64,000 nucleotides of DNA, from contig OX597814.1 of the NCBI GenBank assembly GCA_951406725.2, positions 148,304,001 through 148,368,000 on the forward strand. Reading direction: 5' to 3'. The notes under the pieces are model-generated. The model saw nothing but the letters and a program-made list of their open reading frames with translations, did no database searches and was not told where the DNA came from. Below, one piece after another: positions 1 through 64,000 of this stretch (positions within the stretch are counted from its first letter, which is position 1; every line of letters starts with the position of its first letter). Origin of the DNA: Octopus vulgaris (Eukaryota). A program made the position numbers and the translations under genes.

Positions 1-924
1 CCGAATATATATATGTGTGTGTGTGTGTATTTCATTTTGGGATTTGGTTTGCAAGATTCTTTATGCGAGTTCGTGTGATGAAGCATATTTGTTGTATCTG
101 GAGAGAGTCATTATGTTTATGTGCCTTTTTGTTTAACAAACTCACCAGTTCAGTTTCCAGCCGTTTACTTCTTTATTTATCCTAAAATGTTCGTTGTGTC
201 TTGCAACCTTTTCAATAGGCGTTGACTTCGTCTATTCTCTGAGCTGCGTTCTTTTTCTTTGCTTCTGCGCATGTGTGTGGGTCAATGTATGTGCGCATAC
301 ACATATATATGTATGTACGCATGTATGTGTGTACGCATGTATGCGTTTGTATATGTATGTGCTTTTGTATGTATGTATTCTGCATATTCATATGTTTGTG
401 TGTTCGTGTTTGTGTGTGTTCGTGTTTTGTGTTTTCATGTGTGTGTTTGTTTGCATATGTATGTGTGTATGTGTGTGTGCACCTCTGTCTCCGTGCGTGT
501 GCATGTCTGCGAGCCTCTGTGCATGGGCTTTTTTGACTAAGTACATGCGTCTGTTATGTACAGATGTGTGTCTCCATATGTGTCCTTGTGTGAAGTCTGC
601 GTCTGCGTATGTGCGCATGTGTTTCTGTCTTCATTTGCATATGTATGTGTGTAGGTGTGCTAAGATACGCAAACAATCAATCTGAGAAAAACAATTAGTT
701 GAAAAAAAGAATCATTTCACATGCAATAGGGTCTAGCATAAGAACCACCTTGTAGAATCACATAGTAAAGTTTAACAGCAAACTATACTTGCAGATTCAA
801 TGTGCAGCCATTGGTGTCGGTGTAGCAGGTGATGTGACCGGCTTCTTCATGACCTGGTGGGATGGAAAATTAAAACAATTATTAGAAGAACAGTTCACAA
901 CTGTGTTATACTGCTAGTATATAT

Positions 925-1744
925 ATATACTTGCCCGGGATTAAGTTACGATTATTAAGCTAATCAAGTTATTTATTGCAAACCAAACTAAGTAATATAG
1001 TTTGGGCGAATTCCGTTGAAATTAGTTATATTATATATATTATATATATTATTTATATTATATATATATACTATAATATAAATATATATGGGCAACAGAC
1101 ACGAACACTCATACACACACGTACGTACGTACACCTATTGCAAGTTTTGTGCACGCATAGATGTCATACTCTGACAAAATGTTGTTAAATTTGTAGATTG
1201 ACACTCGCACAATTTTCACTAAGAAAAAACATCGATTTTTTTTTTGCTTAGAATCAACTACTCTAGCCTCAAAACCCTTTTTGTAATTCGTGAAACGGAG
1301 TGGGGTGTGGAGGAAGTCTCGCAAATTGTACCCATACTTACTGTAGGTATGTAGTTGAGAATAATATTCTAGTTAAAACCAAGTCTAGTAAAGGTAGTGC
1401 AGTAACCGAGGGCAACGTAATGGAGGGCATCCAGCATGTAGCTAACACCATCCACCAAAGTATTAAGGTAGCTATAGTTTAACCCGCTTGGCATCTTAAC
1501 AATAGACTCCCAGTCCTTGATACTGAACTTTGGTTAGATACTGTGAACAACAGAATGCAGCACCTCCAATCCTATTACCCATAGCATCTATATACGCCAC
1601 TCACAAGAGCTCGGGTTTTCACACAATATGAAAATCAACATACAAATAGCAGAGTGAGAGCAAACCCTATGAACCAGAGAATCATGTACAGAACTTCATG
1701 CACCGAAAGCAATTCTCTGCGCAGGAAAAGAAAGATAGGGTTAG

Positions 1745-1801
<57 letters not shown>

Positions 1802-1918
1802 ATAACGACCCTTCATTAGTTGTTGGCTGTCTATTTACTCCTCATTTAGACCATTGCACGACAGTATGAGCTTTCGAAGGCAACTGGTCCCACAACATCC
1901 CAAATAAATTTAGGATAT

Positions 1919-1995
<77 letters not shown>

Positions 1996-3128
1996 ATATT
2001 ATATATATATAATATAATATAATATAAGTATATATGGGCAACAGACACGAACACACATACACACACGTACGTACGTACACTTATTGCATGTTTTGTGCAC
2101 GCATACATGTTTATAAACAGAAATGAATGGAAAAAAATGTTGTTAAATTTGTAGATTAACACTCGCATAATTTTCACTAAGAAAAAATCGTTTTTATTTT
2201 CGCATGGAAGCAAATACTCTGGTCTCAAAACCCTTTTTGTGATCCGTGAAATGGAGTGGCGTGTGGTGGAAGCCTCGCAAATTGTACCCATTTATATTGT
2301 GTAATTCATTGACAAATTGTTACTCACCTCTTTGTTTCTTTCTTGTTAAATAAATGGATTGTCAACAAAACACTTTTTTTTTACAAAACTCTTTAGCGCC
2401 CAAAGTAATGTGTGTGAGAGAGAGGTGGAGAAAGATGAACGATTTAAAATAAACAAATGATTTAAAATAAATATATTGTAATTGTTGTGTGAGAAAGTAT
2501 TTTTAGTATGATTATAAAATATAGTGTGCCTTTCAGAAACAAAAAAAAACAAAACATTTTATAGTTTCTTTTTCATGAACGTCATAACACTCTGCCCCAT
2601 TCTTCCACTTTGCTTTATCTTAATTTTTTTGTTAGACGATGACAAAAAAGCTAAGGCTGCTTATGAATCATTTACTCTCTGTCTCTCCTTCTCTCACTTT
2701 GTCTTTCCCGTCAATCTCTCTGCCTCCTTCTTCCATTTTTTTATCTTATTTTTTTTGGTAGACGCCGTCAAAAAAGCAATGGCTCTATATCTCTCTCTCC
2801 TTCTCTCACTTTGTCTGTCTCGTGAAACTCTCTGCCTCCTTCTTCCACTCTTCTTTATCTTATTTTTTTTTTGTTAGACGCCATCAAAAAGCAATGACTG
2901 ATATTTGTTATGGTTAAAAGCTATGGTTGAAAATAATTGAAAATAGATTTTTTACCCAATGCACAGGTGCCTCGGGAAAAAAACTAAGTTGACAAAACCG
3001 AGATAGGCTGTTGAAAAATGTCTTCCTAAAATTTGAGCGACATGCGTGCGAATTTGTGGACGTGCATAAATTACAATCACGTACACACACACACGCGCAC
3101 ACACATCCTCCCTTTTATAGATATGATA
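925..3128 (+). mobile_element. Possible non-autonomous Helitron/Helentron-like element with internal tandem repeats
   Basis: A ~260-bp segment is duplicated at ~1080-1336 and ~2030-2291. Three ~120-bp repeats contain TAGACG..AAAAAGC (2632, 2759, 2875). A (CA)n tract just before a TTTTATAGATAT end resembles DINE-1/HINE architecture. Confidence 0.35.
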
Positions 3129-3984
3129 TATATATGTGGGTATGTATGTATTTATGTATGTATGTATGTATGTATGTATGTATGTATGTATGTATGTATG
3201 TATGTATGCATGTATGTATCTATGTATGTATGTTATACTTCGTACATGCTCTTTTTCTTCCTTATCAATTATTTCAGCGTCTCAAGACTTACCTTCAGCC
3301 TTAACAGGGTAAGTGTGGTGCTGCAAGAACTGCTTTGATGCCAGAGGCCCTTACTTTGAAGAAGGGTTTCGAACCTCTCTGAATATAATAAATATCTGTC
3401 TTGAAAAGTCTCTAAAAAGTCTGGAAAGCACATGTTTTATTTTCCGTTTCTTCCCCGAGTACTCTCTGCTAATTTCCACTCTATTTGTCTTTCTTTCCCC
3501 AATATATATCTTGTTTCGTATTATATACTCACTCTGGCTTTATACGTTTTGATATTTCCAATATTCTATGAGTATGTACGAATATTAAACTTTGTGTTTC
3601 TTGGAACAAAATTCGTCTACTCTATTTTTTGTTATTTTATTTTTTCTTCTTATCAATACAATATATTTGTACCTACAAATCATAAATTTTATATGCACCC
3701 ACACAGGCACACACACGCGCACCCGCGCAGGAACACATATATGTTTCTATATATATCCATCTTTGTATGCATATTTTATGATTATATATATGTATATATA
3801 TAATTTGCAGTATAAATTTCTGCTCACAGACAATGACGTTATCTCCGTCTATTTCACTCGTTTTATCATTATCAGTCTTTCTAACAATCTCATACATACA
3901 GACACATAAATTACTATGAAATAAACAAATAGATGAGGAGAGCAATGCTAGGCGCGGGTAAGTGTGTAGGAGAGTTTGTATGTA

Positions 3985-4025
<41 letters not shown>

Positions 4026-5057
4026 TATAAACAAATGTGTGTATATATTTGTATATATATATATATGGTTACATATGCATATGCGTATGTTTCCCTTTCT
4101 CTTTCTCTGTCCTCTATTTCCTGTCTTTTTGTCCTATTTTACACACTTCATCGATCTCACACTCTCTAAATCATATCGTTCCTATTTTTCCTGTTTTCAT
4201 AATTTTACTTTCTCATTTTTTCATTGTATATTCATTTTCATTTTTGTATCTCTCTTACCCTTTCCCAAGCTTTGCTTTCATTTCTCTCCTCCTCAATCTA
4301 TATATTCCCTTTTTCGTTCTTTCTTTCACCGCCTCTCTTTATTGTTGCGTTCCGTTTCAGTATTTTAATTACTTATCCTCTTTCCATCTTATTTGCTCCT
4401 TACCCTTAATACTTCAGCCTGTTTTCTTTCTGTCTACTTTTCTTTTAACGTCTTGTTCGTTATTGTCACTAAGTAACTTATTTCAAATTCTATTGCAATT
4501 CTAATTCTCTTTATTCTTCTTGCCTATTTTAGTTCCATTGTTCCTGATCTCTTTTCATTCCAAAAAAATAAGAAGATGGTGAAGGTAATGTATCATAATC
4601 ATACAAGAATGCAAATAAAAACCCAAACTCGTCTTTACGTTGCGTGCAACTGATACATAAATGCGAATAAAATGAGACGATATTCATGTCGACTACAACG
4701 GACTCGGGTGAAATTAAACTGCGCACCGATAACTTGCTTCCTGATAGTTATGTAACATCGAACGATGATCTTGATATCTTTTTGCCGATGTGTTTATAGT
4801 GTTTCTTTCATAAAAAAGAAATGACCTGAATGGCTCGGTGACTGAAGTACCAGGACAAACATCCGTCCTACATCATGGTGAAAAATACTTTCCAATGTGA
4901 ACCCAGTATATTTCCATTGCACACAAGCAGTATACCGAGACGTTGTTTATCTCGCTTCCAGCGGTAGATTTGTAAGGAGGATGTGATTAGTTGCATCTAA
5001 TGCTAATTTCAAACACACCAGCTGATTACAGGCCAACCAATCAATATAATGAACCAC

Positions 5058-5650
5058 GGCAAGCTGGCAGAAACGTTAGCACGCGGGGTGAAATGCTTAG
5101 CGGTATTTCATCCGCCGTTACGTTCTGAGTTCAAATTCTTCCGAGGTCGTCTTTGCCTTTCATCCTTTCGGGGTCGATAAATTAAGGACCAGTTACGCAC
5201 TGGGGCTTATGTAATCGAATTAATCCGTTTGTCTGTCTTTGTCCTCTTTGTGTTTAGCCCTCTTGTGGGTAGTAAAGAAATAGGTATTTCGTCTGCAGCT
5301 ACGTTGTGAGTTAAGTTCCGCCGAGGTCAACTTTGCCTTTCATCATTTCGGTGTTGATTAATTAAGTACCAGTTACGCACTGGGGTCGATATAATCGACT
5401 TAATCCGTTTCTCTGTCCTTGTATATCTCCTCTTTGTGTAGCCCTTTGTGTGCAGTAAAGAAATAGGTATTTCGTCTACCGTTACATTCTGTGTTGAAAT
5501 TCAGACGAGGTCGACTTTGCTTAACATCCTTTCGGGGTCGATTAAAGAAGTGCCAGTTACGCACTGGAGTCGATGTAATCGACGTAATCCCTTTGTATTT
5601 CTTGTCCCCTCTGTTTAGCCCCCTGTGGGCAATAAAGAAATAAAAAGGAG
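5058..5650 (+). mobile_element. Trimeric tRNA-derived Nin/Deu-domain-type SINE with Tx1-like tail
   Basis: Head GGCAAGCTGGCAGAAACGTTAGC, B-box GAGTTCAAATT and core GCCTTTCATCCTTTCGGGGTCGATAAATTAAG. Three ~180-bp units restart at 5283 and 5466. TSD ATATAATGAA(C/T)CAC at 5044-5057 and 5651-5664. Confidence 0.88.
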
Positions 5651-6136
5651 ATATAATGAATCACTGTCTCCTCACTACACGCTAAATTAGTATTTGAATA
5701 ATTTCTGATACCACAGATACCTTCTCCTTTGTAGACCTAATGCTGCTTCTGTTGAAGGAACGAATGACTTGGTTTGGTGTCGAAAAGAAACCTATGTCGA
5801 AAATACAGCAAATTAAAACAAAGCAAAAAAATAAAAATAAAAATAAAGAAAGGATAACTTCGTCATGGAAGGTGTGTTTTTAGATTCGTTAAGTTAATGA
5901 TACTTTGCAGTATAGCCACTGTCACTGCGTTACGGATTGATGTGAAAAAGGGCAATGCTTGAGATTTGGTATATGTTTTATCATTGGCTACGGCGAATAT
6001 AGACTATTAAGGATAAGAGTTTTAAAAAGATGGATTTGGAATTATAGAATTGGCTGCCAAATCGATTCGGTAACGGGACTTTCTAATGAAACCCAGAATA
6101 AACAATATAGTCAAATATGTGTTTGTATATCACTAA

Positions 6137-6464
6137 TTGGTGGTGGTGACCCCCTTCGGTCAGACACTGACCATGGGTTTGCACCTAGAGAGTTACCCTC
6201 TGAGGCACAAGTCTGGGCAAGCTTGTTTTATGGAAGACCAGCAGTCGCCCATGCATACCGGCCTCCCCTTTCCACGTCACCGATGTTGTCCAAGGGAAAG
6301 GCAAGGGCCGATACAGCTTGGCACTTGTGACGTCGCAACTCATTTCTACAGCTGAGTCAACTGGAGCAACGTGAAATAAAGTGTCTTGCTCAGAACACAA
6401 CACGCAGCCCGGTCCAGGATTCGAACTCACAATCTCACGATCGTAAGCTCGACGCTCTAACCAC
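6137..6464 (-). mobile_element. tRNA-derived CORE-type SINE with a probable RTE-related 3' half
   Basis: Minus strand: A-box GTGGTTAGAGC, B-box GTTCGAATCC, CORE-like CTGAGCAAGACACTTTATTTCAC..CCAGTTGACTCAGCTG, then GCGACTGCTGGTCTTCCATAAAAC and an (ACC)n end. A decayed relative lies at about 10610-10830 (+). The RTE relationship is from recollection and unverified. Confidence 0.7.
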
Positions 6465-7467
6465 ATGGTGTCATAATTAATTCGTTCAAAGTGATAGCAA
6501 AAACCGGTATGCGGTTGTCTCTTTAGCGTACACGTCGAGTCGAAAGTTAGTCTGATATGTCACTGTCGACGATACGTTCACTGACAGCCACATGTCAGAA
6601 TCTACAACCCTTCCTCGCTACGGGAGTCATGAAGAGGGCACAAGCGAAATGAAGAAACCCCGATGGAAACAGATGGTTTCGTAGGTAAACGAGCAATGAA
6701 AAATTGGCTGAAATGATTAGCAAAGCAGTTTCTGTTGCAAATCTGAGGCAGCGAATTGTTTTGGCAACTTTATGTGTCAGCACACTGCTGGATGGATAGG
6801 AATAATAACGACTATAATACGAAACACGAATATCATAGAATTTTCTAAAGATGCGGACAACGGGGTTTCAAATGTTAAAGGAGGCTTCTTAAATAGTTAA
6901 AGAGTAGACGATAAAAAGGAAAATTCTAATTAGAAAAATATAAGAGAAATATTTAATTTCATTCAGAAAGTTTTCAAATTCACGTAAATAAAATTTCTAC
7001 ACGAATATTTATTCAAATGAATGCGTGCTAATAGAGTCAATTACTGTTATGTTTATTTGCAAATCTGACTGTGTAGGAATGCCTATGTGTACGATATATA
7101 TATTTTTTTTCTTTTTTCTCTGCCTTTATGTATGCATGTATGCATCAGTCTATCTGTATTTGTGTATGCGTGTATACATAAACATATCTGTCTATGAATA
7201 TAAGTCATCCCCTATCTTTTACTTGTCTCATTCATTACATTGCAGCGAAGCTGGGTCACCGAGTTGACAAATTTAGCCGCTCCTCAGTACATATTTTTCC
7301 CCTAAACGTAATAGTTATTATAGCAATGTGTTTTTGCCGAACTACTATGTTACAGGGACGTAAACACAGGTCGTCGAGGTCTGATGGGGTGGGGGGGGCT
7401 AACACAAATTCAAATGCACGCACACGTTAATATATACATGCACACCCCCACACAAACACCCACACAC

Positions 7468-7542
7468 AGATAGATAGATAGATAGATAGATAGATAAATA
7501 GGTAGGTAGGTAGGTAGGTAGGTAGGTAGGTAGGTAGGTAGG

Positions 7543-7604
<62 letters not shown>

Positions 7605-7605
7605 T
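7468..7605. repeat. (GATA)n/(GGTA)n tetranucleotide microsatellite; similar tracts at 20300-20490, 47458-47672 and 58560-58680
   Basis: Seen directly. Confidence 0.97.
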
Positions 7606-8153
7606 ATATAGGTATACGCGTGGTATTATGTTTCCGTTTGCATTAAGACTTTCCCAGAAGAAAAGTGTATTGAATATGCTTCATACCAGAATATTTTCCC
7701 TTTTATTAAACGGTCTTGAAGGTAGTTTTAATGAGATTTGAATTATTAATTCTGAAACCTTTACCGTAATATCATTTGTACGGTGCACCTGGGCGCTGCA
7801 AGGTCGATGTCACAGTAGCCACTTAGGTGTGTGGTGGAATTGCATATATATTACACACACACATACACACACACACATGTGTAAATATGTTCGTTTAAGC
7901 GGCATACATAAGCATGCACGATGTGTTGTCTCCCTTGTCTGTGTGTGCGTGTAACATGTTTCTTCGAATATATATCAATATTCGGATCTGCATTTCTCTG
8001 CCATATCTCTACAGTAACTGAGTATCTCAATTTCTTCATAGGAATTTTCTGCACACTTGCCACGGAACATAATAATATCTTGTTTTATTATGACATAGGA
8101 ATAATTTTAAATGCAGTTAAAAGTGATTGCCGTCATTATATACATGTGTGTGT

Positions 8154-8858
8154 AAGGCGGCGAGCTGGCAGAAACGTTAGCACGCCGGGAGAAATGCTTA
8201 GCAGTATTTTGTCTGCCGTTACGTTCTCAGTTCAAAATCCGTCGAGGTCGACTTTGCCTTTCATCCTTTCGGGGTCGATAAATTAAGTACCAGTTAAGAA
8301 CTGGGGTCGATTTAATCGATTTAACCCCTTTGTCTATCCTTGTTTGTCCTCTCTGTGTTTAGCCCCTTGTGGATAGTAAAAAATAGGTATTTCCTCTGCC
8401 GCTACGTTCTGAGTTCAAATTCCGCCGAGGTCGAATTGCCTTTTATCCTTTCGGGGTCAATAAATTGAGTACCAGTTACACACTTGGGTCGATGTAATCG
8501 ACTTAATCACTTTGTTCTTGTTTGTCCCCTCTATGTTTAGCAATAAAGAAATAACAAACTTTAGCACGCCGGGGGAAATGTTTAGCGGTATTTCGTCTGC
8601 CGAGGTCGACTTTGCTTTCATCATTCGGGATCGATAAATTAAGTACCAGTTACGCACTGGAGTCGATATAATCGTCTTAATCCGTTTGCCTGTCCTAGTT
8701 TGTCTCCTCTCTGTTTAGCCCTTTGTGTGTAATAAAGAAATAGGTATTTCATCTGTCTTTAAGTACTGAGTTCAAATTCTACAGAGGTTGACTTTGCCTT
8801 TCATTCTTTCAGGGTAGATAAATTAATTACCAATTGCGTACTCTCATCGATCTAATTG
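8154..8858 (+). mobile_element. Four-unit array of the same Nin/Deu-type SINE
   Basis: Units restart after the ...AAATA tail at 8386 (GGTATTTC), 8554 (ACAAACTTTAGCACG, equivalent to AGAAACGTTAGCACG) and 8743 (GGTATTTC). Confidence 0.85.
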
Positions 8859-8879
8859 TGTCTACAGTATATACCTGTG

Positions 8880-8910
<31 letters not shown>

Positions 8911-8914
<4 letters not shown>

Positions 8915-9276
8915 ATAATAAATATTAGGGAATAAATCCAAATTTACAGGGAAAAATCAGATTTAGGATTGAATCCAATTTTATGGTAAAATATAATATA
9001 ATATTAATTAGAGACAAAACCACTATTATGCAAATCAAACAAAGAAAGACTTAATCCAATACATAAAAAATTTTATATAAATTAAATAAAATTAAGTTAT
9101 CCACTACAATTGTTTCCTGTCACTTCTAAGGACATTCATCAGGTGGTTTCAAGACCTTCTATTCAATTTTAAATTATGAATTTGAATAGAAGGTCTTGAA
9201 ACCACCTGATGAATGTCCTTAGAAGTGACAGGAAACAATTGTAGTGGATAACTTAATTTTATTTAATTTATATAAA
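8911..9276. mobile_element. Fold-back (palindromic) PLE pLTR-derived element, family A, in (TA)n
   Basis: Near-perfect inverted arms at ~9072-9166 and ~9182-9276. The left arm continues into a tail to 8911. Homologous to 29121-29560 and 52301-52602. Confidence 0.8.
9202..9247 (+). ncRNA. Type I hammerhead ribozyme (mirror copy on the minus strand at ~9101-9146)
   Basis: CCAC-CTGATGA-ATGTC-cttagaagt-GACAG-GAAAC-AATT-GTA-GTGG. Stem I is CCAC/GTGG, stem II has a terminal A-G mismatch, and the predicted cut is after GUA (9243). Confidence 0.8.
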
Positions 9277-9804
9277 TATATATATATATATATATCTTTC
9301 TATCTATCTATCTATGCACACATAGTAAAACTTCTTAACTCTTTTTTTACTTACAACAAATTTGTTATCAGTATTGTTGTAGCAAGTCCTATTCTCTTTA
9401 GTTCCTTTAATACTTTAATATTTCCACTAAAGGGGATTACTTTTCTTGTGTCTATTAGTTGCATGAATAACATCAGTAAATCAAATATGTTCAAATCTCA
9501 TTATCAAGGTATCGAATCGGTTTCGATGATGTGTATTCGATCTTTTAAAATAGCTGTTCGTTCAAGTAGTTATTCCACTGATACGAGTACCCTTAATATT
9601 TTTCGCAAGACTAGACCTTTCAATTACAGTTACAATCCTTTCGATGTGTTTTCTCACAATTTCTATCACCCCAGTTTTACTCAAAAGGATGGAATCGATC
9701 CGATGTTTAGATAAAACATAATCGTCTTAGATATTTAAGCTGAACAATACCATTGCGAAGCGAACTTCTTGACATTTGGTTCATAATGTGTCCGTCATCA
9801 ACTG

Positions 9805-10423
9805 TATTATTTTGTAATCTAGGCACAAGGCAAGGATTTTCGGGTGGTGATAGGTGCAGGTGATTAGATCGACCTCAGTATGTAACTGGTAATTAATTTA
9901 TCAACTCCGAAAGAATGAAAGGCAAAGTCGACCTCGGCGGATTTTGAACTCATAACATAAAACAGATGAAATACCACTACGCATTTCTCCCGACGTACTA
10001 ACGTTTCTTATTTCTTTATTGCCTACAAGGGGCTAAACACAGAGGGACAAACAAGGACAGACAAAGGGATTAAGTCTATTACATCGAGCCAAGTGCGTAA
10101 CTGGTACTTAATTTATTGACCCCGAAATTATGAAAGGCAAAGTCGATCTCGGCGGAATTTGAATTCAGAACGTAGCGGCAGACGGAATACCTATTTCTTT
10201 ATTACCCACAAGGGGCTAAACACAGACAGGACAAACAAGGACAGACAAACGGATTAAGTCGATTATATGGACCCCAGTGCGTAACTGGTACTTTTTCATT
10301 GACCCAGAAATGATGAAAGGCAAAATCGACCTCGGCGGAATTTGAATTCAGAACGTAGCGGCACACGAAATACTGCTAAGCATTTCGCCAGGCGTGCTAA
10401 CGTTTCTACCAGCTCGCCGCCTT
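9805..10423 (-). mobile_element. Three-unit array of the Nin/Deu-type SINE; the last unit has the alternative GCCTTGTGCC tail
   Basis: Reverse complement of the 5058 and 8154 arrays, with junctions at 10191/10192 and 10008/10009. Confidence 0.85.
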
Positions 10424-10881
10424 CCAAACGTCATTGCATTGTATATTGTACTGCGAGTAAAATAAGATACAGAAAAACAGTGTCGAAGCGCATCAGACCA
10501 ATTAATGCTATTATTTAAAATGCCAAACGTGTTACACAATGTCATGTTGAACCTGTGCTTACATTAGTTATAATAAGGCTACGTATCTCAGTGGAATGTG
10601 GAGTCGCATGACTGACTCAAATGTTAAAATCTTGAACTCATGATCGAAAGAGTGTGGTTCTGTTTCATGAACAGAGCAGCGAGTTGGGTTCTTAATCAAA
10701 GAACCTTCATTTCACGTTGTCCCATTCTATTCAGCTGGTAAAGCTAGCCCCTTCCAGCGGTTGGGGAAGTATATAAGCCAATGAAACGAGGAAACCGGCT
10801 TTATGAGCCTATATGGCTTGGAAAGAAGTTTTATTCTTTTTTTATTTATCTTAGAGGAATATTCAGCCATTTACAATTTAG

Positions 10882-11268
10882 TCTTTTACTCTTTTACTTG
10901 CTTCAGTCATTTGACTACGGCCATGCTGGAGCACCGCCTTTAATCGAGCAACTCGACCCCGGGACTTATTCTTTTGTAAGCCCAGTACTTGTTCTATCGG
11001 TCTCTTTTGCCGAACCGCTAAGTAACGGGGACGTAAACACACCAGCATCGGTTGTCAAGCAATGCTAAGGGGACAAACACAGACACACAAACGCACACAC
11101 GTATATATATACATACATATATATATACGACGGGCTTCTCTTAGTTTCCGTCTACCAAATCCACTCACAAGGCTTTGGTCGGCCCGAGGCTATAGGAGAA
11201 GACACTTGCCCAAGGTGCCACGCAGTGGAACTGAACCTGGAACCATGTGGTTGGTAATCAAGCTACTT
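10882..11268 (-). mobile_element. tRNA-derived SINE (CORE-like body), 3' part; host of the Tx1 insertion
   Basis: The minus strand reads AAGTAGCTTG..CCACATGGTTCCAGGTTCAGTTCCACTGCGTGGCACCTTGGGCAAGTGTCTTCT..., an internal TA/TG tract and a GTAAAAGA-type tail. Same family as 40122-40325 and 45427-45500. Confidence 0.85.
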
Positions 11269-11496
11269 TATTTCATATAATTTGCCATTTAGGCATTTAC
11301 AAAGAGGGGACAAACAAGGACAGACAAATATAAAGGGTGAAGTAGCTTAACACAGTTACAATTTTCGAATGAAATTACGGATAAGATTATAAACAATGAA
11401 TTTTACGAAGGCAATGTTTAAAAATATTAATGATCATGTCGAAGGACGGACACCCAGCCATCCGGGTAGAACCTTTACTTTCTGATCCGGTCACAC

Positions 11497-14400
11497 TTAC
11501 CTGGTGCCAAACATACCCATCTTGTATGCCACAGGCTTCCATCTTTTCACAAACATATCTCGTGACAGACACCTCTTCTCCAGCCTGATTTTGCTACTGA
11601 GGTGGTAACTAAAAAAGTTAATCAACCCCTGGCCGGAGACAAAGGTGCCTGTCACTATACCTTTCGTACGCGTCTTCCATACTGTTTCTTTCAGTATGGC
11701 TACTACACAGAAAAAACAAGCCTTTCTTTCCCTGTTAAGGAAAGGGGGCGGCACAATCTCGATGATAGACTCAGCTGATAGCTGTACTCTTCCCATCACT
11801 GACAACAGTTGTTCAACAAAAGCTATCAGTCCCGATAACTCCGGACACTCCACGAATGCGTGCAAGACGGTCTCCCTATCCTGCTCACATCGCGGGCATG
11901 TCGGCGAGACGGCACTACCGTGCCTTGACAGCTTGTCGCGAACAGGTAAAGCCGCACGGAAACACTGCCAGGCCAGGGATTTCTGGTAATTATCCAGATA
12001 CCCCGGCCCGAACGTCCTCCGGAACAGGTTGACCAACTGATTTTCATCGTAGCCCAAGGTCTCCCCCAAGGCGTCTTCGGACTTAATTTCCACTAACCCG
12101 CTATAGAAATCCGTGGTGGAACTCCTGCTGTCGGCGTTTCCCACCCGAGATAGTAGCTGGAGCGCCTGACGGCACTCCAAATGCCATTCACTCAGTTTAG
12201 GTCTCCGCTTGATCCATGCACCGATGTCCGTTAGGGATGTTAACTGGGGAAGGTAGAACCGGACGCGCGGCGACCACACCTGCTCTCCATCCAGGTAAAG
12301 CCAGAGGTGCCTCAACCTTAACGCGAGTTTTCGCATCCTCAGCCAAGGCATCCCTAGCCCACCCTTTAGCGGTTTCTGGCAGCAGACAGAGCGCTTTACA
12401 AGTGGCTTTCCTCCTTTCCACAAAAATCGGAAAAGGATTCTCTCCAACTTGTTCAGCCACAAATCGGGGCAAGGCACCACGGCCAGGGGTAGGTGATTAC
12501 TGATGCTATAAACATCTGCACCACCTCCGCCTTCCCTAGCTGGGATAACGCCCGCCCAGACCAGGTCTGGGTTAGAGCGGTCACCTTGTTGGCCACCTCA
12601 CTCCAATTTTTCTCAATCTGGAGGTCTGGCCCGAACCAGACTCCGAGCAGCTTAACAGGACCTTCCGTCCAACGCCCTACGACGTTATTGGACGGCATCG
12701 GCTTGCCCCTCCAGGTGCCGAGTTGCAAACCGACCGACTTGTCCTCGTTAACCTTTGCTCCTGCCACCGCCTCGTAGCTTTTGATGGCCTCTTCCACCAC
12801 TGGAAGCTGGCCTTCGTCTGCCACGATGATGGAGGTGTCATCCGCATACGCCGTAGCTCCTCTTCCACACCATAGATCATGCGGCGCGCCCCCTAGTGCC
12901 TCCAACTTCCGCAGCAAAGGCTCAAGAGCCAATACGTATAGGAGCGAGAACAGGGGACACCCTTGACGAACTGAACGCTCGATCCTGAACGGCTTCGAAA
13001 AGGAACCGTTCACCTTGACTACAGACTCGATGTCGCTATACAAAGCAGCGATCCAACCTCGAAAGGTCGGGCCTAGGCCAGCCTCTCCGAGGACCGCCGC
13101 CAGGTACCGATGGTCGACCCTATCAAATGCTTTGGACTGGTCTAAATGTACCAGTGCTCCCCCTGCTCCAGAAAGCTTCCCCACCCTCTCTAAGGAGTAG
13201 CGTATAAGGTGGAGATTGTCGTGGATCGTTCTGCCGGGGATGGCGCACGTTTGCGCTTCCCCGACAAGTTTGTCCACGACCCGCGCCAACCTTTTCGCTA
13301 GCACCTTGGCCAGAATCTTTAACTCTGTGTTTAACAGAGTTATGGGCCTGAAGTTCCCTATCTCGTCCCACTTGTTCGGGTCCTTCCTGATCAACGTCAC
13401 CGCCCCCCGGCTCGCAGACTTGGGAATTCTCCCATTCTGCTGCCAGTTGGCGTAGACGCTAGCCAGCAGGTGCCCGAACAAAGTCTGGCATACTTCTATA
13501 AATTTCATAGGGCAGACCATCGAGACCCGGCGACTTCTCCCCGGGGCACTTGCCCAACACCTCGATTACTTCCTCGGCTGTGATTGGCCCTTCACAGCAC
13601 TCAGCCTCTCGTGTCGAGAGGCGCGGGCCACCAGACAGGAAGTCCCTAAGGGCCTGACCATGATCCAGCGTCCCGCACCTCCCGAACAACTCGGCGAAGT
13701 GCTTGTGAAGTGCCTCACACATCTCGTCCCGGTTCTTGATCGTGCATCCGTTTTCATCAACAAGAGACCCAATTGTGGCATCGTTTCCACGCTGTGTTTC
13801 TATCGTACGGGCCCATCCGGCAACATTAATTCCCTCACGGCCCAATGCTCGTACTTTAGCCCGGACTCTACATCCCTCATGTTTGGTTTTGAGGTAACGG
13901 TCTAATGCCGTTCTCGCCGCTAAAATGTGAGATGCAGAGCCCAACCTCAACGCCTCCTCTAAGTTCTTAACTAGTTGCCCTTCTATTCTAGCCCTATCTA
14001 GTCTTAGTTGTTTACTAAATCTAATGGACTCGAATCGAATGGCTCTTTTGAGGGTGAACCACCACCGGTTATTAACCACGGCTCCGGTTAACGCCCTCTG
14101 CACTAACACCTTAATCCGGCTACGGTATGTCTCGCGTGTCAAAATAGACTTGTTCAGCTTCCAGTAGCCGGTTCCTATCTTAAGTGTGCTATCTATGTCC
14201 AGTCTACACGTGACCATTCTATGGTCAGTATAGGGCACCTGGACGAGCTGTGGACAACTAAAACTAGACTTATCTCTAGTTCTTATCACTATCCTGTCTA
14301 GATAAGACTTGAACCTTCCGTCGCCACTCATCCAGGTCCACTCTGGGACGTTCGGATGGTCAAGTCTGTAACGATCTGCTAGCTGAAACCGCTTAAGCAG

Positions 14401-14852
14401 ATCCACGAGACGTGAGTTCACTTTCCTATAGATCGAGCCAACGCTATCGATGTGTACGTCACGAGAAAGCCCTCTAGGCGCCGATAAAAATCAGTTTGGA
14501 AACCTCTAGCACAAGGTGCATAGAGTCCGATCAACCTGAAGGCCTTACTGCTGTATGTCACATCAAGGACGACCAGCCCACCTTCTGGGTCTACATAGAC
14601 TGTACTTGTCTGTAGAGCCAAGTCTTTACGGATCAGTACCACTACGCCCCCTCGCCCTCCGGTCTGGCCAGGAGACATGATTTTCTCGTAGCCATTCAGG
14701 AGAGACGAGAAGGTTTGTAGGCCGTCCAGCTTGGTCTCTGTAGCAACCATCACATGTATATCATGTGATCTGAGGTCGTCGAGGAAACAAGCCTGCTTCC
14801 ACTTCGAACTCAGACCACGCACATTTAAACAACCAAGGTTAAGCGAAGCCAT
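11497..14852 (-). pseudogene. Tx1 ORF2: AP endonuclease + reverse transcriptase + C-terminal CCHC, 3 frameshifts
   Basis: APE: LNVRGL, ATETKL, LYAP, YLDRI, TDH, GYWKLN. RT: KSPGLDGLP, FRPITLLN, LDQSKAFDRVDH, SVRQGCPL, AYADD. C-terminus: CPRCEQDRETVLHAFVEC. Split into ORFs 14418..14852, 13459..14421, 12453..13520 and 11497..12480. Confidence 0.93.
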
Positions 14853-14869
14853 TACAAAAAGTAAAAGTT

Positions 14870-16294
14870 CTACTTACATTTCGTTGGAGAGGTGGGGGCC
14901 GACCTCACCACACGTTTGTGGGCCCCTTCTTTCTCCTCTTTCTTCAGATAGTCCGGCAAGTTCGCGATATGCCGGATGGCGTTTGGGTGTCTGTCTTTTA
15001 ATTGTTTGAACGTTGTTTCCGCAATCCACGCGTGTCTATTTCGATCTTTGTATTTGTTGTACAGTCTTGCTGACTGATGCTGAACCACAATATCGTTTAT
15101 GTATTAGTCTTGTGTGTCGAATTCAATTAATATGAGTTCATTTTCTTTTTTGTCTTCTTTTTCTGGGCCAGTTGAGCGGGATTTTTTTTCTGTGTCTGTG
15201 GTGCGTCTTTGTTTTTATTATTTTTGTAGGGGATGTGGACGGGGATGCTGCACGAATTCTTTTACGAACTGGTGTAAATCCCCCCTCTGATACCTCCATG
15301 GTATCGTCTGGGGTAGCAATAGTTTGTTCGGTAGGCGCCGCAGGTTTTAGTGGGGTGGGAAGTTTTAATAGTGTAGGGGTTTGTGAGTGCGAGGGCTGGG
15401 TTTTTTCTTCAGTCTGTTTTGGGGTTGGCACCGTAACAGCGGGAGTGGGATTTTTTGTTTTTGTAGGGGTAGGTGTGTTTGCAAGGGTAGGGACTTTTTT
15501 ATTATCTGAGGGGCCTGGTGTCTGCGGTTTCTTTTGCTTGTCTGGACAGTCTACACGAATGTGGCCCTTTTTGCCGCAGGCGTAACAGGTGGGTTTTCGG
15601 CCTTCGACCTGTACCCTGAGGGCTACGTTCTCGCCCACGAGCACCCTCTCAGGAAGGAGCTGCAGGTCCTCCGCTGTTCCTTGAATTAATATATTAATGT
15701 TACGCCCGAGCCAAAATCGAGTGGTAGAGCATGTTACTTGAAGTATTTTTATTTTGTCCGCCCTTTTATATAACAGGGCGGCCACTACCTCTACCGGATC
15801 TACTTCCGGCGGGGCTTCTATAATCCTGACCCGGGACGTCCTGCGTCCCTATAGCTTGGGAAAAGTACCACCTCCTTGGTTTTTAGGGGGTTCACAGAAT
15901 GCCCGCGGGCCATTTCTTCCCCCGAGAAGCGGACATCCACGGTGCCATATGTCCGTCCCCTGGCGACGTACACGATGTCCTTCCAAATCGGGGACAGGCA
16001 TTTCTCGATGGTGCTTTTTTCGAAGTGTTTGAACCTTCTGCTTTGTGGACAGAAAGTTTTAAACACTACGGTCCGCTTCTCGGTCTCCACGATACTGGCG
16101 GAGGGTGATATTTTAACATCACCACCCTCCTCTTGCATTCTTTTAAATAGCTCGACGAGCTGATTGACATCGATGTCAATGTTCTCGGTAGCCACTGCGG
16201 CTACCGCAGAAAATTTTTTAACATTGCTCTCCTCAAGAGCACTACTTTCGTGAATAATTTCAACAGGCATTATTCTGTTGAAATTAGACAACAC
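14870..16294 (-). pseudogene. Tx1 ORF1 (gag-like protein with zinc knuckle), broken into three frames
   Basis: ORFs 15818..16294, 15138..15785 (CYACGKKGHIRVDC = CX2CX4HX4C, then a Pro/Thr-rich linker) and 14870..15088 abut or overlap. The last one stops 17 bp before the ORF2 ATG. Confidence 0.8.
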
Positions 16295-16659
16295 AAAAAT
16301 TACGAATATTGGTTTCCCACAAAACTGGGAAACCTATAGAAAGTTTTTCTTCCAAAGTAGTTAAAAAAAGCAGTTCAAAAATTCCAATTCCCACCCCCAT
16401 TCGGGGGAGGGGCACGAAAATAGTCTGGCAGGACTATATCTAGTCACGTAAATAAAAAGCCACAGTGGCTAACAGTTCAACGGTAAGAAATTATTCAATT
16501 ATTTCCCGGTAAAACCGGAGAACAAGACAGTTCAGCAACATTTAAAGGCAAATTTTCAGTAGCAGGAATTCAACAATTAACAACACAGCAAAACTCTTAC
16601 CGGGAAGAAAACGCGTCCAAACCGTAGTACGGTAAGCAACGTCACTCTTCTGTCAGTGA

Positions 16660-16697
16660 GGTTAGCAAGCTACTTACCACACAGCCACTCCTGCCCC
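16660..16697 (-). mobile_element. 5' head (A-box) of the same SINE, displaced by the Tx1 insertion
   Basis: The minus strand reads GGGGCAGGAGTGGCTGTGTGGTAAGTAGCTTG, matching the intact head at 45427 (GGCGTAGGAGTGGCTGTGTGGTAAGTAGCTTG). Confidence 0.85.
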
Positions 16698-17159
16698 TTT
16701 TTAATACATAAAGCAAACATATATTTTGAACGAATAACAAAGACACATATTCAATGAACGTTGCAGGAGATCCATCATAAATCTAGGCAATTTTCAATTA
16801 ATATTATTATCGGTGTTTTTATATTAATATGAAACAGAGACGTGTGGTAATGATAACAGAAACAGCAGTATAGAAACCTTATCACTATTTCTTTTTTTCT
16901 TCATTTCTTTCCTATTTTGACTATCTTCTAATTCCATATTTCTCTTTATCACTTCTCTGTCTGTTTTCTTTCTCTTTCTCTCTGACCTTTTTGTTATGTT
17001 CTTGGTTTTGTTTGTTCTACGAAAATAGAATTTCGCCGACAATATTTCTCCTGTATTGATAATTATTATAGCATCTATTTATTGAAAAAGAGAGACAGAC
17101 CCGGTGCCTATATTTGAAAAGATTATCCAAAAAAGCAAGGACGTGGCAAGTAGGTAAAC

Positions 17160-18250
17160 TCAGTCGCAAGCTTGACAGAATGCATAACGGCTATTCTACG
17201 AGTTTTAAAAGGTGAGTTCAAGTAGTACCAAAGCCACATTTACTTTTCATTCTTTCAGAGCCGATAAAATAAAGTACCAGTTAAATATTGGGTCGATGTA
17301 ATCAAAGTGCTCCCTATCCTAAAAATCGTTGCCCTTGTGCGAAAATTAGAATTATTAAAGCGAGGAAAGGGAGGGAGATTACTGAAAGGTTACCACGTAT
17401 GACGAAACGCTAAGAGGCATTTGTTACGGCTCTTAACGTTTTGAATTGAAATACTGCCGAGATCAGATACACTTTACATTTTCTCGGGGTCGATGAAAAA
17501 AGATACCTATCAAACAGTAGGGTTGATGTAATCTATTAGACTTCTCCCCGACAAAAGTTAGCCTTGTTCCAAAATTCGGAAAACAGGTGGCGAACTAACA
17601 TAATCGTTAACGCTTCGTATAAATTGTTTAAGACATTTCTTATAGCATTTCGATTATGATTGATTTCATATTATAACGAGGTTAAACGTTCCCTTACATT
17701 CTTTCACATTCAATAGGTTAAAGTACTTATGAAGTATTTGTCTCAATGCAATCAACTGACAATCCTTACCGTAAAATCGATGGACTTGTGCCAAAATTTA
17801 GAACAATTATTTAAAAGAGAGATCGTCTGAAAGTTATAATATAAATAACATAATAAGAATATTATTACTATTTCTAAATTCTGTCGGTACTCAACTTTGC
17901 CTTTCATTTTGCCAAGGTGGATGAAATAAGTACCAGTGGAACACTGGAGTCGATTTAGTCGACTTAGTCCTCTCACCCAAACTTGTTGGCTGTGTACCAA
18001 AGTTTAAAACGAGTTGTATTACTATATTTTAGGCGGCGTGTTGATAGAGTCGATAGCACGCCGGGCAAAATATTTAGCGGCATTTCGTCCATCCCTACGT
18101 TCTGATTTCAGATTCAGCCGGGGTCGACATTGATTTTCATCTTCCCGGTGTTCGATATAATAAGACCTACATAAATGCTGGGGTCGATGTAACCGACTTT
18201 CACTCTCCTTCGAAATTGCTGGCTTTGTGTCAAACTTGAAACCAATAATG
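17160..18250 (+). mobile_element. Cluster of about 5 diverged monomeric Nin/Deu-type SINEs, same orientation
   Basis: Degenerate TTTCAT..GGGGTCGATAAAAT..GTACCAGT..GGGGTCGATGTAATC cores followed by GCCTTGTGCCAAAATT-like tails near 17340, 17570, 17790, 17995 and 18230. Confidence 0.7.
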
Positions 18251-20340
18251 TTGTTATTTCTCTTTTCTGTTTGTTTTTTCAGTCTATCTCTCCACCACTC
18301 TGCTCTTAATAACTTTCTCGCTACTCCCCTGAAGCTTTTATTATTTGACCCATATATTTATATAATTCCACTGCTTAAACTTCACGCTACAATTAACTCT
18401 GCAACTCCTCTGTATATCAAGCACTATTCCTAAGTTTTTATCTTCGTCACATCTTACTATCTTACTTCTATGTAGCTTAAGAGTTCTATTCGGAATCTCA
18501 CAGTCCTTACTTCGAATTTACTCTAAAATAATTTGGGTCAATGTAATTTTAACTATTCTTCCTTTGATCTAAGTATTGTAAATGGAATTTGTTGTGTCTT
18601 GGGGGATGCATTACACTAATAATAATTAGACATTCTCAGTTCAATCCCATTCTTTTTTTTACTATTACCCAATTTGTTAAATAACTAACCAACTAATCGT
18701 TCGTTTCTTTAATGCAGTGATTAAACAATCACACGTTTGTTTGTTAGTCAAATATCTTTCATCGCCATTCTCGGCCTCCTCAGTGACTTACCTTCTCGCT
18801 CACAGAGGCCAGTGAAAGAGTGGATTTTGCTGAATAGTCACTCTTTTCAACATCTCTCATCTAGAATATGATAAACTTTTTTGGTCTCAAATCTCTTGAA
18901 GTCACTCAGACCTTAACTTCAGTCTCAGGATAAGCCATATATTCCTTCACTTAACAATCAGCTCTGGATGTGTTGTAAACACTTCATCGACCTTACAATT
19001 TTTACTCTTATGACATTAAAACATTTCATAAAACTGAATTATCCACGCTATCTATTTGTTCTTTTTTCTATTACACTCCACAAAATGGAAAACCCTTTCA
19101 ATTCATATCACCTGTTACAGCTGTATTGTTTCCAGACAGTTAGTTGAGGCCTATGATGGAGAACCATGTCACGAATTTGTTTGTCATTTCTTGCAGAGTG
19201 GCATCTTTCACAGCATGGTTCCAATTTTAGTATTTATTTATAAAACTCATTCACATTTTATTGTCTCTTGATAAAATTCATTCCTCTATTGTCTCTCCTA
19301 TCAACATTTTCAAATTAATATCTTTCCTATTTTTCAAAAATGCATTATTTTATTTTGTTAATATTTGTTTGCTGCACAAGCATTTGTTGGTTTTATTGTT
19401 GTTTAAATTATCTCACACTACCTCTCTCTTTCTTTATTATTTCCCTCCTTCATTATTTGTGAGTGTGTGAGTATTTCTATATTTGATATTTGTTTTTAAT
19501 TATACTAATGGAACTGTCTGGATATTTTGTTATTTTTACAGTCTATATCTTCATTATCGATCTGGAAACTTTATCATATAACTACTAAATGTTTCGTCAG
19601 CATTTCTGTCTTTTACCAAAATATATTCCCTCTTAGGTCCAAGCTTGCTGACGTGTTTTATATATTTATTTTCCTAGCGTTAAGATTTGAACAAATATTC
19701 TTTAAATAACCAATATAAATGTAAATCATGAAAATGTTTAAGACTCCAAGGAATCAATATACAACCAAACAATTACGACTATTCTTTCTAACACAGTTTC
19801 CATGTTGAGTTACGGTATTGTAGACATTTCCTCTTTGGCACAGTAACACGGAAATGAAAATTGGCTTATTCAAAAGTATACTTTGGCACTTATGCTAAGG
19901 AGTTTTGCGTACCCTTACGGCATAAGCCATGATTAACTCATAGCCTAATAATTCACTACTTCAAATATCACTAAGTTTGTCATGATAATTAATTTCAAGT
20001 TACAATATTATACGTATTAAACATACATAATTCGATGTACGGATGTTTTTAGGATAATAGTTCGAAGTTGATCGGGTAGAGCTTTACGTACAACATATCT
20101 TACGGGATTCTATATAGTTTCTACCGAAGCTAACTCACGCACAAGTCCTGGATCGATCAGAGTCTTTTAGTTCATTTGCTTAAAATACCACGCAGCGAAT
20201 CCGAATGCATGATGCCATGGTCACTAAGAGAAACTGTTAAACATTCCCAGATGCTCGAGTCAACACACACATATGCATGTATATGTATAGGAAGAGTGAT
20301 ATAGATAGGCAGATAGACAGACAGAGAGACAGACAGACAT

Positions 20341-20437
<97 letters not shown>

Positions 20438-21462
20438 CAGACCGACAGACACACAGATACACAGAAAGATAGATTGATTGATAGATAAAGTGAGAGAGGT
20501 AGGTAAAAAGAACGATAGCGAGAGAGAGGGAGAGACAGAAAGAGAAAGAGAGAGAGAGAGAGAGAGAGGGATGGGTAAATGTACATACATTTGTTCACTC
20601 CGTTTTAGTTTCGACATCGTATGATGCGTTGCCTCCATTTTTGCTCCTAACTTTCGATGTTCTTGTAGCATCGCCAGAGGAAATATGGTGAACATGTAGC
20701 GATGCAAAATGACAGCACTGCTGATGGGATGATTTTAACACTCAGTATTAAATTAATTGAAGAAAGCCGCATCTACCTCTGCATTAGCATTATTGGCAAA
20801 ATATTTAGTTATCACATTAAATGATGAAGGTGATGGCCGAAAATGACTGACTGTGAATAGGTATTGCTCTTGTTTTTTTTTTCTGCAAATAAATATAATA
20901 TATATATATATATATATATATAATAGAAATATGTTACAAAAAGTAAATAGAAACTACAAGTGGAAATGTAAGGGGTAAGTAAGAAGAAAAATAAGTGTAA
21001 ATGCACATTCGAAATCAAAAACTAAAGGACGTTGTAAGAAAAAAAACGATAGACATATACAATTAGATGAACTGAGATATGAATAAAAGTAATAAAAGTC
21101 ATTATTGTGAGGTATTAAAGAGTTTTATAAGCACACCGGTTTCGTAGAATTACTAATCATTGCTTTGAATGTACACCGATTATTGAACGGTGTCAGGTCT
21201 ACTAGTCCCTGAGTAAAACGATTATCAGTAAGGGAGGTAAGTAGCTCTGGATTTGGTGCAATTAGGGTAGATATAGATCTGTTATGTGAATGGTTTATGG
21301 GATGTATGGGGGTTAGTCTTATTAATTGAAAGGTTAGTGTAGTGTTCTGTATTATGTTGTGTTCATATCGAGTTGTGGAAGATATTTATTGATGAAAGTT
21401 GCATCTTTATTCATTCTTTGTCTTACTGTATATATAAAGTGAGAGAGAGCGAGAGAGATACA

Positions 21463-21513
<51 letters not shown>

Positions 21514-22014
21514 AATAGACATGTAAAGGTGTGAGCATAATTGGGTGGAAGCATAAGAGTGAGTTTAATAAGTCCAATTCATATCCATTTAGAGGCTAAT
21601 TCAGTAGTTCTGGGTGAATTTTTGCTCTTGCTTCTTGCATCAGATTATCGGGACGATCAATACATAATGAACGAGATTCGGCATGAGGAAATCGTAGACA
21701 CTCATCATAAGTGCATTGTATATGTGTGTTCTGTGTTTGCGTATCTCTGTGTGTAGGTGTTCAATAATGCCTAGCGGAATATGCGTTCACATGTCGACCT
21801 AATTTTAAGAACTTGCGATAATCAATTATATAAACCTGAGTACATGGTTTCACCTATATTATTGACTTCAAATCTATGTTAAGACCAATTTTACTTCGGC
21901 AAAATGTAAAGATTACGAAGAAATATTGGCAAGCATTTTTTTCAGAGACCTAACGGTTTTGCAATCTCTCCACACTGACAATATTGATAATAGTAATAAT
22001 AATAATAATAATAA

Positions 22015-22400
22015 TAATCGTTTCTACAATAGGCACAAGACTTGAAATTTGGTGGCAGGGGACTAGTCGATTACATCGGCCCTGGTGTTTCACTGGTGCT
22101 TTATTTATCAACCGCGAGAGTATGAAAGGCAAAGACGACCTCGGCTGAATTTTCACTCAGAACGTAAAGACGGACGAAGAACAACATGCCAACGATTCTG
22201 TCAACTCACCGCCTTAACAACAACAATAATAATAATTGTTTCACAGTTTGTCATATGGTCAGCAATGTCTTAGTGGATGAAGTAAATCGATGACATCGTC
22301 TCGTGGACTCAGCTTGTACATATTTTAACTACACCGACATCATAAAAGGCAACATTGATCACGACTCGTACAGATCCTGAAGAAATGCCGTTAAGCCAAC
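22015..22400 (-). mobile_element. Two diverged Nin/Deu-type SINE monomers with (ATT)n tails
   Basis: The first shows GAAAGGCAAAGACGACCTCGGC (reverse complement of the core) and an AGGCACAAG tail. The second copy (22240-22400) is more decayed. Confidence 0.65.
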
Positions 22401-22933
22401 ACTATTGACTTCGCTACTATTAGTCTTACCGACTGACTCGAGAAGGTTTCATTACATGGTCTAAAATGGTGAAGCATGATTTGTTGTTTTTACCAAGTTG
22501 CTATTTAGACAAATTTCATTTCTTTCCTGTGTCGTTCAAAAATGATGATCTGCTGCTCTTATAAGATTTATCTCCATTGTATTTGATGTATATTTCAAGC
22601 GCACCTATGAGTAGTTAACTTTAAGTGATTATCTTGATTATTTCAGTAATTTAATTATTTTTTTTAAATCACTGTATTACATATGTGAAACTATACCACA
22701 TGGGAGTTTAGAATGCACAACGCTGTCTTCATGATACTGCATTAAACAGTTGTAAGTTGGTAATTGTGAAATTATATATTTATTATATATTCATATATTT
22801 TAGATTAAGTGGCGTCTATGTGAACACATATGAGCACATGTGTGCCTGCATATTTATACACAAATGCACGAATAGATGCAAATATATGAGTATATACATG
22901 TTTATGTGTTTGTATATATGCGTATATATCTAC

Positions 22934-22972
<39 letters not shown>

Positions 22973-23014
22973 CATACATGTGTATATATATTATATATAT
23001 GTGTATATATATAC

Positions 23015-23059
<45 letters not shown>

Positions 23060-26000
23060 TGTATGGATATATTCATATATATATATATATATATATACAT
23101 ATATATATACGTACACAGCCATGCGCACACAGACACGCACGTACACATTCACATATATGCAGAGAAGCTGAAAGTGACAAAGAGAAGTGACTATCTATAT
23201 GTACAATCTATCAGTAGTCATTTATAAGTATATATTATTCCCGTCAACTTCAATCACTTTTTAACTCCAGAGCTTTATAAAACTTCACTTGATTTCAAAA
23301 ATCACCAATGTCGACATCTCTTATTAGTAAACTTCTGGGAATACAGACCGCTTTTTCATTAAGAAATAGCTATAGTACAAAAATCATTTTCTATTTATCT
23401 CTCTCTTCTCCACAATTCACTAGTAGAAATTTAAGCAATAATAACAATGTTAAATCGCTTTCTTTCTCGTTTTTTCTTTCTTTCCTTTTTATTTAATCCT
23501 TTCTTTCTTTTGATTGTCTCTCTTTTAAACGTATCAAGGAATAACATTAAAATCAGCTGAACGAAGAGACCGAGGAAAATTTCAGCATGAAAGAGTTCAT
23601 TATTTCACGAAACCGTCAATACGCTTGACCCCCAGGTTAAATATGCTGGAAAGTTTCACCATATTAATGCTTTCTATTGAGAGTGTTTTCATTTCCCTTT
23701 GGTAGAATTATAGTTTAACCAATCAGGTGCATTGATTGAACACTGTGTTTCCAATATTATCTAATCAGATAGACGTTCAGCTTAAGGCAATAAAAGCCGA
23801 AGTACGTTTAGAATAATCATTTGGACGTCAGTGGCCAAATTGGTACTACTGGACATGAGGGACTACAAACGTTCTTCAAATGAACAAGAATGATAAGTTG
23901 TACAGGCATCAGAAAATGCAAATATGGAAATCTTCAATTGGCAGCAGTTATTTAAGCTAAAGTGAATCAACAATGAAACTATACATATATTTATTAGTTG
24001 ATTTTCTTTTCGAGAACACTTTCTTAAGCCAACTTCCCCAAAGTTATCAAGTTATTTATTTTTGAATTAGATTTTCAAAGAAGGATATTCTAATTTGAAT
24101 TTGAAATCAAAGTTTGAAAGAAAGAGAAAACGGTTCAAAGCACACACAGCTCGAAGTTCTGTTGTTAAGTTAAGTTTATTTCATTTCATTGGCAAATTTC
24201 ATACATTCAAAGGAAACTTTATCCGGTAAGATAATCCAAATAATGTATTATACTCAATTTCTTAAGAAGTGAATTAAAATGTATTTCAGAATAATGCATC
24301 CAGTCTTCATTTTCTTTATATTTTTTGTTCGTTTTATGTATTTTGTGATTGACGTTGTATCACTTAAATATATTAGCGTGTAAATATACAGATAATTTAT
24401 TTCGCATAAGCAAACCAAGTCTTTCTCTGTTCGTATATGAATGTGGTACCAGGTGTTAATACAGAATTGACTGAGTAATAATGCTTTCATACATCACCAT
24501 TGCACGCATACACGAGCGTGTATATATCACATGGATGTATGTATATCGTCAAGTGCAAATTATTTGAAAAATATTCTTCCTTTACGTGTTCGAACGCATC
24601 ATGTGTGATATGAATTTTGGACAACACAAACACTCACTCAGGCAAGAGAACTGCAGTTCTAATTATCTCTTATCATGCATTCCAGTATCAAACGTTCACA
24701 GATCAGCCTTTACCTAAAGTCATCTAATTTTGCTCGTTTATTGAATACTACAATATTTGTCATCTTTGCAATGTCCTATTATTTGAAAAACGTTTACATC
24801 TGCATGAATGGTGAAATCACTGCCTTTATTTCTGATTAATTTCTCTGCATTGTTTCTGACTACGTCGATATCTGGATAGTTGTGTTGGTGAAATGGGTTG
24901 TTTGTTAGCCCTATTTAAAATTGAATGTAGCTGAAACGTATTCTAACTATGCCCCTTCGGTTTTTTGATGGGTACCTCTCTAAGTAAACTTTGTTCCTAG
25001 TTTCATAGTGGAGGTGAGATTTGAGAAATATTTGGTTGCCAAATGAAGAAATATGAACAACGACACAACTATACCATCATTTAAATCTATATCCTTTGTT
25101 CACTTGATAGCCATTTAAGTTCCATTGACTATCAATTATCTTACTAAAAAATGCATTACTAGTTTAATTAAAGAACAAAAGCGACACTTAATCCGGAAAG
25201 AAATACTGTTATTTTGTTTTAATTCATATTAGTGAATTCGATTAAGGCAAATTAGCGTTTGAATACAAAACAATAGAAAAAGGAAAGTGAAAGAGAAAAG
25301 GAAACCATCCCAAAAGATTACTTGGGAGGAAACATTGGTCATTTAATTTACATTTCTAAGAAAATAATAACATGATTTATTTATTGGCCACAGTAGTTTA
25401 TTTCACAGTGTTTGGTTTCGTGCTCATGGTACCATTACGTTTATTCTTCCACTTCGATATCATTATTAAGAAAGCGGTATTCATTAAATGTGTTTTTCAC
25501 TCAGGAACGAAATGAAGAGTATATCATCCTTTAGAGAGTCCACACGTTTAATGGAAAAGATAAAGGTATCCATAAGCCGATGATTTGACCCGAAGGCTTG
25601 TAATAGAAAGCCCTGTGAAAAACACCGATAAAGAGGCGGCGGTGTTAAGCCGTTTGACTGATTATTTCTACTACACAAATCGGCCATTACGTAATTCTAA
25701 TTACAAAAGCAAAGATTCGTCACATATAATGTGCGTCATGTCCTCGTTCGCTGCAAGGTCTCCGTCAATTCACTATACAGAATTAGTGAATTTTTTAAGG
25801 AACCGGGAAGGACGAACTCTAAATACTGCTATCTTTTGTCTGCTTCAAATAGTTAACCCTTCTAGTTATAATATCCTTCAAAATATCATGATCATCCACA
25901 TCAACATCATCTGAAATGTTATGTAGATAATAGTCATCGAATACAGCGAACTGTTACTCAGAATAAACCTGACGACAAACCGTTTCATCGGACAAAATAT

Positions 26001-26394
26001 AGTGAACGAGATGGCTTCACTAATGGTAGCTGTAGCAGATTGTAAGTCAGCTTCAACGATTTGGCAAGAAATTAATGGGAGCGAATGTTTAATTCACCGA
26101 CAAATGTTATCACATTGCACACAATAGTAATAGATAAAATAAAGGGTGGGTGGACATTGAATGGGGTAGTAATATCATTCGTATTCTTAAAATTTACAAA
26201 TTCTAACTAGCTACAGCCGTAGTACTTATGGTGAGAAGAAGTTGAAGTAAAGGAAAATGATACTGGTATAATAGAGAGGCATGGGAATAGTGCTATGATA
26301 TAATAAAGTGAAGAGATAGGAAAGAGGACAGACGATTATTAGAATAACGAGTAGCATAACAAAATGGAATTTAGAAATCAAATACTGAAATAAA

Positions 26395-26590
26395 TATCGT
26401 TTTCAAATTTAGGCAATTTAGGCAAGGACAGCAATTGAGAGGAAATGCTCAACTGGCACTTATGTTATCGGCCCCAAAATTATGAAAGGGAAAGTCGGCG
26501 AAATTTGAACTCAGGGCGTAAAGGCGGGCAAAATACCTCTGAGCATTTTGCACGAAGTACCAATGATACTGGCAGCTAGTCGCCTTAAAT
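26395..26590 (-). mobile_element. Diverged Nin/Deu-type SINE monomer
   Basis: TATGAAAGGGAAAGTCGGCGAAATTTGAACTCAG and a terminal CGCCTT match the reverse complement of the family head and core. Confidence 0.6.
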
Positions 26591-27055
26591 ACCGAAATAA
26601 ATATCAAAACCTAAAACAAGGGCTAGAATGCACGTGAGACATGCAACATAGATTCGAGTATGCAGTTTTGGTGTTCGCTATTCCCACAGGTGCATCATGA
26701 CACGAACGTCTATTCGCAAACTTAGTACATAGCACATGCTGATTTTGATGTCAAGTGATCGTTGGATATGGACGGTCATGTCACCATGAATTATGCAATA
26801 GCATAGCGCCACAGGTGATAGATTTGCCAGATCGATTATACGGATGATCTTCACTAGATTTATAATATAATACAATCCGAAGGGATAAATTCGAAGTTCG
26901 GGTTGAATAAATCTAAATACCATATAACATAAATTTTACTTCTATTTCACTATACCTCCCAACAATAATCCCACGGAGCAGAGTAAATTCTACTGAAGAA
27001 CCTCTCAAACACCTTTATGATAAACCTGTCAGTCGATTCAAAGCATCAGAATTAC

Positions 27056-27140
<85 letters not shown>

Positions 27141-29010
27141 TACACACACACGTGCACAAGCATGGATATATCTAAATTATTTCTTCAAGTATTACTAACA
27201 TCAAATTTTAGCGAGTGAAGGCTGGTGGCACGTATACTAAGAAGAAATACAACATTTAGAGGACTAACCTCTAAAAGTGGACAGCCTATATGCTAAACAT
27301 AGACGTCAAATCACCATTACCACGAAGATTGTGTTCTCAATAAAAAGCTCAGCAAAAAACCGTATCTCTGTATATGTGTGTAAATATATGTATGTATATG
27401 TATATGTAGGTATCATCGCGTCACAGAGAACAACGAAGACGCCTTTGTGGCCAAGAATATCCATAAATTTTGTTGTATCTCTTGTAAACGAATATTCAAA
27501 ACAGCATACAGGTTTTTCAGACGGTGGCATGTTTTCCCCAATGAACTATAGTTGGATCTAGTTGAAACAGTATTACTGAAGGTATGATGTTGCATTAAGT
27601 AAAACATTTTATAGCTCATTTCTCGCTATTCATAATATAATGAGAACATTATTGACAAACTTAGTCAAAAAAAATTATTGAAGAAATGTATAATAATCAT
27701 ACCCACGGGACGTTAAAATAGATCAGTGCTGAGAAAGTGACTGTGAGGTAAGAAGTTTGCTACCCATGTACGTGACAAATATTTCAACCCTACTGTGCGG
27801 CAATATAAGTAAGTCTCTCCTACCCTCGGGTTAAGCAAAGCGTTGTGAGCGCATTTGGTAGATCGAAGCTTGAAGTAACTTGTCGTATAAAAACACACGC
27901 ATATGTTGTGTGTGTTTGTGTGAATGCTTGTGTTTGTGTCTGCTTATGACCTCCACACCGCTTTACAACAGGTGTTGGTGTGTTTATGTCCTGTAAATTA
28001 GCGGTGGGTAAAATACATTAATAAAATATGAAGCGAGATTTTTTTTAATGTGTGCTACAATCACTGGGCTTGGTTCGTTCGACTAAAATCCTTCAAGACG
28101 GTGCTCCAGCAAAGCCAAAGTCTTATGACTAATACAAGTAAAGAATATCATCGTCTGGAGTATTTAGGCGTGGCCGGAAGTTTGTGACTGGCTCGTGGCC
28201 AGAAAAGCCGTTAAGGTATCTAAAGCTCTCATTGTGGAAGGGATATAATGCCACATTAAACGGAGGTAACTTGCATGAAATCATTTTAATTGTGGCTGTT
28301 GATAAAATACATTCCAGCCTTTTAATGAATAGTCTAGAGACACATGGGCGTTTGTATTTTCGGCCAAAAGTCATGGATAATGTAAATCTGATACAGACAC
28401 TTCATATGCAAAACACAATTTTCACACTTGCGTAACTCTCACATAAATGTTTCACTTGGTAAATAGAAATATACTGTGTGAGGTACCCACCAAATTATGC
28501 TAATATGTGTGTCCAGTTAATCACTGATAACTGATGAAAAAAATATAGGCGAAACGTGTTGAAGTGTCGATGAAGTGTGCATGAAGTATAATATTCGACT
28601 CGGAGAAAATACTTTGCATATGAATTGTACAAGAAATATTGCTCTACTGCGTCATCTCTGCTGATATGCTATTAAATTATGAATATATTTTTAATTGTTT
28701 CGGGTCAATCTTATAGTTTATTCTCACAGGTTATCCAAAGGGGTATTACCTTGAATTTAAACCTAGTTTTCTATTAGAAATGTATTATGTATCCTAATTT
28801 AGAATAGCAGTATTGTAATCTCTTCGATGCTAGACCAATTTTTATATTAAATTATCATGAGTTAGAGACTGTATTCAAAACGAAATTGTACTTAGTGTTA
28901 AGGGGTTGCAATAGAAATAATATCTCTTATCGAATAAAAGAAAGATACTTGAACTCACTTTAAATTTGTTTGATTCCTTCAGATTTATCGGACAATTCAG
29001 GTTAGCATAC

Positions 29011-29560
<550 letters not shown>

Positions 29561-29989
29561 TATATATATATATATACGCACACACACATGATTAATATCA
29601 CGGTAATAAAGATTTTGGAAATTTTTACTACCAGTGCGTTAGTGTATAGAAAAATTATATATGTGTGTGTATATATAATATATACCAAACCAGGAGGAAA
29701 ACGGTAACAAATCCATTCGAAAGGTAGACAAAACAAAATGTTCACACAAAACAATTTTCAACATATTTTTTGAAAACACTATAACAGCACCTTTCAACCA
29801 TAAAATGTTACACTAAACGCTGGGGAAAACCTTTTACGTTGTGGAACTAGGACGAATTTTCAGCCCGAACTCACTCGCCACGTGGGAAATAGTAGTCTTT
29901 ATATTTCGCCTACACCATAAAAGCACGTGGAAATCATACCACAGTTCTTCTTTACAGTGACTGTCATACTCTTGCGTTTAATTTCATAG

Positions 29990-31500
29990 CACCTTCCCAG
30001 TGTCTTCTGCAGCAGATATGTCTAACCTCTGAACAGGATTCCAGCTGAACTGGTCAGGCCCATGGTACTTCCACAGATGGTTCACATGCACAATTTTCGC
30101 GCGAAAACTCTTGCCTCCTGGAATCCGTTATGTTACATCGGACAACCGATTCATCATCGTACATGATCCTCCCCAATGACTCTGAAGCTTCGGCGACTGT
30201 CCCCTTTTCTGTTAAGGGTTATGAAACCACACTTCCCCACCCTGCTTAAAGTTGATCTCACTAGCCCTGGCGACATGCCGACGTTTCATAACTTCACCCG
30301 AAAAGTTCAGAGCTTCACTAACTTGCTGGTGTACCTCCGTCAGATTCGCTTGCATACGTATTACATAGCTGGAGGTTTCCCTAGGCAGCTCTTCACCAGA
30401 TGTTCTCTCAACATCAGATCAAATATGAGTTTCACTCCGTAGCTGAGCATCAGCTTTTCAGATATATAGCCAGGAGTTTCATGCGTCACTGAAAGATAAG
30501 TCAGCAATAACGCAGATAACTTCAAATTCCATTCTTGGTTAGTTCTTGTCGTAATGTCCAATTCAATTTCTCCACCATTCCATCTGAGTGTGGTCTGAAT
30601 GGGTTGTCATTGTATCCTTAGTCCCCAACAGCTTACAACACTCCTGAAATACAGCTGATTCAATATTCCTACACTGATCGAAATTCAACCCCTGAGGCAC
30701 ACGAACGGACAGAATAACTGGTCTACCAACACTTGCGCAACATTAGTTGCTTGTTCATAATGTATGACATAAACCTCTGGCCACTATGTGAAGTAGTCCA
30801 TAGTCACACATATACATTGATTTCCTCTCAAATACGATGCCATCATCCAGAGAGATGAGTGCTGCCTCCCAGTTTAGGCCCTCCATTACTCGATCCATGA
30901 GGCACAAGAATGTTGCACCAGCCGAATGGCATGATATTGAACTGCCACCAACATATGTCCATATGAAAATGCAGTCTTTTTCGGCAAACTTGGGTTAATG
31001 GTATCTGGCTTCCATATCAATTGTATAGAACCACCGGGTTCCTGCTAAAGCATCAAGCGTGTCGTCAATTCTTGGCATGGGATACGCATCCTTTACTGTC
31101 ACTTCATTCAGCGCGCTATTATCCACACAACATCTCACTGTCTCGTCTTTCGTCCGTACTAAAAGAACTGCTGATGAGCAGGAACTGCCCCGATTTTTCT
31201 ATTACTTCCTGGTGTCGAAATTCTTCCATCAATTCTTCAATTTCCCGTAGCTGATCTAGGTTCTTTCTTTGAGCCGGTTGCTTGATTGAGCGATTGCCTT
31301 CACTCTCGATATGGTGCTCTACCAGCTTCGTGCAACCGAGGTCTATGCCTCCCACAGAGATAACATCAGCATATCTCACTAGCAGCTGCCTGGACCGCAA
31401 CTTTTGATCGCCAGCTAAGCACTGGCGACTCCGTGCAAACAAATCTTGCAAATGCACAGGCAAACCACTTTTCTACCAACTACAACTGACGGGAAGCGCT
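29990..31500 (-). pseudogene. Ty3/Gypsy pol relic (RT N-terminal half fused to integrase)
   Basis: Minus-strand translations: DLGCTKLVEHHI..IKQP, KDAYPMPRIDDTLDAL, WQFNIMPFG, ALISLDD; then integrase-like VTMDYFT*WPEVY and C-terminal PKLQSHW..RLSDVT..VHVNHLW. Many stops and frameshifts; no LTRs seen. Confidence 0.8.
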
Positions 31501-32481
31501 ATCCTATTTCTCTGCTGAGTGTCAAGTTCCGTAAATGTCCTAAATCCCTGTTTGACGTATTTCATGTCAATGTAATTTCCGATCATTGAGTTAAATATAA
31601 ATTTCCAGGAATTTTAGAGTATACTTCAGTCTACTTAGCCACCTTAACAATTAAAGTTATTGTGTATATCAGATATGTGCTTATATTTCATATATGCATA
31701 TGTATATTTGCTATTTTTTTATGTATAAGATAAATATATTTGCGTGTTTATATATAGAATTCATTTGAATCAACGTATTTTATCATTCAGAGTTGAGCTC
31801 AGTATATACGTGTATATCCAATATACTACACATCTGTACATACCCGTACACATACCTATGCCTGTTCACACACATTTTACAAGTAGGCAAATTCCAGATC
31901 CAACTTAGGGAAGGTTCCAGTTATGGTGTTCGCATAAACTAAGATCTGAAATGGGTAAAAATTTCACTACAGCTGTTTCATACAAATATTTTAGTAATGA
32001 ATAATTGGATTACGTCTTGAAAAAGCCGTTTTCTTTAAGGTGAATTAAGAATTTAAAATTTTAGTTCGCAGAAAAAAACAGCAGAAGATGTGGAAAGTGA
32101 TTTCCTTTAGGCAAATCTCAAACCTAATGCGCGAATAAATATGTTAGAGTGTTTCTAGACAATGGACAAGCGATGAATAAAATTTGTTTACATCAAAGAA
32201 TAATATCCTTTGTCCTCAATCAGGATCACGTAGCACTACCTACATCTCGTCATTGATAGTGTCGTATTTCTCCATTTTCCCTTTTTATACGCCTCTCTGT
32301 ATTTACTCTCGCGTCTTTCAACCAACTTCAGCATTCTCTCCCTGCTACCAAACCACGTTCATACAGCGAATTTCCCCTTCTGCCTCCTACCGGCCTCTAT
32401 AAATAGATCCCCTCTCTCCATTGTAATATTCTCTCCTACCTTTTTCCGCTTCTATTTGCATTCGCAATACCGTTCACACTT

Positions 32482-32751
32482 TATTTACATTATTTACATT
32501 ATTTACATTTGGCGAATAACACAAATGTTCGGCTGATATAACATCCAGCCTTCATCAGGTGTCTTGGGGAAATTTCGAACCTGGATTCTCATTCCTAAGG
32601 TATTTTTCGACGTTGTTGTTATTATTACTGATGAAGGCTGGAGGGTATATCAGCCGAAACGTTGTTTTAACAACAAACAAGATGAGGACAAATATCGTCA
32701 AATGTAAATAATGTAAATATTGTACGTAATTCCTTATCTCTTAAATGTAGA
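32482..32751. mobile_element. Fold-back hammerhead element with a 13-bp TSD
   Basis: TSD ACCGTTCACACTT at 32469-32481 and 32752-32764. Antisense arm TTCGGCTGATATAACATCCAGCCTTCATCAG (~32528-32558); sense HHR at 32628-32665. Confidence 0.75.
32628..32672 (+). ncRNA. Hammerhead ribozyme motif
   Basis: CTGATGA-A-GGCTG-gagggtatat-CAGCC-GAAAC-GT(T)... Stems I and III are imperfect. Confidence 0.65.
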
Positions 32752-32934
32752 ACCGTTCACACTTATCTGTTATCTGTTCAAAAAACAACTGACACACGGT
32801 CTTATTTTCAACTTGAGAATGGCGGAATAAAGTATTATTTCGATCAGGAACACTCTGGGTAACTGCATTTAACAGATTTGTGGGATTTTTTTTCTTGAGA
32901 TTATCTATTTATATCTCTTCCTCTCTCTCTCTCT

Positions 32935-32979
<45 letters not shown>

Positions 32980-32983
32980 TATA

Positions 32984-33045
<62 letters not shown>

Positions 33046-34367
33046 TATATCTATATAATGTATGTATATATGTTCATAAGTATCAGCTGATTAAATGCAC
33101 TCTTCTGTTTCTTAACATAGAAACAACATCCGGAAGGAAGGTAATCTCTTTGACGTATTTCATTTGGCACGAAATATCCTAGAATTTGATTCACATCGGA
33201 AGAAGGAAACAATCTCGTTAGCTGCATCCTGTAATAATTGTTTCGTTTTCAACAAAACTTCTTTTTTTGATGGAGTTGGGACGTCTTCTTTTCCTTATTA
33301 TGATCTCATTTTATTTGTGCGGGATTTATGTAATGAATTTCCGAACATCCTTTAATGTACAGTGCATAGTATTATTAAGTGGATTCTGAAGTTGCGGTAT
33401 TCGTCTCAAGATGTATGCGTGCATAAGTTTAGATTATTTTAGGAATCAAATACATTTTTATTATTGCACCTTCATCTCTTCTTTTTTCCAGTATCCCGAA
33501 TGTATATCAAAGGCAAATGAATTCTGTTTTACTGAGAATACAGTTGTATTCCTGAAAGCTGTCCTACATTCATTTTAATAATAATCGTCCGTATATAAAA
33601 TGATATCAATTACAAGATTGTATATTTTATTCTTGAAAATCTATAAATAAGCACGAATTCTATATAATTTATCCGTGTATGTGTACCTTGATGATCTATA
33701 AAATTCACTTGGATAATTTACCATCGTAACTTGCGTGAAGTTATTAGAGCTACCGATTCGTGTGTTAACGCTTGTCATTCGAAGGTCTGGTCGCTTTTAT
33801 GTCAGGATAGACAGCAGCGATATATTTGTATACGAAAGTGTGTCTGTAGGCGCGTAGTAGTATCAGAAAATGGGCACCTACCGAAGTGCGAAGATAGCTA
33901 TATGTGCTGATCAGTGTGTGTGTGGGGGGAATTTTGTTGGATATGTGCGGGTATGTGCAATTTGTGAAAGTTATGAACGACATCCTTGTAAGTTATTGCA
34001 CTACTGGAACATAAGTTCCACTCGCTATAATTGCATCGCTCCCTCATTCATTTACACCTCGTCAAATAAAAATATATATGCCTAAACACTGCATGGTGCT
34101 AATATTATTGTAATGTATATGATTATATATATATACATATTCATGTACATATCTATGTATTAAATATAGTTCTAGATATTTTCCCGAACACTTAGGGGTG
34201 AACCCAAATTCTCATAGTAAACTTGTCCGTCATCACTGAACTCATTTAACATTAGGCGACTTCAAATACTGCATATTTAGTCTGAAAATATGTTTCTTTT
34301 CCTACAGATAGACACACAAGTATAGACATACAGGTATAGAAATGTCTGCGTGTACACAAATATATAT

Positions 34368-34750
34368 ATAAACTTAGATAAACTTAGATATGTTTCGACC
34401 AAAGATTGGTCCAGGCCATGTCTAACTTAATAGCACCACCTGATAGGATTATTCGAATCCTGTTTAAGTCAAGTTTTGTTTGAGTCAAGTTTTGTTCAAG
34501 TAGTGAGTTCTTGTTGGGTGAGTTGTATCCAGTTTTGTTCAAGTAGTGAGTTCTTGTTGGGTGAGTTGTATCCAATTAAGGGTGGCTTATCTGGTATTTT
34601 TTTAAGGAATCTATCCAGACTCTCTTTAAAGTTGATGGGATCCTTTTCCTCTTTGATCTCCCTCGGGACAATGTTAAATAGGGCAGGGCCCGTTGAGGAA
34701 AAGAAATTATGTTGCAGTGTACATGTATGTTGTGATCTTGAATTGGGCAT
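34368..34750 (-). mobile_element. 3' fragment of a second CR1-group-like LINE
   Basis: ORF 34496..34750 reads FSSTGPALFNIVP..FKESLDRFLKKIPDKP..GY..NSLL, like a LINE ORF2 C-terminus. The 3'UTR ends in an (ATCTAAGTTT)2 tail. Internal ~43-bp tandem duplication at 34490-34574. Confidence 0.6.
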
Positions 34751-35340
34751 ATAAGTTTATATATTAAATATACATTTAGATGCATATATATTTTTAAACG
34801 GTTGAATGCGAGTTCGGCCTTTAATTGGAGTAATATCCAAAGATTTCTAGCGTTGTTTCTTCATACTTTACTTTTGAATTTACTAATGTAAATTTATGTA
34901 GATATGAAAACTTATATAGAAATATAAAGTATATGATTTATCTTATTAAACACTGTTTAACAAATTCATTCATATTTATGGAAACGGAGGAGATTAGATG
35001 TTAAAATGGATTGTAGTTATATTACTCATGTTGCTATACAATTTGTTTCCTATAGAAAAACAGAGTATATGTCAGAAAGTACTCGTCGATAGCTTAGATA
35101 AAATCTAAAAAGACGTTAGAATTACATAGGTATGGTGTTAGTAATCACCTTGTAAAGTGCTCTTGATTCTGGAGTCATGTCCATCCTAAACAAGTCTTGT
35201 TTAGAATGGACATGACAGATCGTATAGAAACAGGAGTAATAAAAACTACAATCCATTTTAGCATGTAATCTCCGTTTACATAAATGTGAATGAACTTGTT
35301 GTATTGTGTTTAATAAGCTAAATCATATATTTAACAATTC

Positions 35341-35419
<79 letters not shown>

Positions 35420-36786
35420 GCACACACATATGCATATATGTATATATATGCATGTACTTACATATATATGTATATCTACATACATATGTGTCTGTCTCTG
35501 TTTACACACACACACACACACATATATATATCTATATATGTACACACATATGTTCATATATATATAAATGCAACTACGTATGCATATATGTATATACGAA
35601 TATATGACCATTTCTCAAAATCATCTTAAATGCATTTTGAAGAAAACCAACAATGCCGTATACGTAATCAAAAAGAAATAAATGGATGTATCTTAAGATA
35701 AAATATATTTTTCTCTTTCCATATATACGACTTGAACTGACTGCTGAATAAATCAGTGTACATTTTGGATATATCTGCATATGTGTACACTCTCAGACAC
35801 AAACCACAAACATAAGTACATGTATATGAATGTGTCTCTGTGTATAATTGTTGTTCAAACCATTCTTGAAAACAGGAATCCGTCTGAGTGAATAGAGTTT
35901 CATAATCTAGTTTAGCGTGATATATTATGTATATGAACTGAATCAAAAACACAGTGAAGGAATATATGTTAAATTAGATATTACATTCCATCGTATCTCA
36001 CCTATATTTTTTTTTCAATTCAGTTTCTGCTCGTATTATATAATATAATCAGATATTATATGATACAAATATGTAGATCCCAAATGTGAGATGCCGCTCG
36101 ATTTCTTTAAAACGTTTCAGCACTAGATGTATTTCTAAGGGCGAGTTTTGGGGTTCGCGTCTCAATTCAATTTTCGTACATCATAAAAACGAAATATTTT
36201 CAGCTGTTTGTAGCGATGTCCTCAATATTTTGAATAGCGTCCAACACACTTTCAACACAACTCAAGTATATACTTCCGTCTACACTTCATTTAAATGGTG
36301 TTTCCCACATTTAATCTTGCGGTTCCACGTCCGGTACAAAGTACTTCTAATGCAGGACCCATTGTTTTAAGAAATATGCACCGGATTCATCGCTTTATCT
36401 ACAGATACATATGTTGTTTATGGGTTTTTTAAGTACATAATTCGAAATTTAACCACAGATTATGATAAAACACTAAAATTAAGCATATCTTGATTATTTC
36501 GTATTATTTGATTTCTTTCATACACATACAGATTAGAGAGCGAGAATGTATATTAATCAATAGAATGATATATAGATTGTGAGACATTTGTGTATTTGTG
36601 TAATGTGATATATAAAAGTGTGTGTGAAAATGAATCACCAGAATATGTATGCACGTGTGCTCAAATGATGGCAACTTCTCTCTAGTAAGTCAGATTCATT
36701 TTAGCCCACTGTTCTTGAATCACCAGAGAAATTTATTTCTTTAACCCCCAACTTCCTGTAAGAGTATGACATTTATCAAGGAAACT

Positions 36787-36921
<135 letters not shown>

Positions 36922-37260
36922 AACTAAAAATAAGGGTGTCTGAGAGACACCACCATGCCGAAATAGCAGTCAAATTCCCGACTCTAAAAGCCACCTTGAA
37001 ATGTTCATATCGCACCATGAGATAAGACAGGGAATTATTCAGTAATATTTTTTTTTGCTAGTCTATTTTGTCCCCCTGTCTTATCTCATGGTGCGATATG
37101 AACATTTTAAGATGGCTTTTAGAGTCAGGGATTTGACTGCTATTTCGGCATGGTGGTGTCTCTCAGACACCCTTAATTATTACCTTTGTATGGTATTTAT
37201 TCCCATGCTGGCCACTTGATAATATCGATATCTAAATATCAGTATTATCCTTATTTATAA
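36922..37260. mobile_element. Fold-back element, family B (arms 36930-37032 / 37074-37176 plus a right-hand tail)
   Basis: ~100-bp inverted arms with few mismatches, preceded by (TG)n(TA)n. Shares TTTGACTGCTATTTC and ACCCTTAATTA with 50549-50845. Confidence 0.7.
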
Positions 37261-39963
37261 ATGATAGCTATCACCGAGACTTGGCTGACTCCAGCAGTAA
37301 AGGACTCAGAGATCCACCTGCAGGGCTACGTCCTTTTCAGATGTGACAGAGGAAAAAGGCGAGGTGGAGGTGTTGCTGTGTATGTTAAGTCTGAGCACAA
37401 ACCGTCCTGCGGTATTCTACCCACAAATGCTCAACCTACAACCAAATTCGATGCCGTCTATTGCAAGCTGAGCCTATCTGAGTTTTGCCTGCCCGTGTTG
37501 GCTGTCTACAGGCCGCCTCTAGCCGATCCCCAGGACGATGCTCATCTACTCGAAGCGAAAAGATTCGTTTCAGCTTCGCATGACTGCTTGGTACTAGGCG
37601 ACTTCAACGCTCCCACGATCGATTGGCCCGCATCAATTTGTACAACATCTTCCCGGTTCGGCCAGGCCCTTCTTGGCGTGGCTGAAGATTGTTTTCTATC
37701 GCAACATGTTGAATATCCGACAAGGCATCGGTCTGGGCAGCAGCCATCTATGCTAGATCTGGTATTCTCCCGCTATCCAAGATCAGTGTCAGACGTATCT
37801 GTGTGCGCCCCTCTTGCCAAGAGTGATCATGCGGTCCTGAAGTTCGTCATGCACACAACTTTTTCCACGCCCACGATTACTTCGCTGCCACGTAGAGTCT
37901 TCTCTGCAATTAATCTTGAAATTCTAACCGAGGCGTCCGCGCTTCTGGACTGGCGTTCCCTGATGACGTTGTCCTCAGTTGACGAACTATGGTCATCCCT
38001 CAAAGCATATGTAATCTGTTTGACTGACCAGGCAGTTCCCGTTGGACTTCCCAAGAGGAAGAAACACAAGCCCTGGGTGACGAAGAAGGTTAAACGAGAA
38101 CGTCGACTCAGAGATATTGCTTGGGCTGAATTCAAAAATCTGGATTCGACTGCAGCTTTTGAGGTGTACAAAACTCAACGAGACCGAGCCGTGAAAATTG
38201 AAAAGAAGGAACGCTTCAGTTATGAATACAAAATCGCGGCAAATGCCAGTAGCAATCCAAAAACCTTCTTTGCCCATGTCCAGCGGAATTCCCGCTTGAA
38301 CAACCAGATTGCAACGTTGGTAGACTCAACAGGCGTATCGATTGAGGACCCTTATCAACAGAGTCAATTATTTGCCGAGGCTTTTTCAACTATTTTCAAA
38401 CAAGATGATGGTCGTGAACCCCCTCCATTTGATAGATCGGTACCTCCAATGCTTCGATTGATCATCACGCGGGACCAAGTCAAACGTGTTATTCAAGGCC
38501 TCGATGTCAACAAGGGTCACGGCCCTGACGGCATACACCCACGGGTTATCAAAGCGTTGGCTCCGGTCATTTGCGAGCCCTTAACACGACTATTCAATAT
38601 GTCATTGGCGACGGGTGTTATACCTGCAGACTGGAGAACAGCGATAATCTGCCCAATTTTCAAGAAAGGGAGCCGCGAAGACCCGCTTAACTACCGACCG
38701 GTTTCCCTTACATCAATAATCAGCAAGATGTTCGAAACCATCCTTAAGAAAAGTATGATGCTCCACCTCCTAAACACAGCCTCGATCACTGATTCCCAAC
38801 ACGGCTTCGTGCCGAAGAGATCATGCTTGACCAACTTACTAGTAATGGAAGAATTGGTGACGCGCATCCTCGATGATAGTGATGCTGTTGACATCGTTTT
38901 ATTGGACTTTGCCAAAGCTTTTGACTCGGTAAACCACCGCCTACTACTTGTCAAGCTTCAAGCATATAGTTTCCATCCGGATATTGTACGATGGGTTGGT
39001 GCCTTCCTCTCAGATCGCTCCTTCCAAGTTCAAGTAAATGGTTCGCGGTCCGACGTCTCCAGTGCGAGCAGTGGCGTGCCTCAAGGTTCAGTGCTTGGGC
39101 CCTTGTTGTTCTTAGTCTTCATAAATGACTTGCCCGACGACCTCACGCAACACACCCTTCTATTTGCCGACGATATCAAACTGGTCGCTCCTCGCGGTAG
39201 TATAGAGGATCTTCGTCGATGCCTCCACCAAATTTGGAAGTGGTCTAACGATTGGGACCTGTGTCTGAACGTGTCAAAGTGCTGTCATCTGCCTGTCGGC
39301 TCTACTCCTGCAACTCAACTTGATTTCGAGCCGGGTCGTCTGCTGCTGGAGAGGACCGATCAGGTAAAGGACCTGGGTATCTTGGTGGATTCCTCCTTTT
39401 CGCCTTCGGCCCAGTGCGTCCATGCTGCCAACAAAGCGCGCGGAATTCTGTTTTTGATTCGACGGTCATTCGGAATGCTCACAGCAGCCATATTCCTGCC
39501 ACTCTATGTCACGCTGGTGAGACCCATATTGGAGTATGGGATTCAAGCCTCTTCTCCTTATCTCCTCAAAGACATACAGCACCTCGAAAGAGTCCAGAGG
39601 CTGGCTACCCGCATGGTTCATGGTCTCAAAAATTTGTCCTACGAAGAAAGGCTGAGGACGCTCGACCTTTGTTCTCTTGAAAAACGCCGCCGCCGTGGTG
39701 ATCTCATTCTCGCCCACAACATCATAAGCGGGAAGTGTAACCTCTCGAAAGAGCTGTTCTTCACTCCTGCTCCGGAGCGTCGGCTGCGGGGTCATTCCGA
39801 AAAGCTCTACCTGCGACGATTTCATCTCAATCGAAGGAGAGGAGCTTTCTCCGTCCGGGTTGCGGATCCGTGGAACAAGCTGCCAGACGAGATGGTGAAG
39901 ATGCCGACGACCGCTTTGTTCAAAGCCTCCCTGGACCTCAAGTGGCCTGAACTCTTTACATGA
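37261..39963 (+). CDS. LINE ORF2 polyprotein: AP endonuclease + reverse transcriptase (start of the EN domain missing)
   Basis: APE motifs AITETW, GGGVAVYVK, VYRPP, LGDFN, LDLVF, SDH. RT motifs GPDGIHPRV, NYRPVSLTS, QHGF, LDFAKAFDSVNH, GVPQGSVLGPLLF, LFADD, DLG. C-terminal LERVQRLATR..SYEERL..RRRRGDLI..RGH typical of the CR1 group. No stops. Confidence 0.93.
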   Translation: MIAITETWLTPAVKDSEIHLQGYVLFRCDRGKRRGGGVAVYVKSEHKPSCGILPTNAQPTTKFDAVYCKLSLSEFCLPVLAVYRPPLADPQDDAHLLEAKRFVSASHDCLVLGDFNAPTIDWPASICTTSSRFGQALLGVAEDCFLSQHVEYPTRHRSGQQPSMLDLVFSRYPRSVSDVSVCAPLAKSDHAVLKFVMHTTFSTPTITSLPRRVFSAINLEILTEASALLDWRSLMTLSSVDELWSSLKAYVICLTDQAVPVGLPKRKKHKPWVTKKVKRERRLRDIAWAEFKNLDSTAAFEVYKTQRDRAVKIEKKERFSYEYKIAANASSNPKTFFAHVQRNSRLNNQIATLVDSTGVSIEDPYQQSQLFAEAFSTIFKQDDGREPPPFDRSVPPMLRLIITRDQVKRVIQGLDVNKGHGPDGIHPRVIKALAPVICEPLTRLFNMSLATGVIPADWRTAIICPIFKKGSREDPLNYRPVSLTSIISKMFETILKKSMMLHLLNTASITDSQHGFVPKRSCLTNLLVMEELVTRILDDSDAVDIVLLDFAKAFDSVNHRLLLVKLQAYSFHPDIVRWVGAFLSDRSFQVQVNGSRSDVSSASSGVPQGSVLGPLLFLVFINDLPDDLTQHTLLFADDIKLVAPRGSIEDLRRCLHQIWKWSNDWDLCLNVSKCCHLPVGSTPATQLDFEPGRLLLERTDQVKDLGILVDSSFSPSAQCVHAANKARGILFLIRRSFGMLTAAIFLPLYVTLVRPILEYGIQASSPYLLKDIQHLERVQRLATRMVHGLKNLSYEERLRTLDLCSLEKRRRRGDLILAHNIISGKCNLSKELFFTPAPERRLRGHSEKLYLRRFHLNRRRGAFSVRVADPWNKLPDEMVKMPTTALFKASLDLKWPELFT

Positions 39964-40048
39964 ACACCACCCTGTACTTAACTCCATGTCCCCCTACATG
40001 GCCTTGCTATTTGCTTTTGAGCCAAATTAACTAACTAACTAACTAACT

Positions 40049-40050
<2 letters not shown>
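37261..40050 (+). mobile_element. CR1-group LINE, 5'-truncated, short 3'UTR, (CTAA)n tail
   Basis: 900-aa ORF, ~65-bp 3'UTR, TTAACTAACTAACTAACTAACTAA tail (40028-40050), sharp GC rise relative to the flanks. Confidence 0.93.
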
Positions 40051-40112
<62 letters not shown>

Positions 40113-40121
40113 TATGTATAT

Positions 40122-40325
40122 AGGCGTAGGATTGGCAAGTAGCTTGCTTACCAACCACATGGTTCCGGGTTCGTCCCACTGCGTGCCACTTTGAGCAAGT
40201 GTCTTCTATAATAGCCTCCGGCCGACCAAAGCCTTGTGAGCGGATTTGGTAGATGGAAACTGAAAAGAAGTTCGTCGTATATATGTATATATATATATAT
40301 ATACATATATACGATGGGCTTCTAT
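40122..40325 (+). mobile_element. Partial copy of the CORE-like SINE family targeted by the Tx1
   Basis: AAGTAGCTTGCTTACCAACCACATGGTTCCGGGTTC..GAGCAAGTGTCTTCTA..GGCCGACCAAAGCCTTGTGAG. Other partial or decayed copies at 45427-45500, ~27780-28145, ~47730-47880, ~20110-20240 and ~59800-59965. Confidence 0.8.
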
Positions 40326-40452
40326 ATATAATATGTTATATTTTGATGTGATATTTCTTCAAAAAATCTATTATAAAACGTCAAGTAGTATTAATAAGTT
40401 TGAAGATGGAGAGATTCAACGGATATAAATAAATTTATTTATTAATTAACAT

Positions 40453-40555
40453 AGCCTACAATTGTTTCACTTCCCACCTAATTTAAATCACAAAACATGT
40501 ATAATAATAATGTAAGTTTACTTTCTGAGTAATCTGAGTTGAAGATCTTCAGGGC
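40453..40555 (-). ncRNA. Hammerhead ribozyme with an extended stem II
   Basis: Minus strand GCC-CTGAAGA-TCTTC-(~65 nt)-GGAAGT-GAAAC-AATT-GTA-GGC. A partial inverted copy, AAGTGAAACAGTTGTAGGC, lies at 41042-41060. Confidence 0.6.
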
Positions 40556-40625
40556 AAAATGGACATTGCAGAGTCTATATTTCGATCAGTTGAAATATTG
40601 GAACACACTGAAAATGAAAATTTAT

Positions 40626-40674
<49 letters not shown>

Positions 40675-40898
40675 CCATCACCATCACCATCATCATCACC
40701 ATCACCACCACCACCACCATCACCATCATCATCATCATCATCATCATCATCACCATCACCATCACCATCACCACCATCATCATCATCATCATCATCATCA
40801 CCATCACCATCACCATCGCCATCGCCATCACCATCACAATCATCATCATCATCACCATCACCACCACCATCACCATCACCACCATCACCACCACCACC

Positions 40899-40930
<32 letters not shown>

Positions 40931-40951
40931 CATCATCACCATCACCATCAC

Positions 40952-41014
<63 letters not shown>

Positions 41015-41032
41015 TATTATTATTATTATTAT
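40626..41032. repeat. Compound (CAT/CAC)n-(TAT)n trinucleotide microsatellite
   Basis: Seen directly; the source of the poly-His, poly-Asp, poly-Ile and poly-Met ORFs. Confidence 0.98.
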
Positions 41033-41074
41033 ATGTTTTGTAAGTGAAACAGTTGTAGGCAAAGTTAATGTATG

Positions 41075-41111
<37 letters not shown>

Positions 41112-42579
41112 GCACAAATGGGTTATGGTTAACCACAGCTGTTCCAAAAGCATTGTTTAATCGATTACATCACGAGAAACAAATGGTTTTCTTCAGGTTT
41201 GGTGAAAATATAACATGTTGACTATGGAGTGACACACTTATTTGGCAACAACGGAGAAAGAGAAGACATCAAGATTTAACTAGGTTTATTATCTCTATGG
41301 GTCACAAACAATCAACAGATAATGCCACATCAAATTATGTATTCAAGTAGATGGCCAGAGATACGGAATATGAGAGAAACAGAGAAATAAATATGAAGAA
41401 GTGAAGAGATGCTATATTAAATGTTACCCAAATATTACAGGCATCCCCCCACACACACACTAAATAAACATAGACGCACATAGAGATATAAGCATGCGCA
41501 GATGAAGACATACAATAGAAATACAAAATGGCTGACGGTTAGTAAGGAGAGACACAAGTAAGTGAGAAGAAAACAAAGGACCACTGATCGGCTAGTGTCC
41601 ATAATAGTGAAACACCTTTGTTCAAATGATTCCTACAACTAATGAATAATATATATATATATATATATATAACACCAAATATATATGTGTTAAGGTATGT
41701 AGAAAAATACAACATGGACAAGAACGTATAACTCTTCAGAAGACGACTTCACATAAAAACACGGACAGGACATTCGAAACCTAGTCTTCAGTCAAGAACC
41801 GGATCATCGTAGTAATTTATGATTAATCTTGAGATTACTAGATCACGGCCAGCCCTCCAAAAAAATTGTTTAATCGATTAGCATTAGAAAAACTACGTTT
41901 TGGGAGCGTAGATTTCTGGAAGAAGGATCGAATGCATACGGACACCAGGACAACAAAAGGGACGAATAGAGAAGAAAACAAAAAAGGTTTATTATGTCTA
42001 TGGAATACAGAAACATGAAATGCCACATCAAATTAACAAGTAGAAAACAACAACGGAATATGTCTTACGACTGATAACAAGCAAACAAATTTTTTCTCTG
42101 GCGCAAGGAAGAGAGCCTTATATATATATATATATACATATTTGAAATAAGTATAACGAAACTGGTATAGTAAAAATTTATTTCCTTTTATTTTGCAATG
42201 TCATACGGCATACTTTTTGAGGTTACGATGACCAACAAGTTATTTCACGGTACAGCATATGGGCAGTTGCTAATGCAACTTGACGTAATTTTCTGTGAAG
42301 CTTCGTTCAAGGTATTTCATCTATCTTGGCTCGTTAGCTATAATCTGGAACATAGTTGAGAGCTACCACAGTGTCCGCAGGGATAGTATATCACTCTAAA
42401 CTCTCTCTCTCTCCCTCTCTCTCTCTTTCTCACACTCATACGGCATACTTTTGATACACACACAAGTTATTCCACAGACAAACAGTTGCACGAATTCACA
42501 CGCTTGACGTAATACACACATACACACATAGACGCATACGTACTTGTATATATATATATATATATACAATATATATATA

Positions 42580-43053
42580 TTCTTCTCCTTCCTCTTCTTC
42601 TTCATCATCATCATTATCATCATCGTCGTCGTCATCATCATCACCACCATCATCATCATCATCTTCTTCTTCTCCATCTCCTTCTCCTTCTTCTTCTTCT
42701 TCTTCTTCTTCTTCTTCATCATCATCATCATCATCATCAACATCGTCATCTTCTTCTTCTTCTTCTTCTTCTTCTTCTTCTTCTTCTTCTTCTTCTTCTT
42801 CTTCTCCACCTTCTACCTCTTAACTTTGTCACTAATGCTTTTTAGTATAACACCTACGCAAATTCCATAAACAAGCCTTTCAATAGAAATATTCTCCTGA
42901 ATTGAACTGCGACTGCTAGCCGCCACTGACCATTCAAAATACGACCATCAGGGCACTCCCAGATTTTCCCACCCCCTCTCCTCATCAGCCTTCTTCTTCT
43001 TCTTCTTCTTCTTCTTCTTCTTCTTCTTCTTCTTCTTCTTCTTCTTCTTCTTC
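42580..43053. repeat. (TTC)n/(ATC)n compound microsatellites
   Basis: Seen directly at 42580-42810 and 42990-43053. Confidence 0.95.
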
Positions 43054-43208
43054 TACCCTACCAAGAATTCACAACGACCTCGAACACACAAGTGCAAACA
43101 AGGGAGCCAGAGAAAGGCAGAATGCCACTTATATCTGAACACTATACAAATATTCCTTTAAAAAAAACTTTTCTTCTAATTTTTCTAAATTTAATTATTT
43201 AATCGTTA

Positions 43209-43246
43209 CAGTTGAAAAGGTCTCAAAATGACCGAAACCTGTACTG
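43209..43246 (+). ncRNA. Degenerate hammerhead motif upstream of a (TA)n tract
   Basis: CAG-TTGAAAA-GGTC-tcaaaat-GACC-GAAAC-CT-GTA-CTG. Stems I and II pair; the core has two mismatches. Confidence 0.45.
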
Positions 43247-43332
43247 AAATGTTCTTTATGAAATTATTTTAGCATTTTCTATTTTGACTTGTTTTTTCAT
43301 ATATATCAACTCGTGTGTTCCTTTTCACCCTT

Positions 43333-43395
<63 letters not shown>

Positions 43396-43594
43396 CATAC
43401 ATACATATATATATATGTATACACATATATATATATTATATATATATATATATATTATATATATATATATATATGTACACACACATATATATATATGTAT
43501 ATACCAATATATGCATATATATATACAAACATATGCATACATATATATACTTATATATATACACATATGTGTAATATACATATAGATATAAATC

Positions 43595-43643
<49 letters not shown>

Positions 43644-44396
43644 AGAGAGAGAGAAACATCGAGATTGAGAGAGATGCGGAGAGAAAGGGAGATCACGACC
43701 CAATTCTTCACATACTAGCGAACATCCGCATTTGAATTAACGTAATCTTTGACGTATCTTAAATGATTTAATATTGTGCGCATTCTTTTTTTTTTCCGAA
43801 TAGAAAGATTGTACATCAGTCGGGAAATGCTTGCATGACTGTGTGGTACTCAACAGTACCGCAGTTTATATTTCCGCCTCCATTTAAATTGGCTAGCTCT
43901 TTTCACACAGCCTGTTGCCTATCCAACGCCAACACATATCACATCAAATTGAGAGGCTATAAATTTAATTAATATGTATGTAGGCTAATGTGTATAACTT
44001 TTTTTTATGTGTTAGATTGGCCCCTTGCTATTTGAATAATGTGTATGAATTGTAATTTATATGCAAAATATTAATATACTCAAACATTAAATGAGTTTAA
44101 TTTTGTTTTTCACGCAACTACGATGATTTCGTATATGCAGTATAATTGGAAATTATTTTGTTACACACAATGGCACAAATGTGCTAACATTGCATAGCGG
44201 TATACACACATGCGTGCATATACACATGTATGCATGTATGTACATACATAATTATATACACATACACAGGTCTATTATACATATGTGCATGATATATGCA
44301 TGCATATTTATACACTCTTATACATACATACAACTGTATGTGTGTGTGTATATGTGATGTATCTGTGCATGTATGTAGGTATGTAAGTATCTCCTG

Positions 44397-44459
<63 letters not shown>

Positions 44460-45074
44460 TATGTATGTATATGTATATATATGTATATGTGTGTGAGTGT
44501 GTGTGTGTGTGTGCGTGTGTGTGTGTGTGTGGTGACAGAGAGAGAATACCAAGAGCTGAAAATTTTCATTTCCAATAACCATTTCAAAGATATATTTTAT
44601 GCTTCCTAAATGATGGTTCTCAGGTCCTAGTGTGGTATCGTTTCTTTCAGGATCATATCTCCACGTCCAGTTGTCACAGTGGAATTGAACCTGCTCCAGT
44701 TTACAGCCCAGGAGCAAACCCAGAGAGACCCATAGAGAGGGAAGGCCTCACAATATTTTCGCAACATCTACGGCGGTACTGATTGTGTATGATGTATTAG
44801 GTACAGGAGTTAATGACTGCGCGTGCGTGTGTGTGAGAGTAAATATGTGTACGTGTGAATTGTCTGTGTGTGCGTACGTGTGTGCGTGCGTATGTGTATA
44901 TGTGTGAGTGTGTGAGTTTAACCAGCAGAACTTCTACATAACCGGGCTTGTGGTTACTCAGAGTTTCGGTGCATGACTTTAAAAAATAATAAAATGCGTT
45001 CGATTGGTCCGACTAATATCACTGTCTTATGGCTTTACGGAGTAAAAAATACAAGAAATGTATATATATATATA

Positions 45075-45294
45075 ATACACCAAATTTATTTTGAAGTTGT
45101 GGGAGCAGTCGTCTTCGAGAGCTCATGTCGTGCAATGCTCGAAATGAGGAGTAAATAGACAGCCGACAACCGATGAAGGGTCGTTGTTTGTGTTACTTGT
45201 CCTGTTTTCAAATTATTTTCTCTCGTTTTTTGCGTATCTAACTCGCTTGGTTTCGTAATGCATGTTGTTTACAGAAGGTGACGTCCTGTACCCA

Positions 45295-45295
<1 letters not shown>
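45075..45295 (+). repeat. Dispersed (TA)n-flanked repeat; inverted partial copy at 1804-1915
   Basis: GAGGAGTAAATAGACAGCCGACAACCGATGAAGGGTCGTT (45147-45185) matches the reverse complement of 1804-1845. Both copies abut (TA)n. Confidence 0.7.
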
Positions 45296-46165
<870 letters not shown>

Positions 46166-46458
46166 ATGTATCACATTAAATGTGTATGTAGGTGTGAGGA
46201 TCTATGTGTGTATGTGTGTGTACTAACACTAAATGGAAACTTGTTCATGTATATAATTTATAAGTTCATACACAATTACACACACCCCACTGCTTATACA
46301 TACACATAATAATACAAACACACATACATCCACATATATATATACACTACATGTCTGCATGTAAACATATGTATATGTATATATATAGTCATACACGCAC
46401 ATGCAACATATATCCACACGTGTTTATGTTTGCTTGCGTGTGTAAGTGTGTCTTTGTG

Positions 46459-46554
<96 letters not shown>

Positions 46555-47456
46555 TGGGTCTGTGTGCGTGTGTACGAGTGAGTGTTAGTATGCCTTTCCG
46601 ATGGGGAATTTTTCAGTATTTCGCATCAATTTCGGTAAGAATTTTTGTATACTGCAAAGTTGAAATAATTGAATATTTAGTCAACTTTAACACTAATACA
46701 TTTATTCTTGTAGAACCATTGTTTTCTCTATATTTCACGTCATAATATAAATTGCATACATGCTGTGCATATATATATATATATATATTGCATTTTTATC
46801 TGAATGTGTTTATTTATTAGTATATATATATCACATACATGAACACTTAAGTCCCGTTTTAAAACAATTCAGTTAAAACATTCTGAAATTAATAGAACAA
46901 ATGATAATAATAATAATACTTACTACTGTAACTTCCTGGTTTGTCTTTAGGTCACAACATATACTATAATATGTAAATACCATTATATTGGTAATGTTCA
47001 AAATATCAGTTGTCGCGACAGAGAAGTTTATTCAAAAATCAGGGTAAGGATGAACATGCTATACAACACGCGAATTTCAAATTAATAGAAATATATAGTA
47101 AAAGAGAAAAAACAGACCACTATAATTTACCCAATGTATAGATTAAATTGTAGAAGCAAGTAAATCTTTTAAGTATTTATACCCACATATATTTCGGACA
47201 TATCTATCACCCGACATCACTTCTCATATATAAGTATGTATGTGTGTATACAGGAGTTTGTGTTCATGTGTGTGTGTATGTGTGTGTGTGTTGGACATAC
47301 AGATAAGCACAGTTTTTTTTGCAACACGCAATTTACCATCATAGTGACACAGTTAATTGCTTTGTTGTACGATGAGCTCAAATAGATAGTGTTTCATTTC
47401 CAAAAGATAACCATTCCAATGTTTAAGAATATATACATACATAAACAGAGAGTGGG

Positions 47457-47545
<89 letters not shown>

Positions 47546-47599
47546 CATGGATAGATAAAGAGATACATATATAGACAGAGACAGATAGATAGATAAATG

Positions 47600-47672
<73 letters not shown>

Positions 47673-48285
47673 TCATATATTTATTACATATATATATATA
47701 TATATATGTTACATGTATATATATATATCTTCTACTTGTTTCAGTTATCTCACTGTGGTCATGCTGGGGCACCGCCTTGAAGAAAAATGTAGGGTTGGTC
47801 CCTTGCGTACGACAAACCCTACAATATTCTTCCAGCCGGTGCTCCAGCATGTCCGAAGCCAAAACACTGAAATAAGTAACACACACATATATAAGGAGAG
47901 GGAGAAAGAGAGAGAGAGAGAAAGAGATAGAGAGAGAGAGAGATTATTGTTTGAATTCTTGTCTAACGACCTCTCAGGCGGAAGCAGTGGCACGAAATAC
48001 CATTCACGAGACAGAAGTTCTGTTTCCATAATAAACCAAATATATACATGGACTGAGCGCACCCCTTTCATTCTCTCGACCCTAATAAACGTTGGTTTGT
48101 GCTTAGACGTTTTGATACCAAGTTACATGGTTACGCATACCACCTACGTTATAATTAATGGAATACCTATCCAGCACTTACACCATTGTTATTAATTGAA
48201 CACCACTAGGACGACTCTCCTTACCTTTATGGAATTAGATCCCGGATAATAATATATATTATTAATTTAACTTTACAGAGACCTA

Positions 48286-48353
<68 letters not shown>

Positions 48354-48356
<3 letters not shown>

Positions 48357-49439
48357 TGGAAAAGATACCTCGATGACTGTTTCATCATCTGGGACAAAGG
48401 CATAGAGAAACTTGAGGAATTTAAAATTCTATTAAATGGAATAAATGACAATATACAATTCACGATGGATCACAACGAAAAAGAATTACCATTTTTAGAC
48501 ATCCTCATTAAGAAAACCGGCAACAAAATAGAGACATATATCTACTATAAACCGACAGACTCTAAACAGTACCTACCCTTTGATTCATGCCACCCACGAC
48601 ACACTAGAATGAATGTCCCTTTTTGTTTAGCTAGAAGGATTTGCACCATAATATCAGACACAAACACCCGACACACACGTCTCCAGGAACTTAGAACCAC
48701 ACTCACAAATAGAAACTATCCACAGCCCCTAATAGACAGTGCAATCCAACGGGTACTTAAATTAAGTATAGAAGACCTGAGACAAACAAAACCAAAAAAG
48801 AAAGAACAATTAAAAACCCTTCCCTACATCTCTACACACAACCCACTCAACAATGAGGCCTTCAACACCATACTACAAAGCACAGCCCTACTAAAGGGAG
48901 ACCCAAAGATGAACCGGATCCTCGAAACACACACCATCATTAAAAGTAAACGGCAACCAAAATCCTTGAAAAGGATTTTAACCCAAGCTACACTGCACTC
49001 AACATCAACCACAAAACCAGCAGTTAGAAAATGTGGAAGGCCCAACTGCGGAATCTGTGTCATCTTGAAAGAAGGATCAGAATTTATACTGGAACAAGGC
49101 CACCAGTTCACCATTAGAACAAACTTCACCTGCGCATCAGAAAACTTAATTTACGTCATAACATGCGCAGGCTGCAATAGGCAGTATATAGGCCATACAA
49201 AAAATAGCTTACGTAACAGGATGGCGGTGCATAAATCACAAATTAGAAACCCTGATTACCGCAAAATACCGGTCAGCGGACACATAGATAGATGTGCTGG
49301 AAATGTAAATCCGAAATTTACAACTAACCCGCTCTATAAATTCAGTGACAACGCAACCTTCACACAACGCCAAAATAAAGAACTATATTTCATAAAAAAA
49401 TTTAGACCAAATTTAAACACCCTGGGCCAGGAATACTAA
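48354..49439 (+). CDS. PLE RT C-terminus/thumb + Cys-rich linker + GIY-YIG endonuclease (partial)
   Basis: In frame upstream of ORF 48465: YWKRYLDDCFIIWD. Then LPFLD, YYKPTD, YL..SCHP, NYP, CGRPNCGIC, NLIYVITCAGCNRQYIGHT, R..H and E..FIK..P.LN. Confidence 0.9.
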
Positions 49440-49607
49440 CACAAAAGATAAGTCCTCCGAAAAGGAGAAACAAAATTCCACCACGGCTGCTACTTCAAAC
49501 AGACACTCACTCTGACGGAAATATGCCTTAGTAAAAAAGGAAAAAAATTCTTTCGTGCAAATCTGACCCTGATACATACGATACAGCTAAGGGTCAGACC
49601 CGATTCT

Positions 49608-50072
49608 GATTGGTCAACAAGTTGATGACGTCTAGCTCTGCTAGAATGGACAGGATACAAACAGGGGACAGTCATTAGTCAGAATATTGATGACGTCCTT
49701 TTCTGCTTGAATAGTCACCTAACAAGTACAGACAGGGGGCAGATCTAATGTAGCTATTAGTCGTGATTGGGCAGAATCTGGATGACGTCCCGCTCTGCTT
49801 AACTAACGAAGCGACTGGTCAAAACAGGAAACAAACAAGAGGCAGATATAATGCAGCGATTGGTCAAAATAATGATGACGTCCCGTTCTACTTGACTAAC
49901 GAAGCGACTGGTCAAAACAGGAAACAAACAAGAGGGAGTTATAATGCAGCGATTGGTCAAAATAATGATGACGTCCTGTTCTACTTGATTAAAGCCACCT
50001 AACGAAACGATTGGTCAAAACATTGATGACGTCACGCTACGCTAGATTGACCACCTAACAGGCATTATAAAA
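49608..50072 (+). promoter_or_regulatory. Putative pLTR promoter/enhancer: six ATT(G/A)G-N12-TGACGTC modules followed by TATAAAA
   Basis: Modules at about 49609, 49674, 49766, 49859, 49952 and 50010. TATAAAA at 50066-50072. CCACCATGG at 50116-50124. Confidence 0.55.
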
Positions 50073-50392
50073 CCGAGCATTTCACAAAAACTCACTAGAA
50101 CCACCCAGCGAACTTCCACCATGGGTCATCACAATTGCTTAAGGTAAAAATGAATTCCTCGCTCTTTCGGAAACATCAATCTTCTGTATTGACCGCTTTC
50201 CACCACTTTGATCTGTTTTTTGTATTGAATACGTATCGCCACCGTGGGCCACTGCATCGAACACTTTGAACATATACTTCAAACTATATATCAACTATAC
50301 ATGAACTCTAAGATGTCTGACTCCGTTGTGTATTATAAATGAATTTCTTGTGTTTGACGGCATGAGCTGTCTTTTTTTATATATAACTTTTT

Positions 50393-50428
50393 TTGATAAG
50401 GTTCATTTCAGGAACTGAAACATGTTAT
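50393..50428 (+). ncRNA. Degenerate type I hammerhead ribozyme in the PLE pLTR
   Basis: TTGATAA (for CTGATGA)-GGTTC-ATTTCAG-GAACT-GAAAC-ATGT-T, with a palindromic short stem III (ACATGT) and two core substitutions. Confidence 0.55.
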
Positions 50429-50488
50429 AATGTATATATAAAAATTAAAAATTGTATAATACAGCAGCATTTTCGAACTTCATTTTTT

Positions 50489-50548
<60 letters not shown>

Positions 50549-50549
<1 letters not shown>

Positions 50550-50840
50550 TACTAAGTAATTAAGGGTTTAGCAACGATTTGCCTCACCACACACCGGATT
50601 TAGAAATAGCAGTCAAAAGAGTTTTGGCTATTCTTTCTACTTAAAAGTAGAAAGAATAGCCAAAACTATTTTGACTGCTATTTCTAAATCCGGTGTGTGG
50701 TGAGGCAAATCGTTGCTAAACCCTTAATTACTTAGTATTACTTAAACCTTCCTTGAATGGGGCTTTTACATGCCGAAATCTACTTGGTGAGATTAATGAT
50801 TATTCCAAATTAATTAATTTCACCCTATATTACTATTGAC

Positions 50841-50845
<5 letters not shown>
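50549..50845. mobile_element. Fold-back element, family B-related, in (TA)n
   Basis: ~93-bp near-perfect arms (50549-50738) centred on CTACTTAAAAGTAG, with a ~105-bp unpaired tail on the right and (TA)n on both sides. Confidence 0.75.
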
Positions 50846-50879
<34 letters not shown>

Positions 50880-51107
50880 TTATATATATGGTTGCTTAAA
50901 GGATCGTAATTTTCCCGTTGCTTCCATAAAGTTATAAAACATGTATGAAACACTTTGTAAAGTTATTAACGATCCACTATAGTGAGTGGATCAGGTTATA
51001 TCTTCGGTTCTTGTGATTGTTTAAGCTCTTGCTTCTTTCATATTAAACTATTTCGCAGATTCTTTTGAACATTTTCCATCCTGAATTTGATTTAATTATT
51101 TAATTTT

Positions 51108-51363
51108 GGAGATGTACTCGCATAGCAAGTAATTTGATCTGAGATGGTGTGCTGAAACGAAAACAATTGCAGCGTGGAAGGTGTTTATAAGCCATTTAAG
51201 AAACACACAAAAGCCGTTCGATTCACTTCAACATTTAAGTTTAATTTGTCAAAATGCGGATTTTAGCGACGAAAATATTTTGACAAATTAAACTTAAATG
51301 TTGAAGTGAATCGAACGGCTTTTGTGTGTTTCTTAAATGGCTTATAAACACCTTCCACGCTGC
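51108..51363. mobile_element. Fold-back element with a 14-bp TSD
   Basis: TSD AATTATTTAATTTT at 51094-51107 and 51364-51377. Perfect-looking ~90-bp arms (51165-51255 / 51277-51367). Left-hand extra tail at 51108-51164. Confidence 0.78.
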
Positions 51364-51606
51364 AATTATTTAATTTTCTTTTCTAGATAAATCGACCTGC
51401 TTGACATTTATATCCCCATTGCTCAAACTCGTCAATATTTAAAATCACATAAAATTTAAACTTGAATTGTTGTTTACAGTATAGCTAATCTCAGTATGGA
51501 GATACTGAATCGAAAGTAAAATAGCAGATAAGTGAATGCTCAAAATGGAAAGCAAGAAGTAGAACTTTGTCTCTGCAAAGAATAGCATCGGTACAAACTA
51601 AAACAA

Positions 51607-51661
<55 letters not shown>

Positions 51662-51884
51662 AGTAAAAAATGGGTGGAATTAATTAATTGTTAATCAATT
51701 CGACCAAGCAGTATTCGGTATGTAAAAAGACCATTTACGGTATATTTGAAGTATTAATTTATAAAAATATGGTAAAGTAAAAAATTCACTTTACCACACA
51801 CCGAACTTATCAGAATGTTAATCAATTCGACCAAGCAGTATTGGCTTCTGATAACTTCTGATAAGTTCGGTGTGTGGTAAAGTG

Positions 51885-51960
<76 letters not shown>

Positions 51961-52117
51961 ATATTTATATATTTGCCAATGTGAAAATCGATTACGGTGC
52001 AAATGTACAGGCAGCCGCATATCATAGACATGTGCGTATGTATGCATGTTGCCGCGTGTGTATTGTTGGCGATTTTCTTTCTCCGTCTTCCCTTCCTTGG
52101 ACCTTTCCTTTTTCTAT

Positions 52118-52151
52118 GTTTCCGACCAAGAGCTCCACTCGAAACGTTAAC
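52118..52151 (+). ncRNA. Degenerate hammerhead motif in a (TA)n-terminated fragment (~52060-52251)
   Basis: GTTT-CCGACCA-A-GAG-ctcca-CTC-GAAAC-GTT-AAC, with two core mismatches. Confidence 0.4.
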
Positions 52152-52247
52152 TCCTCCTTTCTTTCCTTTCCTGACCGTCCAGTAACACTATACATGTTCC
52201 ACTTCCTCGCGTTGATGTGTTTTCTCTTTGTGTTTTAATGTTTGGAT

Positions 52248-52300
<53 letters not shown>

Positions 52301-52305
<5 letters not shown>

Positions 52306-52593
52306 TAAATTAGAGACAAAACCACTATTATGCAAATCAAACAATGAAAGACTTAAGCCAATACATAAATTTATTTATATTATTTAGATATGTAACAATT
52401 ATTAAAAAATATAATTAAATTAATATAAATTAATATAAATAATATAAATTAATTTATATATTGGCTTAAGTCTTTCATTGTTTGATTTGCATAATAGTGG
52501 TTTTGTCTCTAATTTAATATAATATATCTTACTATAAAATTGGATTCAATCCTAAATTTGATTTTTCCCTGTAAGTTTGGATTTATTCCCTAA

Positions 52594-52602
<9 letters not shown>
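52301..52602. mobile_element. Fold-back element, family A, truncated before the hammerhead
   Basis: Arms TAGAGACAAAACCACTATTATGCAAATCAAACAATGAAAGACTTAAGCCAATA and its reverse complement. The right arm has the full tail. (TA)n on both sides. Confidence 0.8.
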
Positions 52603-52649
<47 letters not shown>

Positions 52650-54402
52650 TGTGAGAGATAGACAGATATGTGATTGTACGTGTGTATGTCTGTGTTTGTG
52701 TATGTGTGAGTCTGTGTGTGAGAGCACCTCTGAAAACAGGATGCGCGAGGACCTGTTTTATTCTAATCCGATATTAATGTTGCAAAAAATACCTATTTTA
52801 ATGAAAAATTCTGCACATTTTCTCGATAGACTTTCTAATAATATTATCACATGAATTCGTCTTTAGCTTTGATGGATATTTCAGTGAGAGACCCGAAATC
52901 ATGACAGTCCTCCACTGAAATTGCACATCATTTCGGTTAATATTTGAAAAGTGGCATTCGGAGCAGCTATATTATTGGAAGGATGAGCTTTCTGAGAATG
53001 AAGTAGGTTTCTATGAACCACGTACTACCTTATACTGCATAATTCATCTATACTGAGTTTAACCGCACTTTCCGGCACGTCAGCGTATCCAGAGGCTTCA
53101 ATTCTAAAACTCTGATATGAGATGGAATTGCTTGACATCTCTTACCCACCATTCCTATGACCCGCGCAGTTGATGAGACCTTAGTTTGCATCTCTCTTTT
53201 AGAACATTTGGTTTGATCGAAGCCCTTCAGAGTAGAACATGCCATGTGTGTGTGAGTTTAACCTTGTTAATTCACCTTCCTACGGATCAATCGGTCCACT
53301 TGTGACGTTGAAGACACGAACTGACCTTGTCTAGTTTTTTGTCAAATGTAATAGTGTATCACTATTCCGTCACATGAAGATCTCGGACGATTCTACATTA
53401 TAATTGTCTATAAGGTTTCAAACACGTAGATGAATTGGGGTGCCCCAATAATGACTAATCTCCTACATTTTTTCCCTTAGACACAGGTGAAATATTCTTG
53501 CAAGTGGCTTCCATTTTTATCAGAACTTGTAGAAATAATCCTAAATCATTTAGAAAGTTAACAATCTCAAAATTATGGTTTACCACATATATGGCAAACT
53601 GAATGTGTTGTGCAGGCGAAAGAATAAAATTCCTATTAATTGGTTTCAAGAGGGTAATATACCGATAATTAAGGATACTCGCGTTCCCCTCATACCTACA
53701 GATATTTATATGTACGTATATATCACTTAAGACAAACATATATTCTACACTTTTTTGTATATGCTTATGTGCCTTGGCTAGTAGAGTTGAGTCAGAACAC
53801 TTGTGCTGAAGGTGCTGATTGAGGCATAAACACAAATTCACGAATTTGGTTTTATCTCCTGTCAAGAAGCCTGTTCTCTTCCACAGTAGCATGCAACGTT
53901 TGAAGAAATTCTTGATTGACGAAATTATCTCCCCTTCTTGTACGGGGACAGTCTCAAATGCCATTTGGTTGCTGTGACACATCCTCTGGAGAGATCAATT
54001 TAACAAAACACGTATTTATGTCGTATGTTTTCTGATATACCTCTATTTTATTATAGTATTCATATACATCTCCTCTGGTCATTTTGAAATATTTCTGTTA
54101 GCATATCTCTGTTAAGTTTATATACATACATACATATGCGTATAAACACGTACATACATATATATTCACGTCATATACACATACATGTGTGTGCGCGTGT
54201 ATATGAAGTGAATATATATGAATGTACGTGTTTATACGCATATGAATGTATGTATGTATATAAACTTAACAGAAATATGCTGAGGGAAATATTTCTAAGT
54301 GACCAGAGGCGATGTATCTGAATACTATAATGAAAACATCAGTCGCCATGATAGATCGTTAGCCACTACACGTATTTTTTCTCTCCTTGTTTCTCTCTTT
54401 GT

Positions 54403-54445
54403 GTCTCTTTCTGTAGAAGAGCGTAGGCTCGAAACGTAAAAGACT
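54403..54445 (+). ncRNA. Hammerhead-like motif with variant core, within a (TA)n-terminated pLTR-like fragment (~54340-54533)
   Basis: TCTTT-CTGTAGA-A-GAGC-gtag-GCTC-GAAAC-GTA-AAAGA. The stems pair, but the core is CUGUAGA instead of CUGANGA. Confidence 0.5.
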
Positions 54446-54529
54446 TTTTCTATTATTGAGCGTTATACTAACACTTCTGTTTGTTTTGTACACCACCTGT
54501 CTCCGTCTTTTGTTTTTTTCGTAAACTCT

Positions 54530-54576
<47 letters not shown>

Positions 54577-55701
54577 GTCCAACCTATGTCATGTTCTTAT
54601 GTTCTTTAATATGAAAAGCTTACCATTGTGTATTTGTCTTGTAGCAGAAAATGTTATTACATTATTTGCAATATCTGTCAACACAATTCAAATCCCATGG
54701 ATGTTGACTTGGCGTTTCATCCTGACAATCCGGACAAAATAATGTATCAGTTTGTTATTGGGTTAGACATTATAGACTTCCCCTTAAAAAAATTTGAACT
54801 TGGAACCATTTTAGAAAATACAATATAGTGGAATCACACCATACCGCAGCATTGTTCCACAATGCCGTGACTGAGTTTTACTCTTGTGGTGAGTAACGCT
54901 TTGCATCTTTCTTCCACCTTCTCATTCACTTGTTCAGTTCTCACTCTCTTCCTCCTGTCCCCTCTCTAGCTATCTGTTTCCCTATCACAAACATAAGTAC
55001 AGACATAAACTCGCACTCCTGTCCACACATTGACACATACTTACACTGGTGTACAGCTTCTCAAACAAAAGCTCACAGTTCAGAATATCAAATCATGTTT
55101 ATATGCATGAAATACTGTCATAGAGTGAAACAAATCGGTAGAATCTGTAACTGATTCTTTGGAGAAGAACTATTTTGATCTTCTGTACAAATTTACTGAT
55201 GTACAGAAGCTAAGTATATCTGTCGGGAAATTTATGTATACCGGAAGATCTTTATCTTCTTAAACGATATATATGTGGTGGGAAATTTGTATACCGTAAT
55301 AGGTAAAAGACATTTGCCTTTTACATCGGCCCAGTTAAGTATGATTTAAATAGATAATTTGTTTTAGTGCAGTGCTAATTTTAGTCTGCGTATTTACAGG
55401 AAGGCAATTTACGCAGGTCTGGGCTATTCATAATTTTTATTTCTTCTTGAAACAGAACCACAAAGAGGTCAGTATCCCAGCAACCGGAGAAATTATGATG
55501 CGGCAGAAGGAGAAGCCATTCATACGTGCCTGTCTATATATGTTTATCTGTCAATCTGTCTGTCTGTCTTTTTCATTCTCAATCATTGTTTTCTCTCCCT
55601 TCCCTTTCTCTCTCACTATATATAGAGAGAGGGAGAGAGAGAAACACATATATATATATGTATATATATGAATCTATATATGTATGCATATATATATATA
55701 A

Positions 55702-55770
<69 letters not shown>

Positions 55771-55798
55771 TATTCATATATATATATATGTGTGTGTG

Positions 55799-55837
<39 letters not shown>

Positions 55838-55923
55838 CTATTCATATACCTATATATATCTTGTGTCTATGTGTATATATATATATATATATATATTTTT
55901 CTTTCTCTCCCTCTTTCTCTATG

Positions 55924-55955
<32 letters not shown>

Positions 55956-55973
55956 AAAGATTGTATGTATGTG

Positions 55974-56023
<50 letters not shown>

Positions 56024-57429
56024 TCCATACATTTATGCACCCACAAACAGGAGTATGCCGATTAATACGGATTCATATATTCGAGTATATGTTACATATA
56101 AGAAATCAATGAAAATCTGATACAGTATAATATCTATTTTATTTTCGTCTTCTTCCTATTCTTGCTAAATATATAACCCTTAATCATTATTTTAGAAAAA
56201 TGATTTCTGCAACATCGTCTGTACTACGTCTGTTTTATCTACACGTATATCCATTTCTTTTTTAATTTTCTCTGTATTTATACACCGCGTGAACTAGAGA
56301 AAGCCTACTATTAGAAGCATTGTTAATTGGGATTTTACTATAACGCCAAATCACAAGTTTGTTATTATGAGTTTTAAATGAGTTTCGGTCTTATAAGTGG
56401 TGAAATTGCCAATGAAAAGAAACATAAGTTACAGGATCAAAAGAAAATTTAGTAATTATTAACAAATAGGAAAATGGAACCAGTACACTGTGAGTCAACA
56501 CTGCGAAATATTATTACGAGTAGGAAGGTTTACAGTGACCTTTATAGAATTACTCTTTTATGATCGATACACCAAGAAACTAGAAACAAATTAGTAGCCT
56601 GCATCGTCATTTTTCTATTTGCATCGATGATTGCAACCGAAAAGCAGTTATTAAAGACAAATGTGCATCAAACCACAGGTATAATACAAACTGAATGGAC
56701 AAAACAAAACCTAACTGAAATATAAGCTTAATATTTTCTATACATTTTGGCTCGTATAGAAGACAATCTAGAATCAATAACGTTAGGAGTGCTTGGGAAA
56801 GTGAAAGAACATCCAACTTCACAACATGCAGATATCATGCCGGTGCAATAGTATTGAAACAGAATTTAGTTTTGGAAACTATTTTAAAATAGTGATTGAT
56901 TATTCATTCTTAACACGTTCCAGCAGATTCGAACATGAATATGCTAATCGTTTCTGTGTTTCGTCATAGGAGAACAACTTCTAATGAGCATTTGTAACAC
57001 TCTCGGGTCATTAGGAGACGCGGTGTTATGACATGATTCTCTCACGTCAGGCAAATGCATCCTGGCATAATTTTGAATACGACACGAGTTTGAAGTTGTT
57101 GTTTAAGATTCAACGGACAGTTTGTTGAACTCTTGTTATGGTCATTACTGCAGGGTAATCAGCTGATCCTCCTGAATAATGCATACAGATATCTGCAAAA
57201 CATAAATTATGTTCAATTGTGCTGGAAGTACTGAGAAAATTACGCAAGACATCGCTTAGTTTCCCGTTATTCACCTTCTATATAATATATTTCAATATCC
57301 CTGGCTATATTTTAATATGCTCTCCTTTATCCGGTGCACCTATCACCCATCACTCCTACTTTATTTGCTGCGTGTTGTTTCATAGATTTTATCACTCACC
57401 TGATTCTGTGTTAAATAACTTTCATTAAA

Positions 57430-58550
57430 CCATTTAGAATTTTGAATGATTTTCATCAGTTGGATAAACATTCCTGACACAGATTTCTTATCATTTTGTA
57501 TTGTGTAAAGAATTTACCTTAAAATTCTTCCTCAGCTCTACCAATTCAACCGCATCTGTATCTGTCAAGCAATAGTCAGATTCTCAAATGGCTTTGATGC
57601 ATCAAGGAAATGTGGCACTGTTGTTCGCAATATCCCTTTGAAATGATAATTCGTACCTCGTTTCAATTAATCACACGAGCCAGGATTTTGGCCAGAGGAT
57701 AAATCCCTCCAAGCCAACCCTCGAGTAGGCACTGACACAATATTGTGCAGTGAGTTTCATTCCGACTGAAAGACAAACGATGATAAAAATAAAACGCGAA
57801 TATTTGTAGGAAACCAAAGAAAAATTTTATGTTTTGTAATTGTGAATTTACTGCAGAATAAATAATACAAAAATATTTTAGCGGATTCTCCTTTTTTGTG
57901 ATATTACCGATATAGAATAGCACTAAAATTTCAATAAATACACTTTAAGAAATATCTATCACATTATGGTCGTTTCTCAATTAATTTTCAATTGATATCA
58001 TTCACTCACCGTGTACAGATACGGTCTACACAAAATATGTGTTATATGTTTTTAAGAGCCAGTTTCTTCCTATTTAAAATAGGAATTGCATAAGTCATCT
58101 GTATACAGTACAGAAGGTAAATGTTATCATCATTTTGATGGAAAGGCTACTCCAGTTTGGTTCGGCTTATTACCTCCCTTTTATTTATTCCAATTATAAG
58201 AGTGACGTCTTTCATTAAAGCTTCCAGACCTGACTCTGCAAACTGACATCAAAGTAGTTTCACTTCTAAGAAATTTCTTGCATGTGTAATAGTCATTTCC
58301 ACAGGAATAAGCCACGATACCGCTCTCAAAATCTGTTCAATTAATCGTGTTGATTTGGTAAAAGCTTAAACTACTGCACATGCGTCCATCAGCTTTGCGC
58401 AAGACTGCACAAAAACAGAATTGCCCGAATGTCAGAGGCGAACATTTGCTGACAATATTTCACTCACTGTCTCTATGTTAAACGTGCGTACATAAATGAT
58501 TCTTCTCTCAGGCGGTTGATCGCCCAATATTGTACCGATCTCCAAATTTG
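57430..58550 (-). pseudogene. Possible decayed hAT transposase C-terminal region
   Basis: Minus-strand FENLTIA*QI and LCQECLSN (~57460-57595) resemble the hAT dimerisation-domain FPNL.IAL.I...M.QERLS motif. The rest is unalignable by eye and the boundaries are rough. Confidence 0.35.
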
Positions 58551-58557
58551 ATGATGA

Positions 58558-58674
<117 letters not shown>

Positions 58675-58719
58675 GACTGTCTCTGTGTTCGACTGTCTCT
58701 CTGTCTTTGTCGCTCTGTC

Positions 58720-58793
<74 letters not shown>

Positions 58794-60639
58794 TGTATGT
58801 ATGTATGTCTATCTAATTATGTATACATGTGTGCCTGTAATATAATATTATATAATAAATGTGTATGTGCGTATATATAATCACACACACACATGTATGT
58901 ATGCATGAGTTTATGTACGTTCTATCAATGATTTAATAATATTACATTGTACCTTTGTTCCAATTTGCTCAATATACATTGCACGGAGCACACCACATAA
59001 CTTCTTTATGCAGACGTTTATTTGTCTTTTAAACCACAACGCGTTTCTATATTTACTGTGTTGATGAAATGTTGATGAGACAGTTAGTTGGCAATAGAGC
59101 TGATTAATGCTCCCATAAGTCAAAATAAAATAGCGTTCTGTTGCTTAGTTTTCAATATTGTTGTATCGGATGGTATTTATTGGTTAACTGTAGCGAGAAT
59201 TAAAAAAATTTACGAAGACAGATCAAACGAACGTTGTGATTAATTATTGACTCTGCTTTTCCAAATGGGTTCTAGATCATTCCAGTCTCTCAACTTGTTT
59301 CTCCTCTGTCTGTGGTTTACATTGTTTTGTGCATGCACTCTTATTTCAAAGGATGTTTTTGTATTTTTATTAATGGTGGAAAAGATTTAGATGCTTACAT
59401 GAATGTACGTATATAATACAGACTGTGATTTACTAGGGTCGTCAGAACGACGGATACAATATTTTGTGTTATGTATTCTGAACCTCATAGCTACGAGTTC
59501 AAATCGATTCGTGAGTGATAAACGTATTAATACAAAATCGTGGGTTGGCTTGAAAGATAAGAACATTAAGGTATTAGTTGTAGATATTTGCATTCGGAGT
59601 TCAAATGACGGCATTGTCTTTATGGGTACTTGTCTGACTACGTCACACTGTTTAAGAAGACCAACTGGAAACTTGCTCCTCTGTAGCGTAATTCCCGCCT
59701 GATGCAAGCAATTGCTAGTTTGAGAATACATAAACAAATATTGATGGGCTTCAAAAACTGTTATGAACACGTATATGAAGCAACGTGTAATAACGACAGA
59801 GACACAGACACACACATACACACTCGTACAGAGACAAACACACAAGAATATACACAATTTTTGTCAGCCACATACACTCTCAAAGGTTTGGTTCGCCTGG
59901 GGCTATAGAAGAAAACGAATGTGCAAGATGCTGCGCAGTAGGATTGCATACGAAACCACGTGGTTGCATATATATACATAAGTAGATGTATAGCAGACAT
60001 AAGCTTAATTAACTTCGTTATTCAAGCTAAGATGATATCTCGGGATGAATACTGCAATTAATTAGTCTATGAACAATGCAACTGTCTTAAGTAGTATACG
60101 TCCATCGCAATTTTAAAATGCATATTGTTTCTGTAGCATATAACACATTTATACATACACACATAAATACGCATGCACAAACACAGACACAGACACACAC
60201 ACATGCAAACACACGCACATATATGTGTGCATGAGTGTATGTATGTTTAAATACTTCGAAACAATGTAAATACTTCTACATAGTGAATATCATTGTAATA
60301 TTTATGGTATTATCCCAATATAAGAAATCGATACATTAGTAATTTCTTGGTCACCAGCCGAACTGGAGTAAAGAAAAATTCTTTGTGGTACATGTCTTAA
60401 ATTTAAGACCCACTGGAATTGACCATTTTCACAGTATTAATGCTTTTATTGAATATAAAATTAAGTTTCTAAATTCAAGTTGCAAACGTATGCCACACTC
60501 CATTAATGAAATTGACGTAAGTGAAACATAGTATTCCTCTGTGATCAAGCCTAAGGGTAGTCATTTATATACCACCGGGTCAAATATTTATATAGATAAA
60601 ATCAAATATCTTATTTATCTTAGCTCTTAGATTTTCTAG

Positions 60640-61390
60640 TGCTGTTGGCATTACTGCCAACGAATCTTCTCCAAACATCCGTATCGATTGCCTTCTTCCT
60701 GGCTTCAATCGGGCTAACCGAAATTACTATCATATTGTCTCAGAAAGTACTGCACTTCGTCTTCCTTGATCTCCAGCACGGTCTTTTCTATTCTACATCA
60801 TCATGATGGTAGCATGTTCCTCCTGAGGCATTTGATGCGCATGGCCAGTAAACCATAATCGCTGCTTAGTCACCATGTACTGCGAACGTCCCATGCCACC
60901 TCTTTACATCATCTCTTTGCTTCACAAACTTCGTTTCACATTTTTCCCAAGATTGAACGTAGGCAGCGTCCAGCAATTGAGAAATATTTTGCTCTGTTCT
61001 TTCAGGTTTAACAGACGTAAATGTTGTTGGTATAAGAATATATGTGTATAGATGTAGTTATCTTATTTTCATAGTAATAATTTTCTTCGGTCTCCGTATT
61101 GGACGAAAGCAGTGGAATACTGATTTTGCTTTACCCATTCTGGTGTTAACTTCAAAACCTGCATCACAGTTTTGAAAATACTGCTTCTGATACCTTTAAT
61201 CTTATTAACGCAGTTCATTGCATCCCAGGATTGATAATTTGTACATAGGCTCCACTAATTGGAATGGCTTCGGCCTTTTCAACACAAATCAGTAGACGTA
61301 CTCTCACTTCTAAACTGTGTGAGCATTCTGTTATTGCCTGCTCTGCATGGGTTAGTAAAGCCAAGTCGACTGCGAAATAAAATCATTCAA
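60640..61390 (-). pseudogene. Highly decayed RTE-like LINE 3' half
   Basis: Minus-strand fragments YFAVDLALL (resembling FADD), RCLRSILG, QRLWFTGHAHQMP and AIDTDVWRRFV resemble RTE ORF C-terminal motifs. Confidence 0.5.
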
Positions 61391-64000
61391 TTTGCCCCGT
61401 CCCAGTCCCCACATTAAACCCAAACTGAAATTTTCTGTAGCTGCTACATCAGGAACAGAAACAGCTACAAGGTGCAACCCTGTCTCACTCAGCGATGAAG
61501 AATTTGAAACTTATTGTAATTTTATAATGTGTTATATTTTTTATTTTTATAGTTCTATTGAGATTGAAATATTTTTACTTGCTTTCCACTGCAAACTATC
61601 AGAAGCACTATGTTAACCTAGCCAGCCCTTTATACTACACGTACCACCTCATATTTATTTCAAAAAAACAACACTTTAATACGTTTGGAGTAACTTATAG
61701 CCGAGCTTTAGGCAAAACTTACGTTGAAATCGCAGTTTAATCATTCTACATTATTCTTCACTCTTGTCTATTATTAAATAAAATGATTTATCGGAACAAT
61801 AATGCTATTATACGCGCCCTATTTAACTTATGTATATGTAAGTACGTTTTTTTAGATCTCAACTCAGAAATGCTAAAGTCATACTAGGAAAAGACGTCAA
61901 ACTTACTTTTAGTATGGCATTAATAATAACTGAATTAATAAAAATTTCTCCTGCCATATGGGAACGTTTATTTTTCTTATAATGGTCCACGCAATATCGA
62001 TTTTATTAGTGTAAAATTACAACGTACCAGTTTACACTTGTCATATTGGCATAGCTATACCCATATACAATCAAATTTCGATTCAGATTTTATTCTTGTC
62101 CATTCAGTCTTCCAGTTCATTTTGCTATGAGAAAGTTTAGCAGCTGAAATAACTTTAATATAATAATCACCTCAACTATATCTATCCTAATTAGCTTACC
62201 GACAAATCTCAAGCAGTCTCATAAGTTTTATGGCGTTATGGAGGAGGGAAAAAGTAACGATTCGGTGATGAAGTGTCGACAGGTGCATTTCCTTCTCAAT
62301 AGCTCTTCATCTTCCCTTCCATGTCTATCAAATCTTCCAGTGTTTATTTAATGTCCTACATGCTCTGATCCCTACCCAATGGCTTCACTAACAATTTTAA
62401 CCCTTTCTCCGATCTCAGACAAAGATTACATTTTTTCGTACATATTTTTCACATTGCAATCTTTGCATTTCTTGTTTGAAGAAGAACGTCACAGATGTGC
62501 TCAGAATCGGCTATTAATAACAGAAGGTTATACAACAAACGCTTCAAATAAGCAACTATCACAATACACTAAAAGGAAAGAAATTCGGACAAATAACCCA
62601 TACATTTTCAGTGTAATATCCTGATATTTCTTGAATTATAAACCACAAAGTAAATGCACATTATTCTCAGTACCACAGAATTAAATGTAGATGGTGCGTC
62701 ACTGCATAAATCTTAGAGAAACCATCACACTGAATTCTGCTTTAAATTGTAGCGATTCATCTATTTGCTATTTATCTATAATTCGGTGTTTGGATAATAC
62801 ATTCTGAATATACATGAAACAACGTCAAGACGTCATAATACCTAATAGACTGAACAGACATTCATTACACAGTCCGATATAATTACACACAAAAACATTG
62901 TATATTTGCATAATTTACACTACCTCTCATGTCGCTGTATATGCAGAATCGATAAACTGTAATTAAATATCAGTACGGTATTAAAAGATTTCGCGGTAGT
63001 TTCTGAATCTAAACCATGGTAGTGTTGGCTGTATATACCGTATATCTTCTGATTGGCAAATACAGCAAAATGTCTTCCAGTAAACCACCAGAATTCATAC
63101 ACATGATTTTGTGACCGTTTGAAAATGAAATTGTTTCATGAACTAAACTAGATTAGCATGTAGACGGCTAGAAATTCTACAGGCACGTGTACCTATAATG
63201 GAAAAATCCGAAGTAATATGAGTGTTACACAATGCATGGCAAGGTTTGATATTTTGAATTATAATTGCACTCTATGCGCCAGAAATCTATTTACCCTCTA
63301 GCAGGTTTTATTCATAAATCTTATATCAACTCGCACCAGGTATCTTTGAATCGATGTTAGTAACTATATTTTTTATTTCCATAAAAATTAATGTCCATTT
63401 CTCCGCTTAGTAGAAATATATATATAAACTACCTCATACCATTCATTTTATTACCCTAAAGGCATGACACCTGAGATAATTTTGCTCTGTGAATCTTATA
63501 TTCACCTAAATGTTAAGAGTTTTAAAGAGAGATTGCTTTTGGTAAGTCTGTGCGACGTGGGTTGAAATTGGATTGAACAGCAACAAAGACAATCAATTTA
63601 CGCTGGACTATTTGTTAAAAAAGCTGCCAAAACATTCTTAAAATTAACGACAGTCAAAATTAAAAATGAATAAATAAAAATATCTGCTTTTCTCCTTGTC
63701 AGTAATAAAAGAAAATATATCCTAATCAAGATTCATAAAATATTTGATTTATTCATTTAAACATATAAATATTCATACAACGCAAATCATTTCCCAATAA
63801 ATAAGAAATCAGTTTTAACACAGTACAGAAATAAACATATTTAGCAATATTTACAATTGACAAGCTACTACCCATATTCAGTTTATTCATTAGGACATAC
63901 ATGTAGAAATTCCTAATTAACAATAAATCAGTTTTAGCAAATAATAAATTTTATAAAAAATACATACAACCCTATGACTCGCCTTCACATCCTCCACTTT

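What the first reader, a model, noticed from the sequence alone, without database searches (positions are those of the whole stretch)
11269..11330. Tx1 LINE 3' end shares sequence and terminal hairpin with the multimeric Nin/Deu SINE: a candidate LINE/SINE partnership
Seen: the LINE's last 60 nt (minus strand) read TTTGTCTGTCCTTGTTTGTCCCCTCT-TTGTAAA-TGCC-TAAAT-GGCA-AATTATATGAAATA. The composite SINE tail (8330-8385, 10009-10065 and 10192-10249 as reverse complements, 5595-5642) reads TTTGTCTGTCCTTGTTTGTCCCCTCT-GTGTTTA-GCCC-CTTGT-GGGC-AATAAAGAAATA. They share a ~25-nt pyrimidine tract, a 4-bp hairpin with a 5-nt loop and a GAAATA end without poly(A). Established: shared 3' tails mark SINE-LINE pairs in stringent clades such as CR1, L2 and RTE, whereas mammalian L1 recognises poly(A). 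Inference: this SINE subfamily swapped its older GCCTTGTGCC tail (still seen at ~9810-9840 and 17160-18250) for the tail of this Tx1 family, which would then be a stringent L1/Tx1-clade driver.
Basis: partly seen in the sequence, partly recalled or inferred. Interest (0 to 1): 0.8.

Follow-up and report, generated by a model that had tools for sequence, protein, structure and literature searches.

The report
Octopus SINE borrows Tx1 retrotransposon tail
In what is likely an octopus genome, an abundant short repeat (SINE) shares its 3' end with a family of Tx1 retrotransposons, and an older member of that family likely copied it around the genome by recognising this folded RNA tail rather than a poly(A) tail, which would be a rare tail-sharing partnership in the animal L1 group.

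Summary
A full-length, broken Tx1-type LINE (11269-16659, minus) sits in another SINE's tRNA-like head between 16-nt target-site duplications, so its tail belongs to the element. Its last 60 nt match the tail of eight multimeric SINE units: 26 of 26 nt in the tract (column majority), then a two-part hairpin whose sequence differs but keeps pairing through three double-sided changes. Public contigs join ORF2/3'UTR to the tract in four runs, and a 10%-diverged copy carries the whole tail, so this is no one-off chimera.

The interpretation needs two corrections. This young subfamily (about 1-2% from other runs) has loop UAAAU or UUUAU, while the SINE (6-14% diverged) has CUUGU, so the driver was likely an older or sister member. 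The sister Tx1 lineage in another animal ends in a pyrimidine tract, a CUNGU-loop hairpin and AATAAA, which resembles the SINE's OLD tail (modest scores), so the swap may have stayed within Tx1. Mobilisation is untested. I found no Tx1 tail-sharing pair in the papers searched; Repbase and Dfam were not searchable.

The parts
11269..16659 (-). Full-length Tx1-type non-LTR retrotransposon, 5391 bp, broken copy
   Evidence: TSD on both sides; ORFs and domains; tree
16660..16675 (-). 5' copy of the 16-nt target-site duplication (10 nt exact, 14 of 16 overall)
11253..11268 (-). 3' copy of the target-site duplication
   Evidence: empty-site heads are seen as loose ends at 11268
16676..16697 (-). 5' part of the tRNA-like head of the host SINE (a different SINE family; 'OK-type' is a recalled name)
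   Evidence: matches intact heads at 40122-40270 and 45425-45498
10882..11252 (-). Remainder of the host SINE (rest of head, microsatellite, body, TAAAAGA-type end)
15138..16270 (-). ORF1 with CCHC zinc knuckle, one frameshift near 15850
   Evidence: PF00098 E 1.2e-5; homologous to ORF1 of relatives
11497..14852 (-). ORF2: APE endonuclease, RT, zf-RVT; breaks near 14420 (with about 30 codons missing), 13490 and 12488
11303..11328 (-). 26-nt T/C-rich tract shared with the new SINE tail
   Evidence: joined to the 3'UTR in contigs of four runs
11269..11302 (-). Terminal hairpin: 4-bp stem with 5-nt loop (11295-11283), 3' AA bulge, lower A/U stem, GAAATA end; common variants at 11278, 11289, 11290
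5056..5642 (+). SINE trimer, three new-tail units; units 2 and 3 start at head position about 47
8156..8858 (+). SINE array: dimer, then a second dimer starting at head position about 14 (last unit 3'-truncated); three new tails
9806..10421 (-). SINE array: new-tail dimer (10421-10009) followed by an old-tail unit starting at head position about 14
17145..18255 (+). Chain of old-tail SINE units (C-tract, AAAA, GGC-CTTGT-GCC-like motif, ATT-rich end)
21821..22396 (-). Old-tail SINE units joined through (ATT)n runs

Best explanation
The SINE's new 3' tail and this Tx1 family's 3' end are homologous, and the SINE likely took the tail from an older or sister member of the family, whose ORF2 protein likely recognised the tract plus bulged stem-loop and copied SINE RNA into the genome. 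Shown: shared end; tail inside a 16-nt TSD; tail on other copies; double-sided changes in the stems; a sister lineage with a conserved structured end and no poly(A). Inferred: direction LINE to SINE; capture by template switch; ORF2p binding of the stem-loop as in L2 elements; target-primed reverse transcription primed on a short A-rich match at the nick. The copy in the window belongs to a younger subfamily whose loop has drifted from the SINE's CUUGU.
For: Tract 26 of 26 against the SINE column majority and both ends stop at GAAATA. 3 of 8 stem pairs change on both sides between LINE and SINE; 89% of cells pair, against 30-51% when slid. Contigs in 4 of 4 laid runs join the 3'UTR to the tract with 0, 0, 0 and 4 differences, and a copy with 19 substitutions and 5 gaps in 211 nt runs to 11268 (table 8). 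The letter variants listed in the tail (11278, 11289, 11290, 11302) spare the 4-bp stem (table 3, which omits 24 rows). The sister lineage (SH-aLRT 99) ends in C-tract, AGGC-CUNGU-GCCU, a covarying terminal hairpin and AATAAA (95.5% of cells paired; folds). Both SINE tail types carry a CUUGU loop. Contigs 8-14% diverged over the ORF2 end exist, overlapping the SINE's 6-14%. Precedent for stem-loop recognition: PMC4176376.
Against: The loop, the specificity determinant in L2 elements (PMC4176376), differs: UAAAU or UUUAU against CUUGU. All three double-sided changes are one comparison (one LINE row), and the structure was drawn after seeing the sequences. The hairpin alone folds only modestly (z about -2 for the LINE; it is the minimum-energy fold in 3 of 7 SINE tails). 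No clean TSD was found for any of the three SINE arrays. SINE depth over the tract is roughly 2000-4000 times the LINE's 3'UTR depth (not a copy number), so the driver would have left few copies. No octopus Tx1 with a CUUGU-loop tail was seen. No genome was available.
Confidence: 0.62

Rival explanations
1. Reverse direction: a Tx1 ancestor captured the 3' end of the abundant SINE (template switch or 3' read-through into a SINE), kept it as its own end and then remodelled it. The SINE's driver is another element.
For: The SINE is far more abundant. The family inserts into SINE heads at least once. The SINE tail keeps the CUUGU loop and the TCT/AGA outer stem better than this LINE does.
Against: Similarity stops exactly at the tract with no SINE body upstream. 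Sister Tx1 elements in another animal already end in a tract, hairpin and AATAAA, so this kind of end predates the octopus SINE.
Confidence: 0.14
2. Only the tract was exchanged, by conversion or recombination between SINE and LINE. The hairpins are convergent and the SINE is driven by an unseen non-Tx1 LINE.
For: The tract is identical while the hairpin differs at many positions. The after-tract alignment is only weakly significant. Old-tail SINEs end in (ATT)n, unlike these Tx1 elements.
Against: Same register, same stem and loop lengths, same bulge and same GAAATA end. The CR1-like LINE in the window has an unrelated (TAAC)n end that neither tail profile hits.
Confidence: 0.11
3. This very subfamily is the direct driver, and its ORF2p tolerates loop differences.
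For: Identical tract. Two loop variants coexist among LINE contigs, so the loop may be loosely read.
Against: The window copy is identical to deep contigs over 270-291 nt and shares 55-74% of its 31-mers with 20 runs, about 1-2% difference. All 8 SINE units are 6-14% diverged.
Confidence: 0.1
4. One-off chimera or a chance match of low-complexity sequence.
For: The tract is T/G/C-rich, and the host SINE has a weak look-alike at 11091-11068 (E 1.1).
Against: 0 of 100 window shuffles match. An independent diverged copy has the whole tail.
Confidence: 0.03

Closest known systems
Stringent SINE/LINE pairs of the L2, CR1 and RTE clades (eel UnaSINE/UnaL2; zebrafish ZfL2; PMC3747384 Table 1, PMC4176376)
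   Same: Shared 3' terminal sequence with a bulged stem-loop and no poly(A).
   Different: The LINE is Tx1/L1-group. Stem and loop letters differ between the partners. There is no terminal short tandem repeat.
L1-clade pairs ZmSINE2/ZmSINE3 with LINE1-1_ZM (maize) and SINEX-3_CR with L1-1_CR (Chlamydomonas); PMC3747384
   Same: L1-group LINE with a conserved hairpin and compensatory changes shared with a tRNA-headed SINE.
   Different: Those are plant and algal L1s. That table lists no Tx1 pair and no animal L1-group pair.
Crocodilian SINEU and Tx1-Mar (PMC4494074)
   Same: Tx1 inferred as a SINE driver; insertion into other repeats; tandem SINE copies from sequential insertion; 16-nt TSD for SINEU-3.
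   Different: SINEU ends in poly(A), and no LINE sharing the SINEU-1 3' end was found. That link rests on target preference, whereas here it rests on a shared structured tail.
Keno (U2 snRNA-targeting Tx1 family; PMC4640811, PMC4494074)
   Same: APE-RT Tx1 elements. Loci L001, L002 and L145 (38-47% RT identity) are flanked by U2 pieces.
   Different: This element sits in a SINE head, not in U2, and strict target specificity is not shown.

Membership tests
Tx1 clade | ORF2 with apurinic-type endonuclease, RT and C-terminal zinc finger | tested here: met
   PF03372 (E 3e-4, below the curated cut-off, on a fragment), PF00078, PF13966
Tx1 clade | ORF1 with CCHC zinc knuckle | tested here: met
   PF00098 E 1.2e-5; same in the relatives L096 and, below cut-off, L142
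Tx1 clade | RT groups with known Tx1 families rather than with L1 | tested here: inconclusive
   Falls among U2-flanked Keno-like elements (quick tree, support 81 for that set). Human L1 ORF2p scores lower (E 1e-25, another tool). No named Tx1L or vertebrate L1 row was in the tree.
Tx1 clade | Target-site duplication | tested here: met
   16 nt, 14 of 16 identical
Tx1 clade | Target-site preference (common, not universal) | tested here: inconclusive
   One insertion in a SINE head. Contig X12:15 spans the same junction (may be the same locus). X14:18 does not continue into that head.
Stringent SINE/LINE pair | Shared 3'-terminal sequence | tested here: met
Stringent SINE/LINE pair | Tail is a family feature of the LINE | tested here: met
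   table 8
Stringent SINE/LINE pair | Conserved stem-loop with compensatory changes | tested here: met
   3 of 8 pairs, from one LINE row; sister lineage 2 of 9 pairs in 9 cells
Stringent SINE/LINE pair | Same loop sequence in SINE and partner | tested here: not met
   UAAAU or UUUAU against CUUGU. This is why the copy's own subfamily is not filed as the direct partner.
Stringent SINE/LINE pair | Overlapping period of activity | tested here: inconclusive
   SINE 6-14% (8 copies); this subfamily about 1-2%; older contigs 8-14%
Stringent SINE/LINE pair | Same TSD length and target signature | tested here: inconclusive
   No clean TSD at the 3 arrays. The LINE and 2 SINE junctions follow TGGY and begin with A; n=3, noticed after the fact.
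Stringent SINE/LINE pair | Tail-dependent trans-mobilisation | not testable with these tools
   needs a cell assay
Nin/Deu SINE superfamily | Nin/Deu central domain | not tested
No reference consensus could be obtained. Motif look-ups in the readable supplements of PMC4824008 and PMC4758252 found no match to this SINE (file 1 of each could not be searched).
Nin/Deu SINE superfamily | tRNA-derived head with A and B boxes | tested here: inconclusive
   Box-like motifs are seen by eye. Rfam gave no tRNA hit in 4900-19000.

The most novel reading that the evidence does not exclude
This octopus SINE has ridden one Tx1 lineage through two successive tails, both showing an ancient CUNGU pentaloop that Tx1 ORF2p reads. 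Young Tx1 subfamilies recoded the loop and flipped the stem pairs to shed the parasite. The endonuclease's taste for TGGY/A sites in tRNA-like heads is what builds the SINE multimers.
Probability: 0.2. Interest if true: 0.82.

Novelty: new variant of a known kind. Interest (0 to 1): 0.6.

Why it matters
SINEs make up about 11.6% of the Octopus vulgaris genome (PMC13282606), and none of the octopus papers I read names their drivers. In a list of 58 tail-sharing SINE/LINE pairs, 3 were L1-clade and none was animal or Tx1 (PMC3747384). A structured, poly(A)-free shared tail in an animal Tx1 lineage would support the idea that L1-group ancestors read their tails stringently and that mammalian L1 relaxed later. 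It also offers natural loop and stem variants for testing how an L1-type ORF2p selects RNA.

Tried and rejected
No whole genome is held, so no genome-wide consensus, age profile or TSD census was possible. The exact tract was absent from the metagenome, prokaryote-genome and viral collections. No RT relatives were found in viral contigs. Four look-ups of earlier findings returned nothing. No RNA holder was listed, which says nothing about expression. tRNA or Rfam targets around the array-forming relatives: none in the 25 loci scanned by ARAGORN, in 10 of 13 loci or in 6 stretches scanned by Rfam. A TSD model for the spacers in those arrays was rejected because the first units lack the spacer on their 5' side. 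The CR1-like LINE at 37261-40050 was rejected as partner of either tail. The LINE 3'UTR as a decayed SINE body was rejected. Contig X14:17 (11156-11283) could be a second insertion into the same SINE-head site, but it has only 15 letters on the tail side, below the tool's bridging rule, so it was not used. The Atlas search gave only generic RT clusters. A motif search of papers gave only unrelated papers in the 20 of 89 listed. The old-tail link is not clean: the same profile scored 14.0 bits inside the RT of L018 among 523 kb of distant loci, above the best true-tail score of 13.3.

Full report
Setting. No genome is held for the window. The nearest named RT homologue is from Argonauta hians (63%), and the SINE types look like octopus SINEs (recalled), so an octopus genome is inferred, not shown. 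Twenty public runs from 8 studies and 3 organism labels hold 55-74% of the 31-mers of 11269-14800.

Observation. The quoted LINE end is exact. Eight SINE units carry the new tail, all in three arrays. The 26-nt tract equals their column majority at every position, and 0 of 100 window shuffles give comparable matches. A profile of the 8 tails hits the LINE end at E 2.5e-5 and nothing else new below E 1. After the tract the letters diverge: 12-24 of 2000 shuffles score as well for four tails and 196 for a fifth; 5 of 8 tails were tested. Similarity does not extend upstream of the tract (324 of 1000).

The LINE. It spans 16659-11269 (minus), with ORF1 (zinc knuckle) and ORF2 (APE, RT, zf-RVT), broken once and three times respectively. 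It splits the tRNA-like head of a different SINE family and is bounded by a 16-nt duplication (16675-16660 and 11268-11253). The tail therefore arrived with the element, which ends at GAAATA with no poly(A).

Family-level tail. I laid four runs (four studies) on 11130-11730. Contigs X1:5, X4:30 and X14:19 join the 3'UTR to the tract with no difference over 175, 291 and 270 nt, the last two from within ORF2. X12:15 spans the whole junction with 4 differences. These could include this same locus in other animals or the source sample. X14:18 cannot: it has 19 substitutions and 5 gaps over 11268-11475, and the rest of its 660 nt is unlike the stretch. Common variants fall at 11289-11290 (loop) and 11278 (lower stem); none of the rows shown falls in the 4-bp stem (24 rows not shown). 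Depth over the tract is about 2000-4000 times that over the UTR, which reflects the SINE; the tool warns that depth is no copy number.

Structure. On the alignment of the LINE tail and 7 of the 8 SINE tails (one with a deleted hairpin left out), a 4-bp stem, 5-nt loop, 3' AA bulge and 4-bp lower stem pair in 89% of cells, against 30-51% when slid, with 3 of 8 pairs changed on both sides. All three come from the single LINE row, and I drew the structure after seeing the data. The LINE tail folds this way at -6.8 kcal/mol (z -2.0); the SINE copies have decayed, and 3 of 7 keep the hairpin as their best fold.

Relatives. A scan of prokaryote genomes returned host-derived contigs, inside a MAG labelled Arenicella, with intact two-ORF relatives at 50-51% RT identity in head-to-tail arrays. 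In a quick tree of 54 rows they belong to the sister group (SH-aLRT 99) of the window element, P0001 and the Argonauta protein (the careful search did not finish). Their ends read C-tract, AAAA, AGGC-CUNGU-GCCU, a variable terminal hairpin, AATAAA, with no poly(A). The terminal hairpin pairs in 95.5% of cells across 13 variants, with double-sided changes at 2 of 9 pairs. More distant relatives L001, L002 and L145 are flanked by U2 snRNA pieces like Keno, which supports Tx1 placement, though no named Tx1 or L1 was in the tree.

The old tail. A profile of 9 relative tails ranks two old-tail SINEs first in the window (E 0.022 and 0.44). A profile of 8 old SINE tails puts its top 7 hits, and 13 of 19, on Tx1 3' ends in 9 loci (best 13.3 bits); 0 of 40 local shuffles reached 11 bits. 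Against this: the loci are related, the region was chosen after I saw the likeness, a 14-bit chance hit occurred in 523 kb of other loci, covariation in the small hairpin is weak, and old-tail SINEs end in (ATT)n. I put the old-tail link at about 0.5. The old motif and the new hairpin share the loop CUUGU in different stems.

Timing. The SINE units are 6.0-14.1% from their majority, crudely 17-39 million years at the rate used in PMC13282606. The window LINE is about 1-2% from other runs (my inference). Contigs 8-14% diverged over the ORF2 end exist (cut-off 15%). With the loop mismatch, this points to an older or sister subfamily as driver.

Multimers. Of 8 new tails, 5 join the next unit at head position about 47, 2 at position about 14, and 1 joins unique DNA. 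The two position-14 cases have different downstream partners (one new-tail, one old-tail), which suggests two insertions at one site. Both, like the LINE's own site, follow TGGY and begin with A. With n=3 this is a lead. Sequential insertion giving tandem SINEs is described for SINEU-3 (PMC4494074).

Mechanism. Shown: homologous, structured, family-level tail inside a TSD. Inferred from L2 work (PMC4176376) and general TPRT knowledge: ORF2p binds the stem-loop of Pol III SINE RNA, nicks the target and primes on a short A-rich match. Inferred: capture of the tail by template switch, LINE to SINE.

Literature. Six searches were run; none listed a SINE sharing a Tx1 tail or a partner for octopus SINEs. 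What I saw: PMC13282606, parts 1-2 of 3 and the supplement list (supplement not read); PMC4494074, parts 2-4 of 5; PMC3747384, passages and part 1 of the tables section; PMC4176376, abstract and Discussion; passages only of PMC4758252, PMC4824008, PMC5786205, PMC3531059, PMC8967140, PMC10294476, PMC4640811 and PMC12988792; motif look-ups in supplements of two of these (file 1 of each not searchable). Ohshima and Okada 1994, Piskurek and Jackson 2011 and Kojima and Fujiwara 2004 were seen only as citations. Repbase, Dfam and subscription journals were not searchable, so a prior database note cannot be excluded.

Verdict. A real feature; a likely SINE-Tx1 partnership at lineage level (0.62); a new variant of a known kind; interest 0.6.

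Noticed in passing
L081-L142 (G001 contigs C3-C19): Intact Tx1-type elements in long head-to-tail arrays (period about 6.4-6.9 kb, up to 13 tails on one contig), several subfamilies, with a variable spacer of about 15-20 nt after AATAAA and no RNA-gene target found. They are host DNA inside a bacterial MAG.
   Followed up: partly
L147:17520-18092: A 286-bp tandem duplicate ending in the same GGC-CTTGT-GCC motif, a different terminal hairpin and TAAATA; possibly a further family or a non-autonomous element of that host.
   Followed up: no
L145:270-10315: Keno-like element ending at a U2 snRNA piece within a repeat that also holds U1 and 5S rRNA genes.
   Followed up: no
window 37261-40051 (+): CR1/L2-like LINE with an open 900-codon APE-RT frame and a (TAAC)n end, 5'-truncated; its tail is unrelated to both SINE tails.
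   Followed up: partly
window 48210-49439 (+): Penelope-like fragment with a GIY-YIG domain.
   Followed up: no
window 9100-9275: Long near-perfect inverted repeat (hairpin of about 110 nt or more); it gives spurious miRNA-family hits below the gathering score.
   Followed up: no
window 36930-37175: Imperfect inverted repeat (MITE-like) just upstream of the CR1-like LINE.
   Followed up: no
window 5043-5055 and 5651-5662: A 12-nt near-match flanks the SINE trimer but is offset by 8 nt at the 3' side; a possible atypical TSD.
   Followed up: no
window 11295 (run X4 loose ends): Nine contigs carry the terminal hairpin with a different upstream sequence; possibly another subfamily with this hairpin but not the tract.
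   Followed up: no
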